Shown here: one piece after another, positions 1-64,000 of the stretch
How positions within the stretch are numbered: the stretch's first letter is position 1
Layout of the letters: each line of letters begins with the position of its first letter
From: Planctomycetota bacterium
GTDB lineage: Bacteria > Planctomycetota > UBA1135
DNA: 64,000 bases
Reading direction: 5' to 3'
Assembly (NCBI GenBank): GCA_045047305.1
Contig: JASFYO010000003.1
Coordinates: 1 to 64,000, forward strand
The notes under the pieces: generated by a model
The model's input: only the letters and a program-made list of their open reading frames with translations
Database searches by the model: none
What the model was told of the DNA's origin: nothing
Translations under genes and position numbers: made by a program

Positions 1-30
1 GAGCCCGTTAGTTCTATCTCCAGAAACGAA

Positions 31-64
31 AAAAGCCCCGTAGCATCAAGCTACGGGGCTTTTT
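31..64. terminator. Intrinsic, likely bidirectional, terminator after secDF
   Basis: Perfect stem AAAAGCCCCGTAGC / loop ATCAA / GCTACGGGGCTTTT with A and T tracts, just past the secDF stop. Confidence 0.9.
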
Positions 65-77
65 AATGGCTAAAAGC

Positions 78-2636
78 TCAGGTCGTCGGCGTGACTCGCT
101 TTTCATCGCCTAGGTGCTTGGCCGAATCGGTAACCGACTCCACTTGATGTTTGCGCGCCCAGCGGTCAAAGAAGACCAGAAGCGGACTAGCGACAAACAT
201 CGAGGAGTAGGTTCCAACCACAATGCCGATGAGCATTGCGAAGCTAAAGCCTTCTAGCGAGTTGTGATACTGACGGTTGGCGACGAACAGTACAGCAACA
301 ACGAAGAAGGTGGTGACCGAGGTCAGTACCGTGCGGCTAAGACTTTGGTTAATTGAAATATTAATGACCTCAGCAAAGCCTTCCTTGCGACGCGGCAAGT
401 TCTCACGGATGCGATCGAACACCACAATCGTATCGTTTAGCGAGTAACCAATGATGGTCAGGAACGCCGCGATAATCTCAAGGTTGATTTCGATGTGCAC
501 CAATCCCGTTACGGAACCTACAGCCAAGGCGCCAAGAGTGATCAAGACGTCGTGGAAGAGTGCCACAACCGCCGCAAAGCCGTAACGATACTCGCGGAAG
601 CGGAAGGTCATGTAGACCACAATCAGGAGTAGAGAAAGCACAATCGCGCGGAAAGCAGCACCTTTAATCTCACCCGAAACGCGTGCGCCTACAGTCGATT
701 TTTCAGGGAAGGACTTTCCTAGGTCGATGCTTCCGTCTTCCATGTGGAAGAGCATGTCATCTGCGAGTACGGCAATTTCTCCAACCATGACAGAAGCGAA
801 ATCGTGGTCGATTTCCACGTCGGCATCAGGGTTGATGAGAAGGTTGCGCTGTTCTGGAGTGAGCTTGCGCTTGACCAAGAAGGAAGATTTCGTGTCTTCG
901 CTGTTTGCCTTACCCGTGATCGCAGTGATCTCGAAGCCTGGAAGCAGAGTACGCATCTCACCGATATCGGCGGTTTTTGCGAGTTCGACACGAGCGGAGG
1001 CACCACCAGCAAAGTCAATGCCGAGCATCTCGTTGTGGTGTCCAGCGTAGACGAACAGGCCGCCCACAATCAAAATCGAAGACACGATTCCGGCAATTTT
1101 GCGTGCACCGAGGAAGTCGAAGTGCCTCTCACCGGCAAAGGCCTTCATCATGGAAACCGTTTTTGGCGGGTGTTTGCCGAACACAATCATATTCATGATG
1201 ACCTTAGAGAAGACCAAGGCTGAGAACATGGTGGTGAGTAGTCCCAAACACAAAGTTGCTGCGAAGCCCTGAACCGGACCCGTACCAACGTTGTACAGCA
1301 CCAAGCCTGCAATCAGGGTGGTGACGTTGGCGTCGATGATGGTCAGGAAGGCACGGTCGTAACCGTTCTTGTAAGCCTGCGGGAGTTCGCGGCCACGCTT
1401 CCATTCCTCACGCACGCGCTCAAAGATCAAGATGTTGGCGTCTACCGCCATACCAATCGTCAGCACCAAACCGGCAAGCCCTGGGAGGGTCAAGGTGGCC
1501 TGTGTGAAGTAAATCAGGCCCATCAGCATGAATGCGTTGAAGAGCAGAGAAAGGCAAGCAACCACGCCATTCATGCGATAGTAAATCAGCATAAACAGAA
1601 GGACCAGAAGGCCACCTAGGCCTGCTGATTGAGCACCGGTCGTGATGGCGTCGTGTCCGAGCGTGGAGCCAACAAAGGTTTCACTTTCGATTTGCGGGAC
1701 AATCTTCAACGAGCCGGTCTTCAGTACCGTGACTAGTTCGCGAACCTGGTTCATATCGAAGCCACCGGCGCCACCTTCAATGACGCCTCCACCAGGAAGA
1801 CGATCATTAATATTTGGTGCCGAGAACACCATGTTGTTCAGCACAATCGCCATCGCGCGGTCTTTGTAGGCCGCGGTGAAGTCGGAAAATGCTTTCTTAC
1901 GGAAAGCGCTGAACTCAAATGCAACCACCGGGAAACCAGTACTTCCAGTGGTCGCGCCGGCATAAGCAAGGCCGCCACCGCTGAACTCCCAAGATTGATC
2001 CGAGCCTGCCAGTTCTGGACGCAGGACGTCGAGCATGAGCAGGGGAATTGCACCGGAAACAATATGCTGCGACAAAGTCGCGGTTGCGTCGCTTCCTTCG
2101 GTGTTGTCGGGCGCAAACCACTTAATCTCAGGGCGTGGCCCACCTTCATTTTCAGGCAGGCGGTTGAAGTCGAGAGGGGTGCCTTCTGGATTAGCAGTAA
2201 CCCAATTGGTCCACTTGACTTTTTCAGCTCCCAAGTCGAAGCCGTCGGAGTTTTCCGCAATGATGCGGAACTGCAACAGGCCCTGGCTCCCCACTAGGCG
2301 CTTAATATCCTCAACTTGTTCTTCCGTAAAGTCCGGAAGCTCAATGATGAGGGAGTCAACGCCCTGCGAGTAAATCGGAATGTCCTTAACCCCAGTAGGG
2401 TCAATTCGCTTTGAAAAGATGGTGACGGTTTCGTCCAACAAAGTTTGGCTTTGCTGGCGCTCCATCTCCGTGATTTCGCCGCGTTCCACGGCTCCATCAA
2501 AATCAAGGCTATAGACGAGCCTTGTACCACCCCGAAGGTCGAGGCCTAGGTGAAGGTCAAAGGAAAAGATAGCCCACAGGGAAAGCAGTGAAGCCACTGC
2601 AATGCCAAGGAGCTTGCGATTGAGATTATGAACCAT
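78..2636 (-). CDS. secDF: Fused protein translocase subunit SecDF
   Basis: LGLDLRGG, IGMAVDANILIFER, LGIDFAGG and GYSLNDTIVVFDRIRE motifs; about 12 TM helices. Confidence 0.97.
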   Translation of the reverse strand: MVHNLNRKLLGIAVASLLSLWAIFSFDLHLGLDLRGGTRLVYSLDFDGAVERGEITEMERQQSQTLLDETVTIFSKRIDPTGVKDIPIYSQGVDSLIIELPDFTEEQVEDIKRLVGSQGLLQFRIIAENSDGFDLGAEKVKWTNWVTANPEGTPLDFNRLPENEGGPRPEIKWFAPDNTEGSDATATLSQHIVSGAIPLLMLDVLRPELAGSDQSWEFSGGGLAYAGATTGSTGFPVVAFEFSAFRKKAFSDFTAAYKDRAMAIVLNNMVFSAPNINDRLPGGGVIEGGAGGFDMNQVRELVTVLKTGSLKIVPQIESETFVGSTLGHDAITTGAQSAGLGGLLVLLFMLIYYRMNGVVACLSLLFNAFMLMGLIYFTQATLTLPGLAGLVLTIGMAVDANILIFERVREEWKRGRELPQAYKNGYDRAFLTIIDANVTTLIAGLVLYNVGTGPVQGFAATLCLGLLTTMFSALVFSKVIMNMIVFGKHPPKTVSMMKAFAGERHFDFLGARKIAGIVSSILIVGGLFVYAGHHNEMLGIDFAGGASARVELAKTADIGEMRTLLPGFEITAITGKANSEDTKSSFLVKRKLTPEQRNLLINPDADVEIDHDFASVMVGEIAVLADDMLFHMEDGSIDLGKSFPEKSTVGARVSGEIKGAAFRAIVLSLLLIVVYMTFRFREYRYGFAAVVALFHDVLITLGALAVGSVTGLVHIEINLEIIAAFLTIIGYSLNDTIVVFDRIRENLPRRKEGFAEVINISINQSLSRTVLTSVTTFFVVAVLFVANRQYHNSLEGFSFAMLIGIVVGTYSSMFVASPLLVFFDRWARKHQVESVTDSAKHLGDEKRVTPTT

Positions 2637-2672
2637 GTACCGGTGTTCCGGGTGTGTTGGAACGAAAGACGA

Positions 2673-3011
2673 TTACAGTTGAGCGGAACGACCGGAGCGA
2701 TCACGCAAGTAAAACAACTTGGCGCGGCGTGGCTGACGGTTTGGTCCGCGCTCCACGGTTACGTTTTGTACCCGTGGGCTGTGTAGAGGGAAGGTCCGCT
2801 CTACGCCTTCACCTTGCACGATGCGGCGCACCGAAAAGGTTTTGCCAACGCCATGCCCTTTAAATTGGATGACTTGGCCAATGAACGGCTGAACTCGCTC
2901 GTTCTTGCCCTCTTTGATGAGGTATTCAACTTTGACGATGTCGCCAACCTTGAACGAAGGAGCATTCTCCTTCATGTGTTGCTTCTGGACTTCCTGGACG
3001 ATCTTATCCAT
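2673..3011 (-). CDS. rplS: 50S ribosomal protein L19
   Basis: FKVGD...GVERTFPLHSP...RRAKLFYLR; follows trmD. Confidence 0.97.
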   Translation of the reverse strand: MDKIVQEVQKQHMKENAPSFKVGDIVKVEYLIKEGKNERVQPFIGQVIQFKGHGVGKTFSVRRIVQGEGVERTFPLHSPRVQNVTVERGPNRQPRRAKLFYLRDRSGRSAQL

Positions 3012-3726
3012 CGGTATCTCGGCTTATTACAGTACTTGGGTGTTGGTGCGGTTGCAGATCAGGACGACGTTCTTCAGTACGAAGACGTGCCTGCTCTAGC
3101 CTCCAGCGATCCACTTCGGCGTGGTTTCCGCTGCGTAGGACTTTAGGTACGGCCATTTCGCGAAACACCTCGGGACGGGTGTAATGCGGATGGTCAAGGA
3201 GCGATGGGTCGGTGAAGGATTCAAACACGGCTGATTGATCATGCCCTAAGACATTGGGTATCAAACGTGTAGTAGCTTCAATGACTGCGAGCGCACCTAA
3301 TTCACCTCCGCAGAGCACGAAATCGCCGAGAGAAATCTCGGTCCATTCGATGCCTTCGCGAATGCGTTCATCAAAACCTTCATACCTTCCGCACAGAAGA
3401 AGCAATCGTTCTTCTTGAGCGAATTCGGTGGCTGTGGCTTGACGAAAAGGTGTGCCGCTTGGGGTCATCAGAAGCTTGCGGCAAACACCGTAAGTCTCTT
3501 CAACCCATTCCACTGCAGAAAAGATCGGCTCGGGCTTTAACACCATCCCCGGACCTCCCCCGTAGGGGCGATCATCCACTTGATGGTGTTTTCCAATCGC
3601 AAAACGACGGAAATCCAACAGGTGCATTTGGAGAAGACCCGCCTTCTGGGCGCGTCCCAAAATCGAGGAGGTTAAGTAGGACTCAACAGCCTCGGGGAAC
3701 AGAGTAAGAAGGTGAACCTCGAGCAT
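3004..3726 (-). CDS. trmD: tRNA (guanine-N1)-methyltransferase
   Basis: VDDRPYGGGPGM, CGRYEGFDER, SLGDFVLCGGE, YTRP. Confidence 0.97.
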   Translation of the reverse strand: MLEVHLLTLFPEAVESYLTSSILGRAQKAGLLQMHLLDFRRFAIGKHHQVDDRPYGGGPGMVLKPEPIFSAVEWVEETYGVCRKLLMTPSGTPFRQATATEFAQEERLLLLCGRYEGFDERIREGIEWTEISLGDFVLCGGELGALAVIEATTRLIPNVLGHDQSAVFESFTDPSLLDHPHYTRPEVFREMAVPKVLRSGNHAEVDRWRLEQARLRTEERRPDLQPHQHPSTVISRDTDG

Positions 3727-3835
3727 CCCGGAACCTCCGGGAAAATTGGCCGCATAAGATACGTGAATCAGGCCCTTTGAGCAACCTTAGGGGCATAGAT
3801 TTGGCCCTTTCACTGGAGGATTCTATCCTGTCCTC

Positions 3836-4456
3836 ATGTTTACTGGTCTTGTTGAAGGAATGGGTGTGATTCAGGCCAGGGAGCCGGTGGAGGCGGGGGA
3901 GCATCTTTGGGTGGAACTCGGCGCCTTGGCCGATGGCTTGGCTCAAGGTGATTCCGTTTGTACTTCTGGCGCATGCTTGTCGGTTGCGGTCATCGATGGC
4001 TCCAGGGTGCGTTACGACGTATCCCCTGAAACCCTGGATAAAACCACCCTCGGCACTCTCCAGCCTGGTTCTAAGGTCAATGTAGAGCGTAGTTTGCGCG
4101 TTGGGGATCGTCTTGGTGGGCATTTCCTTAGTGGCCACGTCGATTGCCTCGGCATCTACAAAGGATGCGAGCAGCAGGGTGACTTTTCCGTTTTCCGGTT
4201 TGAAACCCCCGTGTCGTTCTGGCCTTACCTCGTCTCCAAGGGGTCCGTGGGAATCGAAGGCGTGAGCTTGACCGTGGCCGCGCTACTAGATAGTTATGTG
4301 TTTACAGTAGCTCTGATCCCAGAAACTCTGACTCGCACCACCCTGGGGGCTCTGCAGCCTGGAGACAAGGTGAATCTAGAGGGTGATCTCCTCGGTAAAT
4401 ACGTCCTTCGATTCCTTGAGCAAAGGGAAGGGATTCCTCAAACTAAGCTTTCCTGA
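3836..4456 (+). CDS. ribE: Riboflavin synthase (alpha)
   Basis: N-terminal MFTGLVE, GACLSV, VNVERSL...LGGH..SGHVD, duplicated lumazine-binding domain. Confidence 0.96.
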   Translation: MFTGLVEGMGVIQAREPVEAGEHLWVELGALADGLAQGDSVCTSGACLSVAVIDGSRVRYDVSPETLDKTTLGTLQPGSKVNVERSLRVGDRLGGHFLSGHVDCLGIYKGCEQQGDFSVFRFETPVSFWPYLVSKGSVGIEGVSLTVAALLDSYVFTVALIPETLTRTTLGALQPGDKVNLEGDLLGKYVLRFLEQREGIPQTKLS

Positions 4457-4499
4457 GCCCAATGGCTCTGCGATGATGTCCGCCGTAATTAAAGACCAC

Positions 4500-5681
4500 A
4501 TGCTCCGAAACCTCGCACTTCTTCTTTTGGCTGCACCAGCCGCAGCGCAAGAACCTGTACTTCACGGGCCTTCTTCCGTGGACCTCACCCTTGATGGTGA
4601 GCTTTTATTCCGCGGCGAGTTCCGCGATAACGCCAATCAGGCAACTGGACTCGGCGGCTCCACCGACGCCTTCCTTACCCGTGCAAGCGTGGGCTTGGAT
4701 TTTGATGTGCACCGTTATTTTGGCGGTTACTTGGAGTTTTTTGCCGCGGTTGAGGCCACTGGTACCGTCGACACCCAAGATGTGCAGCAGGTTTATCTCG
4801 ATTTCGACAAGCTGCTAGGTGATTACAACCTTCGTATTGGTCGCATGCAGTTTGACTTCGGTGATGGCCGTGTCATTTCTTCGAACCCTTGGTTGCTTGA
4901 TCGTAACTCCTTTGATGGATTGCAAATCACCACCGAAGTTGGTTCCTGGGATATGAACCTGTGGCACTCCCAGGCCGCCAATGGCCCAAGCGATTTATTG
5001 GATGACCATTTTTCTGGCTTTTGGGCTGAAACATCCATCGACGATGAGGAAACTTATGAAGTGTTCTTGTTGCGCCGTGGGCGCATGGACTTTAAGGAAT
5101 ACACCTTCGGCATGCGCTGGCAGGGGGAAACCCGTAACGGATTGAACTGGAATCTGTTTGGTGCCTATCAAGATGGCCGCGATGCCGGCCGTGAAATTCT
5201 AGCTTATTCCTTTGCAGCAACTTTGAAGAAGCCTTTGGATTACGGCCATGGAATTGGTGCAGAGATTGCATTTGCGCAAGGCAATGATTCCAAGCCTGGT
5301 GACCGCAAGCGCTTTGATCCGGTTTACATCGACCAGCACCGTTACAACGGTCGCGCTGACATTGTTGCGTTTTCCAATCTCATCGACCTCTCGGTGTTTT
5401 ATTGGCTAGATTGGAACGAGCGTTGGAGTTTTCATACAGACTTGCACGACTTCACCCGTCAGAATGATTCCGATTTGGTTTATCTCGGTTCCTCGGTAAC
5501 AGGAGTCACCCCTGCGAGCAATGCGGCCGGTATCGGTCGTGAGCTCGACGTCTACTGTGAAGGTGTTCTCTCAGAGGACTTCAGCGTAGATTTCGGTGGG
5601 GCGATTTTTTCGCCCCAGGCATCTCTCCCACACGATCAAGAACAACTCTGGTTGTACCTTCAGTTCGTGCTTAACTTCTAG
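4500..5681 (+). CDS. Alginate-export (AlgE-like) outer-membrane beta-barrel
   Basis: Signal peptide, LRIGRMQFDFGDGRVI...NSFDG, GRELD, C-terminal aromatic beta-signal (FVLNF); start moved to ATG 4500. Confidence 0.75.
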   Translation: MLRNLALLLLAAPAAAQEPVLHGPSSVDLTLDGELLFRGEFRDNANQATGLGGSTDAFLTRASVGLDFDVHRYFGGYLEFFAAVEATGTVDTQDVQQVYLDFDKLLGDYNLRIGRMQFDFGDGRVISSNPWLLDRNSFDGLQITTEVGSWDMNLWHSQAANGPSDLLDDHFSGFWAETSIDDEETYEVFLLRRGRMDFKEYTFGMRWQGETRNGLNWNLFGAYQDGRDAGREILAYSFAATLKKPLDYGHGIGAEIAFAQGNDSKPGDRKRFDPVYIDQHRYNGRADIVAFSNLIDLSVFYWLDWNERWSFHTDLHDFTRQNDSDLVYLGSSVTGVTPASNAAGIGRELDVYCEGVLSEDFSVDFGGAIFSPQASLPHDQEQLWLYLQFVLNF

Positions 5682-5686
5682 AAACG

Positions 5687-6895
5687 ATGAAACGTTCCTT
5701 CGCTTTACTTTTCTCATCCATGCTTGCCGCACCTTTGATGGCGCAAGGCGACGTGGTCACTTTCGATTCCTCCGTCGATAGCGTCAAGCTCGGTGGTTCT
5801 TTGCGTTTCCGCACCGAAACACGCGACCCCAGTGCTCCGATGACTGGATTGGATTCCACTTCGGTGTCCAGTGGTTTCGCTCGCGTTTTCTTCGACGTCA
5901 AGGCTTCTGATGCCCTCGATGCCAAAGTTGAATTCCAGCATGTGATTCCAGGCCAAGGCATGAATTCCGAGAGCCTGTTGCGTCAAGGCTGGTTGCGCTG
6001 GGCCACTTCTGAGACGACCAACCTTAAAGTTGGTCGCTTTCAACTGAAGTATGGCAACCAACGCATGGTTTCCGATCTTGCTTGGAGTAACTTCGGTCGC
6101 GCCTGGGATGGCGCGGTCTATCAGTTCAACACCAACGGTTTTAAAACCGATGTCTTCTGGACCCAACCCGTGGAAATGATGGGCATCGCAGTCGGCTCCG
6201 AGCAGGCCTTCGGTGGTGTGTATTTGGAGTTCGCGCCCAACGATGACCTCGATGTTGACCTTTATACCTTCATGCGCCGTGATCGTGGGTTGGCTGGTGC
6301 AGGCAATAACGACCTCACCTTTGGTGGCATCGTCGAGGGCAACTTCACTGAATCCGTGAGTTTTTCACTCGAAGCTGCAGCTCAAAGCGGCAATCACGGT
6401 GCGCTGAATGCCGGTGGATTGGCTTTAGCTGGCCGCGCGGACATGGAGGTCGTGAAAGGAGTCAAGCTTGGTTTGGGTTATGAACTCGCATCCGGTGACG
6501 GCGATCCAACCGACGGCAGCGATGACTCCTTCCGTCCTTTGTATGACTTCGGACATGCTTACCACGGCACGCAAGACCTCTTCATCTGGAGCAACTTGCA
6601 GGACATCATCTTTCGCTCTAGCTTAGCTCTAGACGGCAATTGGAGCCTTAACGGAGATGTTCACATCTTCAGCCTTGATGACGCTGCCGGTGGCATCCCA
6701 GCCTCCGTTGGTGGTCCTTTCACCCAGGTGGCAGGGCAAGATGCGCTCGGTACTGAGCTCGATGTCTCTGTTCGTGGCAAAGTCGCTGGCGACATCAAAA
6801 TCTGGGCCGGCATTTCTTACTTTGCTGCAGGCGATGCCATTGCCAGCAACGATGATCAGATCTGGGCCTTCTTGCAGGGCGAGTTGTTCTTCTAA
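5687..6895 (+). CDS. Alginate-export (AlgE-like) outer-membrane beta-barrel, paralog
   Basis: Signal peptide, KVGRFQLKYGNQRMV...WSNFGRAWDG, ASGDGD, WSNLQD, LGTELD, C-terminal F. Confidence 0.8.
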   Translation: MKRSFALLFSSMLAAPLMAQGDVVTFDSSVDSVKLGGSLRFRTETRDPSAPMTGLDSTSVSSGFARVFFDVKASDALDAKVEFQHVIPGQGMNSESLLRQGWLRWATSETTNLKVGRFQLKYGNQRMVSDLAWSNFGRAWDGAVYQFNTNGFKTDVFWTQPVEMMGIAVGSEQAFGGVYLEFAPNDDLDVDLYTFMRRDRGLAGAGNNDLTFGGIVEGNFTESVSFSLEAAAQSGNHGALNAGGLALAGRADMEVVKGVKLGLGYELASGDGDPTDGSDDSFRPLYDFGHAYHGTQDLFIWSNLQDIIFRSSLALDGNWSLNGDVHIFSLDDAAGGIPASVGGPFTQVAGQDALGTELDVSVRGKVAGDIKIWAGISYFAAGDAIASNDDQIWAFLQGELFF

Positions 6896-6916
6896 GTTTG
6901 ATGAAGACTGGTGGGG

Positions 6917-8755
6917 CTATTGCCCCGCACGGCGGAAGCCTTCGAGAAGAATCTCGAGGGCTTCTTTCTTTTCCACATCCGTGGCTTCTTGGGCAAAAGC
7001 CTGCTTCAGTACGGGGAACCAGTCTGCTCCATACCCGGCAGTCCGCCAGAGGTGGGAGCGCCCAGCTTCAGGTAAGAAGAAACGGTGAAAGCGGAATGCG
7101 CTGGAAGTGGGTGCTCCTTTTCCGCCTTCGCTGATGCGCAAGGCCAACTGTAAGGCTTCCCGTTGCAGGCGCAGCTTGGCAAGTTGTTGCGCATCATTGC
7201 TCTCGGGAAGCTTCTCCAGCTCCTTGAGGATTTGTTGCAGCCATCCGCGACGTCCGTCAACAGCACTTGATTGCAAAGCGAGGTCGCGCACCATTTGTAC
7301 TGCGAAGGCGGCGGCGCGTGCATGTTGCTTGTAGCCAGGGTCAAGGAACTTTTCAATCAGGAAAGGGGTGTCCAAGGCCGAGTGATAAACCCCGCTTCCT
7401 CCATGAAACCCATATTCCACGACTTCGATGCCGGCCAATTCAAGAAATGGCACGTGATCTGAGCCGCCGCCGGGAACTCCAAGCTGTATGGGTACCGTAA
7501 TCCCTTGCGCTTCGCAGGTGGTGGTGAGGCTAGCCACCAAGCCCGGCGTGCACGATGCACTGAAGTTTGGACCCGTTGCTGCAACATCCATGTTGAGGTA
7601 AGCCACGCCATGCTGCTTCAGTTGAGTGCGATATTCCTCAACCCATTCGGTCGAGCCAACTAGGCCCCATTCCTCTGCGTCCCACGTCGCAAAAATGAGT
7701 GTGCGTTCTGGTCGCCAACCCCGTTTCAAGGCATCGCCAATCACCCGTGCGGTTTCTAGCAACACCGTGCTTCCCGTACCGTTGTCGACGGCACCGTATC
7801 CCCAAGCATCACGGTGGGCGCCAATGATGACCCATTCGCCAGGACGTTTACTGCCGACGATGCGCCCGAGAACATTTTGGATTTCCACCAAGTTGGTGTC
7901 TTGCTCAACCGATAAACGCGCTTGGGTCGGAAGTGGCCCGAGTTTGCGCTTCGCTCCTGCAAGCAAGTAAGTTGCGTTGCCTGAGGAAATTGGCAAAGAA
8001 GGAATGTGGACTAAACCTTTCGCCTGTTGGGGAAGGATGCGTGAAGCATCTTGCTTGGCAGCCCAGCCGGGAGTGAGGGGGTCGCCGTCGGCGTTGTAAA
8101 CCGAACCACGTTGAATGCCACTGCTCGGGCGCCACGGGCCTTTGGGGAGCACTTCTCCGCGAGAACTTCCATCGTCGTCGCGATCGGTGTAGAGCAAGGC
8201 TCCCGCAAAACCATAGGCTTCCGCATTGGCAACCTTGAGGCCGCGGTAGAGGGAGCCGTATCGAATTAAAGCAATGCCACCATGAAAGCTATCGCCGTGA
8301 AGTCTTTCCAGTTCCCGGAATTCATTTTCAGTTCCATAGCCGACATACCAAACCTTGCCCTCGGCGCGTCCCGCAGCAGTGAGGCCATGCATAGGTGGAA
8401 CGTGATTGCTTCGTGTGCGCTCATCTTCTTCGTAGCCCAATTCATGTAAATCAAGCGCCTGCCAATCAGAATCGCTTTGCTTGAACTGCAGACTTTGCCC
8501 GGTTTGGCGGGGGAGGTAGCACCAGTAGGATTCGCGTTCCACTTGCATCCCGGCAGCTGCAAAAACTTCGGCCGCGTAATCCGCTGCGGCAAGCGACTCT
8601 ATGCTTCCGGCGAGACGCGGCTGCTCACACAAACGGTTCATCGTCTCTCCAAGACGTGCGGCAGAGACGGCATGTGGGTCTGGGCCGAGAGGGCTAGGCG
8701 CATTCTGGGGGATGGCAAGCGCCGAGAGGCAAAAGAGGGTCAGAGAAATGGCCAT
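6917..8755 (-). CDS. Secreted M28 metallopeptidase with PA domain (glutamate carboxypeptidase II-like)
   Basis: GAHRDAW, GAVDNGTG, WDAEEWG, YLNMD, YHS zinc/catalytic motifs; GDPLTPG. Confidence 0.9.
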   Translation of the reverse strand: MAISLTLFCLSALAIPQNAPSPLGPDPHAVSAARLGETMNRLCEQPRLAGSIESLAAADYAAEVFAAAGMQVERESYWCYLPRQTGQSLQFKQSDSDWQALDLHELGYEEDERTRSNHVPPMHGLTAAGRAEGKVWYVGYGTENEFRELERLHGDSFHGGIALIRYGSLYRGLKVANAEAYGFAGALLYTDRDDDGSSRGEVLPKGPWRPSSGIQRGSVYNADGDPLTPGWAAKQDASRILPQQAKGLVHIPSLPISSGNATYLLAGAKRKLGPLPTQARLSVEQDTNLVEIQNVLGRIVGSKRPGEWVIIGAHRDAWGYGAVDNGTGSTVLLETARVIGDALKRGWRPERTLIFATWDAEEWGLVGSTEWVEEYRTQLKQHGVAYLNMDVAATGPNFSASCTPGLVASLTTTCEAQGITVPIQLGVPGGGSDHVPFLELAGIEVVEYGFHGGSGVYHSALDTPFLIEKFLDPGYKQHARAAAFAVQMVRDLALQSSAVDGRRGWLQQILKELEKLPESNDAQQLAKLRLQREALQLALRISEGGKGAPTSSAFRFHRFFLPEAGRSHLWRTAGYGADWFPVLKQAFAQEATDVEKKEALEILLEGFRRAGQ

Positions 8756-8799
8756 GGGGGCGTTACCCTAACAGCCGTTCACGTCCCTTCACCACCCAC

Positions 8800-9234
8800 A
8801 TGCCAACCACCGCACCAACTTTCCTCGCCATTGATTGGAATGGAACCGTGGTCCCGATTTTCGGCAGCCCGCTTTATTCTGGTGCTCGTGAGGTTCTAGA
8901 AGAGCTGCACAAGGCTGGATTGCCCCTTTTTGTGGTCAGTTGCGCCACTCAGGCGCAGATTGAGCACGATGTGGCCCGCACCGGCCTTCAGGTCGATGGC
9001 ATCTTTGGCTGCGGCGATAAAGCCCCCATTTTCTCGGATTTACGCCTCCAGCATGGGGTCGGCATGGTGCTCGGTGATCATCCAGCTGACCGACGCGCAG
9101 CAGAACATGCAGGGCTCCCCTTCATGCAGGCCTGTCTCGATGGGCAGATGGGCTTCCCGGAGCAAAGGGAGGTCTTTCGCCACTGGCGCGAGGTTCCCAC
9201 ACTGCTGCTTGCCGGTCGCACCGCGGAAGGTTAG
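8800..9234 (+). CDS. Small HAD-family hydrolase
   Basis: Motif I DWNGT, motif II VVS, motif IV GDHPAD. Confidence 0.75.
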   Translation: MPTTAPTFLAIDWNGTVVPIFGSPLYSGAREVLEELHKAGLPLFVVSCATQAQIEHDVARTGLQVDGIFGCGDKAPIFSDLRLQHGVGMVLGDHPADRRAAEHAGLPFMQACLDGQMGFPEQREVFRHWREVPTLLLAGRTAEG

Positions 9235-9266
9235 AATATCCGGCCCCTTTTGGGGTTTGATTGACC

Positions 9267-9491
9267 ATGGACAGCACTCTTCCACAGCGCCTACAGCGTA
9301 ACGTTAACGGTTCCTTCGCTCGCACCGTGCTTCTGCAGAAGAGAATTCGCCAGCTAGTACGCGGCGATGCTCCTTTGTTTGACGCCGAGTTGGAGCGCAT
9401 GGAGAATCCCATCGAAATCGCTTTGACAGAAGTCGAGCGTGGCCTGATTGACCTGGTTGAAGAACAGGTCGAAGAAAAGCCGACCCTTTAA
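9267..9491 (+). CDS. rpoZ: RNA polymerase omega subunit
   Basis: GSF..TVLLQKRIRQLVRGDAPL...NPIEIALTEV pattern typical of omega. Confidence 0.8.
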   Translation: MDSTLPQRLQRNVNGSFARTVLLQKRIRQLVRGDAPLFDAELERMENPIEIALTEVERGLIDLVEEQVEEKPTL

Positions 9492-9496
9492 ATGGG

Positions 9497-10744
9497 TTAA
9501 GATTCGGCGCGACCGAGTAACTGGCGAAGGCATTCCTGCAACGTTTCGCGAAGGCTGGTGAAGCCTTCGTAGTAACAGGTGATGCACGGCTTTTGCCCGG
9601 CCTGATTACATACCTCGCGTGCCTTCTTGGTGAAGGTCGTGCGATTCCAGTGGAGGATGACAAGTGCGTCGTAGCGGGTATTCATATCTGTTCCTAGCTT
9701 GTCCATTTCTTTGTGCCAGGAGACGTACTCCGCCATGCGCCAGGTACTGTGGAAGCCCATGACTTCCGCGTATTCCTGCAACTTGTCGCGATGCCGGAAC
9801 TGTGGTTCGCCTCCTCCAACCACGAGCACTCGAAACGGCAAACCCGTTGCGGCCATTTGAATCGCTAGATCCTGTTCCTTTTGTAATAAAGGGCGGTTGT
9901 GGAAAGAAGGTACATTTTCCTCTTCCAAGGCATAAAACCGATCGCGGTCTTCGAGGCATGCGCGCAAGTCATCACGTTCCCAGCTAAGTAAGTCGAGTTT
10001 CGATTGTGCGAGATGTAGACGTTGACGTGCATCTTCAGCTTCGTCTACCAAAGCCTTTTCACGCTCTGATGCGGATGAGGTATCCGCCAACTTCTTTTTC
10101 CAGTTTGCAGCGCGAGCTTCGGCCTCGCGACATTCGGAAACCGCATCCACCAACTGTTCCTGCAATTCGGTCCGACGCTTGCGCTCACGCCCAATCTCTT
10201 CCTCTAGGTGTGCCTGCGCTCGACGCGCTTTCAACAGTTGTTGCTTCAACCCCGCAGCTTTTCCCTGCGATGCCTGGCCACTCACGACGTCGGGTTTTTC
10301 TTTGTGCGACACCGGCTTCACGATTTCATCTCGCGCTATTGGAATCCACTCTTGCCAAGCGAGAAGGTGTTCTTGCACACGAGAACGCGCATCGGCTTGT
10401 GCTAGAACAAGGTCGGCAGCCAAAGCTTCGAGCAAGGCTTCCGGTGTCTGTTGCGCGGCGTCTTCGAGGCGGAACTCCATCTTGCGCGCCGCCACCGGCA
10501 AGGCATCCCATAGCGCTTGCACCGTGGCACGACGCAGTTTGGGATGCTGTGGGAGAATCGCGGAAACCTGCACGGCTAGGCTCAAACTTCCGGCTTTGCG
10601 CCGCCCAGCAACCTTGGTTAAAGCCTGGAGTGTGGTCGGATTCAGGAATCGTTCCAATAAACCAGCCAATAGCGCCACATCGCGGCTTAAAAATAAGAGT
10701 GCGGAATCGAGTGCGCCCTTGCCCTGAACCTCATCACCGTGCAT
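9497..10744 (-). CDS. Coiled-coil protein with C-terminal DUF2325-like domain
   Basis: Long E/K/R/A-rich helical region followed by a small alpha/beta domain starting RVLVVGG. Confidence 0.6.
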   Translation of the reverse strand: MHGDEVQGKGALDSALLFLSRDVALLAGLLERFLNPTTLQALTKVAGRRKAGSLSLAVQVSAILPQHPKLRRATVQALWDALPVAARKMEFRLEDAAQQTPEALLEALAADLVLAQADARSRVQEHLLAWQEWIPIARDEIVKPVSHKEKPDVVSGQASQGKAAGLKQQLLKARRAQAHLEEEIGRERKRRTELQEQLVDAVSECREAEARAANWKKKLADTSSASEREKALVDEAEDARQRLHLAQSKLDLLSWERDDLRACLEDRDRFYALEEENVPSFHNRPLLQKEQDLAIQMAATGLPFRVLVVGGGEPQFRHRDKLQEYAEVMGFHSTWRMAEYVSWHKEMDKLGTDMNTRYDALVILHWNRTTFTKKAREVCNQAGQKPCITCYYEGFTSLRETLQECLRQLLGRAES

Positions 10745-10766
10745 GTAGGGAGGTTAACATATTGGC

Positions 10767-12065
10767 TTGAAGTTCCTCTCATGCACCGCCTTGCTTCTCG
10801 CCACAACCGTCATGCTGAGTTGTGGTTCAGAGCAAGCCGCTCCCTTGCCGCCGCCCCACGTTTTGTTGGTGGTTGTGGATACGTTGCGCGCGGATCATCT
10901 CACTGCTTACGGCTACACCGTGCATGATACGACACCGGTTTTGCAAAGCTTAGCTGACGATCCGCTAGGCAAGGTCTACCACGGCATGTTGGGTTCCAGT
11001 TCCTGGACCAAGCCTGGAGTGGCCACTTTATTTACTGGACTCGATCCACGCGATCACGGAGTGATGCGTTTGGTGGGGAAAGGCAGTAAGTTAAAGGATC
11101 CATTTACACTTGCCGCAGAGTTCTCCAAAGGCGGATATGCCACTGCTTGTGTGATGAGTAATTTTCTTCTCAGCCGCCGCATGCATTCTGGTTTTGAAGC
11201 GGGCTTTGATTTCTACGATGACACCGTTGCGGATAAAAAGGATCCTCATCGTGGTTCCACGGCAGCGCAAATCACTAATTCTGGTTTGGCATGGATGCAA
11301 CAGCAGACAGAAGCCAAGCCGTGGATGCTAGTGTTGCACTATTTTGACCCACACGCTAGTTTCGAGGACCATCCAGAGGTAGATTGGGTGGACCCCAATT
11401 ACTCCGGTTGGGTGGTCGGTGGTGCCTCGACCGACTTGCTACGTGAAAAGGAGAAATCGCTTACTCCGGGGGACACCGCGGCCCTTCATGCCTACTACGA
11501 TGAAGAAATTTATGCTGTCGACCATCAAATCGGCCGTGTCTTCGAGGCCTTAAAGCAACAAGGCTTGTGGGAGAACACCGTGGTTCTATTTACTGCTGAC
11601 CATGGCGAGGAATTGGGGGAGCGCGGCCACATCGGGCATACTCAAACTCTGCGTACCGAGTTGGTAGACATTCCCTTTGTCGTGCGCGTGCCAGAGGCAT
11701 ATCAGAAGAGTTGGAAAATGCCGGAATCGCCTAGCGGAGGCTATGCCATGCGCCAAATTTATGCATCCATGCTGACGGTTGCGGGCTTGCCTCTACCTGA
11801 GGGGCGCAGCACCGATGCACCGGCTTTTCTAACTTCGCAAGTCGACTTTGTGCCCGTGCGCAAAGACCATCTTGAAAAGTATGTGCAGAAACGTGCGATT
11901 CGAAAAAATGGCCTGCACTACATATTGGATACTCGCAATGGGGAAGAGTTGCTGTTTGACCTCAAGGCTGACCCGCGCATGATGTCGCCACTTCCGCCAG
12001 ATCATTCCGGCTGGCAATCGATGCGTCTTGCTTTGCAAGAACCAGTTTTTTGGGAGGAGTATTGA
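10767..12065 (+). CDS. Sulfatase-like (alkaline phosphatase superfamily) lipoprotein
   Basis: Lipobox MLSC, VVVDTLRADH, SSWTKPGVATLFTG, HYFDPH, TADHGEE. Confidence 0.85.
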   Translation: MKFLSCTALLLATTVMLSCGSEQAAPLPPPHVLLVVVDTLRADHLTAYGYTVHDTTPVLQSLADDPLGKVYHGMLGSSSWTKPGVATLFTGLDPRDHGVMRLVGKGSKLKDPFTLAAEFSKGGYATACVMSNFLLSRRMHSGFEAGFDFYDDTVADKKDPHRGSTAAQITNSGLAWMQQQTEAKPWMLVLHYFDPHASFEDHPEVDWVDPNYSGWVVGGASTDLLREKEKSLTPGDTAALHAYYDEEIYAVDHQIGRVFEALKQQGLWENTVVLFTADHGEELGERGHIGHTQTLRTELVDIPFVVRVPEAYQKSWKMPESPSGGYAMRQIYASMLTVAGLPLPEGRSTDAPAFLTSQVDFVPVRKDHLEKYVQKRAIRKNGLHYILDTRNGEELLFDLKADPRMMSPLPPDHSGWQSMRLALQEPVFWEEY

Positions 12066-13111
12066 GCGCAATCGCGGAGCGGTTGGATGGACCACTTGGT
12101 TTGATCCTTGCGCCACTAGGTTGGGTATTTTCCCATCTAGCGAGGGCGCGGGTTTGCGCATTTCAACGTGGGTGGAAGCATGCGGTGAAGCCTCCGCGTC
12201 CGACTTTGTCGATTGGGAATATCTCAGCGGGGGGCACCGGAAAAACACCGTTGCTCTTCCACGCTTTAGATTGGTTTGAGCGCCACGAAGCTCGGGTTGG
12301 CGTTCTCTCTCGTGGTTACGGGGGTGATGAGGGACGCATGCTGGAGGAGCGCTTTCCGAAGGTTTTGCTGGCAGAGGGTGCCGACCGCGTTTCCGCTATG
12401 AACTCCTTACTACAGGAAAAGGAGCCACCCGAGATGTTCCTTCTCGACGACGGTTTTCAGCATCTGCGTTTGCAGCGCGACATCGACATTGTGGTGGTGG
12501 ATGCACTGCGCCCCTTTGGTCGCTGCTTCCCAGCTGGTATTTTCCGCGAATCGATTCAGGCCTTAAAACGTGCTGATTTGGTGGTTATGTCACGTGCGGA
12601 ATTTGTCACCGAAGAAGAACGTTTAGCCATCTGGAAACGCGTGCATCAAGTACGCGATGCGGATCATCCATTGCCGCGGGTTGAAGGCGGCGTGGTTGCG
12701 CGCGATTTGCGCAACCTGAAAGACGGACGCATCCTTGCACTGCGAGAGATGTCCGGTCAGGAAGTGCAGCTCGCTGCTGGTATTGGGAATCACGATTCGT
12801 TTTTACGCCTGGTTCACGCCAAAGGATTGAAGGTTAAGGAATATGCACGTTTAGCTGACCATTACGCGTGGAGTGCGGAAGACGTCGCGCGTCTGGGGGA
12901 TGCATGTCCTCTCATCGTGACTGAAAAAGACGGCGTGAAACTGCGCCCCTTTGCCGGAGACCATTGCTGGGAGTTACGCGTGGATTGGGCCTTTCGGCTA
13001 GGCGAAGAAGCTTGGGAACAATGTCTTGCCGATTTACATTTACCGATTCGGGCGGCGCGGATTGAGCCTTTGTGGGCGGCTCATGACCCGGATGGAAGGG
13101 GCGGAGCATGA
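12062..13111 (+). CDS. lpxK: Tetraacyldisaccharide 4'-kinase
   Basis: SIGNISAGGTGKTP, LSRGYG, LLDDGFQH, PAGIFRE, TEKDGVK; TTG start overlaps the upstream stop. Confidence 0.93.
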   Translation: MSAIAERLDGPLGLILAPLGWVFSHLARARVCAFQRGWKHAVKPPRPTLSIGNISAGGTGKTPLLFHALDWFERHEARVGVLSRGYGGDEGRMLEERFPKVLLAEGADRVSAMNSLLQEKEPPEMFLLDDGFQHLRLQRDIDIVVVDALRPFGRCFPAGIFRESIQALKRADLVVMSRAEFVTEEERLAIWKRVHQVRDADHPLPRVEGGVVARDLRNLKDGRILALREMSGQEVQLAAGIGNHDSFLRLVHAKGLKVKEYARLADHYAWSAEDVARLGDACPLIVTEKDGVKLRPFAGDHCWELRVDWAFRLGEEAWEQCLADLHLPIRAARIEPLWAAHDPDGRGGA

Positions 13112-14064
13112 GTCGCCTGCGCCAGTTGCGAAAACGATTACGTCGACGTTGGAAACGCCAACCTGGAGTGATTCCATGGTTGCTATATCAACCGATGCGC
13201 TTGTTCGTTGCGGTTTTGCGGTTGCTACCGAGCACTTGGATGTTTGCCGTGGCCCGCAGTATTGCTCGTCTTGCATGGTGGTCACCTCGCCGCCGACGTG
13301 TTGGCCGCTTTCATATCGCGCAGGCCTTCCCAAACCTAAGCCGCGAACAGCGCGATGTCATCCTCAAAAAATCCTGTGGGCAACTCGGTCAGGAGGCTGC
13401 CGAGATTCTCGTCTACAGCGAAAAACTGCGTGAAGGTTTTTTGGATCACATCCACTTTGAAAATGGCGCACGCGAGGCTCTAGACTCCTTGAAAGGAAAG
13501 GGGGCGGTGTTGGTGCAGGCACACCTCGGAGCCTTTGAGCTCGGTGGCGGAGCGCTTGGCCAGCTTGATATGAATCCGGCTTTCCCCATGCGCATGCCGA
13601 ATAATTATTACCTCGGACGCGATTTAGTGGAAGGCCGCGCGGGCTGGGGTGTGACCTTGATACCGCGTCAAGGCGCCGTGCGCAAAATGATGGCTCATCT
13701 GCGTACGGGCGGTTCGGTGGTCCTTGCCACCGACCAAAATGCGCACCACGCCCCGATTTTTGTGCCTTGGTTTGGCCATTTGGCTGCCACCGAACGTGCA
13801 GCGGCTTCCTTAGTACTCAAGCTAGGAGCTCCGTTGCTGGTATTCTGGTGCGTCCGCGGCGACGAAATAGGCCATTGGACCCTTGGCTGCGAAATCATCG
13901 AACCGGGTGGCGAACGGGGCAAAGCTTCCGACGCGGCTGTCTTAGCCTTAAATCAACGCATTCATCATTGCCTCGAAGGTGCGATTCGTAAACACCCCGA
14001 ACAATACCTTTGGATTCACGATCGTTACCGCACTCGCCCTCAAACAGATCACTCGACCTCATGA
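13108..14064 (+). CDS. Lipid A late acyltransferase (LpxL/HtrB family)
   Basis: AHLGAFE (HxxxxE), DQN, VPWFG, PEQYLWIHDRY. Confidence 0.88.
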   Translation: MSRLRQLRKRLRRRWKRQPGVIPWLLYQPMRLFVAVLRLLPSTWMFAVARSIARLAWWSPRRRRVGRFHIAQAFPNLSREQRDVILKKSCGQLGQEAAEILVYSEKLREGFLDHIHFENGAREALDSLKGKGAVLVQAHLGAFELGGGALGQLDMNPAFPMRMPNNYYLGRDLVEGRAGWGVTLIPRQGAVRKMMAHLRTGGSVVLATDQNAHHAPIFVPWFGHLAATERAAASLVLKLGAPLLVFWCVRGDEIGHWTLGCEIIEPGGERGKASDAAVLALNQRIHHCLEGAIRKHPEQYLWIHDRYRTRPQTDHSTS

Positions 14065-15524
14065 GTAACTCCCTTCACGAACTTATTCCTGCATTACAGG
14101 AGCTCGGGCACCCGCGCATCGCGGTGGTTGGCGATTTCATGTTGGATCGTTATCTCTGGGGCGACGCCGGACGGGTGAGTCCAGAAGCGCCGGTGCCCGT
14201 GGTGCATGCGCATCGCGAAGAAGACCGGCTTGGTGGCGCTGGTAACGTGGTTGCAAATTTGGTTGGCCTTGGTGCTCAAGTTTCGTGCTTCGGCGCATTA
14301 GGTGACGATGCATCTGCCTCGCTCATGATTGGTGTCTTGCAGCAACTTGGCGCGGAAACGGATGGCATGGAGCGTTGTAGTGATCGTCCAACCATCCAAA
14401 AAATCCGAGTCATGGCGCGCAACCAGCAGATGCTGCGTGTGGATCGGGAAGAGAGTCGAGCCTTAAGTGCAGATGCGGAGAAATCCGTTTTGGAATCGCT
14501 GTGTGCAGCAAGTTGGGATGCGGTGGTGCTTTCCGACTATGGCAAAGGCACGCTCTCGGAGTCGCTCACCGCTGCCATCTTGCAAGAGGCGAAACGTCGT
14601 GCCGTGCCGAGTTTGGTGGATCCAAAACATCGCGACTTTCGGCGTTACCAAGGTGCGACTCTGGTCACCCCAAACCGCTTGGAGGCTGAAGCTGCTGCCG
14701 GCTGCAGCTTAGACACCATGGAGAAGCTTGCCGAGCAAGGTGAACGCTTGCGTGCCGATGCTGGATTAGGCGCATTACTGATTACGCTTGGCGCCGAAGG
14801 CATGTTTCTGATGCCAGAGGGGGAAGAACCTCTGCATCTGCCTACGGCAGCACGCCAGGTCTACGATGTCACCGGTGCCGGCGATACCGTAATCGCAACC
14901 CTCGCGATTGCTCTAGGCCACGGCTATGACTTTGAGTTGGCGGTTCGTTTGGCCAATGCCTCCGCTGGATTAGCGGTTGCTAAAGTTGGCACCACTGCGG
15001 TGGGGCGCGAAGAACTTTTGCACATGTTGCGCGCCAGCACTCCGGCGGGGAAAATCCTCGCGGCCAACGATAACGCCGCACTGCAAGCAGCACTCTCCGC
15101 ATTTCGTCTAGAAGGCCGTCGCATTGTTTTTACCAACGGCTGTTTCGACATCTTGCACGCAGGACATGTGCGTTATCTGCGCGCTGCTCGCGGTTTAGGA
15201 GATGTCCTCGTACTGGGACTCAACAGCGACGCCTCGGTTAGCCGCCTCAAGGGGCCAGAGCGTCCGTTTAATGTAATCGAAGACCGCGCCGAAGTTTTGG
15301 CGGGATTGGAATGCATCGATTTAGTCGTTGCGTTTGAGCAGGACACTCCAGAGTTACTGATTCAAAGCATCCAGCCAGACATTTTGGTGAAGGGCGCAGA
15401 CTGGCGCGGAAAAGGCGTTGCCGGCGCTGAGTTTGTCGAGCGCAACGGTGGGGAAGTGCAGTTCATTGACTTGCTTCCTGGCCGCAGCACCACCGGGCTC
15501 GCGGATCGTATTCGCAATCGATAG
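14061..15524 (+). CDS. hldE: Bifunctional heptose-7-P kinase / heptose-1-P adenylyltransferase
   Basis: RVSPEAPVPV, SDYGKG, DVTGAGDT, FTNGCFDILHAGH. Confidence 0.96.
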   Translation: MSNSLHELIPALQELGHPRIAVVGDFMLDRYLWGDAGRVSPEAPVPVVHAHREEDRLGGAGNVVANLVGLGAQVSCFGALGDDASASLMIGVLQQLGAETDGMERCSDRPTIQKIRVMARNQQMLRVDREESRALSADAEKSVLESLCAASWDAVVLSDYGKGTLSESLTAAILQEAKRRAVPSLVDPKHRDFRRYQGATLVTPNRLEAEAAAGCSLDTMEKLAEQGERLRADAGLGALLITLGAEGMFLMPEGEEPLHLPTAARQVYDVTGAGDTVIATLAIALGHGYDFELAVRLANASAGLAVAKVGTTAVGREELLHMLRASTPAGKILAANDNAALQAALSAFRLEGRRIVFTNGCFDILHAGHVRYLRAARGLGDVLVLGLNSDASVSRLKGPERPFNVIEDRAEVLAGLECIDLVVAFEQDTPELLIQSIQPDILVKGADWRGKGVAGAEFVERNGGEVQFIDLLPGRSTTGLADRIRNR

Positions 15525-15536
15525 GCGCATTTGTTG

Positions 15537-16364
15537 ATGCTCCACCAGCAGCGACCACCAGTTTGGGTCTTGCCTTGCGGCATAGTTTCGGGCATGGTTT
15601 CGGGCTTGCTTGGCGTCGGTGGAGGCTTGGTCGTCAGCCCGGTGCTGTTGCTCAGCGGCCTGCCATTGCGCAAGGCAACGGGGACCGCCCTTGCGGTGAT
15701 TCCTTTGGTCGCACTGATGGCGGTCATTGCCGACGTCATCACCTTGCCGGGAAACCTACGTGTCGCACTGGCTGCTGCGGTTGCTCTTGGCGGACCGTTT
15801 GGGGTACGCATCGGACGCCTAGTGGAAGAGCGTTTACCGGCGAAAACGCTTAGCACTCTTTTTCAGTTGCTTCTTGTACTTACGGCTTTGCGCAGCCTTG
15901 GTCTGTGGGGTGATCTTCCAGGAGAAGCACTTGCCGGCGTCGCAGCGGGAAACTTCTGGATGCAACAAGGCTTGGCCGTTTTGCTCGGTGTCATAGCAGG
16001 CATTTGCTCGGTGCTGTTTGGTGTAGGAGGAGGCGTTGTGGTGGTTCCGGGCCTCATCTTTTTGGTTGGCGGTGTCGATTTCCGTGCCGCTACCGCCGCG
16101 AGTTTGTTGGCGATGGTGCCGACGACTTTGTTTTCGGTTCGCGCGGCGGTGGCGAGTCAACGCGTAGAGAAAGCGTTCATCCCAAAACTCCTCCTCGGGG
16201 CAATCCCAGCCTCCGCACTTGCCGTTTGGCTACGCAACGCATGGATGAAACCCCAAATACTCAGCATCCTATTTGGGGTATTCTTGCTTTTTGTGGCCCT
16301 GAAGTTGAGCCTTAAGCGCGGTGTTACCGACGGTTCGGGTCCGCGCTCGCCACGTAAATCTTGA
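15537..16364 (+). CDS. TauE/SafE-family (TSUP) transporter
   Basis: Duplicated GLLGVGGG / VLFGVGGG motifs, about 8 TM helices. Confidence 0.85.
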   Translation: MLHQQRPPVWVLPCGIVSGMVSGLLGVGGGLVVSPVLLLSGLPLRKATGTALAVIPLVALMAVIADVITLPGNLRVALAAAVALGGPFGVRIGRLVEERLPAKTLSTLFQLLLVLTALRSLGLWGDLPGEALAGVAAGNFWMQQGLAVLLGVIAGICSVLFGVGGGVVVVPGLIFLVGGVDFRAATAASLLAMVPTTLFSVRAAVASQRVEKAFIPKLLLGAIPASALAVWLRNAWMKPQILSILFGVFLLFVALKLSLKRGVTDGSGPRSPRKS

Positions 16365-17262
16365 CTCGGTCACGGCCGGAGTCTTTGGCCCAATACAGCG
16401 CGCGGTCGGCTTGCTCTACCAAGTCTAGAAGCTCCGCACGATCGGAACCTTCTGCTGATGCCGTGCCAAAGCTAGCGGTAACCTGCAAGGTCTGCCCCAA
16501 GTCGGTGGTAAAACGCATGCTCGCTAATTGCTGCCGGCAACGTTCTGCAACTTCCGCGCACTGAATGATGTCGGCGCCTGGTAATGCGATGAGGAATTCC
16601 TCACCACCCCAGCGTCCAACATAGTCACCGCCACGAATGCTAGAGGCGAAGCTTTCAGCCGCGCCTTTCAGCACCAAGTCGCCAACCGGATGGCCATAAT
16701 TGTCGTTCACGGCTTTAAAGTGATCAATGTCGATCATGATCATGCCCAGCGGCCTACGCTCTCGACGCATGCGGTCTTCATCTAAACGCATCGTGTCGAG
16801 CATGGCGCGACGGTTCATCAGTTGGGTTAGCCCATCGGTGCGAGCCAGATGAGTAGCCTCTTCCTTTTGTCGTTGCAACTCAGCTTGTAGCGAAAGAATG
16901 CGTTCTCCATTTGCCAAACGAGCTTTGAGCTCGAGATGGTGGAAGGGTTTGGTGATGAAGTCGTTGGCTCCGGCTTGCATGCCGCAAGCAAGATCTTCTG
17001 AGCTTTCTTTGCTGGTGAGAAGAATGACGAAGCAAAGGTTTTCACTTCCGGCTTCACTCTCACGGATTTTGGCGCACAGGCCGGGGCCGTCTAGGTTTGG
17101 CATCATCCAATCGGTGATAACCATGCGCGCAGAATGCTTTTGATAGAGATCAAAGGCTTCCTTGCCGTCTTTCGCGATAAGGACTTCATGTCCCCAGCCT
17201 TCCAGCTGTTTTGCGAGGACACGCCGTCCGACCATTTCGTCGTCTGCGATAAGTATTTTCAT
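16324..17262 (-). CDS. Response-regulator diguanylate cyclase (REC-GGDEF)
   Basis: REC (ADDE, DWMMP, KP); intact GGEEF with RGGD I-site. Confidence 0.93.
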   Translation of the reverse strand: MKILIADDEMVGRRVLAKQLEGWGHEVLIAKDGKEAFDLYQKHSARMVITDWMMPNLDGPGLCAKIRESEAGSENLCFVILLTSKESSEDLACGMQAGANDFITKPFHHLELKARLANGERILSLQAELQRQKEEATHLARTDGLTQLMNRRAMLDTMRLDEDRMRRERRPLGMIMIDIDHFKAVNDNYGHPVGDLVLKGAAESFASSIRGGDYVGRWGGEEFLIALPGADIIQCAEVAERCRQQLASMRFTTDLGQTLQVTASFGTASAEGSDRAELLDLVEQADRALYWAKDSGRDRVKIYVASADPNRR

Positions 17263-19421
17263 GACTCGAGGGAGGAGGTATTGACTTTGCTGCCCCAGAC
17301 GCGAAGCGCCTCGGTCAGTTGGTCACGAGTAAAGGGTTTAGTCAGGTGATCGTCCATGCCGGCGTCACGGCTACGTTGCCTTTCTTCGGCAGTGGCGTGG
17401 GCGGTCAAGGCAAGGATTGGGATTTCTTTGCCATCTGGTAGGGCGCGGATAGCTCGACAAGCATCGTGTCCACCCATGACAGGCATTTGCAGGTCCATCA
17501 AGATGAGGTCCGCGCCTTCAGCCTGGAATGCTTGGACTGCTTGTTTACCGTCGGGTTGATGGTTTACCGTATGCCCCATTTTTTCCAACATGCGGCGCAC
17601 AATCAAAGCATTGGTTGGATGGTCCTCCGCAACTAAGATGCGCAGGCCGGTAACTACTTGCGTTTGCTTTGCAGCAGAGACCGAGTGCTCTTGAGCTTGT
17701 TCTATCAGTGCATCCAGCGCCTTGGCATCTGGGGTTCCTTTGAGATAGCAGAAGGGAGACACGCCATTCTCCATGGCATCGGCGGGGGGGGCATCGGTGA
17801 ACACCGCGGTGCACTGGAAGTGACGCAGGAATGCACTTACCAACTTGGGGTCAGTTTCAAAAGAGGCCTGATCCAGGAACAGGAAGCGGTGGGTTTTTTC
17901 CTTGCGGAAACATTCACGGGCGACGTTCCACATTTCAGTGTTGAAGCCGGCGCAATGGGCTTCAGCGCCAGCAACGGACAGGGCTTGGACTAAATTCGTG
18001 GAGTTGGAGCCAACCACCACAATATTGCATGGGTTTTGAAGTCGGCTGCGCTCGGCATCGCAGAGTGGGAGAATGGCGCAAAAGACACTACCTTGATCGA
18101 CTTCGCTGCTGACGGTTAAGCGCCCGCCCATGAGTTCTACCAAGCTTCGCGTGATGGTAAGCCCAAGCCCCGTGCCACCAAAGTTTCGCGTGGTCGACCC
18201 ATCGGCTTGGGTAAAACTCTCGAAGATTTTCTCCAGGCGGTCGGCGGGAATGCCCACGCCATCGTCGGCGACAGCGAGTGCTAGTTGTGGCAGATTATCT
18301 TGATGGGAAAACACGACCTTGGCTGAAACGCGAATCGAACCCTCTGCAGTGAACTTCACCGCATTGCCAAGCAAGTTATGCACAATCTGACGCATGCGAT
18401 TCGGGTCCCCAAGTAAGGTTTGAGGGAGGCTCGAGTCGTAATCCAGTTTAATCTCGACTTTGGCGCTTCCGCTTAGGCGGTGCAGGTCCAAAGTGTCGTC
18501 GAGGACCGTTTTTAGTTTGTAAGGGACATGTTCTATGTCCATTTTCCCAGCTTCAATTTTAGAGAAGTCAAGCAATGCATCGATGAGGTGCAACAAGCTG
18601 TGCCCACACCTGCGGGCAGTTTCTAGGCAGTTCCGTTGATCTTCACTTAACTCTGATTCTAGAGCGAGGTCGGTCATGCCAAGAATGCCATTCATTGGAG
18701 TCCGAATCTCATGACTGATATTCGCGAGGAACTCTTGTTTGGCAGTATTCGCAGATTCCGCGCGCTTTACCGCAACTTGAAGATTTTTCTTTGCAGCACC
18801 AAGATCACTCATGATCTCCGAATTTTGATAGCGGCGAATTAGGGATTGCTGATGGACAAGATTTGCCTTCTTGACCCCGACTCCACAGAAAAGGAAAAAT
18901 ACCGATGCCATCGTTGCAATGGCATAGTCAGGCTGAGGCGCGGTGAACATGCCTACAATCGGAGGAATCAAGAGCAGGGAACTAAACAGAGCGTAACTCT
19001 TGAGACGCGCGGAAAGAGTGACCACCGAAGACGCCGTGATTCCGGCAAAGACCATCATGAAGAAGGCTCTTCCGCCATCATCTAAGTCCTGGACTGCAAA
19101 CAGAAAACCGAGACTCCAGGCAAGCGCGCAGGCCGAGATGGAAAGCGTGTGTAACTGAAGGTCGGTACTGTCGTAGGTCTTCCTTCTCCGGTAGCGTCGG
19201 AAGTTGGCCGCACGTGCCATCACTGAGGCCACAATTGCGGTGGCCCATAGGCTTAAGGTGAGCGTCGGAATTTGGCTTCCCTTAAATCCAATCACCACGG
19301 CAATGACCAAGAGGTGCCCCACGATCGCACTTTTTTCATTGCGATAAAGGTCAGCAACCAAGGCGTTTTGAACACGTTCTTGATACTGAGGAAAGCGGTC
19401 GATTAACCTTTTGTGGCGCAT
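17259..19421 (-). CDS. Membrane-bound hybrid sensor histidine kinase (HisKA-HATPase-REC)
   Basis: About 5-6 TM helices, SHEIRTPMNG, GNAVKFT, DDGVG, GGTGLGL, C-terminal REC (MDLQMP); start uncertain. Confidence 0.92.
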   Translation of the reverse strand: MRHKRLIDRFPQYQERVQNALVADLYRNEKSAIVGHLLVIAVVIGFKGSQIPTLTLSLWATAIVASVMARAANFRRYRRRKTYDSTDLQLHTLSISACALAWSLGFLFAVQDLDDGGRAFFMMVFAGITASSVVTLSARLKSYALFSSLLLIPPIVGMFTAPQPDYAIATMASVFFLFCGVGVKKANLVHQQSLIRRYQNSEIMSDLGAAKKNLQVAVKRAESANTAKQEFLANISHEIRTPMNGILGMTDLALESELSEDQRNCLETARRCGHSLLHLIDALLDFSKIEAGKMDIEHVPYKLKTVLDDTLDLHRLSGSAKVEIKLDYDSSLPQTLLGDPNRMRQIVHNLLGNAVKFTAEGSIRVSAKVVFSHQDNLPQLALAVADDGVGIPADRLEKIFESFTQADGSTTRNFGGTGLGLTITRSLVELMGGRLTVSSEVDQGSVFCAILPLCDAERSRLQNPCNIVVVGSNSTNLVQALSVAGAEAHCAGFNTEMWNVARECFRKEKTHRFLFLDQASFETDPKLVSAFLRHFQCTAVFTDAPPADAMENGVSPFCYLKGTPDAKALDALIEQAQEHSVSAAKQTQVVTGLRILVAEDHPTNALIVRRMLEKMGHTVNHQPDGKQAVQAFQAEGADLILMDLQMPVMGGHDACRAIRALPDGKEIPILALTAHATAEERQRSRDAGMDDHLTKPFTRDQLTEALRVWGSKVNTSSLES

Positions 19422-19585
19422 TGTGCGTTGAGAGTATGTGTCGAAACTTACGAGACGAACCTCTTCCGAGTTCCGACAGACCTCTATCGGCCAGTTAGGG
19501 CTTAAATCCTGAGTACCCAAGCCCACTTGTTACTCCCGAGGCAGGCCTTGCTAGGGTAAAGGCCATTCCCATCCTGGAGCCCACC

Positions 19586-21064
19586 TTGTCAATTACCCTA
19601 TTTTTACTCGCCAATTTGGCGTTCCCTCCTGCTCAGAGCCCGCAATCCGCACAATCGGGGCTCCCGCATCCAACCTTTCCGGTCCTCGGCATCGATGCTG
19701 GAGATCTTGAAGCCGGACCGTGGGATGGGCGCCGATGGTGGGCAGCACTGCAACCTTCCTGGAGTAATGGGAACCAGGTTTTACTCGAAGATGCCCTGCG
19801 CGAGGCCTTGCTCGAGCGCGTCGCGGCTTCCTTCGATGGGGGTGAAACGGAGCTCGCCAATTGGGTCCAGATGACTGCACCCTCTGCACTCACTTTGAAT
19901 TATAGAATTATGGTGGATAGTAAGGAAGCTCTTGCCGGACGCGAAAGCGTCCCCATGGGCCGCGCCGTTTCTTTTGGAGATCTCACCCGGAACTCCTGCA
20001 TCCTTGATTTTGACGTGGAGATTGCGTCTGGGTCCGGCATTTTCGACCCCATTATGGGTACCCAATATTCGGGTTCTTCTTTGGCCCTGCAGATTCTTCC
20101 CGTCCCCGGCAAGGGCTGGGTCGCCGAAGTTGGTATGGCACATAGTCGCCGTCTTCCGGGCGAGCCGATTGCCATGAAATATGCTCAGGTTTCGGGGAAG
20201 GAGAGATTGATTGAACGGATTGCAGAGGTTGGTGGGCATGGTTTACTGACTCCTCACCAGTCGGTGGCTTTTGAATTACCAAATCTAGGCCCAGGCCGAA
20301 TCACTCTAGAGCTGATTGCGGATAGCCCGGCCCCATCTGGAGTCATCGTTTTGAGTGAAACTCTTGCATGGGTTGCTTTGCCCAATTTGGCGCACTCGGA
20401 GCAATGGGAAACCCTGATGTCCGATTGGGATCAAAAACGTTCCATCTGGTCGAATAGCCAAGGTGATCTGGTATTCGAAGGTGCCGACGCCGCTGAAGCG
20501 GCTAAGGCTGCTATGGTTCTGGAACAATCCCAAGTGAATCCAGTGCAGGTACTGTTGGATGTGCAACGCATTCTTGGAGGCGTTGAGGGGGAAGATTCGA
20601 GCTTGCATGCGGTGGTGCTCGAAAACACCAATCTTCGTTTTGCACAGGGCACGGTGCGCGATGCTTTGGTGGAATGGGATGTGGAAGTCGCGCAAGTGGC
20701 ACGCATAGCGGATCCGCGTTTCGTCAATTTATTCTCTGGCTGGAATGGAGATTTACGCGCTCGGCACCGCGCCGATGGGTTATTTGAAGTCGACCTCGAT
20801 CTCAGCTTTAGCGTGGTGGATGTGTCTATTCATCGAGATATTCGACTTGCCGCAGCAACTTTAGGAGAAAAGGGTTACGACGGCAATGTTCCCGCCAGCC
20901 CAGCCCACACCATGGAAGTGGAAACTCCCGAGGTCAAGGAAGTGCGTTTTCACGGCACCTATTTGAGTGATAAAAACGGGCGTATTGTGTTGATTCGTAG
21001 TGCGAATTCGGTGCTCGGCGAAGCCGGGCGGCTGCGCATCGAAATCCAGCTCAGCCAGCCCTGA
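19586..21064 (+). CDS. Exported hypothetical protein with two secretin-like repeats
   Basis: Signal-like N-terminus; internal repeats DFDVEIASGSGIFDP..G and EWDVEVAQVARIADP..G. Confidence 0.55.
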   Translation: MSITLFLLANLAFPPAQSPQSAQSGLPHPTFPVLGIDAGDLEAGPWDGRRWWAALQPSWSNGNQVLLEDALREALLERVAASFDGGETELANWVQMTAPSALTLNYRIMVDSKEALAGRESVPMGRAVSFGDLTRNSCILDFDVEIASGSGIFDPIMGTQYSGSSLALQILPVPGKGWVAEVGMAHSRRLPGEPIAMKYAQVSGKERLIERIAEVGGHGLLTPHQSVAFELPNLGPGRITLELIADSPAPSGVIVLSETLAWVALPNLAHSEQWETLMSDWDQKRSIWSNSQGDLVFEGADAAEAAKAAMVLEQSQVNPVQVLLDVQRILGGVEGEDSSLHAVVLENTNLRFAQGTVRDALVEWDVEVAQVARIADPRFVNLFSGWNGDLRARHRADGLFEVDLDLSFSVVDVSIHRDIRLAAATLGEKGYDGNVPASPAHTMEVETPEVKEVRFHGTYLSDKNGRIVLIRSANSVLGEAGRLRIEIQLSQP

Positions 21065-21107
21065 AGCTCCTTACTCAGCATAAGGCGGCTGCTATGCTTG
21101 CCGCCCC

Positions 21108-24100
21108 ATGCTGCTGTTCCAACATCCTGCTGCTTTCCTTCTACTTTTTGCCTGCTCTACGCCGTCGGCTCACCCAGAAAACGGAATCAGTGCGGCCATG
21201 ATCGAGGGCGTCGGGCCTTCCGTGCAGCAAACGCCAACCGGTCCGCCTGAGTTAGAGCTGCCGCGCCAACCCGCACTTTCCCCCGACGCAACTCAGGTTG
21301 CGTTTAGTCATCAAGGCGATATCTGGGTTGCCCCGGTGAAGGGGGGGCGTGCAGTGCGGTTGACTGCAAACGATGCCTACGAAGGCCGTCCGAGGTGGTC
21401 GCCAGATGGTAGAAGTTTAGCTTTCGTAAGTAATCGTCATGGCAACTGGGATATCTACACCATGCCGGCATGGGGTGGAACGCCTAATCGCATCACTTGG
21501 CACTCGGAAGGTGAGCGCCTTTATCAATGGTTGGATGATGATCGTCTCTTGATGGGAGCGCAACGTGACCGACGCTATTCGCGGCGTGATCTTGGTGCAT
21601 GGATTGCCTATACCGATGGTCGCACGCCAACCGTCATTGGCGATTGGGCCATCATGGCAGCCAGTGTCTCTCAAGATGGCAAAACCATGGTTTATGAACG
21701 CGGACATGGTGATCCTTCGCGTCGTGCCTACCGCGGCCCGGCCAATAGTTCCTTATGGACCTATGACATGGAGAGTCACCTGCATAAGCAAATCACTGAA
21801 TCCGATGGCAATGATTTGGCGCCCATGTTGTCCCCTGATGGCAAGACCACTTACTTTTTATCCGACCGTTCGTGCGCAGGCAACCTCGAGGGCCGCGATT
21901 TAGGTTTGTGGAAAATCCCAACCCAAGGTGGCCGTGCGCGTTTGGTTTATCATCCTGGTGGTCGCAGTTTGCGCAATGCGGCTCTTTCCCAGAATGGGAA
22001 GGAAATCGTCGCAGAGTTGGATTTAGGGTTGGTGCGCATTGCAACCCAAGATGGATCGGTTCAGGCTTTGCCGGTTTTTGGGAGCATCGACCCTTCCGAC
22101 CCTGTGGTGCATGACCGCACGGTGACAGGTGGAGCTTCTGGTCTTGCGGTTTCTCCTGATGGTGAAAGCATTGCCTTTGTCGCAGCTGGCGATGTCTATG
22201 TCATGCGCAAGCACGAAGACATTAAGCGGTGCGTGCGCGTAACCACCCATCCGGCACCGGACTATGCGCCGCTGTGGATGGAAGACGGGAAGGCGTTATT
22301 GTTTATCAGTGAACGCGATGGCAATGCTGAATTCTACCTAGCGAGAGTGCCGGGTACCGAGGATGGGGAAGAAGGTGATACTGCTCAAGAATCCGAATCC
22401 GCCGCCGCTGCTGATTCGAAAGACGCGGAGGTTTTGGAAGCGGCCCATGAGGAGCCCATCCCGTTCTACATGTCGCGGGAGTTCGATATTGAGCGCCTTA
22501 CCAACACCGCAGCGGATGAATCTCAGCCCGGGTTGTCACCGGATGGGAAAACTTTGGCGTGGGTTGTCGGACTAGGCGACCTCGTGGTTGGAGAGCCTAA
22601 AACGGCTGAAATCCGTCGCACCTTAGTGAGTGGGTTTGACAGCCCCGATTACGATTGGTCCCCCGACTCGGAGTGGCTGGTTTACGCCGTGTCCGACGAC
22701 GATTTCAATACCGATGTGTTTTTGCAGCGGGTGAATATTGAAGGCTTGGATGCTTCTGAGCCCGGCGTGTCGCCCTATAACCTAACCGTGCATCCGGACG
22801 ATGACACTGCGCCACGCTGGTCTCCAGATGGCCGCCACATCCTTTTCACTTCGCGTCGCATGATGTTGGATGAGACCGATGTGTGGATGGTTCATCTGCG
22901 CGCAGAGGATCAGGAGATGAATAAGCAAGAGCGCTTAGAGGCAGAGGAGGCCATTAAAAAAGCGCAGAAGGCGAAGAAAGCAAAGAAATCGGAAGCTGCT
23001 AAATCTACCTCGACTGGAGAAGTTGATTTTGTCGTGAGCGGGACATGGGAAGGCTTGGTTACTGGACCAGAACCAATCCCCTCCACCGGTTTGCCGCTAA
23101 CTTTACGTTTGTTGAAAACCGGGAGCGAGATTCAAGGCGAACTTGAGTCGATGCTCTTTTCTTCACCGTGCGAAGCATTAGTGTGGGATGCGGGATCGAA
23201 TACTTTGACTTTCACTTTGTCGATCCCGAACAGCCCGGGAGCCACCGTAGAACTCAACCTCAATGGCGAAGACATGAGTGGAGTGGCCTTGGTGGATGGA
23301 CAGGAATACCAAATCGTCGGCTCTAGATCATCAACCTCGAGCGGGTTGGAAGAAGGTGATTTGGAAGTGGAGGATGAAGTCGTTACGGAGGCCGATAGCG
23401 ATGATGAGGCAAAGCCAGAAGCGGATGAGGCTAAGGATAAAGTGGATGCCGTCATCATCGACTGGACCGATTTGCGTCGTCGCCTAGTGCGTATGACGCG
23501 TCGCGAAGGCAATGAATCGGCTCTTGGTTGGAGCGCAGATTCGAAGAAGCTTTACTTCAATGCTCAGACCGGTACCCGTCTCACTAACGGGACCACTGCT
23601 GAAACCGGTTTCTTTAGTTTAGAGATTGATGGTGGTAAGGAAGAGAAGGTGGAAAGCAGCACGGTGTTTTCCTTTACTTTATCCGCCAAGGAGTTGTTTT
23701 ATGTAAAAGGTGGCAAGATTGTCGGCAATGCTGGCAAGGGCAAAACCTACGGTTTCTCGGTGCGTTATCGCGAGGACTTACGCGATGTCCGCGAAGCTGT
23801 TATCGGTGAAGTTTGGCGGGCATTGGATCGCAACTTCTATGATCCAAAATTCCACGGCCATGATTGGGCACAATCACTAGTGAAGTGGGGGCCTGCTGCA
23901 CGCGCTGCAAGCACGCGTGAGGATTACGGTGAAATGGTGAACTGGATGCTCGGCGAAATGAATGCTAGCCATATGGGTTACTACAGTTTCGGTAGCTCTG
24001 CGGCGCGAGAAACCGATGCGCCTAGCATGGGCTTGCTCGGGGTGCTTTGGGATGAGGCGTATGGCGGCGCTGGACGTCGGGTGCGCGAGGTAATCGATGG

Positions 24101-24923
24101 CACTCCTGCCGCACGCACCATCAGCCCACTGCATGCCGGCGACGTGGTCCTTTCGGTCAATGGAGAAAGCTATCTCGCAGGTGATAACTGGTACCGCCTG
24201 ATGTCGGGCACCGCCGGTCGTCCGACTTTCCTCCAGGTCATGAATGCTGACCAAGAAATACGCGAGGTCAACATCCGCCCGACCTCCTCCATCAACGCAG
24301 CCCTCTACCACCGCTTTGAAGACGTTTCCCGCGCTCGTGTGGAAGATGTCTCTGAAGGCCGCTTGGGGTACATTCATATCGAATCGATGAGTACCGGACC
24401 TTTGGTCGATTTCGAGCGTGACCTCTTCGCGGCTGGCCACGGTAAAGATGGCCTCATCATCGACGTGCGGGAAAATGGTGGCGGTTGGACCACCGACATG
24501 ATTCTTGCCATGTTGACGGTGCGCGATCACGCCATCACGATTCCACGCGGTGGTGGCGAAGGATACCCTCAAGGACGTCGCGTTTTTGCGACTTGGAATA
24601 AGCCAATTGTGGTGTTGTGCAATGAGAATAGTTACTCCAACGCAGAGATTTTTGCCTGGGCGATTAAAACCTTGAATCGTGGCCCGTTAGTCGGCAAAGC
24701 CACCTATGGGGCGGTGATTTCAACCGGAGGCACCAGTTTGATGGATGGATCATTCGTGCGGCTTCCCTTCCGTGGTTGGTATGTGAATGATAAAAATCAC
24801 ACCAATATGGAATTGAATGGGTGCCCAGTGGATTACTCGGTCGAAAACCTGCCTGGAGATGGGGTGATAGGGCTGGACCGTCAGCTTGAAAAAGCCATCG
24901 AAGTCGGTCTGAAACAGCTGTAA
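21108..24923 (+). CDS. Tricorn-like S41 protease (beta-propeller, PDZ, S41), probable lipoprotein
   Basis: Many PD40 WSPDG repeats, NASHMG, GYIHI, IDVRENGGG, catalytic SYSNAE; LFAC lipobox. Confidence 0.92.
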   Translation: MLLFQHPAAFLLLFACSTPSAHPENGISAAMIEGVGPSVQQTPTGPPELELPRQPALSPDATQVAFSHQGDIWVAPVKGGRAVRLTANDAYEGRPRWSPDGRSLAFVSNRHGNWDIYTMPAWGGTPNRITWHSEGERLYQWLDDDRLLMGAQRDRRYSRRDLGAWIAYTDGRTPTVIGDWAIMAASVSQDGKTMVYERGHGDPSRRAYRGPANSSLWTYDMESHLHKQITESDGNDLAPMLSPDGKTTYFLSDRSCAGNLEGRDLGLWKIPTQGGRARLVYHPGGRSLRNAALSQNGKEIVAELDLGLVRIATQDGSVQALPVFGSIDPSDPVVHDRTVTGGASGLAVSPDGESIAFVAAGDVYVMRKHEDIKRCVRVTTHPAPDYAPLWMEDGKALLFISERDGNAEFYLARVPGTEDGEEGDTAQESESAAAADSKDAEVLEAAHEEPIPFYMSREFDIERLTNTAADESQPGLSPDGKTLAWVVGLGDLVVGEPKTAEIRRTLVSGFDSPDYDWSPDSEWLVYAVSDDDFNTDVFLQRVNIEGLDASEPGVSPYNLTVHPDDDTAPRWSPDGRHILFTSRRMMLDETDVWMVHLRAEDQEMNKQERLEAEEAIKKAQKAKKAKKSEAAKSTSTGEVDFVVSGTWEGLVTGPEPIPSTGLPLTLRLLKTGSEIQGELESMLFSSPCEALVWDAGSNTLTFTLSIPNSPGATVELNLNGEDMSGVALVDGQEYQIVGSRSSTSSGLEEGDLEVEDEVVTEADSDDEAKPEADEAKDKVDAVIIDWTDLRRRLVRMTRREGNESALGWSADSKKLYFNAQTGTRLTNGTTAETGFFSLEIDGGKEEKVESSTVFSFTLSAKELFYVKGGKIVGNAGKGKTYGFSVRYREDLRDVREAVIGEVWRALDRNFYDPKFHGHDWAQSLVKWGPAARAASTREDYGEMVNWMLGEMNASHMGYYSFGSSAARETDAPSMGLLGVLWDEAYGGAGRRVREVIDGTPAARTISPLHAGDVVLSVNGESYLAGDNWYRLMSGTAGRPTFLQVMNADQEIREVNIRPTSSINAALYHRFEDVSRARVEDVSEGRLGYIHIESMSTGPLVDFERDLFAAGHGKDGLIIDVRENGGGWTTDMILAMLTVRDHAITIPRGGGEGYPQGRRVFATWNKPIVVLCNENSYSNAEIFAWAIKTLNRGPLVGKATYGAVISTGGTSLMDGSFVRLPFRGWYVNDKNHTNMELNGCPVDYSVENLPGDGVIGLDRQLEKAIEVGLKQL

Positions 24924-24996
24924 GCATTGGGATTCTTGGAATTAGACTGCGTTTGCCCTACTCCATGCGTAAAGTAGGGCAGCGGAGACCCCATCA

Positions 24997-25512
24997 ATGA
25001 ATCCTCAAGAAATAGAAACCGCACAAGCTAGTTCCGGTAATTTTTGGGAGGACTTTTTCTCCTTCCTTAGCGCTGACTCCCTACAAGACTTAATGTCTTG
25101 GGAGTTTTGGCTGGTTGTGACCATCGTTTTACTCGCAGGTGAAATCCTAACTTCAGGTTTTTTGCTCGGCGCTTTAACCCCCGGGACCTTGCTCGCTGCA
25201 ATTTGCGCAGGCCTTGGCTTGAATATGTATGTCCAAGTCGGCGCCTTCATTGTGGGCACCTTCGGCGGTTTATTCCTTTTACGGCCCTTCTTCATGCGCA
25301 AGCTCATGGACGGCGGTGTCCCGTCCAATGTGGATGCTCTGGTTGGTAGCTCAGCGGAAGTTACCGAAGCGATTGCTGTTCACGATGCTGGGCGGGTCAA
25401 AGTGGTCTCCGAGGAGTGGCGTGCCCGCTCCAGTCAAGAGTTTTCAGCGGGTACCCGCGTGAAAGTTCTTTCCATTGAGGGCAACACTTTGATTGTTGGC
25501 CCTGCTGAGTAA
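24997..25512 (+). CDS. Short NfeD-family membrane protein
   Basis: TM region plus OB-fold (GRVKVVSEEWRARS...GTRVKV); upstream of SPFH gene. Confidence 0.88.
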   Translation: MNPQEIETAQASSGNFWEDFFSFLSADSLQDLMSWEFWLVVTIVLLAGEILTSGFLLGALTPGTLLAAICAGLGLNMYVQVGAFIVGTFGGLFLLRPFFMRKLMDGGVPSNVDALVGSSAEVTEAIAVHDAGRVKVVSEEWRARSSQEFSAGTRVKVLSIEGNTLIVGPAE

Positions 25513-25536
25513 TCCTGTTCCTCTAATCATCATCCC

Positions 25537-26529
25537 ATGCCTTACGTACTTTTAGGTCTCGTTGCTCTTGTTGTCCTCTTAGCCATTCGAGGGCTCAAGA
25601 TTATTCGTCAAGCAGAACTCATGCTGGTCGAGCGCCTCGGTAAATACCATCGTACTTTGGAGCCTGGAATCAATATTATCTGGCCCTTCATTGATCGCCC
25701 GCGACCGATTTCTTGGCGTATGAAGATTCAAAGTGCACGCGGCGCGGTCTCGCGCACCATCCAAACCAACACGGTTGATTTACGCGAGCAGGTTTTTGAC
25801 TTTCCAGAGCAAAGTGTAATTACATGCGACAATGTAGTGATTGAAGTCAATGGCTTGCTTTACTACCAGGTAACCGATGCCCGTCGCGCGATTTATGAGG
25901 TAGCCAACTTGCCTATGGCTATTGAGAAACTTGCGCAAACCACCCTGCGTAACATCATCGGTGAAATGGAACTGGATACGACCTTGTCGAGCCGCGATGA
26001 AATTAACTCCAAAATGCGCGCGGTGTTGGACGATGCTACCGACAAGTGGGGCGTAAAAGTGAATCGCGTGGAGCTGCAAGACATTAGCCCTCCAGCCACC
26101 GTGGTGCAGGCCATGGAGAAGCAGATGAAGGCAGAACGTGAGCGTCGTGCGGTGATTTTGGAGGCGGAAGGCGTTAAGGCTTCCCAGATACTTCGCGCAC
26201 AAGGTCAACGCGATTCAGCCATCGCGGTTGCAGAAGGTGAGCGGCAGAGCCGGATTCTAAAAGCAGAAGGCGAAGCGAAAGGTCTCGATATCGTGCGTGT
26301 CGCGCTGCAAGATGTCGACACCGATGCCGCGCAATATCAAATCGCTAAGGCTTACCTCGACACCTTACAGGACATCGGGAAGACTGGCCGCGGAGATAAG
26401 ACTGTGTTCCTGCCATTCGAAACGGCGAATGTGTTGGGCAGCATCGGTGGTATTCGAGAAATCCTCGGTAGTACTGGCGTAGTAGCATCGGGACCGACGG
26501 CAACAATGCCGCCACCGCTGAAGGGTTAA
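25537..26529 (+). CDS. SPFH/band-7 (QmcA-like) protein
   Basis: VERLGKY, VITCDNV, TTLRNIIG, WGVKVNRVE, QMKAERERRA. Confidence 0.93.
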   Translation: MPYVLLGLVALVVLLAIRGLKIIRQAELMLVERLGKYHRTLEPGINIIWPFIDRPRPISWRMKIQSARGAVSRTIQTNTVDLREQVFDFPEQSVITCDNVVIEVNGLLYYQVTDARRAIYEVANLPMAIEKLAQTTLRNIIGEMELDTTLSSRDEINSKMRAVLDDATDKWGVKVNRVELQDISPPATVVQAMEKQMKAERERRAVILEAEGVKASQILRAQGQRDSAIAVAEGERQSRILKAEGEAKGLDIVRVALQDVDTDAAQYQIAKAYLDTLQDIGKTGRGDKTVFLPFETANVLGSIGGIREILGSTGVVASGPTATMPPPLKG

Positions 26530-26534
26530 CACCT

Positions 26535-27215
26535 CTAACACCCAAGCTGGTCTGCTAAGTCCGTGAGATCACGGGCTTGGTAGGCCAGCTTTAAATCGGC
26601 TGGTGTGGGCTCGTCGTCGCGCTGGACAAAGGCAAGATGGAATCCCAGGCGGCTGGCAGGTACCAAGTCATAAAAGGAGTAAGCGCTGACATGCAATACG
26701 TCCTTCGCTTCGCAGTCCAAGAGCCGCAAGGCGGCCTGCCAATGCTTCGCGGCCGGTTTATAGCTCTGAATGGCTTCGGCTGGAACGAGGAGAGGGGCAA
26801 CCAGCGAGAGGGTCTTTGTCGCTGCGTGGTGGAGGGGTTGCGCATCGCAGTTGCTCAAAAGCCCGATGGTGCAGTGCTTGGCCAATCGTTTCAGGGCGTC
26901 GGCACTGTCAGGGAAGGCCGGCCAGTCGGCCTGTGCTCGACTGAATGACTGGCAGGAGGCTGCAGACAGCTCGATTTGGAGCACCTTTTGTACCGCATAG
27001 CGGATGGAATCACTCAGTATTTGGTGGTATGCCCGCCAGGGGCCGGCCTGAATGCGTCGCTCTTCCTCCATACGCTCTACTTCGAGAGCGTCGAAGCGGT
27101 CCTCGAAGCCTTGAAGTTCCGCAAGGGCCTGCAGACTAATTTGTTGTCCGCGCCGCCAATCGGTTAACGTTCCGAAGCAATCAAACGTAAGGGCTCTGTA
27201 GGGGAAGTCTCGCAT
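26535..27215 (-). CDS. HAD-superfamily haloacid dehalogenase type II-like hydrolase
   Basis: TFDCFGTLTDW, LSN, SYKP, HVSAYSFYD. Confidence 0.85.
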   Translation of the reverse strand: MRDFPYRALTFDCFGTLTDWRRGQQISLQALAELQGFEDRFDALEVERMEEERRIQAGPWRAYHQILSDSIRYAVQKVLQIELSAASCQSFSRAQADWPAFPDSADALKRLAKHCTIGLLSNCDAQPLHHAATKTLSLVAPLLVPAEAIQSYKPAAKHWQAALRLLDCEAKDVLHVSAYSFYDLVPASRLGFHLAFVQRDDEPTPADLKLAYQARDLTDLADQLGC

Positions 27216-27289
27216 CTCAGGTTGATTCTAGGGGCCGTAACAGCGAAGATTCCATCCGGCGCATTTCTTTGCGTCCTCTACCTACCATC

Positions 27290-28219
27290 ATGCCCAAAAC
27301 TCCTGCCGTCGTCGTCCGCGGCCTCGAAGTAAAACTTGGAGGGAAGCCCATCCTTAAAGGGGTGGATATGGAGGTCTATCCCGGTGACCTGTTTGGCCTG
27401 CTCGGACGTAATGGTGCTGGAAAGACCACTGCTATGCGTTGTCTGCTTGGCTACCTGCCGTACCAAGGTGGACATTGCTCCATGTTTGGGGTGTCGAGTG
27501 AGGCGGTGCATAAGATTGAGCAGCCGTATGGAGTCGCCTTAGATCCTCCGGGCATGGACGACACCCTAACCCTGCGGCAAAACTTGGAGGTGGCGATGAT
27601 TCGCGGTGGAATCCAAGGTGGTCGGGGAGTTGAAGAGGTCTTGGATTTAGTCGGATTGAAGCATCGTCAACATAATCGTGGAGATCGTCTCTCTCATGGT
27701 CAAGGCCGACGTGCTGCTGTTGCGCGCGCATTGCTTGGCAGCCCCGAACTTTTGGTTTTGGATGAGCCTTTGTCTGGTCTAGATCCAGAAGGCGTGGAAC
27801 GAATGTTGAGTTTGTTCCGAACTTTGGCACAAGATCAAGGCGTCACCGTAGTGTTGTCGAGCCATCATTTGAGAGAAGTCGAGCACGTCTGCAATCGTGT
27901 TGGGATGATTGAAGATGGGCGTACTTTGTTGCAAGGGGAAACCGACGCTCTCTTGACCCAAGCCGGCGATGGCTTGCTAATTCGTGCGCAAAGAGAAGAC
28001 CGCGTGCGCGAAGTGCTTTCTAAGTTACAGGGTGTCGATAGTGCGCCACGTTCGGTTGATGGCCAGCTACAGGTGCGCATTCAACCTGACTTCGATACCG
28101 TTGCGGCATTGGTGAAGATGGTAGAAAGTGGTGCCGGGGTGGAAGAGTTCTCACGCCAAAGAGCGGGCTTAGTGGATGTTTTCCATCAAGCACTGGAGTC
28201 CTTGGAGGCGGTGTCATGA
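27290..28219 (+). CDS. ABC transporter ATP-binding protein
   Basis: GRNGAGKTT, LSHGQ signature variant, LDEPLSGLD, SSHHL. Confidence 0.93.
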   Translation: MPKTPAVVVRGLEVKLGGKPILKGVDMEVYPGDLFGLLGRNGAGKTTAMRCLLGYLPYQGGHCSMFGVSSEAVHKIEQPYGVALDPPGMDDTLTLRQNLEVAMIRGGIQGGRGVEEVLDLVGLKHRQHNRGDRLSHGQGRRAAVARALLGSPELLVLDEPLSGLDPEGVERMLSLFRTLAQDQGVTVVLSSHHLREVEHVCNRVGMIEDGRTLLQGETDALLTQAGDGLLIRAQREDRVREVLSKLQGVDSAPRSVDGQLQVRIQPDFDTVAALVKMVESGAGVEEFSRQRAGLVDVFHQALESLEAVS

Positions 28220-29073
28220 TGGGGTTCTGGCGCGCCTTCCAGGGGGAGATTTACCTGCTACGCAAGCGACGTACCGTGCGCTGGGTACACTTTGGAGTCT
28301 TCCTAGTGGCAGTTCTTTTTGTAGCGGGTTCGCGGCTCAAGCTGGGAATTATGATGGCCGCTGGTTCTGGTGGCCCCACCGAAGTCGGAGCATGGAACTT
28401 TTGGCCCCAGTTTGCTGAAGGCACCCGGGCGGGGCTGTACCTAGTTGAGATTTCTATTCTGCTTCTTCTCGCAGGAGGGCTACCCAGGGAGATTCGCTCC
28501 GGCTCCATCCGCGATCCACTTTCGCGACGGATTTCACGCAACGCCTATACCGCTGCGCGTTGTTTGATTGGGCTGATCCTGCCTCTCAGCCTCTACCTTT
28601 TTGCATTGCTGGGCGCCGCGCTTGCTGCATCGGTGTTGTTTGACGCTGGCGACATTATGGAAGATGGCGAAGTCCTTCTTTCCATCGTTGATGATCAAGT
28701 CGCTTTCCATCTTTATCGCTCTATGTTACATGCGGTACCACCGTTGTTAGCGCTGGGATTATTCAGCGTATGGATGTCCACTGCCTTCCGCACTGGTGTT
28801 GCGGCAGTTGGCGTGGGCCTTGGCGTCATCCTGGCGCCAACTTTGCTGCACAGTGTTTTAGGTGATCGTGCGCCTTGGTTGTTCACCGATCTTCTGCCTG
28901 CACTAGGCCCAGATTCTTATCTGCAACGCACCGCTGGCTTCGCTGCTGGTTATGCTGATGCCTACCCATACGAGTTTGATGAAGTCGTCAAGCTCGGTTG
29001 GTTCACTCCTTGGCCGGCCTTCCTAATTGCTGGAGCTGGTGCCATCCTGATGTTTCGACGCAAACCTGTATGA
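28216..29073 (+). CDS. ABC-2 type permease
   Basis: About 6 TM helices, EIRSGSIR EAA-like loop; coupled to the ATPase. Confidence 0.8.
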   Translation: MMGFWRAFQGEIYLLRKRRTVRWVHFGVFLVAVLFVAGSRLKLGIMMAAGSGGPTEVGAWNFWPQFAEGTRAGLYLVEISILLLLAGGLPREIRSGSIRDPLSRRISRNAYTAARCLIGLILPLSLYLFALLGAALAASVLFDAGDIMEDGEVLLSIVDDQVAFHLYRSMLHAVPPLLALGLFSVWMSTAFRTGVAAVGVGLGVILAPTLLHSVLGDRAPWLFTDLLPALGPDSYLQRTAGFAAGYADAYPYEFDEVVKLGWFTPWPAFLIAGAGAILMFRRKPV

Positions 29074-30005
29074 CCTCGAATCGCATACTTGCGGTAGCGC
29101 TTTTGGGCGTAGCCAGCTGTTCCTTTACGCTTGAGCCTTTGCCCTTGCCGCCCTCGTTTCAGGCTTTATCATCAGCGCTGGAAGATGCGCCCTTGCAACG
29201 TGCTTTTCTTGGCCTCAGCACCGAACTGAATCAGCCCGAAGACGTATTCTCGCTGGAAATGCCTCCTGGCGTACGCATCATTGCCCTCGAGTCAGGGAGT
29301 CCAGCAGAAAAAGCTGGTGTTGTCGTCGGTGACATCTTGTTGCGCTTCGATGGCAAGGCGACAGACGACCCGCAGCGCTTACAATCCTTACTCGATGGCA
29401 TCAGCAGCGCGCGCAGCGTGGTATTGCGTTTGCAGCGTGGGGCCGAGGTCATTGAGACGGATGCCACGCTGGTGATGCAAGACACTCGACAGGTGCGGTA
29501 TCTTTACCACGTGGATCGCGGTTTTTTGCGGGCAGCCTTCCGCGACAATGCAGATGGCTTGCCCCAGGTCGTTGAGTTGGCAGAGGAAAGCCCCCTAGCT
29601 AAAGGTGGTGTGCGCCCTGGCGATGTGGTGTTGCAGTTTCAGGGTGAAGACCCTGGTTCTTCTGCAGAGATGATTCGCCGCGCGCAACTTAGTTTACACC
29701 CCGGTGATCCGATTGCTTTGTACGTGGTTGGCCCACGTGGATCGCGTCGTGCAATCGAAATCGAGGCATGGGACCCTGGCACTGCATTAACTCAAGTTGG
29801 GCTTTGGCCTTTGTTTATGTGGGAACGTGAAATCGGTAATGACCGCGGCGAGTTTCGACTTGGGCGCCTAATTATCACCGACCTTTTTCGTTATTCTCGC
29901 GATGGTGAAGAGCGCGAGTATTCCATTCTTAGCTTGCTCTCGTGGGAAACCGGCGAGCTTGTCCTCGAAAATTCCTTAGCGTCTAGCATGGAGTCACAAC
30001 CATGA
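29070..30005 (+). CDS. Double-PDZ lipoprotein
   Basis: Lipobox VASC; two PDZ signatures (SPAEKAGVVVGD, SPLAKGGVRPGD); beta-rich C-terminus. Confidence 0.8.
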   Translation: MTSNRILAVALLGVASCSFTLEPLPLPPSFQALSSALEDAPLQRAFLGLSTELNQPEDVFSLEMPPGVRIIALESGSPAEKAGVVVGDILLRFDGKATDDPQRLQSLLDGISSARSVVLRLQRGAEVIETDATLVMQDTRQVRYLYHVDRGFLRAAFRDNADGLPQVVELAEESPLAKGGVRPGDVVLQFQGEDPGSSAEMIRRAQLSLHPGDPIALYVVGPRGSRRAIEIEAWDPGTALTQVGLWPLFMWEREIGNDRGEFRLGRLIITDLFRYSRDGEEREYSILSLLSWETGELVLENSLASSMESQP

Positions 30006-31498
30006 TCCTTAGCCTTGTATTTGCCTTAATGCAAGATGTGGGGCACCTAGTCTCCTTTGTACAACCTTCTGGCAGCTTGTTGGATGCGCGCACTTTCGGC
30101 GATTACGATGGCGATGGCGATTTGGACTTATTCCAAGCCGTGTTGGCTAAGAGCGGCAAGCGTTACATCGATGTCCATTTCCAGAAAGACGGCCAGGCCT
30201 TTTCTGCTGCACCCGATTTGCACCTGGAAATGTCGCCGCAGTTAGTGGCTTGGAATGTAGGCGACTTTCTTTCTGGAGAGGGGGAGGAGGGAGTCGAAAT
30301 TTTGTTACTGGCAAGTCGAGGGGCTTACATCCGTCAGCATTCCGGTCGCTTAAAACGTTTTAGCCAAGCACCCATTTCGATGCTCCTGGATATGCCTTCG
30401 AGCCAGGAATTGCCGTTATGGAATCCGGTTGCTGACATCGATGGCGATGGCAAGCCAGAGGTCGTGGTCGCCACTGGGGATGGCTTTCGGATTTTGGACG
30501 ATGACGGTAGTACCGTCGGTGAAATCCGCGTCGGGGTGACCGATGACCGTGCACCAGTCGCCACCGGAAACTATTTGGGCGGCCTTATCCACACTACGAT
30601 TGGCAGCCAAGAGCTTGGAACCCTGTTTGTGCCCAATGAGGATTTGGGGGTGATTGCGCGCCCGCCCGCGCTGTTCACGGCTAATTATTTGCCATCGCCA
30701 GTGTGGGCCGATGTTGATGGTGATGGCCTGCTTGATCTCACTTATCTACGCAAGAACAAGCTAAGTTTGTTTATTCAAAATGCGGAAGGAAAATTCCCGA
30801 AGAAGGCATCGCAAGTGATTGAGCTGCCCGACAACGGTGAGGCTGATTTTGAACAAGTGGAGTGGATGGACCTCGGTGGAGGCCCAGCCGCAGATTTACT
30901 CTTCGTCCGCAGTAGTGCTGATTTCTTAAAGCAATCGCGTCCATGGCAGGTCCGTTTCTATCTTGATCCAGCGCAAAAGGAGAATCTTGAGTATGCCGAC
31001 GCCTTCCTCAAGGTTAGCTCCACCTTTTTGTGGGTATTCGCGAAAGACCTCAATGCTGATGGACGTAAGGATATCTGTCTATCCAATTGGAAACTGGATC
31101 TCGGGCTTTTGGGTCAAGGCGCTCCGCAGGTGCAACATGACATCAATGGCTTTCTGGCCGATAAAAATGGGTGGGCCAATCGTCCAGCCTTTGTGTGGAC
31201 GCGCACTTATAAGGTCGAGGACTTTGATTCCTTCATTACCTTGGATTCTTTCGTGGATGACCTCACCGGCGATGGCCAACCCGATTTTTTGGAGCGATCG
31301 AAATCGGGCAATCTAGAAGTGCGTCGCTTTGTGGGGACTGAGACTAAGGTGCAGGTCGATGATGAGATCGTCGCCGAAATTCCGATTCAAGCTTTGCAAG
31401 CCTCCGTTGATGTGCAAGATTTAAACGCTGATGGCATTGGTGACTTCATCATTCAACGCGATGGCAATCTCGAAATCCACCTTTCTTACCGCCGATGA
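30002..31498 (+). CDS. FG-GAP/VCBS repeat protein
   Basis: Multiple DxDGDG repeats (DYDGDGDLD, DIDGDGKPE, DVDGDGLLD, DLNADG). Confidence 0.85.
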   Translation: MILSLVFALMQDVGHLVSFVQPSGSLLDARTFGDYDGDGDLDLFQAVLAKSGKRYIDVHFQKDGQAFSAAPDLHLEMSPQLVAWNVGDFLSGEGEEGVEILLLASRGAYIRQHSGRLKRFSQAPISMLLDMPSSQELPLWNPVADIDGDGKPEVVVATGDGFRILDDDGSTVGEIRVGVTDDRAPVATGNYLGGLIHTTIGSQELGTLFVPNEDLGVIARPPALFTANYLPSPVWADVDGDGLLDLTYLRKNKLSLFIQNAEGKFPKKASQVIELPDNGEADFEQVEWMDLGGGPAADLLFVRSSADFLKQSRPWQVRFYLDPAQKENLEYADAFLKVSSTFLWVFAKDLNADGRKDICLSNWKLDLGLLGQGAPQVQHDINGFLADKNGWANRPAFVWTRTYKVEDFDSFITLDSFVDDLTGDGQPDFLERSKSGNLEVRRFVGTETKVQVDDEIVAEIPIQALQASVDVQDLNADGIGDFIIQRDGNLEIHLSYRR

Positions 31499-33090
31499 TT
31501 AGCACCCTTCTACTCGCGTTTTGTCTTCAAGCACCCGCAGCGATTGAAGGTCTTAGCGCTCAAGACTTAATTCCTCTAGATTTTGGTAAGCCGTTTTCTC
31601 ACATGGCGATTGCGAGTCTGGATGGAACCAAGGTGGGCCATATGCTTGCGATTGAAAAGAACGAGGTGCGTTTGCTGGAGGGCGATGTACACCCAACCCT
31701 GGAACTGCCTGGTGAGGCCACTTTGTGGACCATGGCGGACCTCGATGGCAATGGGCTAGAAGAGTTGATCGTTCTCGTCGATGGCAAGGAGTTGCGGCGC
31801 CTGAATCTAGTAGGGGATGTTTTTTCGCTTTCTGAACCGTTGCTCGATGGATTACGCGGTGTGCCTCCACGCGGATGTCATGCTGGATCTTTTTTGCGTG
31901 ACTTAGACCAAGATGGGCATCCGGATTTGCTTTTGCCTATGGGGGATCGTTTGCAGTTGTGGATGGGTGAAGGCGACACCTTCACCGCAGGACCTGATTT
32001 AGGTTCGATCTCTCGTTTGGAACTGCGCACGGATCGTGGGCTCATGGGCAAGGTTGGCCGAAAACTTGTGGTGCCACAATTGCTGCCGGAAGACATCAGT
32101 GGTGACGGGCGCCCAGACCTCACGGTGAGTGATGGCTTGCAAATTCGGCAGTTTGTACTTGGGGACTCAGGGTTTCCAAGTGAACCGACCCGGAGCCTAG
32201 ACCTCTCTCGTTTTCGCGCCGACATGAATGATTTTGGCGTCGACCTTGGCAACCTAACCAGCTCGATTCGATACCTGGTGCAGGACAAGTGGGCGGATCT
32301 CAATGGCGATGGCGCGATGGATTTACTAATCCTTGCGGATGGCCGCATTCGTGTTTTCCTCGGTGGTGAAGATGGTGTCGACCTCGCGCGTGAGCGCACC
32401 CGACTGAAAGTGCGCGGGAATGTGTTTTACATTTACCCAGCGCGCATCGATAACGACAATATCCCCGACTTGGTGTTGGTGCGGGTCGAAGATTTGGGAC
32501 TCGGTAAGCTTTTACGTGCAGCCTTGTTTTCTTGGGAGATCGAGTTCGATTTTTTGGTTTTCCGCGGCAAGGGTGACGGCGATTTTGAAAAACGGCCTTT
32601 TCGCGAACGCTCAGCGAATTTAAAGGGTGATTCTCTGGTTTCTACTTACAAAGGCGAAAAAGACCAGTTTAATAGTTTGCGCCAGAATGTTGTGCGCATG
32701 TGTGATTACGACGGCGATGGCATCCGCACAGACTTGGTCACTCTTGGTGCTGGAGGACGGCTACAGGTGTGGCTAAACCTAGTTTCCGATGAGTCGGTCC
32801 TGCACGGAGCGATCGAGAAGTTTCTTCAGCAAACTCTCGCTGGGGATGGTGACCTTGATGTCGGAATATCCACTCTCACCCAGTGGACTCTTGGCCGTAC
32901 TTCTGCCATGACCTCCATGACTCATGGGATTGAGCCGGACTTAGATATTCGTCTTGAAAACTGGGCGGAACCCCACGCCCTAACCATCCGCGATTTGGAT
33001 GGCGACGGGCGTGAGGAAGTTTTGGCCGTGCGCCTGGTCTCTCCCGACAAAGGCGAGAAAAGCCTGGTCGGGTATTTGCTGCGCTTCTAG
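31495..33090 (+). CDS. FG-GAP/VCBS repeat protein
   Basis: Signal peptide; DLDGNG, DLDQDG, DISGDG, DLNGDG, DLDGDG repeats. Confidence 0.85.
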   Translation: MISTLLLAFCLQAPAAIEGLSAQDLIPLDFGKPFSHMAIASLDGTKVGHMLAIEKNEVRLLEGDVHPTLELPGEATLWTMADLDGNGLEELIVLVDGKELRRLNLVGDVFSLSEPLLDGLRGVPPRGCHAGSFLRDLDQDGHPDLLLPMGDRLQLWMGEGDTFTAGPDLGSISRLELRTDRGLMGKVGRKLVVPQLLPEDISGDGRPDLTVSDGLQIRQFVLGDSGFPSEPTRSLDLSRFRADMNDFGVDLGNLTSSIRYLVQDKWADLNGDGAMDLLILADGRIRVFLGGEDGVDLARERTRLKVRGNVFYIYPARIDNDNIPDLVLVRVEDLGLGKLLRAALFSWEIEFDFLVFRGKGDGDFEKRPFRERSANLKGDSLVSTYKGEKDQFNSLRQNVVRMCDYDGDGIRTDLVTLGAGGRLQVWLNLVSDESVLHGAIEKFLQQTLAGDGDLDVGISTLTQWTLGRTSAMTSMTHGIEPDLDIRLENWAEPHALTIRDLDGDGREEVLAVRLVSPDKGEKSLVGYLLRF

Positions 33091-34562
33091 TCGAGTTGTG
33101 TCCACAAGGCCTTGAGATAGCGGCCTTCGGGGAAGTCGATACGTACTGGGTGGTCTGGACCGGCTCCCGTTTCCCGCAGTACACGAATGGTGCGCAAACG
33201 CGCCGCGCGGCGGATGATTTCCTGAAAGGTGAGTGGTTCAAGGAGGCCGCTGCAGGAACAACTGATGAAGAAACCGCCATCCTTCACCAAAGGAATCGCA
33301 AGCTTGTTGATGTCGTTGTACTTCGCTTTTCCCTCTTCAAAGTCACGCCGGCTGCGAATGAACTTTGGCGGGTCCACGATCACAATGTCGAATTGCTTGC
33401 CGTTGTTGGCTAGCGTACGCAAGTAGCTGAATGCATCGGCATGGGTGAACTTGATGTTCTTCAGATGATTGATGTTCGCATTGCGCTTGGCTTGCTCAAT
33501 TGCTTTCTCATCCAGGTCGATACCGCGCACCTCACTTGCGCCAGCAGCAGCGGCATTCAGAGAGAAGCCTCCGGTGTAAGAACAAACGTCCAGCACCGAG
33601 GGTGGGTTGCCCGCATCCGCCAATCGCTTGACTAAGGCTGCAAGGCGTGCGCGGTTTTCACGTTGGTCACAGAAGAAGCCGGTCTTATGGCCTTCCGCCT
33701 GGAACACTTCATAGGTGATGGCGCCTTCTTCAAACTGAAAGCGTGGCGGACAGCCTGCCGAGCGCTTTTCAAAGGGGATTCCACCTTCGGCTCGCGCTGC
33801 TGTTTCATCGTAGACCACACGGTGCTCTTTGGTGCCAAGTACCTCGTGGAAGGTCGGAAGCACCAATTCGAAGATATCCGCCATGGGCTCGGAGTAAGCC
33901 TCGGCGACTAGAAGCTCTCCGTAACGGTCCATGGTTAGCGCTGGGAAATCATCGCCTTCTGCGTGCAGGATACGACAAACTTCATTTGGAATGTCAGGGT
34001 CTGCTATGCGGCGTTCTGCAGCAGCACGCGCGCGCTCATGCCAGAATTCTTCCGTTGGCTCGGAATTGTCACGCGTGACCAAGCGCACCGCAATGCGCGA
34101 GTGCGGGTGAAAAAAACCCCAACCGCGGAAGTCTTGGTACTGGTCATATACAGCAACCATAGTGCCAGCCTTATGCCGCGCGGAAGTGCGGTCGACATCG
34201 CCGGACCAAACGCGGGGGCCACGCATCGGACCACGCAAAGTCACCCACGGCTCCATGCGTTCGACTGTACGGCCGGATTCACGCTCCTTGTCGCGACGCC
34301 ATTGGCCGCCACCACTGCGTCCGGAGGATTCATGGCCACGTGCACCATGTCCCCCACGGTCGTCGCGGCCGTAGTTACGGCGCCCGTCATTGCGGTCATC
34401 ATCATCGCTGTCGCGGTCGCTGCGGTGGGTGTCGTCGGAGTCACGGCCGCCGCCGCGATATGAATCTCGTCCGCCACGATCATCGCGGCGAGAATCACGT
34501 TGTCCGCCATCTTGACGAGAATCGCGGTTGCCGCTGCCGGCGTTGTCCCAAGGGCTAGCCAT
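33087..34562 (-). CDS. rlmI: RlmI/RlmK-like SAM-dependent rRNA methyltransferase with R/D/G-rich N-terminal extension
   Basis: AEGDDFP, GHKTGFFCDQRENR, LDVCSYTGGF, VDPPKF, CSCS, GPDHP..EGRYLK. Confidence 0.85.
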   Translation of the reverse strand: MASPWDNAGSGNRDSRQDGGQRDSRRDDRGGRDSYRGGGRDSDDTHRSDRDSDDDDRNDGRRNYGRDDRGGHGARGHESSGRSGGGQWRRDKERESGRTVERMEPWVTLRGPMRGPRVWSGDVDRTSARHKAGTMVAVYDQYQDFRGWGFFHPHSRIAVRLVTRDNSEPTEEFWHERARAAAERRIADPDIPNEVCRILHAEGDDFPALTMDRYGELLVAEAYSEPMADIFELVLPTFHEVLGTKEHRVVYDETAARAEGGIPFEKRSAGCPPRFQFEEGAITYEVFQAEGHKTGFFCDQRENRARLAALVKRLADAGNPPSVLDVCSYTGGFSLNAAAAGASEVRGIDLDEKAIEQAKRNANINHLKNIKFTHADAFSYLRTLANNGKQFDIVIVDPPKFIRSRRDFEEGKAKYNDINKLAIPLVKDGGFFISCSCSGLLEPLTFQEIIRRAARLRTIRVLRETGAGPDHPVRIDFPEGRYLKALWTQLD

Positions 34563-34564
34563 GT

Positions 34565-34972
34565 TTATTTACCTCCGAGCTTTTTGAATTTCTCGAATTG
34601 AGTTTTATTCAGCGGCATCACGGAAAGCCGGGTTTGTTTGACTAGGGCTGATTCGGCCAAGGTTTTGTCGGCGCGTACTGTGGCCAAAGTCACGGGTTCT
34701 GCAAATGCGATTTGCACTTCAAGGTCCACCGCGGTCCAGTCACCATCGGTGGCAGTCGGGTCTGGATAACCTTCACCAATTACTTTGGCCGTGCCCATCG
34801 CGGACTTGAGCTTTCCCGAGTGGTAGAACACCACGCCGTCGCCCTTTTTCATTAAGCGAAGGTTGTTGCGCGCCTGATAATTACGCACGCCATCCCAACA
34901 GGTGCTGCCATCTTTGAGGAACATCTCAAAGGTGTATTTCGTGGGTTCTTCCTTTACCAGCCAGTATGCCAT
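34565..34972 (-). CDS. EVE domain protein
   Basis: YWLVKEEP, WDGVRNYQARN, FYHS, RLSVMP. Confidence 0.93.
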   Translation of the reverse strand: MAYWLVKEEPTKYTFEMFLKDGSTCWDGVRNYQARNNLRLMKKGDGVVFYHSGKLKSAMGTAKVIGEGYPDPTATDGDWTAVDLEVQIAFAEPVTLATVRADKTLAESALVKQTRLSVMPLNKTQFEKFKKLGGK

Positions 34973-35032
34973 GGGGGGAATTCTAACCGCGTCGCGGGGG
35001 CTTAAGTAGGCGGGAGAGATAGACTAAGCATC

Positions 35033-35878
35033 ATGGGTGAACGCCTAGCCGATTACGACCGTTTGAAGCTCGAAGAGCTCAATTACAACAGCTACCTGAA
35101 GATTCCGGAGCTGACTTCGCTGCAGGAATTGCGTAGTGATCCGGTGCACCACGATGAAATGTTTTTCATCGTCATCCACCAGAGTTTTGAGCTCTGGTTT
35201 AAGGAGATGCTCCACGAAGCCGGTCTTATGGTCCAGTGCTTTGAAAAAGGAGACATCGCCCACTCGCTGAAGGTTCTAAAGCGCATTCAGGCCATTTTGA
35301 CCTGCCTGACGCAGCAGATTCAGCTGCTCGGCACGCTAACCCCAGAGGAGTTTGCTGGCTTTCGTGAGGCCTTAGGTACAGGCAGCGGCTTTCAGTCGGT
35401 ACAGTTTCGTGAAATGGAATTCGTCTGTGGTCAGCGGGATCCTTGGTTCTTCCAGTTTTTTGAGAATCAGCCGGATGAACTCGCCCGCTTGAGAGCACGC
35501 TTTGAGGCTCCAAGCCTGTATGATTTTTTCCTGCGCGCCATGGCGCGGGAGGGATATGCCGTCCCCCAAGCCATTCTGGAACGGGATTTGTCGGAGACCC
35601 ACAGCATGAACGATGAACTCGTCATCGTTTTTCGCGATCTCTACCAGAACCCTGGAAATAACTATCACTGGGTACTCGCCTGCGAAGCCCTTCTCGATCT
35701 CGACACCATGTGGTCAAACTTCCGCTCCGCGCACATCCTGATGGTATCGCGCACGATTGGCGGCAAGAAGGGCACTGGCGGGTCTAGTGGCGTCCCATTC
35801 CTGGAATCGCGTCTGCCGCTGCGCTTTTTCCCCGAGTTATGGGAAATGCGGAATGCCGAATGGAACACCAATAAGTAA
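35033..35878 (+). CDS. kynA: Tryptophan 2,3-dioxygenase
   Basis: YNSYL, HDEMFFIVIHQSFELWFK, SGFQSVQFR, H....RTIG.K.GTGGSSG. Confidence 0.95.
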   Translation: MGERLADYDRLKLEELNYNSYLKIPELTSLQELRSDPVHHDEMFFIVIHQSFELWFKEMLHEAGLMVQCFEKGDIAHSLKVLKRIQAILTCLTQQIQLLGTLTPEEFAGFREALGTGSGFQSVQFREMEFVCGQRDPWFFQFFENQPDELARLRARFEAPSLYDFFLRAMAREGYAVPQAILERDLSETHSMNDELVIVFRDLYQNPGNNYHWVLACEALLDLDTMWSNFRSAHILMVSRTIGGKKGTGGSSGVPFLESRLPLRFFPELWEMRNAEWNTNK

Positions 35879-35882
35879 AACC

Positions 35883-36674
35883 GTGACACTCTCTCAATCT
35901 CTTAACGGCAAGCACGCATTGGTGTGTGGTGCAAGCTCTGGCATCGGACGTGAAATCGCCTTAGCCATGGCGGCGCAAGGTGCCCGTTTGTCCTTTTTTG
36001 CTCGTTCCGCCGAAAAGTTAACCGTGCTTGCTGAAGAGTGCCTCGCTGTAGGCGCCGAAACAGCTGTCGGTTTCCCTGTCGATCTCGAAGATGCCGACGC
36101 CCTCGCCTCCGCCACTGCCAGCGTCTTGCAGCAGGCAGGTCCGGTACACATTCTGATTAACAATAGTGGTGGGCCTCCTGGGGGGCCTTTGCTGAACGCT
36201 TTCGTGGAGGACTTCCTTGCGCCTTTGCGCCGGCATTTGTTTGCCGCACATTATTTGGTGCAGCAGCTTGTCGCCGGGATGCAGGAAGAGGGATACGGTC
36301 GTATTCTCAATATTATTTCGACTTCCGTGAAAGAGCCGATTGCTGGATTAGGCGTTTCCAACACGGTGCGTGGGGCGGTTGCGGCATGGGCTAAAACTTT
36401 GTCCAAGGAGTTGCCTACTTGCGTCACCATTAACAATCTCTTACCCGGTTTTACTGCTACCGACCGATTGGATTCCTTGCGTGAAACCGTCGCCGGGCGT
36501 CAGGGGATTTCGGCCGACGAAGTCGAAGCCAACTGGCTGGCCACCGTGCCTGCCGGACGCTTAGGCGATCCGCGAGAACTCGCCGCGCTTGCTGCATTTC
36601 TCGCCAGCCCAGCAGGTGCCTTTGTGCGTGGCCAATCGATTGCGGTCGACGGAGGCCGCCTCAACGGAATCTAG
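35883..36674 (+). CDS. Atypical SDR oxidoreductase
   Basis: GASSGIG, NNSGGP, SNTVR in place of YxxxK, PG...T.R, VDGG; GTG start 4 nt after the kynA stop. Confidence 0.88.
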   Translation: MTLSQSLNGKHALVCGASSGIGREIALAMAAQGARLSFFARSAEKLTVLAEECLAVGAETAVGFPVDLEDADALASATASVLQQAGPVHILINNSGGPPGGPLLNAFVEDFLAPLRRHLFAAHYLVQQLVAGMQEEGYGRILNIISTSVKEPIAGLGVSNTVRGAVAAWAKTLSKELPTCVTINNLLPGFTATDRLDSLRETVAGRQGISADEVEANWLATVPAGRLGDPRELAALAAFLASPAGAFVRGQSIAVDGGRLNGI

Positions 36675-36682
36675 ACCCCATC

Positions 36683-37921
36683 ATGCATTTCGACGTCTTC
36701 TTCTCCATTTGCCAAACACCGGTTGCGGGGTACGCCCCCGATGAAGCGACCATGTTTCGCAACTTCTTTGACCAGGTGAAGGTTGCCGACGACTTGGGCT
36801 ACGAATGTGCATGGATCGCGGAGTCGCACCTCTCCACCGAAGTGCAGAAGACCAACCGTCGCCCGGTGGTGCCTCACTTTCAGGGCGAGGTCGGGCTCAA
36901 CGTCGATATCACCCAGTTGGCGCACAAGGTTTTTGCAACCACCAAAAATATCGAGGTGGGAGCTGCAGTGATGAACATCGTGTGTAACGGTGGCCCGATT
37001 GCTGCCGCAGAGCGTTTGGCCTGTTTCTGCGCTCTGCACGGTCTCGACCCCAAGGAAACCCGCCGTTTGCGCATTGGATTTTCCATGGGACGCTTTGAGT
37101 TCATGAACCGCGCCTATGCTGTGGATTACCGCGATGCCATCGAAGAAGCTGCATGGCCGGCGTACAAAGGCCAGATGTTCCGTGAGGCTTGCGAGGTATT
37201 CCTGCGGCTACTCCGCGGCGATGTCCTCGATAGCACGCAAACTCCAGATACTGTGCTGACTCGTGCAAACTTCCGTTCCGATGAGGATTGGAACCGCGTG
37301 CAGGAAGCGTGGAAGACTGTCCACGGCGAGGATGCGCCCGACGCCATCCTATTCGCAAAACGCTGGCCTTTTGAATCCATTAAATTGATCCCGCAGGAGT
37401 GGCGGCGCGAGTTGTTGGACTTGATTGTGGGCTCGCATGATCCCGCATTGCAAGAACAGTTGAATGCAATTGCCCCGGTGAAGGTGTTCAACCTTTCGAT
37501 TACTTCCGAGGAGATCATTCATAAAACGCACGAGCGTTTAGCCACCACCTATCACCAAGATGGGGGCGCTTGGCGGCGTGAATACATGCCGCGCACGGTG
37601 ATGGTATTCCTCAATAACGAGGAAGGATTAAGTGGAGCGGAACAATCAGCCGCGGCTTCCAAAGAGGCTGAAGCGGCACTCTCGGAATACTGGAATGCCT
37701 TGGAGGGTACGCTAGACCCGAAAAAAGTCGCCGCTGCCACCGAAAACGCTTTGGTCGGAAATGCGCAGGAAATTGCGCAGCAAGTGCAAGAGCGCTTCCA
37801 CGCGGATGATCGCCTCATGTTGTGGTTCGATTTCTATAACCATGATTCGGCTCGGGTGATGCGCAACATGGAAGCCTTTCAGCGCGTTGTGATTCCTGCC
37901 GTAGAAGGAGCAGCAAAGTGA
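36683..37921 (+). CDS. Luciferase-like (LLM) flavin-dependent monooxygenase
   Basis: ADDLGYECAWIAESH, TKNIEVGAAV, RLRIGFSMG, ALVG..EIAQ; LLM TIM-barrel pattern. Confidence 0.85.
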   Translation: MHFDVFFSICQTPVAGYAPDEATMFRNFFDQVKVADDLGYECAWIAESHLSTEVQKTNRRPVVPHFQGEVGLNVDITQLAHKVFATTKNIEVGAAVMNIVCNGGPIAAAERLACFCALHGLDPKETRRLRIGFSMGRFEFMNRAYAVDYRDAIEEAAWPAYKGQMFREACEVFLRLLRGDVLDSTQTPDTVLTRANFRSDEDWNRVQEAWKTVHGEDAPDAILFAKRWPFESIKLIPQEWRRELLDLIVGSHDPALQEQLNAIAPVKVFNLSITSEEIIHKTHERLATTYHQDGGAWRREYMPRTVMVFLNNEEGLSGAEQSAAASKEAEAALSEYWNALEGTLDPKKVAAATENALVGNAQEIAQQVQERFHADDRLMLWFDFYNHDSARVMRNMEAFQRVVIPAVEGAAK

Positions 37922-39027
37922 GTGCTCCTTCCGGTAAACCTGCACGCCCACGCGATGCCATGTATCCACCTTCCCCGTTGGGCGTGAAGGAGGAGGGCGT
38001 GCCGACCGGGCGCGATGTCGAATGGGAACCGCTGGTCGACTTCCGCCGCGCCGGTGTTTCCGAAACCACTATTCATGGTGCGGTGGCATGGGCCCACGGG
38101 GACGAGGTCTTCCATAGCTTTGGCGGCAACGTTCTGTGTTATGGGCGCTCGATGATGAAACCATTGATGATGAAGGTATTCACTCAAGAGTTGGAAGCCG
38201 ATTTGGATTGGCGTCAGCGCGCGATTGCGGTTGCCTCACACAACGGCGATGCGCAGCACGTGGAAGCGGCGCAGTCCATCCTTGCGGAAAAGGATTGGGG
38301 ACTGATGCAGACGCCCCTGGATGTGCCCTTGGTGCAGTTTGGGCGCCAAGTCCGGCGTCCACGTCGGTGGTTTCACACCTGCAGTGGTGAACATTCCGCA
38401 TTGATCCGTGGGTGCCAACTCAAGGGTTGGGAAGAGGTCGGTTATCTCTTGCCGCAACACCCATTCTTCCACGCCTACGTGGAGCAAATCCGTCGTTATC
38501 TCGGCAGTGACTGGCGCCCTCTGCGTGTGGCGCGCGACGGTTGTGGATTACCAACTTTATCCAACACGGTGGTCGAGCTTGCACAGCTTTACGCTGGACT
38601 CGCGCGCGACCGTGATGAAGATTGGATTTGGGAAGCCATGCAGCGCTATCCCGATTTGGTTGGTGGCTTCAATCGCCTGGATTCCACCATCTTGAAATCA
38701 GGCAAAGGTCTGGTGCTGGCGAAAGAGGGCGCCGATGGCCTGCTTGGTCTTTCCATCGTGCATCCGGATTACCCCAAGGGGCTTGGCATCGTGGTGAAAA
38801 TCGCACACGGCTGGAATTCGCAAGCCACTTGGTACATCGCACGTGGCTTGCTTGGTGTTCTTGGAATCGAGTTGCGCAACCCCTACGCATTGCATCGTCA
38901 GAAAGCCTTTTTGGTGCCAGGAATGGTGCCCGAATCCATGCTCGGTAAACTTGCCGAGATTCCAACTTGGGATGAATGGGATCCCGACCGTGAACGTTAC
39001 GACTTCGATTGGGAGCCTTACCTATGA
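37918..39027 (+). CDS. Class-3 (Rhizobium etli-type, asparaginase_II) asparaginase homolog
   Basis: RSMMKP, ASHNG, TCSGEH (normally NCSGKH), DGCG, AKEGADG. Confidence 0.85.
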   Translation: MSAPSGKPARPRDAMYPPSPLGVKEEGVPTGRDVEWEPLVDFRRAGVSETTIHGAVAWAHGDEVFHSFGGNVLCYGRSMMKPLMMKVFTQELEADLDWRQRAIAVASHNGDAQHVEAAQSILAEKDWGLMQTPLDVPLVQFGRQVRRPRRWFHTCSGEHSALIRGCQLKGWEEVGYLLPQHPFFHAYVEQIRRYLGSDWRPLRVARDGCGLPTLSNTVVELAQLYAGLARDRDEDWIWEAMQRYPDLVGGFNRLDSTILKSGKGLVLAKEGADGLLGLSIVHPDYPKGLGIVVKIAHGWNSQATWYIARGLLGVLGIELRNPYALHRQKAFLVPGMVPESMLGKLAEIPTWDEWDPDRERYDFDWEPYL

Positions 39028-40430
39028 GCAGAACCACTGATAACTGGATTGATGGAGCGATGGCTGCGCCGGAGAGCGGTGCTTACTTGGACAACATCGA
39101 TCCGAAAACTGGAACCGTGTGCGGCAAGATTGCGCGCAGTGGTGCCGCCGACGTCGAGCGTGCGGTTACAGCAGCAGCAGCAGCTCCGCGCTTGTCTGTA
39201 AACGACCGCAGTGCATTGTTGATTGCGGTTGCCGATGCCGTCGCCAAGCGAATTCCAGAGTTTGCAGCTGCCGAAGCGGAAGATAGTGGCAAAACCTTGG
39301 CTGCAACCACCAACGGCGACATCCCTCGGGCTTTAGATAACTTGCGCTACTTTGCCGCCGCAGTGCGTAGTGATCAAACTGCTTGCCATCAAATGGAAGA
39401 TGGTTTGAACTACACATTACGGCAGCCTTTGGGGGTGATTGCAGCGATTACCCCGTGGAATTTCCCACTACACCTATTTACTTGGAAGCTTGCGCCGGCC
39501 ATCGCCATGGGCAATGCCGTGGTGGCAAAACCAAGCGAGATGACCCCGTCTACCGCCACCATGTTCGCCGAGGTGTTTTCCGAAGTCGGCGCACCGAACG
39601 GTTTATTGAACGTGGTGCATGGCCTTGGTGCGGAAGCGGGGGAGCCGTTGGTGACCGATCCCCGTATCAAGGCAGTCTCTTTCACGGGTGGAACTGCTAC
39701 TGGGAAACGTATTGCTAGCCAAGCTGCGCCATTGCTGAAAAAGGTGAGCCTTGAGCTCGGTGGCAAAAACCCAAGCTTAGTTTTTGCCGACTGCGATGTA
39801 CACAAAGCAGCTGCTGGTGTGGCACGTGCCGCTTTCTTCAACACTGGGCAAGTTTGCCTTTGCGGTTCGCGCCTTTTGGTGGAGGCTTCGATTCACGACG
39901 ATTTTGTGGAAGCCCTGAAACAGCAAGTTGAGAGCGGGGATTGGACTCCCGGTGGCTCCATGGGGTCGTTGATCTCCTTTGAACACCGTGAAAAGGTTGC
40001 CTCCTACGTCGACCTTGCGCGGCAAGAAGGTGGCACGGTTGTTTTTGGCGGCCATAAGGTTGGCCCTGAAGGCGGTGCTTTTTTTGAACCGACACTGATC
40101 ACTGGTTTGCCCATCGATTGTCGTACAGCTACCGAGGAAATCTTTGGGCCGGTGGTTACGGTACACCCTTTCAGCACTGAAGCCGAGGCCTTGTCGATGG
40201 CGAACGCCGTGGACTATGGACTAGCATCTTCCATTTGGACTCAGGACATCACTCGCGCGCACCGTCTTGCCGCCGATATTGAGTCTGGCATGGTGTGGAT
40301 TAACACTTGGAATAAACGCGACTTCCGGGTGCCCTTCGGTGGCATGAAACAAAGTGGCGTCGGCCGGGAAGGTGGACGCTACGCCATGGAGTTCTTCTCG
40401 CAAGACCGCAACATCTGCATTCAACTTTGA
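39024..40430 (+). CDS. amnC: 2-aminomuconate 6-semialdehyde dehydrogenase (HMSADH/ALDH8-like)
   Basis: DIPRA..N, PWNFP, FTGGT, LELGGKNP, GQVCLCGSR, EEIFGP, RD.R.PFGGMK; context. Confidence 0.85.
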   Translation: MSRTTDNWIDGAMAAPESGAYLDNIDPKTGTVCGKIARSGAADVERAVTAAAAAPRLSVNDRSALLIAVADAVAKRIPEFAAAEAEDSGKTLAATTNGDIPRALDNLRYFAAAVRSDQTACHQMEDGLNYTLRQPLGVIAAITPWNFPLHLFTWKLAPAIAMGNAVVAKPSEMTPSTATMFAEVFSEVGAPNGLLNVVHGLGAEAGEPLVTDPRIKAVSFTGGTATGKRIASQAAPLLKKVSLELGGKNPSLVFADCDVHKAAAGVARAAFFNTGQVCLCGSRLLVEASIHDDFVEALKQQVESGDWTPGGSMGSLISFEHREKVASYVDLARQEGGTVVFGGHKVGPEGGAFFEPTLITGLPIDCRTATEEIFGPVVTVHPFSTEAEALSMANAVDYGLASSIWTQDITRAHRLAADIESGMVWINTWNKRDFRVPFGGMKQSGVGREGGRYAMEFFSQDRNICIQL

Positions 40431-40432
40431 TC

Positions 40433-41341
40433 ATGAATGAGCCAGGAAGAATCGTTACCGGATGCCTTGCCCCGCATCCACCACACCTCGTATACGCTTC
40501 GAATCCAGAGCAAAATGAGCCCAGGTCGAGTGGCGCTGGAGCCTGGAAACCGTTGTTGGATGGCTACGCGCGGCTACGTGAGAGCATTCAAAACCGTGAG
40601 TACGATGTCATCATTGTGCATACCCCGCACTGGAAGACCACGGTCGGGCACCATCTTTTGGGGGTGCCCCATTTCGAAGGACTGTCGGTAGATCCAATCT
40701 TCCCCAATCTGTTCCGTTTTCATTTCGACCTGAATGTCGATGTGGATCTCGCTGAGGCCATTTGCGCCGAGGCCGAAACCGAAGGCCTGGTGATGGGCAT
40801 GATGCGTAACCCCGAGTTTCGGGTGGACTATGGAACCATCACCTCGAGCTACTTGGTGCGCCCAGAATTCGATTTGCCGATTGTGGCGATTAGTTCGGCG
40901 CGGACCTATTTCGACTACAGCGATGAAGCCGGCGAACGGGAAATGCTTGCGCTTGGTGCTGCAACCAAACGTGCGGTGGAGAAGTCCGGCAAGAAAGCCT
41001 TGTTGCTTGCAAGTTGCTCCTTGAGCCATCGGCACTTCACCGATGAGCCGTCGGATCCGGAAGACCCAAGTTTTGAAGGCATCTATAACGCCAATCAAGG
41101 CAAGTGGGACCGCCACATGATGGCCATGATGGAGGCAGGGGACACCGCCCGATTGCTTGAGGAAATGCCAGACTTTATTGCCCAAGCGATTTCAGAATGT
41201 CGCGATGGCAGCCTTACATGGATGCTTGCCGCTATGGATATGCCAACCATCCCCGCAAAGATTCATGGTTATGGAACGGTGATTGGAACCGGCAATGCGG
41301 TCGTGGAGTGGGATTTAGAAGGCGCAGAGGTGAAGGCATGA
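40433..41341 (+). CDS. amnB: 2-aminophenol 1,6-dioxygenase, catalytic beta subunit (LigB family)
   Basis: LAPHPPHLVY..NP.QNEP, HTPHW, SVDPIFPNLFR, RVDYGT, LSHRHF; matches the AmnB/CnbCb pattern. Confidence 0.9.
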   Translation: MNEPGRIVTGCLAPHPPHLVYASNPEQNEPRSSGAGAWKPLLDGYARLRESIQNREYDVIIVHTPHWKTTVGHHLLGVPHFEGLSVDPIFPNLFRFHFDLNVDVDLAEAICAEAETEGLVMGMMRNPEFRVDYGTITSSYLVRPEFDLPIVAISSARTYFDYSDEAGEREMLALGAATKRAVEKSGKKALLLASCSLSHRHFTDEPSDPEDPSFEGIYNANQGKWDRHMMAMMEAGDTARLLEEMPDFIAQAISECRDGSLTWMLAAMDMPTIPAKIHGYGTVIGTGNAVVEWDLEGAEVKA

Positions 41342-42273
41342 GCGAAGGCTATGTTGTAGGTGCCTACTTGGTGCCAAATCAGCCGCTGCCTCTCCTGGCG
41401 CCGGAACAATCCCCTGCGTGGCAGTCCTTGCATGATTCCTACGCTAAGGTACGTGAGGAAATAGAAGCCTCGGAAGCCGATTTGATTCTCATTTTCAGCA
41501 CGCGTTGGGTGAGCATCATTGGACATCAAATGCAGGCTGATCCAGAGCCTGATTTCTGGGTCGTGGACGAAGACTTTCATCAGTTTGGCAGCCTGCACTA
41601 CAAGCTTAAGATTGATGCCGGTTTCGCCAGCCTTTACCGCGATTGTGCCCAAGCGCGTGGCTTGGAAGCGCGCACTGTGGCTTACCAAGGGTTCCCCATC
41701 GATGTCGGCAGCATCACGGCCTTAAAGCTGCTTAACCCCGACAACCGCATCCCTGCAGGCATCGTTTCTTGCAATGTGTATTCCGACCGCGCCGAAACTT
41801 TGGTGCTTGGAAAGGCTGCTGCCGATGCGATTAAAAAGAGTGGACGCAAAGTTATTCTGCTCGGAGTTTCTGCATTGTCCAATCGCATGTTTACGGAGTG
41901 GATTGATCCAAAAGAGGACCACATTCATTCATTGAAGGACGATGAATGGAATCGCAAAATCCTAGAACTGCTAGGTGAAGGGCGTTTGGAAGATGTTTCG
42001 CAACTCTCTCGCGAGTTTAGCCGCCAGGCGAATGGCGATTCCAAGATGAAGGCGATTTGGTGGATGGCGTCTGCGATGGGCCAAAGCAATGACTATCGCG
42101 GCACGGTGTTTGACTATCAGCCGGTTTGGGGGACGGGCGCGGCACTCGTTGGATTAACTCCTGCCACCAAACTCGGCGGCGGCTTGGAGTACGATGAAGA
42201 CGACACTGAGTATTACCGCGGGGATCGCAATGTCCTTGCTAGCGTCAAGAAAGAAGAGGTAAATCCATCATGA
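41338..42273 (+). CDS. amnA: 2-aminophenol 1,6-dioxygenase, alpha subunit
   Basis: AYLVP..PLP.L.PE...W, FSTRW, Y.GFPID.G, D.WN..IL, WGTGAA; lacks Fe-binding His as AmnA does. Confidence 0.88.
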   Translation: MSEGYVVGAYLVPNQPLPLLAPEQSPAWQSLHDSYAKVREEIEASEADLILIFSTRWVSIIGHQMQADPEPDFWVVDEDFHQFGSLHYKLKIDAGFASLYRDCAQARGLEARTVAYQGFPIDVGSITALKLLNPDNRIPAGIVSCNVYSDRAETLVLGKAAADAIKKSGRKVILLGVSALSNRMFTEWIDPKEDHIHSLKDDEWNRKILELLGEGRLEDVSQLSREFSRQANGDSKMKAIWWMASAMGQSNDYRGTVFDYQPVWGTGAALVGLTPATKLGGGLEYDEDDTEYYRGDRNVLASVKKEEVNPS

Positions 42274-42698
42274 GCCATCCCATCCGCACTCATAAAGCGC
42301 CTGATCCAGTCGGTGCCTACCCACACGCCCGACGCCACGGCGACCTCCTCTTTCTTTCTGGAGTAGGGCCGCGCCAAGCTGGCACCAATGCTATCCCGGG
42401 TGGCCCCATCCACGACGCGGATGGCAATCCCAACGATTACGATATCCAAGCTCAAACCGAAGCCGTCATCGCCAACGTGAAAGCGGTGCTCGAAGCTTGC
42501 GGTGCGACCTTAGATGATGTTCTAGATGTCACCGTCTATCTGATTGACATGGACCGTGACTTCAAAGGTTACAATAAGGTCTACGCGAAGCACTTCACCA
42601 CGGTTCAGGCTGCACGTACCACCTTGGCGATTCGCGCCCTGCCAACACCGATTGCGGTGGAGTTCAAAGTCATTGCTCAAGCGCCTTCCGCAAAATGA
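42270..42698 (+). CDS. amnD: RidA-family protein, probable 2-aminomuconate deaminase
   Basis: PVGAYPHA..GDLLFLSG.GPR, YL.DM.RDF..YN, RTT....LPTPIAVEFK; context. Confidence 0.8.
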   Translation: MSHPIRTHKAPDPVGAYPHARRHGDLLFLSGVGPRQAGTNAIPGGPIHDADGNPNDYDIQAQTEAVIANVKAVLEACGATLDDVLDVTVYLIDMDRDFKGYNKVYAKHFTTVQAARTTLAIRALPTPIAVEFKVIAQAPSAK

Positions 42699-43312
42699 TT
42701 ATTGATATCAGCCCTGTGATTAGTGCCCGGATTGGCGTTTGGCCAGGGGATACGGGGTTTTCGCGGGAGGTTTGCCTGGATACGAATCAAGGCGATCACA
42801 TCACCTTAAGCGCGATTCAAACCACGTTGCACTTAGGGGCTCATGTCGATGCGCCAAACCATTATCGTGCCGGCGCCAAGGCCATCCATGAACGTGCCTT
42901 GGAGCGTTATTACGGCCCATGCCAAGTGGTGCACGTTGACTTGCCACGAGGTACACGGATCCGCCCGGAGCATTTGAAGGTAGCGATTGAGGCTCCAAGA
43001 GTCTTATTTCATACTGGGAGTTTTCCAAACCCAGAGTCTTGGAACTCGGATTTCAATGCACTGAGCAAAGAATTAGTAGATGACTTGCAGGCGCAAGGGG
43101 TCGACCTGATTGGAATTGATACGCCCTCCATTGATTTGCAAGACGACAAGGTGTTGCAGTCCCACCAAGCGATTGCCAATCATGATATGGCCATCCTTGA
43201 AGGCGTCGTTCTCACCTCTGTTGAGCCTGGCTTGTACACTTTGTGCGCTTTGCCGTTGCCGCTTGAAGGCGCCGATGCCTCGCCGGTCCGCGCCGTTCTC
43301 ATCCGCGACTAA
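42695..43312 (+). CDS. kynB: Kynurenine formamidase (cyclase family)
   Basis: IDIS, WPGD, HLGAHVDAP.H, GIDTPSID, ILEG, DASPVRA. Confidence 0.9.
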   Translation: MIIDISPVISARIGVWPGDTGFSREVCLDTNQGDHITLSAIQTTLHLGAHVDAPNHYRAGAKAIHERALERYYGPCQVVHVDLPRGTRIRPEHLKVAIEAPRVLFHTGSFPNPESWNSDFNALSKELVDDLQAQGVDLIGIDTPSIDLQDDKVLQSHQAIANHDMAILEGVVLTSVEPGLYTLCALPLPLEGADASPVRAVLIRD

Positions 43313-43582
43313 CTAGCGAGTCGCGTCTTCGGGATCTTCGCGCCAAGAACCGACCACGCGCTTCATCACCTGCTCGAAGTCCTCGGGTAAATCGGAGGGC
43401 GCTGGGTGATCGGTAATTTCACGGACCTGCCGATATTGCTTTAGGTAGGCGCGGCATGGGGGACACATCATGAGGTGCCCGCTGACGAAAATGCGCTCCC
43501 AAAGGCTTACCTCTCTATCCAGATAGCGATCTAGGGCCGCATAGAGGTGATCGCAACGGAGTAGGAGGTCTTTAGAAGGCAT
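43313..43582 (-). CDS. zf-HC2 zinc-finger (anti-sigma-like) small protein
   Basis: C....L..YLD.E......HLMMCPPC (HxxxCxxC); start moved to ATG 43582. Confidence 0.8.
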   Translation of the reverse strand: MPSKDLLLRCDHLYAALDRYLDREVSLWERIFVSGHLMMCPPCRAYLKQYRQVREITDHPAPSDLPEDFEQVMKRVVGSWREDPEDATR

Positions 43583-43693
43583 GGTCTTCCATATCTTCGC
43601 ATTTCCAGCTTGGGCGTGACAGAGTTTCTGGCTTGAAAGCAATCGGGCTTCGGTTATCCTCGGGACACCCCCCAAATCTGATAAGAGCCCATC

Positions 43694-43816
43694 ATGAAAC
43701 TAAAAGCTTGTTTGTCCTTCTTGTTTTTGATCCTTGCACTTGGCGCTTGTTCGAGCGATTCTTCTGATGATACGGAAGGAAACGCTCAAAACGGGGTCGA
43801 CGAATTGGATTATTAA
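43694..43816 (+). CDS. 40-aa acidic lipoprotein, not in ORF track
   Basis: MKLKACLSFLFLILALGACSSDSSDDTEGNAQNGVDELDY*; LGAC lipobox. Confidence 0.7.
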   Translation: MKLKACLSFLFLILALGACSSDSSDDTEGNAQNGVDELDY

Positions 43817-43836
43817 AACAGAAAATTCCCGCTTAA

Positions 43837-43854
43837 ACCGTGTAATTACGCGGT
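43837..43854. promoter_or_regulatory. Near-perfect 18-bp palindrome, possible regulator site
   Basis: ACCGTGTAATTACGCGGT matches its reverse complement at 16 of 18 positions; AT-rich intergenic region. Confidence 0.35.
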
Positions 43855-43952
43855 AAAAAGAGGTGGATTGAGTTTTTTCTGTTAACCAACTGGGTGTCGT
43901 TCGTATGCTTCCACATACGGCCGGCTCCCTGGCCCGTTAATCACGTAAGCAG

Positions 43953-44564
43953 ATGAACACTCCAAAATTCAACTTAACCCTCCTTCTTCTTGGACTTGCG
44001 GCATTTGTCGCAACCCCATCTTCCTCTTTTGCACAAGAAGATAAAGGTGGTGTGGAATCAACCCAAGGGGTTGATACCGGCGAAGTCCAAGGCACCGTTG
44101 AGAAGATCAATCAAGATGCTGGCGAAGCCCAAGGCAAAGCTGGTAAGAAAGGCAAGAAAGGTCTTGGTGGCGGAAAAACCACCAAAGAGCAGCGCCAGTT
44201 GATGCACGCCGTTGCCGCAGAAATGGGCAAGTACCGCGCAAACACGGCACGCTTGGCTCAAGCCCGCAGCGTTGGCGAAAGGAAGAATAACGCCGACTTG
44301 ATCAAGAAGGCCAATGAGATGGCGCCGAAGTTGGAAGCCCAGCACAAGGAAGCTATGGATGCTTTACGCGCCAAATATGGCGAAAAAGAGGTGGCTGCAG
44401 TGGTCGAACGCCTGAATAGCCAATCCAAGTCCGACATCAAGAAACATAAAAAGTTTGCTGGCGATGCCACCAAGAAGGGCAATAAACAAGCCAAGGAAAC
44501 CAAAGGCAAAGGCAAGAAAAAGCAAAAGCACCGCGAAGGAAAAGAAGAAGGTTCTGACTCCTAA
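43953..44564 (+). CDS. Secreted Lys-rich helical hypothetical protein
   Basis: Sec signal (SFA/QED), K/G-rich tracts on both sides of a helical core. Confidence 0.8.
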   Translation: MNTPKFNLTLLLLGLAAFVATPSSSFAQEDKGGVESTQGVDTGEVQGTVEKINQDAGEAQGKAGKKGKKGLGGGKTTKEQRQLMHAVAAEMGKYRANTARLAQARSVGERKNNADLIKKANEMAPKLEAQHKEAMDALRAKYGEKEVAAVVERLNSQSKSDIKKHKKFAGDATKKGNKQAKETKGKGKKKQKHREGKEEGSDS

Positions 44565-44588
44565 ATAACCCCCAAACACAACAACACA

Positions 44589-44792
44589 ATGTCCAAACTG
44601 TTAACTCTTACCTGCCTTTTCGGCGCGCTGACATTTGCCAGTTGCTCCGGCGAGGAAAAACCTGCCGACATCACCACCACCGATGAAGCAGCAACTGTTA
44701 TTTCCGAAAGTGATGCCGCTGCAAACGCAGCAGAAGAAATCACCGACGAAGCAGCCGCGAATGCTGCACTAGACAGCATGCTTGACGGCTAA
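44589..44792 (+). CDS. Small acidic Ala-rich lipoprotein
   Basis: FASC lipobox; repeated TDEAA and AAANAA. Confidence 0.75.
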   Translation: MSKLLTLTCLFGALTFASCSGEEKPADITTTDEAATVISESDAAANAAEEITDEAAANAALDSMLDG

Positions 44793-44795
44793 ACC

Positions 44796-46901
44796 TTAGC
44801 TTCCACGTCGACGACGCCCACTGCTTCGACGACGTCGCTCTTTAGAAGCTGCAGTTCCCTCGGGAGCTGCAGCTTCTTCTTTTTCAATCTCAGCTTTGAC
44901 GGCTTCGGCACCGCCTTCCAAGCCGAGTTCGGCGCGAACGTCAATCGGGCCGCGGTAAAGGCATGCCACGGCCTCGTCGATGGTGGCAGTGAGGCGTGGG
45001 TCGGAGTCCCCCAATAACTTATACAGGTGGCGTAAGTACTGCACCGTCATGCGTGCAACGCGGACGAAATCGCCAGGAGCTGCACTGGTGAAGCGCGACA
45101 GCTCGGTGAATGGGCGTCCCATCGCGTATTCGTAGATTGCGGGGCTCATCGAAGGGTCAATCTGTTTTAGCGAGCCGACCAAACCGCAATCGGTTTCGCG
45201 TTCTATGGCATAATCAATCACCCGTGCAGCATGATTCAAGAAACCTTTCATCGGGCGCAGTGCCTGGCGTGGATACTCATCGCGACGCCGCCCCTCATGA
45301 ATCACCGAGCCAATCAATCCGCACAATGCGGGTGCGTCGATGTCTTCAAACACGCCTTCGTACAACATCTCAGTGAGTTGTATTTCATAGCCAAACAGGT
45401 GTAGGCAGGTCCGTCCGCGGGCGAGAATCTCGCGCTCGGGCTTGATGTAGCCCATTTGCTCGAGAAACTGGAATCGCTTGTTGAGTAGTGCACGGACTTG
45501 ACGTCGGTTGTGCTCCTCGCGTTTTTTGGAATGCTCACGTGCTTGGAAGGCGGCAAAACTGTTCTCCCAAACTTCGGCGGCGTACTGATTGCCGGCGATG
45601 CCATGCAGATGTACCAAGGAGGCATAGTCCAAGTTGAACCGCGATGTGATCGGTTCCACGCGCCCCGCTTGAATGCGGTTGATCGGGGCGTCCATCACGT
45701 CGTCGAAATCGAGTACGGAATAGACCAACCCTTCGGCATCCATGCCTAGGCGTCCGGCACGGCCTGCCATCTGCAGGTAGTCACGCGTGCGCATGTAGTC
45801 GAAATCAATGCCATCGAATTTGCATAAACTGTCGAACACCACCGCGCGCGCTGGCATGTTGATGCCTAAAGCGAAGGTCTCGGTGGTGTAGAGGATGCGC
45901 AAAAGCCCGGTAGCGAACATGCGCTCCACCATTTCCTTTTGTAACGGCAACATGCCCGCATGGTGATATCCCACGCCGCGCGCCAGCATGCCACGCAAGG
46001 TGCCCATGGGGCCTCTACGGTCGTCAAAGCCGAACTCGGCCTTGCCCGCATCCCATAATTTCTCGAAGGCGGCAACGCCATCACGGTCGAGCAACTTGCG
46101 CGAGCGCGAGGTTTTGAGTGCTTTGGATTCACACAGCTTGCGTGAAAAGCAAAAGTACAGAATCGGCAGGCGCTCCTCTTTGACGAGCTCATCGACTAAT
46201 TCGCGGTCGTCACGTTGTTTCCAGTCACGGTCCTTTTTGTGCTCCTTGAAACGATTGCGCACTGGCTTCAACCGACTCGGCGGGAAGATTCCAGCCTTGG
46301 GGTGAAACAGGTAATGCTTCAAAGGAACCGGGCGCTTGGTTTCTTCCACCACGGTCAACGGACGTTTGCGTACTCGTTCTAGCCAAGCTGCGAACTGCCC
46401 CAAATTGTCAATGGTTGCGGAAAGCGCCACAATCACCACATTCTCTGGAAGGAACATCAAGGTTTCTTCCCACACCGAACCACGCTCGGGGTCGTCCATG
46501 AAGTGCACTTCATCGAACACCACCACACCGACATCGTTCAACTGACTTGCGTCTTCCACTAAAGTGTTGCGCAAGATTTCCGTCGTCATCACCATCACGC
46601 GTCCATTTGGATTCAGAGTGATGTCACCGGTGCTAAGCCCCACGCTATCAATCTCTGGATCCTCGGTGAAGTCGCGGAACTTCTGGTTGCTCAGCGCCTT
46701 GATGGGGGCGGTGTACAGTGCTCGCGTTCCCTTCTTCTGCGCGAGATGAATCGCGTATTCCGCAACCAAGGTTTTGCCAGCGCCAGTGGGGGCAGCCACC
46801 AGGACATTGTGGTGCGTATCCAATGCCGCCGCGGCTTTCCTCTGGAAGGAGGAGAGCGTGAAACCTTTGAATTCGGTGGGGCCATGACCCGTCATAGGCA
46901 T
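44796..46901 (-). CDS. Ski2/HelY-like DEAD/DEAH RNA helicase
   Basis: APTGAGKT, PIKALSNQK, DEVH, SAT, HHAG, QMAGRAGR, DSHCT-like C-terminus; start moved to about 46901. Confidence 0.92.
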   Translation of the reverse strand: MPMTGHGPTEFKGFTLSSFQRKAAAALDTHHNVLVAAPTGAGKTLVAEYAIHLAQKKGTRALYTAPIKALSNQKFRDFTEDPEIDSVGLSTGDITLNPNGRVMVMTTEILRNTLVEDASQLNDVGVVVFDEVHFMDDPERGSVWEETLMFLPENVVIVALSATIDNLGQFAAWLERVRKRPLTVVEETKRPVPLKHYLFHPKAGIFPPSRLKPVRNRFKEHKKDRDWKQRDDRELVDELVKEERLPILYFCFSRKLCESKALKTSRSRKLLDRDGVAAFEKLWDAGKAEFGFDDRRGPMGTLRGMLARGVGYHHAGMLPLQKEMVERMFATGLLRILYTTETFALGINMPARAVVFDSLCKFDGIDFDYMRTRDYLQMAGRAGRLGMDAEGLVYSVLDFDDVMDAPINRIQAGRVEPITSRFNLDYASLVHLHGIAGNQYAAEVWENSFAAFQAREHSKKREEHNRRQVRALLNKRFQFLEQMGYIKPEREILARGRTCLHLFGYEIQLTEMLYEGVFEDIDAPALCGLIGSVIHEGRRRDEYPRQALRPMKGFLNHAARVIDYAIERETDCGLVGSLKQIDPSMSPAIYEYAMGRPFTELSRFTSAAPGDFVRVARMTVQYLRHLYKLLGDSDPRLTATIDEAVACLYRGPIDVRAELGLEGGAEAVKAEIEKEEAAAPEGTAASKERRRRSSGRRRRGS

Positions 46902-46945
46902 AGCATGGGTGGATACGGAGAGCGGGTCAAGGTAGAACAGGGAAC

Positions 46946-47827
46946 ATGGGCCTCGCCACGCGTCCTTACCTACCGCATCAAAACTTGCTTGCGCTCCTTT
47001 TGTTCGCCACTCTTCCTGCTTGCGGTGATGCTCAATCCATGCAGCAGCCGCGCGCTCTGTCGGATTATCGTATCGATCAGGTGCCTCAGCTCCCCGGTGG
47101 ATTTCCGCCGGCCTGGGCTGCTCGCTTTGACCAAGTTCTGGCCGACGCCCCCGACATTGCCCTCGGCGATCCCTTGGCGTCACAAGTGGTGCACGACTTG
47201 CTCGCTCAGGTGGAATGGATTGACCCTAAAACTATTGAGGTGGAGCTGGCCCTTCCGGAGGGGGTGCGGGTGAACTTCTTGCCCAAGATTCCGGTTTTCG
47301 CGATTGCACGTGGGCAGACCCCGATTGCAACCCTCGCCCGCGACGGCACCCTCATTCCAAGCGGCTTTTCGGAGGCGACCATGCGCAGCTTGTTGTTTGT
47401 GTCGCTGGATGCGGATAAGGATTTACCCGAAGTCGGCCAGCGCTTTGCCGACCCTGTGGTGCAGGAGGCTTTTCGCCTTTGGGTGGCGGCCGACACGATT
47501 TACACGCAAACTGGATTACCGATTATGTCGATTCAGCGCCGTTCAGACTATCCGCAGGCGTCGCCGGGTATCGCGCCAGCCATGTCCTTCATTTTGGCTA
47601 ATGGAGTGGAGATTTCATGGGGCCGTGCGAGCGGCACTGCCGACCCAGCTGCAGTCAATCGCGACGGCAAGCCGCTCTCTTCCGCGCGCAGGATGCAGAG
47701 GCTAGCCCTGGTCCTGCACGCGTACCCTATGTTGCAAGGGGTCGGGCGCTTGGTGCTCGACGATCCTTTGGTGAAGGTGTTCGATGAACAGGGTGCTCTT
47801 CTGCCCTTGCCCGCAACGATTCGGTGA
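46946..47827 (+). CDS. Lipoprotein with an FtsQ/DivIB-like POTRA-beta region
   Basis: LPAC lipobox; L..VEWI...EV...LP.GV.V.....PV.........DG.L pattern. Confidence 0.5.
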   Translation: MGLATRPYLPHQNLLALLLFATLPACGDAQSMQQPRALSDYRIDQVPQLPGGFPPAWAARFDQVLADAPDIALGDPLASQVVHDLLAQVEWIDPKTIEVELALPEGVRVNFLPKIPVFAIARGQTPIATLARDGTLIPSGFSEATMRSLLFVSLDADKDLPEVGQRFADPVVQEAFRLWVAADTIYTQTGLPIMSIQRRSDYPQASPGIAPAMSFILANGVEISWGRASGTADPAAVNRDGKPLSSARRMQRLALVLHAYPMLQGVGRLVLDDPLVKVFDEQGALLPLPATIR

Positions 47828-48819
47828 GCGACGACACGGCTAAGCTCCAAGGCTCTCTCTTTGCCCGCTTTTTTGCGTTAGGCCCCTATGCGCTTGCAGC
47901 CGTTTGGAGTGGCATGGCTCCGACCCAGGCGCTGATGCTAGCGCTCTTACTGGAGTTGCTTTCTCCGGCTGGAACGCAACCGTTGCGCATGGCGGTGCGC
48001 CATTTCGTGTTATGGGGCGTTTTGCTTTTGCTGCTGCCGGACCCATTCGCCTGGTGGTTGGCGCCGGCCTGGTGCTTGCTTTTGGTTGGCACTCATCGGT
48101 GGTGGTCACAGTCGCCACGCCTTGCAGGCCTCTTGGCAGCCATTCTGCTGTTGCCCGCCTTGCTCGACGTTATCGCCCGCCTTGACCCCTCGCATGCGGT
48201 TACGAGCGCAGGGGTGCGCAACCCTTGGGTGGCTCAGCCAGGTCACGAAAATTATGGGGCGCGTCTGGAACTCGCTGGGATGGGCATCGTGATTCCGGCT
48301 TCAGCAGAACCGTTGGCGCTGCAAGCAAGTGCCAAGGAGCGAGCCCGGGCATTAGGATTCCTTGCCGTTTCCATGCTGCTTTTACTTGCCCTAAGCCGAC
48401 GTCGGCATCCTGCGGCGAATCTCGTGGGATTGCTGCCGCTAGTGCTAGCCTATGCCTTATTCCGGCCAGCGCAAAATCAAAGTCTATGGCTGCAAGTGCA
48501 GGAGGATGGTGATTGGCAGGTCCTCACCTTCTCCTGGCCGCTCGAGGTAGAGGAAGGCAGTGGAAAGCTGATTTATGAGCAGCGGGCGCCTGTCGCGGGA
48601 GATTTGTGGCCCACGGCTGCCGTCGCGACGGTGGAACGTGGTCCGCTTTTGGCCCCCAAGGAGTCGGGGGAGGAGGGTATCCTGTCGCTCTTACGCCATT
48701 GGGCGGACGCCAGAATTGACCCTGGAGAGAGTTTCGGTACTGAAAATGTGCCCTCAGCAACGAAATCTAGCTGGGAAATAGATTCTCGGGGTGTTCTTGT
48801 GCTCCGGGCCTTGCCGTAA
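47824..48819 (+). CDS. Hypothetical integral membrane protein
   Basis: Several hydrophobic segments; GTG start overlaps the upstream stop. Confidence 0.65.
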   Translation: MSDDTAKLQGSLFARFFALGPYALAAVWSGMAPTQALMLALLLELLSPAGTQPLRMAVRHFVLWGVLLLLLPDPFAWWLAPAWCLLLVGTHRWWSQSPRLAGLLAAILLLPALLDVIARLDPSHAVTSAGVRNPWVAQPGHENYGARLELAGMGIVIPASAEPLALQASAKERARALGFLAVSMLLLLALSRRRHPAANLVGLLPLVLAYALFRPAQNQSLWLQVQEDGDWQVLTFSWPLEVEEGSGKLIYEQRAPVAGDLWPTAAVATVERGPLLAPKESGEEGILSLLRHWADARIDPGESFGTENVPSATKSSWEIDSRGVLVLRALP

Positions 48820-48877
48820 GTCCTTGGCCGGCATAGAATGCTCGGCCGTTTGTGCGGATTACCGCCCGGAAAAGAAG

Positions 48878-49309
48878 ATGCGTCCCAAGACTCCTCATCT
48901 CAATTCGATGACCATTGCCCGTGAGTGGCATTTGGTTGATGCCGAGAACAAAGTTCTCGGTCACGTCGCCACCCAGATCGCCATGATCTTGATGGGTAAG
49001 CATAAGCCTACCCACTCAGACCATTTTGATTGCGGTGACAACATCGTTGTCGTTAACGCCCAGAAGGTCACTGTGACTGGCACCAAAGCCGAAGACAAGA
49101 CCTATCGTCGCCACACGGGTTATCCCGGCGGGCGTCGCGAGGATCGTTATAGCGATTGGATTGAAAGCCACCCTGAGCGCATCATCCTTAAGGCTGTGCA
49201 GCGCATGCTTCCGAAGAACAAGCTTGGTCGTCAACTGATCAAGAAACTCCACGTGTACGGTGGTGCGGATCATCCTCACACCGCTCAGCAGCCCCAGCCA
49301 CTCGCCTGA
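48878..49309 (+). CDS. rplM: 50S ribosomal protein L13
   Basis: WHLVDA..KVLG, GKHKP, DCGD, HTGYPGG, MLPKNKLGR. Confidence 0.97.
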   Translation: MRPKTPHLNSMTIAREWHLVDAENKVLGHVATQIAMILMGKHKPTHSDHFDCGDNIVVVNAQKVTVTGTKAEDKTYRRHTGYPGGRREDRYSDWIESHPERIILKAVQRMLPKNKLGRQLIKKLHVYGGADHPHTAQQPQPLA

Positions 49310-49318
49310 TCCTTAGCG

Positions 49319-49843
49319 ATGGAAGATAAAGATAAAAACGCAGAAGGGAACTCTCCTGTCCTTACTCTTGGCGCCGAAGATGGCACCACCAGCGAGGAAA
49401 CGGTAGAGGAACTGCCGCAGATTGACCCTCTTGGTCGCTTAGTCGACCTCATCCCAAACACTTATCACTGGGGTACCGGCCGTCGTAAGAATGCCGTCGC
49501 TCGTGTCCGGGTTCGCCCAGGCAGTGGTCAGTTCACCGTCAACGGCAAGACTCTTAACGATTACTTCCCACGCGGAGTCGATCAGAGTGCATGTCATGCA
49601 CCTTTGGTTTCACTTTCCGTGATGAAAAAGGTCGATGTCTTCGTGAATACTCACGGTGGTGGCAACACTGGGCAAGCTGGCGCAGTAAAAATGGGTTTAA
49701 GCCGCGCACTGTTGGCACTCTACCCAGATGCGCATGGTGTGCTTGCTGAAGCCGGTCACTTCACCCGTGACCCACGGATGGTGGAGCGCAAGAAATACGG
49801 TCGTCACGGCGCACGTCGTGGTCACCAGTGGGGCAAGCGCTAA
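49319..49843 (+). CDS. rpsI: 30S ribosomal protein S9
   Basis: GTGRRKNAVARV, GGGNTGQAGA, TRDPRMVERKKYG, C-terminal KR. Confidence 0.97.
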   Translation: MEDKDKNAEGNSPVLTLGAEDGTTSEETVEELPQIDPLGRLVDLIPNTYHWGTGRRKNAVARVRVRPGSGQFTVNGKTLNDYFPRGVDQSACHAPLVSLSVMKKVDVFVNTHGGGNTGQAGAVKMGLSRALLALYPDAHGVLAEAGHFTRDPRMVERKKYGRHGARRGHQWGKR

Positions 49844-49863
49844 ATCCAGCCTTGGACCCTTTC

Positions 49864-49898
49864 AAGACCGCCGGTTTATACCGGCGGTCTTCGTTTTT
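49864..49898 (+). terminator. Intrinsic terminator of rplM-rpsI
   Basis: Stem AAGACCGCCGGT / TTAT / ACCGGCGGTCTT followed by CGTTTTT. Confidence 0.85.
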
Positions 49899-49975
49899 AT
49901 GGGCAGCAAGGCTTTGGCCGCACCTGCCGACTGTGTAATCTGATAGCAGAAGTTCGAACTCGAACCCCTTAGAAC

Positions 49976-50704
49976 ATGGCAGGCCACTCTCACTGGGCAA
50001 ACATCCAGCGCAACAAATCGAAAGTCGATGCGAAGCGCGGGAAAGTTTTTAGCAAATGGGCAAAGCTCATTATGTCGGCAGCACGCACCGGCGGCAGCGA
50101 CCTCTCGATGAACCTGGCATTGCGCTATGCCGTTGACCGCGCCAAGGCAGATAACATGCCGAAGGATTCGATTGAGCGCGCGATTAAGAAAGGCGCAGGC
50201 GAACTCGATGGCCAAGCCTTGGAAGAGGTGGTTTACGAGGCCTATGCTCCTGGGGGGGTGGCCATCATCATTGAGGCGCTTACGGATAACCGTAATCGCA
50301 CCGCTCCGAACATTCGCACCATCTTTACCAAGCGTGGTGGAAGTATGGCCACATCTGGATCGGTCGCATTCATGTTCAAGAAGCGTGCCCTGTTCGCAAT
50401 GGAGCGCGGCACCATCGGCGAGGACGAGATGATGGACTTTGCCTTGGAAAACGGTGCTGATGATGTCACTACCGATGATCCTGAAATCTACGGCATTGAT
50501 GCGCCACCGGAAGAATACATGAACCTTGTCACGGCTTTTGCCGCTAAGGAATGGATACCGATGGATGCTGGCCTGCGCTTTGTCCCAGACAACTACATTC
50601 CCATCGACGCTGAAGCTGCTGAAAAACTTCAGACCATGATTGATCTCCTCGAAGACGACGAAGACGTTCAAGCTGTTCACCACAACGCCGAGTTCCCTGA
50701 GTAA
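49976..50704 (+). CDS. yebC: YebC/PmpR family protein
   Basis: MAGHSHWANI, NMPKDSIERAIKK, YEAYAPGG, TDNRNRT, DDEDVQ. Confidence 0.96.
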   Translation: MAGHSHWANIQRNKSKVDAKRGKVFSKWAKLIMSAARTGGSDLSMNLALRYAVDRAKADNMPKDSIERAIKKGAGELDGQALEEVVYEAYAPGGVAIIIEALTDNRNRTAPNIRTIFTKRGGSMATSGSVAFMFKKRALFAMERGTIGEDEMMDFALENGADDVTTDDPEIYGIDAPPEEYMNLVTAFAAKEWIPMDAGLRFVPDNYIPIDAEAAEKLQTMIDLLEDDEDVQAVHHNAEFPE

Positions 50705-50708
50705 ACCT

Positions 50709-51620
50709 ATGCCTGCCCGCTCCCTGACCATCCTTTCCGCTGACGCCTCTGTCATCGCTGCTTGCCAAGAGGCTGCCCAAATCGCCGGCGCCGTTGTCGG
50801 TGAGGTGACTCATCACGCTGACACCGCTGCGCTTGCCACAGCGGGCACCATCGATGGACTGGTGGTAGTAGACCCCGCCTTCATGGCTCCATTGAGCATC
50901 CAGGAATGGGCCTTGGGTTTCCTGCGTGAACATCGCGTACTGCTATTTTTGCTCACCAATGGAAACGCTGCAGACGCCGATGGCCTAGCTCGTTTTGTGG
51001 GTGCGCAAGGCGCTTTGTCTTTGCCGCTGCAGGCCGATGCCTTGGCCAGTTACCTTGCTTCTCCATTCGGCGCGCCGACTGCCATGCGCCCTGAAAAACT
51101 GGAAGTCCCCGATGCCGCCACTCTAGGCGCCAGCATCGGCGAAATCCTCAAAGGTCGCGAGCCTGAAGCTCGTGAACGTTTCCTGTCTGCTGTGGCTGAT
51201 TCCGAGACTGGGCTACACACTCCAGAGTTCTGGGAGCACCGCCTCGAAGAAGAATTCAAGCGTTCCTCCCGTTTCCGTTTTCCGCTAGGCCTCGCTGCCT
51301 TCACTTGGGAGGGAGAAATCGATGACGATGCCATGCTCGATTTGGCCGGTATCCTGCTGCTCGACACCCGTGACGTCGATGTTGCCACCCGCATTGGTCA
51401 CCGGACCTTGGTTGCGATGCTGCCGCACACTGGGCCAGAAGGTACGCGCCTCTTTGCTGAGCGCGTCCTGCAGGGCATCCAAGGCCGCGGTTTGCGTGAC
51501 TTACTAGGCGAGAGCCTAGAGGTGTCCACTGCAGTCGCTGTGGCCCCAGACAGCAATCTAGCCAACTCTCACGCTTTCTTGGCTATGGTCCTGCCACAGG
51601 AAAGCGAAATGAGCGCCTAG
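50709..51620 (+). CDS. Pseudo-receiver plus degenerate GGDEF protein
   Basis: D.ETGL, EEEFKRSSRF, RDVD I-site, GHRTL in place of GGDEF. Confidence 0.7.
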   Translation: MPARSLTILSADASVIAACQEAAQIAGAVVGEVTHHADTAALATAGTIDGLVVVDPAFMAPLSIQEWALGFLREHRVLLFLLTNGNAADADGLARFVGAQGALSLPLQADALASYLASPFGAPTAMRPEKLEVPDAATLGASIGEILKGREPEARERFLSAVADSETGLHTPEFWEHRLEEEFKRSSRFRFPLGLAAFTWEGEIDDDAMLDLAGILLLDTRDVDVATRIGHRTLVAMLPHTGPEGTRLFAERVLQGIQGRGLRDLLGESLEVSTAVAVAPDSNLANSHAFLAMVLPQESEMSA

Positions 51621-51641
51621 TTCAATGCTAAAGTGAAGGGC

Positions 51642-52634
51642 ATGAAACGTGCTCTTCTCTATGCAGCGGTGCTGGCTTTCGGGGCATCCGAAGCTTCTGC
51701 GCAATTGCCGGTCGGTGCCAAGGCACCGGAAATCGAAGCCAAGGCTTGGTTTAATGGACCAGCAGGTGAAAGCCTCTCAGATCTGCGTGGTCGGGTGGTC
51801 TTCATCGAAATGTGGGCGACTTGGTGAGGCCCTTGTACCAAACAGATCCCACACCTCGTTGAGGCATGGGCAGAGTTCGAACCCAAGGGACTAGTCATGT
51901 GGGCTTTGACCCGGGAATTCACTGGCATCGTGGAGAAGCACATTGAAACCCACGGGATGACCTATCCCATTGGTGCCGGCGCAAAGGGCATCGATAGTTA
52001 TGGCTCCAAAGGCATCCCACAAGCGTTCTTGGTTGACCACACGGGCACCATCATTTGGGTTGGGCGACCTTGGGATACCGATTGGCCTGAGCGTGTCGAC
52101 CGAGCTTTGGCGCAGGCTGCGCTGATGGCGGATGCATGGGTCATCGGTGAACACCCTGAGTTTCTCGACAAGGCCGCTGCACTTGCAGCCAAGGGCGAGA
52201 TGGGCAAGGCGTGGAAGGAAAGCGAAAGGCTGTTGGCGAATCAGGTTGAGTCGCCGCAGGAGATTGCCCACGTACGGAATTTCCAAACAAGCTTTGGAGT
52301 GCGCGTGGAAGCGCAAGACGGCTATATCGAGTCTCTCGGGGAGGAAGGCCGTTATCAGGAAGCCAGTGATTACCTGAAGGCGCGCATCAAGGTCTTTAAG
52401 GGAGCGCCCGCCGCTACGAAATGGACTGTTCAGCTAAAAGTTTGGGGCAAGGATTCCGCCATCAAAACCATGATGAAGTTGGATAAGAAGCGTCTTGATG
52501 CTTTAGAGAAAGCCTATGCCGGTGATGCCGATAAAGCGAAGAAGGCTTTACGCGCATTGATGGCCAAGGCGAAAGGTACGGCTTTGGAAGCAACTATGGA
52601 GAGCGCTTATCTCTTGGTTGCAGAAATGGAATAA
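51642..52634 (+). CDS. Exported TlpA/thioredoxin-like selenoprotein (U62-x-x-C) with helical C-terminal extension
   Basis: WATW-TGA-GPC in frame; the frame runs from signal peptide through TlpA motifs (GIPQAFLVD..G.I) to the stop at 52634; hairpin after the UGA. Confidence 0.85.
51848..51870 (+). promoter_or_regulatory. Candidate bacterial SECIS hairpin
   Basis: CCCA-CA-CCTC-[GTT]-GAGG-CA-TGGG; apical loop G lies 30 nt after the UGA at 51825-51827. Confidence 0.55.
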
Positions 52635-52664
52635 GCGCTACCGCACCACACCATCGCGGGCTTT

Positions 52665-53255
52665 CTACTCCTCTGGATGACGGAAGTCCGCGATTTTCCA
52701 TTCCGTCGCGAGTTCGAATCCGCTGATGTCAGGTTGGGCGCCAAGGCTGCGAATGGCGGAATCGCTGAGCTCGATGGATAGGCGCTTACCTTGGAGCTGA
52801 ATCAGTTCCTGCGGGGAGCGGCTCAGGATGGAGCCAGTGCGGCGGCCATCCGATTCGGTGACGTCGTAGAAGTATTGCGGGAGCATCCATAGTCCGACGA
52901 TTTCGCGCGATCCAACACCCCACCAAATGGTGACGCCGAGCTCGGCCTGCTCGATGCGTAACGGCTCGAGCAAGTGCGCACGGCCGGCGTAGGATCCAAG
53001 TTCTTCGCGAATTTCTGGGCGGGATAGCAGATAGAGGTCGAAGGTCGCCCCATAGCGAGTCTTAAGCTCTTCCCCGAGGCAGCGGTACTCAGCCGCGCCG
53101 TCGTTGCAGGACATGGCGGCAAAAAAGCTCTCACCTGCGCGTTCGGCATTGTGGAAATCCGGCGACAAGACCAAGGCTTGGGTCGCTGGAGGACATGCTT
53201 GGCAAGCTCCGGGAGCAAGAGCTAGCAGCAAGAGAAGCGGAAACGGGACACGCAC
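52665..53255 (-). CDS. Hypothetical lipoprotein
   Basis: Hydrophobic leader ending PGAC; fills the gap between convergent and divergent neighbours. Confidence 0.7.
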   Translation of the reverse strand: MRVPFPLLLLLALAPGACQACPPATQALVLSPDFHNAERAGESFFAAMSCNDGAAEYRCLGEELKTRYGATFDLYLLSRPEIREELGSYAGRAHLLEPLRIEQAELGVTIWWGVGSREIVGLWMLPQYFYDVTESDGRRTGSILSRSPQELIQLQGKRLSIELSDSAIRSLGAQPDISGFELATEWKIADFRHPEE

Positions 53256-53278
53256 CTAGTTATATTGGACAGTTCCTC

Positions 53279-54325
53279 ATGAAACGGCAATCCCTGCTTC
53301 CACGACTTTTTCAATTTCTTGCTCTGGCCTGCCTGAGTTTGCTTCCAGCCTGCACCGAGGAACCACCGCCGCAAGGGCTGAGCTTCGAGCAACCAATCCT
53401 GGATTTAGGTGAATTGTGGGCCGGGGAGGTGCTGGCTTTGGAGTTTCCGTTCCGTGTGACTGGAAGTGAGGCTCGAATCGACCGCGCCTTGCCTGATTGC
53501 GGTTGTTTACGCGCCCGCATTGAGGTCGATGGCAAGCCAGTGGCCTTTGGCACCACCCTCGCTGCAGGGACTAAGGGCGTCTTGGCAGTGGATTATCACA
53601 CTGCCGGCTTTCAGGGACGTAAGTTCACTGCGATGGAAGTCACTGGGGAGGGCGTCGGCCTGCCTCTAAAGCTGGAAGTACAAAGCTGGTTGCGGCCCTG
53701 GTTCGAGGCAACCCCACGTTTTGCGGATTTTGGTCAGGTCCAAGGTGATGTCGAGGAGGTGGTGCAAATCACCGTGGTGGGGCAAGAGCCCTTCAAAATC
53801 ACCGAGATTCTGGGTACGGCGCCTCCGCTTCAGGTGCGTGGTTTGCCCAGTCTAGAATCGAGCTTGGAACACACCTTTTCGGTGGTTCTGCCCCCAACCA
53901 CTGCGGAGGGGCAACATTACGGGGTGTTAAACTTTGGAACCGACCGTGAAGGCTTTACCTTTACGGTGCCCGCAAGCTATCGGGTGGCGGGGCTTTTGTG
54001 GACGATTCCAGACGACAAGGTCCTACTCGGCCAGCTGCATGAGGGAGTAGAGTTTTTCACTCAAGTGGAGGTAGGGGTGCGCGCCGGGCACCTAGATGTG
54101 CCTCAGGTAGTGACTAAGGGGCTCCCTGGCGCAGTAGTTCGGATAGAAACCGTGGTGGCAGGTAGCCGTTATCGGGTACAGTTAGGCCTAACCCCAGAAG
54201 CCAAGAACATCGGTGGTGAGCTCATCCTTAGTTTGCCCTATACCGATCACACGGGGAAATTAGAGATGCGTGAACGCCGCCTACGCGTTTATGCTGCCGT
54301 TGAAAAAAACAAAGAAGATGAATAA
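53279..54325 (+). CDS. DUF1573 Ig-like lipoprotein 1
   Basis: LPAC lipobox; DLG.....EFPF.......PDCGC; repeated P...FG Ig modules. Confidence 0.78.
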   Translation: MKRQSLLPRLFQFLALACLSLLPACTEEPPPQGLSFEQPILDLGELWAGEVLALEFPFRVTGSEARIDRALPDCGCLRARIEVDGKPVAFGTTLAAGTKGVLAVDYHTAGFQGRKFTAMEVTGEGVGLPLKLEVQSWLRPWFEATPRFADFGQVQGDVEEVVQITVVGQEPFKITEILGTAPPLQVRGLPSLESSLEHTFSVVLPPTTAEGQHYGVLNFGTDREGFTFTVPASYRVAGLLWTIPDDKVLLGQLHEGVEFFTQVEVGVRAGHLDVPQVVTKGLPGAVVRIETVVAGSRYRVQLGLTPEAKNIGGELILSLPYTDHTGKLEMRERRLRVYAAVEKNKEDE

Positions 54326-55493
54326 GCGTCACCTGTTAAGCCTCGTCCTGCTGGGACTGTTGCCGTTTTTGCCTTCCTGTGGGGCAGATGCGAAAGATGC
54401 TACTCCAACCGCAGTCGCCCAGGACGGCGGTAGTCATGCAGGCCATGATCATGCTACAGGCGAACAAGAGCCGCTCGAGCCTTTGCTCGGTAGTGGGTCC
54501 AGGAGTGACCTCGTTTTCGATGCGCTTGAAGTGGACCTTGGTGGCGTTTATCAGCATCACACCTACCCGCTGGAATTCCCGTTTGTGGTAGACGGTCCAG
54601 ACCCTGTTTTATTGACCGAGTTGGATACTTCTTGTGGTTGCACCGAAGCCTTCACACGGCCCGATTGGGATTTAGAGGTAGAAGGCGAGAAGTGGCCTTT
54701 GAATAAGGAGATTCCGGCAGGTGCACGTGGCGCGATTGCTGCCACCTTTGATGCCGGCCGTTATAAAGATGAAAAGGCATCCACGATTACGGTGCGTGGA
54801 AACTTTTTGTCGCGGCGCATCACCTTGGGGGTGAAAGCCAACATTACTCCTGTGTTTGAAATGGAGCCACGGATTGTTCAGTTTGGCGACATTCTCTCTG
54901 GCACTTTACGCGAAGGAAATCCAACCCGAGAGGTCCGCGTCACTGCGATGAAGGACTTTAGTATCACGCGTTGGAAACGTACCCCTCCAGGTGTTTTGAT
55001 CAAGAAGAAAGACGTTTCAGAAGTGATGGAGGACGGGCGTGTCGTGCACACCTTTATCGTGACCGCTGGCCCCGATATGCAGGAAGGTCGCATGGCCTCA
55101 AGCTTTATCGGTGAAACTGATTTAGGCATTGAGCTGGAGTTCATGGTCAATGCCTCGGTGCTTGGAGCGGTTAAATACGCGCCTGCCACCCGGGTTGCGT
55201 TTGGCATTTTTGACCAAGGCACTGCAAAGCATCGGACCATCAAAATTGAGTCGACCCAAGGTGCAATCAAGCTTCCCGCGCCGCGCTTAGAAGTGGTCGG
55301 CGATGCGGCAGACGTCATCCAGGCGGAACTAGAAACGGTCACTGCGGAGCAGCACTACACCGTGCGTCTGACGATCCCTGAAGAGGCACCCTTTGGGAGC
55401 TACAACGGCGTACTACGCATCATTTATCCGGAAGGCTCCGGCATCGCGCAAAAGGAAGTGATGCTGAACGCCCGGATTCGCAAGCCTAGGTGA
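54318..55493 (+). CDS. DUF1573 Ig-like lipoprotein 2
   Basis: LPSC lipobox, His-rich SHAGHDH, TSCGCT motif. Confidence 0.8.
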   Translation: MNKRHLLSLVLLGLLPFLPSCGADAKDATPTAVAQDGGSHAGHDHATGEQEPLEPLLGSGSRSDLVFDALEVDLGGVYQHHTYPLEFPFVVDGPDPVLLTELDTSCGCTEAFTRPDWDLEVEGEKWPLNKEIPAGARGAIAATFDAGRYKDEKASTITVRGNFLSRRITLGVKANITPVFEMEPRIVQFGDILSGTLREGNPTREVRVTAMKDFSITRWKRTPPGVLIKKKDVSEVMEDGRVVHTFIVTAGPDMQEGRMASSFIGETDLGIELEFMVNASVLGAVKYAPATRVAFGIFDQGTAKHRTIKIESTQGAIKLPAPRLEVVGDAADVIQAELETVTAEQHYTVRLTIPEEAPFGSYNGVLRIIYPEGSGIAQKEVMLNARIRKPR

Positions 55494-56563
55494 AATTTAG
55501 AGTCTGCGCGGTGGTTTTCACGCTGGGAGCGCTTGTCCATTCCAGTTGCCAAGTTCCGCTGCAGCATCCTGCTGAGCATGCTTCTGACACGCAGGGCAGC
55601 TTGCGTTTTGAGCATACGTTGATGGATCTTGGTGATGTCTTTCAGCATCACCAGTATGTCGTGCGCTTTCCCTTTACCGTGGTAGGGGAAGGCCCCGTGC
55701 GATTCTCCGCACTAGAGGCCGGCGTTGGACTGACAGACGCCTTTGGCGCCCCCGAAAAAAAGCTCCACCAATGGCTGCCGTTGGGATACCAAGGTGAAAT
55801 CGTGGCGACCTTTGATGCTGGCCGCTACCAGAATAGGAAGGCATCGCATCTTTTGGTGCGCGGGGATTTTGAAGCTCAGACGGTGGTTCTGACGGTCGAG
55901 GCCTACGTGCACCCCGTTTTCCGCGTGTCGCCCCGGATACTTCAGTTTGGAGATGTACTGAAGTCGGATTGGAAAGAAACCCCTCCTGAACGCATCGTGG
56001 CCATCGAGGCCATCCGTGATTTTGAGGTCCTGGAATGGATTCGCAAACCACCTGGAATGCGCATTGAAGATGCGGGGAAAACGATTTCGGGTGAAAATGG
56101 GAGCGTGATGCAGAGATACCGCGTCTCGCTAAGCCCCAACATCGCTGAAGGCCGCAGCTCCAGTAGTTTCCTTGCTGAGACTAGCCTGGGCGTAAGACTG
56201 GAATTTTTGGTGAACGCCAACATCCTGGGCCATGTGAAGTACAGCCCGAACTCTAGGATTGCGTTTGGGATTTTTGATCAAGGTGCTGCCAGGAAGCGCA
56301 CCATGCGGGTGGAGTCGACTCCCTTGCTTCAGCCCAATATGCTGCCCAAGCCCGAAGTGGAAATACTCGGGGATGCTGCCAAAGTCATGCAAGTGGAAGT
56401 GATGACGGTAAATGAGGATAGCTGGTATGAAATCACGGTGAACATAGGTGATCAGGCCCCAGCGGGAAGCTATAACGGCGTACTGCGCTTGACGTACCCC
56501 GAAGGTTCGGGGCTAGCGCCGAAAGAAATGATTCTGAACGCCCGCATCCGGCTCCCACGTTGA
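55490..56563 (+). CDS. DUF1573-like lipoprotein 3 (paralog of 2, CGC lost)
   Basis: Shares DLG.V.QHH, ATFDAGRY, AFGIFDQG, GSYNGVLR..YPEGSG, LNARIR.PR with the preceding gene. Confidence 0.78.
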   Translation: MKFRVCAVVFTLGALVHSSCQVPLQHPAEHASDTQGSLRFEHTLMDLGDVFQHHQYVVRFPFTVVGEGPVRFSALEAGVGLTDAFGAPEKKLHQWLPLGYQGEIVATFDAGRYQNRKASHLLVRGDFEAQTVVLTVEAYVHPVFRVSPRILQFGDVLKSDWKETPPERIVAIEAIRDFEVLEWIRKPPGMRIEDAGKTISGENGSVMQRYRVSLSPNIAEGRSSSSFLAETSLGVRLEFLVNANILGHVKYSPNSRIAFGIFDQGAARKRTMRVESTPLLQPNMLPKPEVEILGDAAKVMQVEVMTVNEDSWYEITVNIGDQAPAGSYNGVLRLTYPEGSGLAPKEMILNARIRLPR

Positions 56564-58269
56564 GAAAATTGCTTGGTGAAATCCTCATCGCCTCCAAGGC
56601 GATTACCGAGGATCAATTGCGTGGTGCCTTGGCATTGCAAAACCAACGCACCGTGCTGATTGGCCAGGCGCTGATTGAGCAAGGCGCTACGGATGAGACC
56701 ACGGTGTTCCGCGCATTGGCGAAGCAGGCGGTGTTGCCTTTCGTGGATGTCTCCGAGCGCACTCCGCCTGAGCGCCTGACTAGCTTGCTGGATGGCAAAG
56801 CAGCCTGGGAGCTCGAAGCTTTGCCCGTGGCGGAGAAAGGCGAAAGGCTAGTGGTTGCGGTCGCGGATCCACAAAAGGCGGTGGTCGTCGACACGCTGAA
56901 CTTCCTCCTCGACCGCGAAGTGATGCTAGCCCTCACTACGCCAGAAGGCCTGAAATCAGCACTGACTCGGGTTTACGGCGAGTCTGAAATCGGTGCCGGT
57001 GCGGTGAAAGCGATACGGCTGGATGATTCCGGCGAAGAATCTCCTATTGTGCGTTTGGTGAATAAAATGTTCGAGGACGCGCTCACGCAGAGAGCCTCCG
57101 ACATTCACATCGAACCATTTTCGGATCGAACGCGCATCCGCTACCGTATTGATGGCAAGTTGAAAATCGCCGCTGAGCATCCGGTCGACGTCTTCGCCCC
57201 GTTGATTAGCCACCTTAAAGTGACTGGCGGTCTGGACATTGCGGAAAAACGTCGTCCACAAGACGGTCGCATCGAACACACTAGTCTCGGTCGTAAATTA
57301 GATGTCCGGGTCTCCATGTTGCCAACCAATAATGGCCAGACCTGTGTCATGCGTTTGCTCGACAGCGAGGCCAACCTGATTTCGTTGCCGGAGTTGGGGT
57401 TGAATCCAGAGTCGCATGATTGGTTCCGCAAACTTATTGAGCGTCCACACGGAATCTTTTTGGTGACCGGCCCTACGGGTTCTGGAAAGACCACCACCTT
57501 GTATGCCGCGCTACAAACGCTGAATCGCCCAGATAAGAAGATCCTCACGGTGGAGGACCCGGTGGAATATCGCATCCCGGGCATCAATCAAGTCCAGGTG
57601 CATCCGCATATCGGTTTGGATTTCTCACGAGTACTACGCGCTTTCTTGCGCCAGGCTCCGAACGTGGTGCTGGTTGGCGAAATTCGTGACCGCGAAACCG
57701 CAGAAGTTGCGATCCAAGCATCGCTTACTGGGCACATCGTGTTCAGCACGGTGCACACCAATGATGCACCCAGTGCAGTGACTCGTTTGCTCGACATGGG
57801 GGTGCCGCCATTTCTCATCGCCACCTCACTGCAGGGGGTGCTGGCGCAAAGGTTAATGCGCCGCCTCTGTACCGAGTGCTCCGAGCTAGAAGCATCCAGC
57901 CTGCTCGACCAACAAATCCTTGGGGTTGGCCCTGCGGATCAAGTGCAGCGTCCTCGGGGATGTCGTAAGTGTAATGGCACTGGATACCGCGGTCGGGTGG
58001 GTGCCTTCGGATGGATGGATATGAAGGAGGAATTGCGTGAAGCTCTTTTTCACGCAACGGACCCCAACGATTTCGTCCGCGCCGCAGGAAAATCAGAGCA
58101 TTGGACTCCGATTGCCATCGATGCGGTGGCGAAGGCAAAGGCTGGTCTAACTTCGGTGGAAGAGGTATTGCGCATCACCAAGGTCGCAGCTCAAGCCGAA
58201 GATGAAGAGGAAACAGCTGGTGCCTCCACTAGTTCCGTAAGTTCGAATCAGGAAACAAGTCATGAGTGA
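56560..58269 (+). CDS. pilB: PilB/GspE assembly ATPase (copy 1)
   Basis: N-terminal LGEIL motif, ASDIHIEP, PQDGR, GPTGSGKTT, VGEIRD, CxxC..CxxC. Confidence 0.9.
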   Translation: MRKLLGEILIASKAITEDQLRGALALQNQRTVLIGQALIEQGATDETTVFRALAKQAVLPFVDVSERTPPERLTSLLDGKAAWELEALPVAEKGERLVVAVADPQKAVVVDTLNFLLDREVMLALTTPEGLKSALTRVYGESEIGAGAVKAIRLDDSGEESPIVRLVNKMFEDALTQRASDIHIEPFSDRTRIRYRIDGKLKIAAEHPVDVFAPLISHLKVTGGLDIAEKRRPQDGRIEHTSLGRKLDVRVSMLPTNNGQTCVMRLLDSEANLISLPELGLNPESHDWFRKLIERPHGIFLVTGPTGSGKTTTLYAALQTLNRPDKKILTVEDPVEYRIPGINQVQVHPHIGLDFSRVLRAFLRQAPNVVLVGEIRDRETAEVAIQASLTGHIVFSTVHTNDAPSAVTRLLDMGVPPFLIATSLQGVLAQRLMRRLCTECSELEASSLLDQQILGVGPADQVQRPRGCRKCNGTGYRGRVGAFGWMDMKEELREALFHATDPNDFVRAAGKSEHWTPIAIDAVAKAKAGLTSVEEVLRITKVAAQAEDEEETAGASTSSVSSNQETSHE

Positions 58270-59341
58270 AGTCTTAATCCATAGCCAGCTAGATGAGTGG
58301 CTTCAGTCCGTCGCAACCGTGGAGGCATCTGACCTTCACATTGGTGCCCGACGTCGTCCGATGATGCGTGTCTCTGGAACTTTGGAGCCGCTGTCAGAAA
58401 TGATCTTGACTACGGAAATGACCGAGGAAATTTGTCTCGGTACAGTCCCGGTGAAGAAGCGCCAAGAGGCGTTAGACACTGGATCCTGTGACTTCAGTTT
58501 TGAACATGGAGCAGACCGCTATCGTGCTAACGTTTTTCGTCAGCGTGAATCATGGGCCATGGTTTGTCGGCGCTTGCCATCGGATCGTCTGACTTTCGAC
58601 CAAATCGGAGCACCACCGGTCTTACGTGCCTTGGCACATCTGCCGCGCGGATTGATTTTGATTACGGGGCCAACGGGTTCGGGCAAAACCACCACGCTCG
58701 CCGCGCTGATTCACGAGATCAACGCCGCGCGTTCCGAACATATCATTACCTTGGAGGACCCGATTGAATTCCTCCACGATTCGATGAAGTCGGTGGTGAA
58801 CCAACGTGAAATCGGCGAAGACACGACTTCCTTTTCAGAAGCGCTGCGCCGGGTTTTGCGCCAAGACCCCGACGTCATCATGTTGGGCGAGATGCGTGAC
58901 CTAGAGACTACGGCGGCTGCGATTACGGCTGCAGAGACCGGGCACTTAGTGTTTGGAACTTTGCACACCACGGGTGCTGCGCGCACGGTGGACCGTATCA
59001 TTGACCAGTATCCAAAGGAATCGCAGGAGCAAGTGCGTGCACAGCTTTCGGTTTCATTGCAAGCGGTGGTCTCACAAGTTTTGGTGAAACGCGCCGATGG
59101 CAACGGCCGCATCAGTGTGTTTGAGATTATGGTGCGTAACTCTGCGATTGAAAACCACATTCGAAAGGGCGAAACTTTCAAGATCCCATCGGTCATGCAA
59201 ACCCAACGTCGGATTGGAATGCAATTGTTAGATGACCACCTGTTCGAGTTGGTCAATGCCGGCACCATCACCAGAGAAACGGCGATGATGTATGCACAGC
59301 TGCCCAATGATTTGAATCAACGCCTCTCGATGGGCGGTTAA
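58262..59341 (+). CDS. pilT: Type IV pilus retraction ATPase
   Basis: ASDLH, RYRANVF, GPTGSGKTT, EDPIE, QREIG.D, GEMRD, TLHT, AIENHIR. Confidence 0.92.
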   Translation: MSEVLIHSQLDEWLQSVATVEASDLHIGARRRPMMRVSGTLEPLSEMILTTEMTEEICLGTVPVKKRQEALDTGSCDFSFEHGADRYRANVFRQRESWAMVCRRLPSDRLTFDQIGAPPVLRALAHLPRGLILITGPTGSGKTTTLAALIHEINAARSEHIITLEDPIEFLHDSMKSVVNQREIGEDTTSFSEALRRVLRQDPDVIMLGEMRDLETTAAAITAAETGHLVFGTLHTTGAARTVDRIIDQYPKESQEQVRAQLSVSLQAVVSQVLVKRADGNGRISVFEIMVRNSAIENHIRKGETFKIPSVMQTQRRIGMQLLDDHLFELVNAGTITRETAMMYAQLPNDLNQRLSMGG

Positions 59342-59347
59342 ATCAGC

Positions 59348-60976
59348 ATGTCAGAGACACATCAACTGCTTGGCAAAATCCTAGTGGACCTCGGCGTCCT
59401 TGGGATGGGGCAAGTGCAAGCGGCGCTGGCAGAACAGCGGCGCATGGGCGGACGTATTGGTGAGATTCTTTTAGCCAAAGAAGCCATTACCGACGAAGAC
59501 CTTTCGCGCGCACTTGCCATTCAACAAGGGTTGGAGTGGGTGCCGGCGGCGGATTTACGCCCGGAGGAAGATGCTGTTTCCTTGCTCGACGGGGGCACAG
59601 CACGGGCTTTTGGCGCATTGCCCCTGAGTCAGGCGAATGGAGTCTTGCGCGTTGCGATTGCCGATCCGGACACTCTGCCACTGTTGAGTGACTTGGAGAG
59701 CATTAGCGGATGCCGCATTGAGGTCGTTTTGGCCGCACCTGAAGCGCTCGCCGAGGCGGTAGAGAATGCATACCGTGCCGTTACAGAAGCAAAGGCTGCC
59801 GCGGAAGTAGAAGCTAGCGAAGCAGCGCCGATTGTGCGCTTATTGGAGTCCATCCTCACCCGCGCCGTGCGTGACCGCGCCGCCGACATCCACTTTGAGC
59901 CTTATCAAAACGGTTTTCGTATTCGGATGCGTTCCGACGGAGTGCTCTATGAAATTGATCCACCGCCGGCTCACTTAGCTGTGGCCATTGTGTCGCGGAT
60001 TAAGGTGCTTGCCAACCTCGACATCTCGGAGACGCGGATGCCGCAAGATGGTCGCATTGATTTGGTGTTGGATAACCACCGCATTGATTTTCGTGTTTCG
60101 ACGGTGCCGACCCAAGGTGGAGAGAGTGTAGTTTTACGCTTGCTTGACCGCCGCAATTTGCAGTTAGACCTTGGCGCACTCGGTTTGGCACCCGAGGAAG
60201 ATAAGCAGCTGCGCGAGTTTATTGCTATGCCTCACGGCATCGTTTTGGTGACCGGACCAACCGGGTCTGGAAAAACTACTACTCTGTACTCTTTACTTTC
60301 GCAAGTGAATGATCCAGAGACCAAGGTTCTCACGGTGGAGGATCCCGTGGAATATGATTTGGATGGCATCATTCAGGTTCCGGTAAACGATGAAATCGGA
60401 GTCAACTACTCGCGGATTTTGCGCACCATGCTGCGGCAGGATCCGGACATCATCATGATCGGTGAAATCCGCGATCCAGAGACGGCTCAAATCGCCGTCG
60501 AGGCAGCACTCACTGGGCACTTGGTGTTGAGCACTTTACACACTAACGATGCTCCTTCCACCGTGACTCGCATGGTGGATCTCGGAGTCGAGCCCTTTCT
60601 GCTTGCTGCCACCATGGAGGGCATCGTCGCCCAACGTCTGGTGCGCTGCGTGTGCCAAAAGTGCACCGAATCCTACATCCCAGACGAGGAGCTTTGCCAG
60701 CGGGTCGGTATCGCGCATGGAGATCAGTTCCAACGTGGCTCCGGTTGCGCGGACTGTCACTTCACCGGTTACTCTGGGCGTACTGCCATCTATGAAGTAC
60801 TACCTCTGGATGCCGATATGAAGGAGGAATTCCTCAAGAACCCGACCACCTTGGTCTTGCGTGAAGAGGCCCGTAAGCGGAAGATGCGGACCTTGCGTGA
60901 ACGTGGTATCGCTCTCGCCCGTGAGGGGAAGACCACGCTCGAGGAAGTTCTCCACGGCACGCAGGGAGAAGACTAG
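59348..60976 (+). CDS. pilB: PilB/GspE assembly ATPase (copy 2)
   Basis: LGKILV / RIGEILL N-terminal motifs, ADIHFEP, GPTGSGKTT, IGEIRD, CQKC..CADC. Confidence 0.9.
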   Translation: MSETHQLLGKILVDLGVLGMGQVQAALAEQRRMGGRIGEILLAKEAITDEDLSRALAIQQGLEWVPAADLRPEEDAVSLLDGGTARAFGALPLSQANGVLRVAIADPDTLPLLSDLESISGCRIEVVLAAPEALAEAVENAYRAVTEAKAAAEVEASEAAPIVRLLESILTRAVRDRAADIHFEPYQNGFRIRMRSDGVLYEIDPPPAHLAVAIVSRIKVLANLDISETRMPQDGRIDLVLDNHRIDFRVSTVPTQGGESVVLRLLDRRNLQLDLGALGLAPEEDKQLREFIAMPHGIVLVTGPTGSGKTTTLYSLLSQVNDPETKVLTVEDPVEYDLDGIIQVPVNDEIGVNYSRILRTMLRQDPDIIMIGEIRDPETAQIAVEAALTGHLVLSTLHTNDAPSTVTRMVDLGVEPFLLAATMEGIVAQRLVRCVCQKCTESYIPDEELCQRVGIAHGDQFQRGSGCADCHFTGYSGRTAIYEVLPLDADMKEEFLKNPTTLVLREEARKRKMRTLRERGIALAREGKTTLEEVLHGTQGED

Positions 60977-60982
60977 AACCCG

Positions 60983-62128
60983 ATGGCCCGAATCCAGCGC
61001 AAGGTACCCGCAGCATCCCGCCCCAAAGGTGGGGGCTCTCAGGCCGATGGCCCCGCCAACGACAGCACCGTATTGGTCAAGCGCAAGGTGCCGCTCAAGC
61101 ACATTGTGCAGTTCACCCGCATGTTGGCCACCATGACCGAGGCCGGTCTACCGATTCTGCGTAACTTGCGGATTCTGGCCGAACAATGGCCTGAGGGACG
61201 GTTCAAGGATTCGATATTGGATGCTGGCGATTTGGTGGAAGAGGGGCAGCCTCTTTCCGATGCGCTCGCACAGTCGCCGGAAGTTTTTGATGAGCTTTAC
61301 GTCAACATGGCCCGCGCTGGTGAAGCCGGTGGTGTGTTGGATAAGGTGTTTGATCGTCTGGCCAATTTTTTGGAACGTGCCCAGGCTGTACGTGATAAGA
61401 CCAAATCGGCACTCACTTATCCGATTGTGATTTTCGTGGTCGCGATTTCCGTGGTGTCAGCCTTGATGCTATTCGTGATTCCAAAGTTCGCAGAGCTTTA
61501 CGTGGACATGGATATGGAGCTACCGAAGCTCACCCAGTTCATGATTAACCTGAGTGAGTTCTTGCAGACTTACTGGTACGTCCTAGCCTTGCCGGTCCTG
61601 ATGTGGTTTGGACACATGCTGATGTACCGCCGCGCCTACGGATATCGACGCAGCTGCCACGCAATCGCTTTGCGCATGCCAGTCATCGGTCCTTTGGCGG
61701 AGAAGAGTCAGGTTTCGCGTTTCGCAACCACCTTTGGCACTTTGATTGCCAGTGGCGTGCCGCACCTCGAAGCATTCGATATCACCCGTGGTGCTCTGAC
61801 CAATGAGGTCTACCGCGAGTCCATCGATGACATTCAAGAAGAAGTGCGTGAGGGTGAAGCGATTGCAAGTTCTTTGGCTTCCTCAGGACGTTTTGATGAT
61901 CTTGTCGTCGCCATGGTGGAAGTCGGTGAAGAAACCGGTGAGTTGGATCGCATGTGCATGCGCATTGGAGATAGTTACGAAGAGCAGTACACGCGTGCGC
62001 TCGACAACATGTTGAAGCTCATTGAGCCGATCATGTTGATCGTTTTAGCTGGTCTAGTTGGCTCCATCGCACTGGCGCTCTTTTTGCCACTGTTCAAGCT
62101 GCTGGAGGAATTCGGCGCCCAGGCATGA
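60983..62128 (+). CDS. pilC: PilC/GspF inner-membrane platform protein
   Basis: FTRMLATM..AGLP, AGEAGG.LD, YP, VGEETGEL, IEP, LPLF. Confidence 0.93.
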   Translation: MARIQRKVPAASRPKGGGSQADGPANDSTVLVKRKVPLKHIVQFTRMLATMTEAGLPILRNLRILAEQWPEGRFKDSILDAGDLVEEGQPLSDALAQSPEVFDELYVNMARAGEAGGVLDKVFDRLANFLERAQAVRDKTKSALTYPIVIFVVAISVVSALMLFVIPKFAELYVDMDMELPKLTQFMINLSEFLQTYWYVLALPVLMWFGHMLMYRRAYGYRRSCHAIALRMPVIGPLAEKSQVSRFATTFGTLIASGVPHLEAFDITRGALTNEVYRESIDDIQEEVREGEAIASSLASSGRFDDLVVAMVEVGEETGELDRMCMRIGDSYEEQYTRALDNMLKLIEPIMLIVLAGLVGSIALALFLPLFKLLEEFGAQA

Positions 62129-63645
62129 GCCTGCGCCTGCGGCTGGTTCTCGGCCTTGTGCTGGTCAACGCGATGGTGTTGGGTAGCTTGGCCTGGTGGG
62201 TTGCAGGTCGCGAAACAGAACGGCAGGGCCAAGAGGAAGCGCGGCTCCACAGCCTCGGTGACCGCTTGTCGCAACTTGCGATTCCGCGATTTCGGCCATC
62301 CGAAATCGGCGATTTGGCGAAAATGCTCGACTGGCCATTATGGACTCAGTTTGAAGATGCCATCATCATTGATACGCGCGTGCTTGACCTAGGTGGTGAA
62401 AAAGTGCCGATTGGCACCTTTCTCAATCCGCGTGGCCGACGTCATCGTAAGGCTGATTTCCCATTAGCTGAAATCACCAATGCGGTGGTCGCGGCAACCG
62501 AGCAGAATCGCCCGATTCCTGTGGCTGATGGCATGGCTATCCCACTCTCAGCGTATCAACCATTTGCGCAAGTCCAGCGTCCTTGGGGCGGTCTATATGT
62601 GGATTTGCGTTTGCGTGGTGGCGGCGAAAGTTTGATTAGTAAGGTTTTGTTCGCAGCTATCGCCAGCACTTTGGCTGCCGGATTTTTGATGGTTTGGATG
62701 TTAAGCCGCGCGGTTTTACGCCCGGTAGAACGACTCGCTAAAGCAACCCAGAGTTTTGATGGCGGCGGCAACGGGAGTCCTTTGGAATTGCCGCATGAAG
62801 GCGCAGCGGAAGTGGTGCACCTCAGTCGTTCCTTTGGCGCCATGATGGAGCGCATCCGTGGATTCCAAGATGAATTGGAGTCAGAAGTGGCAACCGCAAC
62901 GGAACGCGCCGTGGCTGCGGACCGTTTGGTTGCACATCGCGAGCGTATGGCTGCCATGGGGACACTCGCAGCTGGTGTAGCGCATGAAATCAATAGTCCT
63001 TTGGCGGGGGCCTTGTTCGGCCTCGAAGTTTTGCGTCGCGATGCCAAAGGCCCGGAGGCTGAGCAGTATGGCGAGTTGATGCAGGAAGCATTGGAGAGGA
63101 TCCAAGATTTGGTGCAGCGTTTGTTGCAGTTATCACCAGGCAAAGCAGAAGCCTCGCAGTGTAATGTTGTTTCTCTAGTTGAAGATTTACGCATTTTCCT
63201 CGCCAGCCGGGTCGATGGCATCCAATTCGAAGTGGATTTTGAAAAGGAAGAGTTCCTGGTGCCAGCTGCGCGTGGCGATCTCTTCCCATTATTGTTGAAC
63301 CTGTTGCAGAACGCCTTTGATGCTCTTGATTTACCGCATGCGAAAAAGCTGGGCGTCATCCAAGTGAAGGGGCGGCAATTGGCAGATGGCTCCGCGCGCC
63401 TGACTCTCAGCGATAACGGCCCAGGTGCTCCGGAAGACATTTTGCCGCACCTTTTTGAGCCATTCTTTACCTCCAAAGAAGTTGGACGGGGCACCGGTCT
63501 TGGGCTTGCTTTAGCCCATGCCGCCATGCGCCGTTTGGGTGGCAGCATTGCGGCACGCAATCTACCGGAGGCCGGATTCGAAGTGGTACTTGAGTTCCCA
63601 TCCGCTGAGCAAGATTCGAAATCGGTAGAATCGGCACACGCATGA
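62125..63645 (+). CDS. HAMP-containing sensor histidine kinase
   Basis: Two TM helices, HAMP, AGVAHEINSP, NLLQNA, DNGPG, FEPFFTSK, GTGLGL. Confidence 0.92.
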   Translation: MSLRLRLVLGLVLVNAMVLGSLAWWVAGRETERQGQEEARLHSLGDRLSQLAIPRFRPSEIGDLAKMLDWPLWTQFEDAIIIDTRVLDLGGEKVPIGTFLNPRGRRHRKADFPLAEITNAVVAATEQNRPIPVADGMAIPLSAYQPFAQVQRPWGGLYVDLRLRGGGESLISKVLFAAIASTLAAGFLMVWMLSRAVLRPVERLAKATQSFDGGGNGSPLELPHEGAAEVVHLSRSFGAMMERIRGFQDELESEVATATERAVAADRLVAHRERMAAMGTLAAGVAHEINSPLAGALFGLEVLRRDAKGPEAEQYGELMQEALERIQDLVQRLLQLSPGKAEASQCNVVSLVEDLRIFLASRVDGIQFEVDFEKEEFLVPAARGDLFPLLLNLLQNAFDALDLPHAKKLGVIQVKGRQLADGSARLTLSDNGPGAPEDILPHLFEPFFTSKEVGRGTGLGLALAHAAMRRLGGSIAARNLPEAGFEVVLEFPSAEQDSKSVESAHA

Positions 63646-64000
63646 GCTCTTCTTTACTCGGCATGCTTGGGTTGTTGTTGACCTCGGCTTGCTTCTCTGG
63701 CGCGGAAGCTTCCCTGTTTACCTTAGCGGCGGAAGGCGGTCGGAATCGTAAAGTGCCACGTGTCGCCAAACGCTTACTGGAAGATCAGGTCGGCGTGCTC
63801 ACCACCATCTTGTTGGTGAACTTGGTGGTCAACTTAGGCTTTTTCGCCGCAACGCATCATTGGGCGGAGCCATTTGCTACCACCCAAGCCACCTTGATTG
63901 AAGTTGGTGCGGTGTTGGCCATTGTTTTATTCGGCGAGATTCTGCCCAAAGTATTAGCGCATCGTTTCCCAAATTTTAGCGGACAGATCTTGCTGGTCCC
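63642..64000 (+). CDS. CNNM/DUF21 (hemolysin-CBS family) membrane protein, truncated by window end
   Basis: Manual translation: SACFSGAEASLF...TTILLVNLVVN...LFGEILPK. Confidence 0.85.
   Translation, partial: MSSSLLGMLGLLLTSACFSGAEASLFTLAAEGGRNRKVPRVAKRLLEDQVGVLTTILLVNLVVNLGFFAATHHWAEPFATTQATLIEVGAVLAIVLFGEILPKVLAHRFPNFSGQILLV

Follow-up and report, generated by a model that had tools for sequence, protein, structure and literature searches.

A gene module of a luciferase-like monooxygenase, a class-3 asparaginase homolog and amn genes as a candidate kynureninase-independent route of tryptophan catabolism

To our knowledge, every described oxidative route of tryptophan passes via kynureninase, which in the canonical kynurenine pathway acts together with tryptophan 2,3-dioxygenase (TDO), formamidase, KMO, HAAO, ACMSD and AMSDH. 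Cleavage of 2-aminophenol is encoded by the amn/cnb clusters of Pseudomonas sp. AP-3 and Comamonas (structures 8ihg, 3vsg, 7txy, 4i1w and 6izh), in whose hosts 2-aminophenol derives from nitrobenzene or chloronitrobenzene and which run on into genes for 4-oxalocrotonate decarboxylase, hydratase and aldolase. Oxidation of an aryl ketone is known from the 4-hydroxyacetophenone pathway of Pseudomonas fluorescens ACB, which consists of HAPMO, a type I FAD/NADPH enzyme, and an aryl-ester hydrolase. The luciferase-like flavin monooxygenase (LLM) family includes FMNH2-dependent type II Baeyer-Villiger monooxygenases (diketocamphane monooxygenases), and in luciferases and type II Baeyer-Villiger enzymes a flavin peroxide attacks the carbonyl carbon; no LLM known to us uses an aryl ketone or an amino acid as its Baeyer-Villiger substrate. 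BacG, from bacilysin biosynthesis, carries out the NADPH-dependent conjugate reduction of an olefin that is in conjugation with a 2-oxo acid. The closest described relatives of the asparaginase homolog treated here (ASPG2) are the class-3 enzymes ReAV and ReAIV of Rhizobium etli (PF06089; 7os3, 8cly, 9g66). The roles of the class-3 catalytic residues have been described, with Arg47 of ReAV binding the substrate alpha-carboxylate (PMC12292245), as has a Zn site that anchors the alpha-amino and alpha-carboxy groups of the substrate (PMC12951835).

Homologs of parts of these systems are combined in the window analysed here, a stretch of 64,000 nucleotides from a genome of the phylum Planctomycetota (87.7% complete). 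Nine plus-strand genes form one operon, with 4-base overlaps or gaps of at most 9 bases throughout:

35033..35878, + strand: tryptophan 2,3-dioxygenase (TDO, kynA), short bacterial form, 281 aa, operon gene 1 (PF03301, E 3e-51; TIGR03036, 276.7 bits, under the 390.7 cut-off)
35883..36674, + strand: atypical SDR (PF13561/PF00106; start read from the sequence)
36683..37921, + strand: divergent luciferase-like flavin monooxygenase (LLM), 412 aa, ATG start (PF00296, 35.6 bits)
37918..37921, + strand: GTGA overlap of the LLM stop and the ASPG2 start (read from the sequence)
37918..39027, + strand: class-3 (Rhizobium-type) asparaginase homolog (ASPG2), 369 aa, GTG start (PF06089, 156 bits)
39024..40430, + strand: amnC, 2-aminomuconate-6-semialdehyde dehydrogenase (438 bits to 4i1w; TIGR03216, 532 bits, under cut-off)
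40427..41341, + strand: amnB, 2-aminophenol 1,6-dioxygenase beta (catalytic) subunit (348 bits, E 5e-103, to 8ihg_A)
41338..42273, + strand: amnA, 2-aminophenol 1,6-dioxygenase alpha subunit (191 bits, E 2e-55, to 7txy_A)
42270..42698, + strand: RidA/YjgF-family protein, probable 2-aminomuconate deaminase (best PDB match 6izh, E 1.3e-26, 96 bits; PF01042)
42695..43312, + strand: kynB, kynurenine (aryl)formamidase, cyclase type, last operon gene (TIGR03035, 203.6 bits, cut-off 223; PF04199)

TDO and KynB, as first and last gene, thus bracket LLM, ASPG2 and amnCBA-D. Bases 37918-37921 read GTGA, so that the GTG start of ASPG2, which in the alignment agrees with the N-terminal consensus of its family, overlaps the TGA stop of LLM; the translational coupling of these two genes claimed in the sequence-only reading was recovered, with both reading frames as listed. 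ASPG2 and amnC are coupled as well, by ATGA at 39024-39027 with the amnC ATG at 39024 over the ASPG2 stop. Neither the operon nor the surroundings of LLM showed a flavin reductase gene. The same reading had placed the pair directly before amnC-B-A, and these three genes are true amn homologs (438, 348 and 191 bits to their namesakes); its family assignments also stood, LLM belonging to PF00296 (35.6 bits; Z 29.9-25.7 to the luciferase family) and ASPG2 to PF06089 (156 bits; Z 28.9 and 28.4).

AmnB, AmnA, AmnC and the RidA-type deaminase show clear homology to the amn/cnb proteins, and together they make up the heteromeric LigB-type dioxygenase, semialdehyde dehydrogenase and deaminase set of the amn system (348, 191, 438 and 96 bits to solved namesakes). 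Unlike in the amn/cnb clusters, the lower-pathway genes were not found in the 87.7%-complete genome, where TIGR03218 (4-oxalocrotonate decarboxylase) had no match and TIGR03217 (4-hydroxy-2-oxovalerate aldolase) reached 49 bits only (cut-off 286); attached instead are TDO, KynB, SDR, LLM and ASPG2. With the canonical kynurenine pathway the operon shares its start (TDO, KynB) and, later, 2-aminomuconate semialdehyde dehydrogenase and 2-aminomuconate deaminase, whereas the four middle enzymes were not found in this genome and LLM, ASPG2 and AmnBA stand in their place. Its sequence contained no TIGR01814 match (kynureninase) and no ACMSD-like equivalog; the best FAD_binding_3 match was a geranylgeranyl-reductase-like protein, hence no KMO, and the lack of a PF06052 match (HAAO) is a weak negative, the PF06052 control being positive in no genome.

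The PF00296 match of LLM (cut-off 27.9) spans only residues 1-180, the N-terminal half. Close sequence kinship to known type II Baeyer-Villiger monooxygenases was not found: no PDB sequence matched at E<=1, and no curated NCBIfam subfamily came near its cut-off. The AF2 model (pLDDT 91.2) has the TIM-barrel LLM fold common to type II Baeyer-Villiger monooxygenases and bacterial luciferases (5aec/4uwm, 1luc, 8cbb), with Z 29.9 to luciferase 8cbb_C over 319 aligned residues (rmsd 2.9), 29.9-29.3 to luciferases and 29.5 to RslO1. The 3,6-diketocamphane monooxygenase (3,6-DKCMO; 5aec/4uwm) ranks twelfth among the neighbours (Z 25.7, 14% identity). Compared with type II Baeyer-Villiger monooxygenases and luciferases, LLM has 11-19% identity, a length of 412 aa with insertions, and no curated subfamily; they act on a bicyclic diketone or an aldehyde, LLM by our proposal on an amino acid with an aryl ketone. 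FMN enzymes outrank F420 enzymes among the structural neighbours of the model (Z 30-25.7 versus about 24), which is only a hint that the cofactor may be reduced FMN rather than F420. Homologs with 50-98% identity occur in Planctomycetota, Myxococcota and Marine Group II (MGII) archaea. We propose LLM as a kynurenine (or N-formylkynurenine) oxygenase.

ASPG2 is closer in structure to ReAV and ReAIV (Z 28.9 and 28.4) than to glutaminases (Z 14), and its sequence match to them has an E-value of 4e-15 for the single sequence and 1e-21 for the profile. It shares their fold and both Ser-Lys tandems: R77, S78, K81, S107 and K269 are invariant in 35 sequences and align to Arg47, Ser48, Lys51, Ser80 and Lys263 of ReAV. 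Also kept, and invariant or nearly so in the same 35 sequences, are C155, H159, D207 and C209, the counterparts of Cys135, His139, Asp187 and Cys189, so that the alpha-carboxylate Arg, two Cys metal ligands and the His139 and Asp187 equivalents are all retained. Given this fold and these catalytic residues, a beta-aspartyl-serine acyl-enzyme is expected. The class-3 Zn site (Cys135, Lys138, Cys189) is not intact, the Zn ligand Lys138 being replaced by Glu158, which is nearly invariant across the clade; metal binding and substrate anchoring may thus differ from ReAV, and a metal site with an altered ligand set is plausible. Two further features are the clade's own and lack a counterpart in the aligned ReAV sequence, an invariant Arg-rich loop (FGRQVRRPRRW, 140-151) and a conserved C-terminal extension (about 320-369, TWDEWDPD). 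Judged from its sequence, ASPG2 is built to bind an Asp- or Asn-like moiety, and those retained fit a beta-aspartyl-X substrate. We propose it as a beta-aspartyl-aryl (anilide or ester) hydrolase, with 2-aminophenol as leaving group compared with ammonia in ReAV and ReAIV.

Eighty loci fetched with ASPG2 from other genomes, many of them truncated, came from Planctomycetota, Myxococcota, Bdellovibrionota and MGII/Thermoplasmatota. LLM is present in all 71 loci that extend 1.4 kb or more upstream and so have room for it, and in 68 of them it is the gene immediately before ASPG2; amnC is present in 73/73 loci with downstream room and adjoins ASPG2 in 70. The overlap seen in the window is not universal, most other loci having LLM and ASPG2 30-60 bases apart. 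The adjacency of the two genes is nevertheless far beyond chance and is retained across two domains of life; unlike ReAV and ReAIV, ASPG2 is always linked to LLM and amnC. Given the truncation of many loci, AmnB, AmnA and AmnD were seen in 39, 35 and 34 of the 80; TDO and KynB occur in 11 loci each, in Planctomycetota, Myxococcota and some Thermoplasmatota. Relatives of the two proteins are labelled 'asparaginase' and 'LLM class oxidoreductase' in the source databases.

SDR orthologs with 42-83% identity were present in 59 of the 80 loci, mostly directly upstream of LLM. The sequence-only reading had held that its scheme accounts for both odd genes; the odd genes are in fact three, as this conserved SDR was overlooked and had no role in that scheme. 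Its mechanical reading frame begins at 35757 and its likely GTG start at 35883, 5 bases past the TDO stop. The protein lacks the canonical YxxxK motif and carries an S-N-T-x-R motif of which S, N and R are found in 59/59 sequences (window and 58 orthologs) and T in 58/59. Its PDB matches are 5va8 (153 bits) and BacG (3u49, 122 bits), and BacG/YwfH is its nearest characterised relative; the two share the YxxxK-less SDR subgroup and a K/R-E-P motif, at about 30% identity. From the 122-bit similarity to BacG, and with the classical lower meta-cleavage genes not found in the 87.7%-complete genome, we infer that the SDR probably reduces a conjugated 2-oxo acid, 4-oxalocrotonate or 2-aminomuconate being the proposed substrate, toward 2-oxoadipate.

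Among 151 genomes of the window's phylum, ASPG2, LLM and AmnB each occur in seven, the identical seven from six families, and in none of the 144 others; in two of the seven, AmnB is on a separate contig from LLM and ASPG2. An association of the pair with amn genes, as predicted earlier, is thus upheld by this shared profile as well as by amnC in every locus with room. The possibility that ASPG2 is an ordinary L-asparaginase and LLM an unrelated oxidoreductase, both merely beside an amn cluster, draws on the presence of all ReAV catalytic residues and on the database labels of the relatives. We find it barely credible in view of the identical phyletic profile (7/7 and 0/144), the adjacency held in both domains, an identity of 22-24% to ReAV and ReAIV versus 67-95% within the clade, and the clade-specific Lys-to-Glu change, Arg-rich loop and C-terminal extension. 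The genomic context argues for a beta-aspartyl substrate of ASPG2 other than L-asparagine.

All seven module genomes encode TDO and none has a kynureninase-like match (E<=1e-30). Seventy of the 151 genomes are TDO-positive; 58 of these have a kynureninase-like gene and none of the 58 has the module, while seven of the remaining 12 have it and five have neither. The Fisher p of 7e-7 for this exclusion is overstated, because related genomes are not independent. The predicted occurrence of TDO without kynureninase held in three lineages: kynureninase was found in 0/7 module genomes of the window's phylum, exceeded the cut-off in 0/5 from Myxococcota/Bdellovibrionota (TDO 5/5), and was present in 2 of 101 genomes sampled from the MGII order, of which 100 have ASPG2 and 99 TDO. 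A separate check of five module genomes gave the same result (TDO 5/5, kynureninase over the cut-off 0/5). In MGII, TDO is not adjacent to the module, which has amino-acid permeases beside it, and cyclase-type KynB was found in 0/5 genomes checked, so that another formamidase must be assumed there.

This MGII arrangement, with neither TDO nor cyclase-type KynB beside the module and with the neighbouring permeases, could also mean that the module degrades another aromatic amine or amide, for example exogenous aspartyl compounds with an N- or O-bound aryl group that stem from dissolved organic matter, the link to tryptophan being incidental and TDO serving another purpose; TDO without the module is indeed common in the window's phylum (63 of the 70 TDO-positive genomes). 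We regard such a substrate as quite improbable, as TDO and/or KynB lie inside the operon in 11/80 loci each, TDO accompanies the module in 7/7, 5/5 and 5/5 genomes and in MGII at nearly equal counts (99 TDO, 100 ASPG2), and the module genomes otherwise have no enzyme that uses kynurenine. Linkage, the shared phyletic profile and TDO without kynureninase together indicate, on the level of comparative genomics, that the steps from kynurenine to 2-aminomuconate semialdehyde are very probably taken over by the module from KMO, kynureninase, HAAO and ACMSD.

For the chemistry of this replacement, Baeyer-Villiger insertion followed by hydrolysis to aspartate and 2-aminophenol would be the best fit. 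Kynurenine is an aryl ketone, Ar-CO-CH2-CH(NH2)COOH, and electron-rich aryl groups migrate in the Baeyer-Villiger reaction of aryl alkyl ketones. TDO and KynB would supply L-kynurenine. An FMNH2-dependent LLM would attack its aryl ketone with a flavin peroxide and insert oxygen with aryl migration, the predicted product being the beta-(2-aminophenyl) ester of L-aspartate; an O-to-N acyl shift may turn this ester into N4-(2-hydroxyphenyl)-L-asparagine. In ASPG2, the metal site and Arg77 would hold the alpha-amino-acid end while Ser78 attacks the beta-carbonyl, with L-aspartate and 2-aminophenol as the putative products. AmnBA would then open the ring, AmnC oxidise the semialdehyde and the RidA-type protein deaminate 2-aminomuconate ahead of the BacG-like SDR. 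Aspartate (C4) and 2-aminomuconate semialdehyde (C6) balance the canonical alanine, CO2 and the same semialdehyde; aspartate would be the by-product in place of alanine and CO2, and the branch to quinolinate and NAD would be impossible by this route. Its logic (aryl ketone to aryl ester to phenol to ring cleavage) is that of the 4-hydroxyacetophenone pathway, whose esterase is unrelated; here the acyl part would be aspartate and the phenol an aminophenol.

The same co-occurrence and displacement of kynureninase would also be explained if LLM were a non-homologous KMO hydroxylating ring C3, AmnBA cleaved 3-hydroxykynurenine (an o-aminophenol), and ASPG2 acted as a serine C-C hydrolase on 3-acyl-2-aminomuconate semialdehyde, releasing, via the same beta-aspartyl-enzyme, aspartate and 2-aminomuconate semialdehyde to AmnC. 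The active site of ASPG2 would still need to bind a beta-aspartyl group, the genome has no detected KMO, and the adjacency of ASPG2 and amnC (70/73 loci) fits because the semialdehyde is unstable. This course of events nonetheless seems unlikely to us, since AmnB matches enzymes acting on small 2-aminophenols with 348 bits and the adjoining, here overlapping, pair is LLM and ASPG2, not LLM and amnBA. Moreover, LLM-class enzymes do not typically hydroxylate aromatic rings, and no case of C-C hydrolysis is known to us for the fold of class-3 asparaginases, glutaminases and beta-lactamases.

An ASPG2 that hydrolyses kynurenine to anthranilate independently of PLP, and an LLM that converts anthranilate, which the sequence-only reading had named as an alternative substrate, to 2-aminophenol by oxidative decarboxylation like salicylate hydroxylase, could also link kynurenine to AmnBA and account for the missing kynureninase. 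By established chemistry, C-C cleavage at the aryl ketone of kynurenine needs carbanion stabilisation of the PLP type, and we know of no way for a serine hydrolase to achieve it otherwise; in the asparaginase geometry, which ASPG2 retains, one CH2 separates the scissile carbonyl from C-alpha, and the leaving group is expected to be a heteroatom. An anthranilate route is therefore very unlikely.

That LLM and ASPG2 supply the two missing steps of kynureninase-independent tryptophan catabolism, by Baeyer-Villiger oxidation and then hydrolysis, is in our judgement an evenly poised proposal. Slightly more tentative is the full claim of a previously undescribed main tryptophan route, in which LLM would act on (N-formyl)kynurenine, ASPG2 would yield L-aspartate and 2-aminophenol, and AmnBA, AmnC, deaminase and SDR would lead on to 2-oxoadipate, used by MGII and several marine bacterial lineages instead of kynureninase. 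We found no published description of such a route.

A conserved four-gene core (SDR, LLM, ASPG2, amnC) with amnBA takes the place of kynureninase in the same seven of the 151 genomes from the window's phylum, in members of Myxococcota and Bdellovibrionota, and in 100/101 genomes of MGII, reported as the most abundant surface-ocean archaea (PMC6461757). If the proposed route is correct, it would add two new enzyme activities, a kynurenine Baeyer-Villiger oxygenase and a beta-aspartyl-aminophenol hydrolase, and with the latter a second physiological function for class-3 asparaginases, a family that has been little studied. It would also explain what TDO is for in organisms that lack the other kynurenine-pathway enzymes, change the automatic annotation ('asparaginase', 'LLM class oxidoreductase') of thousands of marine genomes, and give a group of uncultured archaea an amino-acid catabolic trait open to direct testing.

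Nine tightly packed genes on the forward strand of the window (35033-43312) include the luciferase-like monooxygenase gene (LLM) and the class 3 asparaginase homolog (ASPG2).

Genes of the operon with window coordinates, strand and the matches that identify them
35033-35878, +, tryptophan 2,3-dioxygenase (TDO); PF03301, E 3e-51
35883 (likely GTG start) to 36674, +, SDR; PF13561/PF00106
36683-37921, +, luciferase-like monooxygenase (LLM), 412 aa; PF00296
37918-39027, +, Asparaginase_II homolog (ASPG2), 369 aa; PF06089
39024-40430, +, aldehyde dehydrogenase amnC; 438 bits to 2-aminomuconate-6-semialdehyde dehydrogenase 4i1w
40427-41341, +, LigB-type subunit amnB; 348 bits, E 5e-103, to 2-aminophenol 1,6-dioxygenase beta subunit 8ihg_A
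41338-42273, +, LigB-type subunit amnA; 191 bits to 2-aminophenol 1,6-dioxygenase alpha subunit 7txy_A
42270-42698, +, RidA-family protein; best solved relative 2-aminomuconate deaminase 6izh, E 1.3e-26
42695-43312, +, cyclase-type arylformamidase kynB; TIGR03035, 203.6 bits

The sequence-only reading had described LLM and ASPG2 correctly in every detail, namely their coordinates, the GTGA at 37918-37921 that is shared by the LLM stop and the ASPG2 start, and their place before amnC-B-A. An ATGA (39024-39027) is likewise shared by the ASPG2 stop and the amnC start, and four-base overlaps also join the genes after amnC. Judged by their sequence matches, the genes downstream of ASPG2 are true amn homologs. 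TDO and KynB provide the entry to kynurenine and the amn genes lead from 2-aminophenol to 2-aminomuconate and beyond, so that nothing canonical lies in between. A promoter and terminator scan of 34500-44800 gave counts no higher than those of shuffled sequence. The operon is flanked upstream by genes for a PUA-SAM methyltransferase and an EVE-domain protein (33087-34972, -) and downstream by a DEAD/DSHCT (Ski2-like) helicase gene (44796-47183, -); the operon at L005, a locus from another genome, is flanked by the same methyltransferase and helicase, which indicates an insertion site common to related planctomycetes. Further upstream, a run of genes for an ABC ATPase, an unannotated 285-aa protein, a PDZ protein and two FG-GAP-repeat proteins of 498 and 531 aa (27269-33090, +) is unrelated to the module.

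Searches of the window's own genome (87.7% complete) for kynureninase, a KMO-like flavoprotein and an ACMSD-type amidohydrolase found none; a cupin 3-HAO was also not found there, a weak result given that the family control was positive nowhere. An Amidohydro_2 match (C49) was rejected as ACMSD, having no ACMSD-type match and adjoining a ROK kinase, and the best FAD_binding_3 match was rejected as KMO because it belongs to the geranylgeranyl-reductase family. ASPG2, LLM and AmnB each occurred in seven of the 151 genomes searched from the window's phylum, and these were the same seven (G000, G143, G076, G035, G042, G109 and G131), which span six families; two of these genomes have AmnB on another contig than LLM and ASPG2. 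That ASPG2 is an ordinary asparaginase beside an unrelated LLM is contradicted by these identical phyletic profiles and is scarcely credible. All seven encode TDO, which 70 of the 151 genomes carry. A kynureninase-like gene (E<=1e-30) was detected in none of the seven and in 60 of the 151 overall, often right beside TDO on one contig. Among the 70 TDO-positive genomes, the 58 with a kynureninase-like gene never carry the module, and seven of the 12 without one do (Fisher p 7e-7, a value that overstates the case because relatives are not independent). The remaining five (G030, G045, G072, G121 and G150) lack both a kynureninase-like gene and the module, perhaps through incomplete assembly or because they use a third solution.

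The same pattern recurred in other lineages. Among 101 genomes of the order of G001, a genome of the Marine Group II archaea (MGII), ASPG2 was found in 100, TDO in 99 and kynureninase in two, and all five module-carrying Myxococcota/Bdellovibrionota genomes have TDO, none with a kynureninase over the cut-off. All but a few of the genomes compared are incompletely assembled MAGs, and absence means that a gene was not found in those searched. The presence/absence pattern is a classic non-orthologous displacement, in which TDO is followed either by kynureninase or by SDR-LLM-ASPG2-Amn, and it establishes the role of the module at the pathway level.

LLM and ASPG2 each have thousands of close relatives in metagenomes (50-98% and 67-95% identity, respectively), from Planctomycetota, Myxococcota, bins labelled Alphaproteobacteria and Poseidoniales/Thermoplasmatota archaea. 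We fetched 80 species-level loci with ASPG2, for which at least 600 stretches matched and 545 of those listed encode a relative, and mapped the nine proteins of the window operon onto them; in the GC-rich loci L024 and L008 only Pfam-positive ORFs were counted as neighbours, as greedy ORF choice had taken some antisense ORFs. Among the matches listed, every one of the 71 loci that extend 1.4 kb or more upstream carries LLM (68 of them directly next to ASPG2), and every one of the 73 that extend 1.6 kb or more downstream carries amnC (70 of them adjacent). An SDR ortholog (42-83% identity) occurred in at least 59 of the 80 loci, mostly directly upstream of LLM, with amnB, amnA and the deaminase in at least 39, 35 and 34, and TDO and KynB in at least 11 each; since many loci are short, these latter counts, also among the matches listed, are minimum values. 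SDR-LLM-ASPG2-amnC thus emerges as the conserved core, close to which lie amnBA and the deaminase gene.

ASPG2 is clearly, if distantly, related to the class 3 asparaginases of Rhizobium etli, ReAV and ReAIV (22-24% identity; structural Z 28.9 and 28.4, versus 14 for glutaminases). According to two papers on ReAV (PMC12292245, PMC12951835), its nucleophile is Ser48, mutagenesis and complex structures make Lys51, Ser80 and Lys263 essential, Arg47 holds the substrate alpha-carboxylate, and Zn bound by Cys135, Lys138 and Cys189 fixes the alpha-amino and alpha-carboxy groups in place. The ASPG2 equivalents are S78 (Ser48), K81 (Lys51), S107 (Ser80), K269 (Lys263) and R77 (Arg47), with C155, E158 and C209 at the Zn ligands Cys135, Lys138 and Cys189, and all eight are invariant or nearly so in 35 clade members. 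With these essentials kept, ASPG2 is equipped to bind an Asp- or Asn-like alpha-amino acid and attack its beta-carbonyl, and the sequence shows an active site of the beta-aspartyl type. It is quite unlikely that the true substrate of LLM and ASPG2 is another aryl-aspartyl compound. The sole change among the positions compared is Glu158 (window 38389-38391) in place of the ReAV ligand Lys138, a replacement seen in nearly all clade members; the resulting Cys-Glu-Cys site might bind the metal, or an o-hydroxyanilide, differently. Two further features are specific to the clade and absent from the aligned ReAV sequence. One is an Arg-rich loop at residues 140-151 (FGRQVRRPRRW), invariant and just ahead of the metal-binding Cys; the other is a conserved C-terminal extension with the acidic/aromatic motif TWDEWDPD (residues 350-357). 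Both the loop and the motif, which were modelled with low confidence, might serve as a lid or as an aryl pocket.

LLM is a divergent member of the luciferase-like superfamily. Its PF00296 match is weak (35.6 bits) and confined to the N-terminal half, no NCBIfam subfamily came near its cut-off, and a PDB sequence search matched no solved structure. A confident AF2 model built from 40 homologs (pLDDT 91.2) matched the homodimeric luciferase 8cbb best (Z 29.9), followed by RslO1 (29.5), LuxA (29.3), MsnO8 (26.1) and the type II Baeyer-Villiger enzyme 3,6-diketocamphane monooxygenase 5aec (25.7), with F420-dependent dehydrogenases (about 24) and RutA (23.3) ranking below all of these. ESM Atlas matches comprised only unnamed LLM clusters from Thermoplasmatota and Bdellovibrionota and gave no functional lead. 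No flavin reductase partner for LLM was identified.

The gap from kynurenine to an AmnBA or AmnC substrate would be bridged by a flavin oxygenase and a hydrolase suited to beta-aspartyl compounds, and it is probable that the LLM/ASPG2 pair makes this connection. The scheme of the sequence-only reading, with LLM as kynurenine Baeyer-Villiger oxygenase and ASPG2 as aspartyl hydrolase, fits the gap best. We infer an oxygen insertion, an acyl shift and products as follows. A flavin peroxide on LLM would add to the aryl ketone of kynurenine and the electron-rich 2-aminophenyl group would migrate, in line with the established migratory preference of Baeyer-Villiger chemistry and with 4-hydroxyacetophenone monooxygenase as an enzymatic precedent for aryl migration. 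The product, beta-(2-aminophenyl) L-aspartate, may rearrange to N4-(2-hydroxyphenyl)-L-asparagine, from which ASPG2 would free L-Asp and 2-aminophenol. N-formylkynurenine could equally be the LLM substrate, KynB then acting on 2-formamidophenol. The mass balance works out neatly: 2-aminomuconate semialdehyde would be the common product, accompanied by Asp in the proposed route and by Ala and CO2 in the canonical one. Whether Baeyer-Villiger oxidation by LLM and release of L-Asp and 2-aminophenol by ASPG2 are the exact chemistry we consider an even call. If LLM hydroxylated ring C3 instead, AmnBA would cleave 3-hydroxykynurenine, itself an o-aminophenol, and ASPG2 would split the 3-acyl-aminomuconate semialdehyde by C-C hydrolysis into Asp and the AmnC substrate; this would fit all genomic data and the adjacency of ASPG2 and amnC, but neither of the two reaction types it calls for has a precedent in these folds, and it is unlikely. 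A non-PLP kynurenine hydrolase activity of ASPG2, with LLM as a decarboxylating anthranilate hydroxylase, would be chemically unfavourable and is very improbable.

The SDR is a conserved member of the module on which the sequence-only reading had not remarked (window 35883-36674; L019:7909-8730, L078:1419-2237 and L005:6689-7489 in other genomes). It lacks the canonical YxxxK catalytic motif and has S-N-T-x-R in its place, of which S, N and R are kept in all 59 sequences examined (the window sequence and 58 orthologs) and T in 58 of them; a stretch S-T-S-V-(K/R)-E-P is also conserved. Its nearest solved relatives, uncharacterised Burkholderia SDRs (5va8, 153 bits) and BacG/YwfH (122 bits), the closest characterised one, lack YxxxK too. 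The olefin that BacG reduces is in conjugation with a 2-oxo acid. This likeness, and the fact that neither 4-oxalocrotonate decarboxylase nor 4-hydroxy-2-oxovalerate aldolase was seen in the window's own genome (87.7% complete), lead us to propose, tentatively, that the SDR might reduce 4-oxalocrotonate or 2-aminomuconate towards 2-oxoadipate. As a BacG-like SDR without YxxxK it seems unlikely to be the flavin reductase of LLM and was set aside in that role; we know of no SDR of this type with that function.

In MGII, genes for AA_permease_2 amino-acid permeases lie inside or beside the module (L021:16400-17833, L019:12669-14369), one with C-terminal EF-hand motifs in its product, and these may be tryptophan or kynurenine importers. 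Cyclase-type KynB was found in none of five MGII genomes checked. An alpha/beta-hydrolase gene (BD-FAE / Abhydrolase_3) adjoins the SDR in an MGIIa locus (L021:18932-19687, -) and could encode the MGII formamidase or an aryl esterase. The ketopantoate hydroxymethyltransferase gene panB lies between amnC and amnB in MGIIa loci (L021:12587-13408); a tie to an aspartate-yielding pathway through beta-alanine supply may be coincidence. The MGII TDO genes (L089-L093, genomes G001-G005) are sited away from the module and are of a long form, with open frames of 355-405 aa that match nearly the whole Pfam model; the TDO of the window is a short, 281-aa bacterial form within the operon.

Relatives of the two central proteins are annotated only as 'asparaginase' (ASPG2) or 'LLM class oxidoreductase' (LLM). 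Full-text searches of a literature collection with few subscription journals found no paper that ties kynurenine to 2-aminophenol dioxygenase, to any LLM or to proteins of PF06089, nor one that ties MGII to kynurenine metabolism. The module is a variant kynurenine pathway whose superfamilies are known and whose proposed activities are new, and it is of high interest because it is near-universal in MGII archaea.
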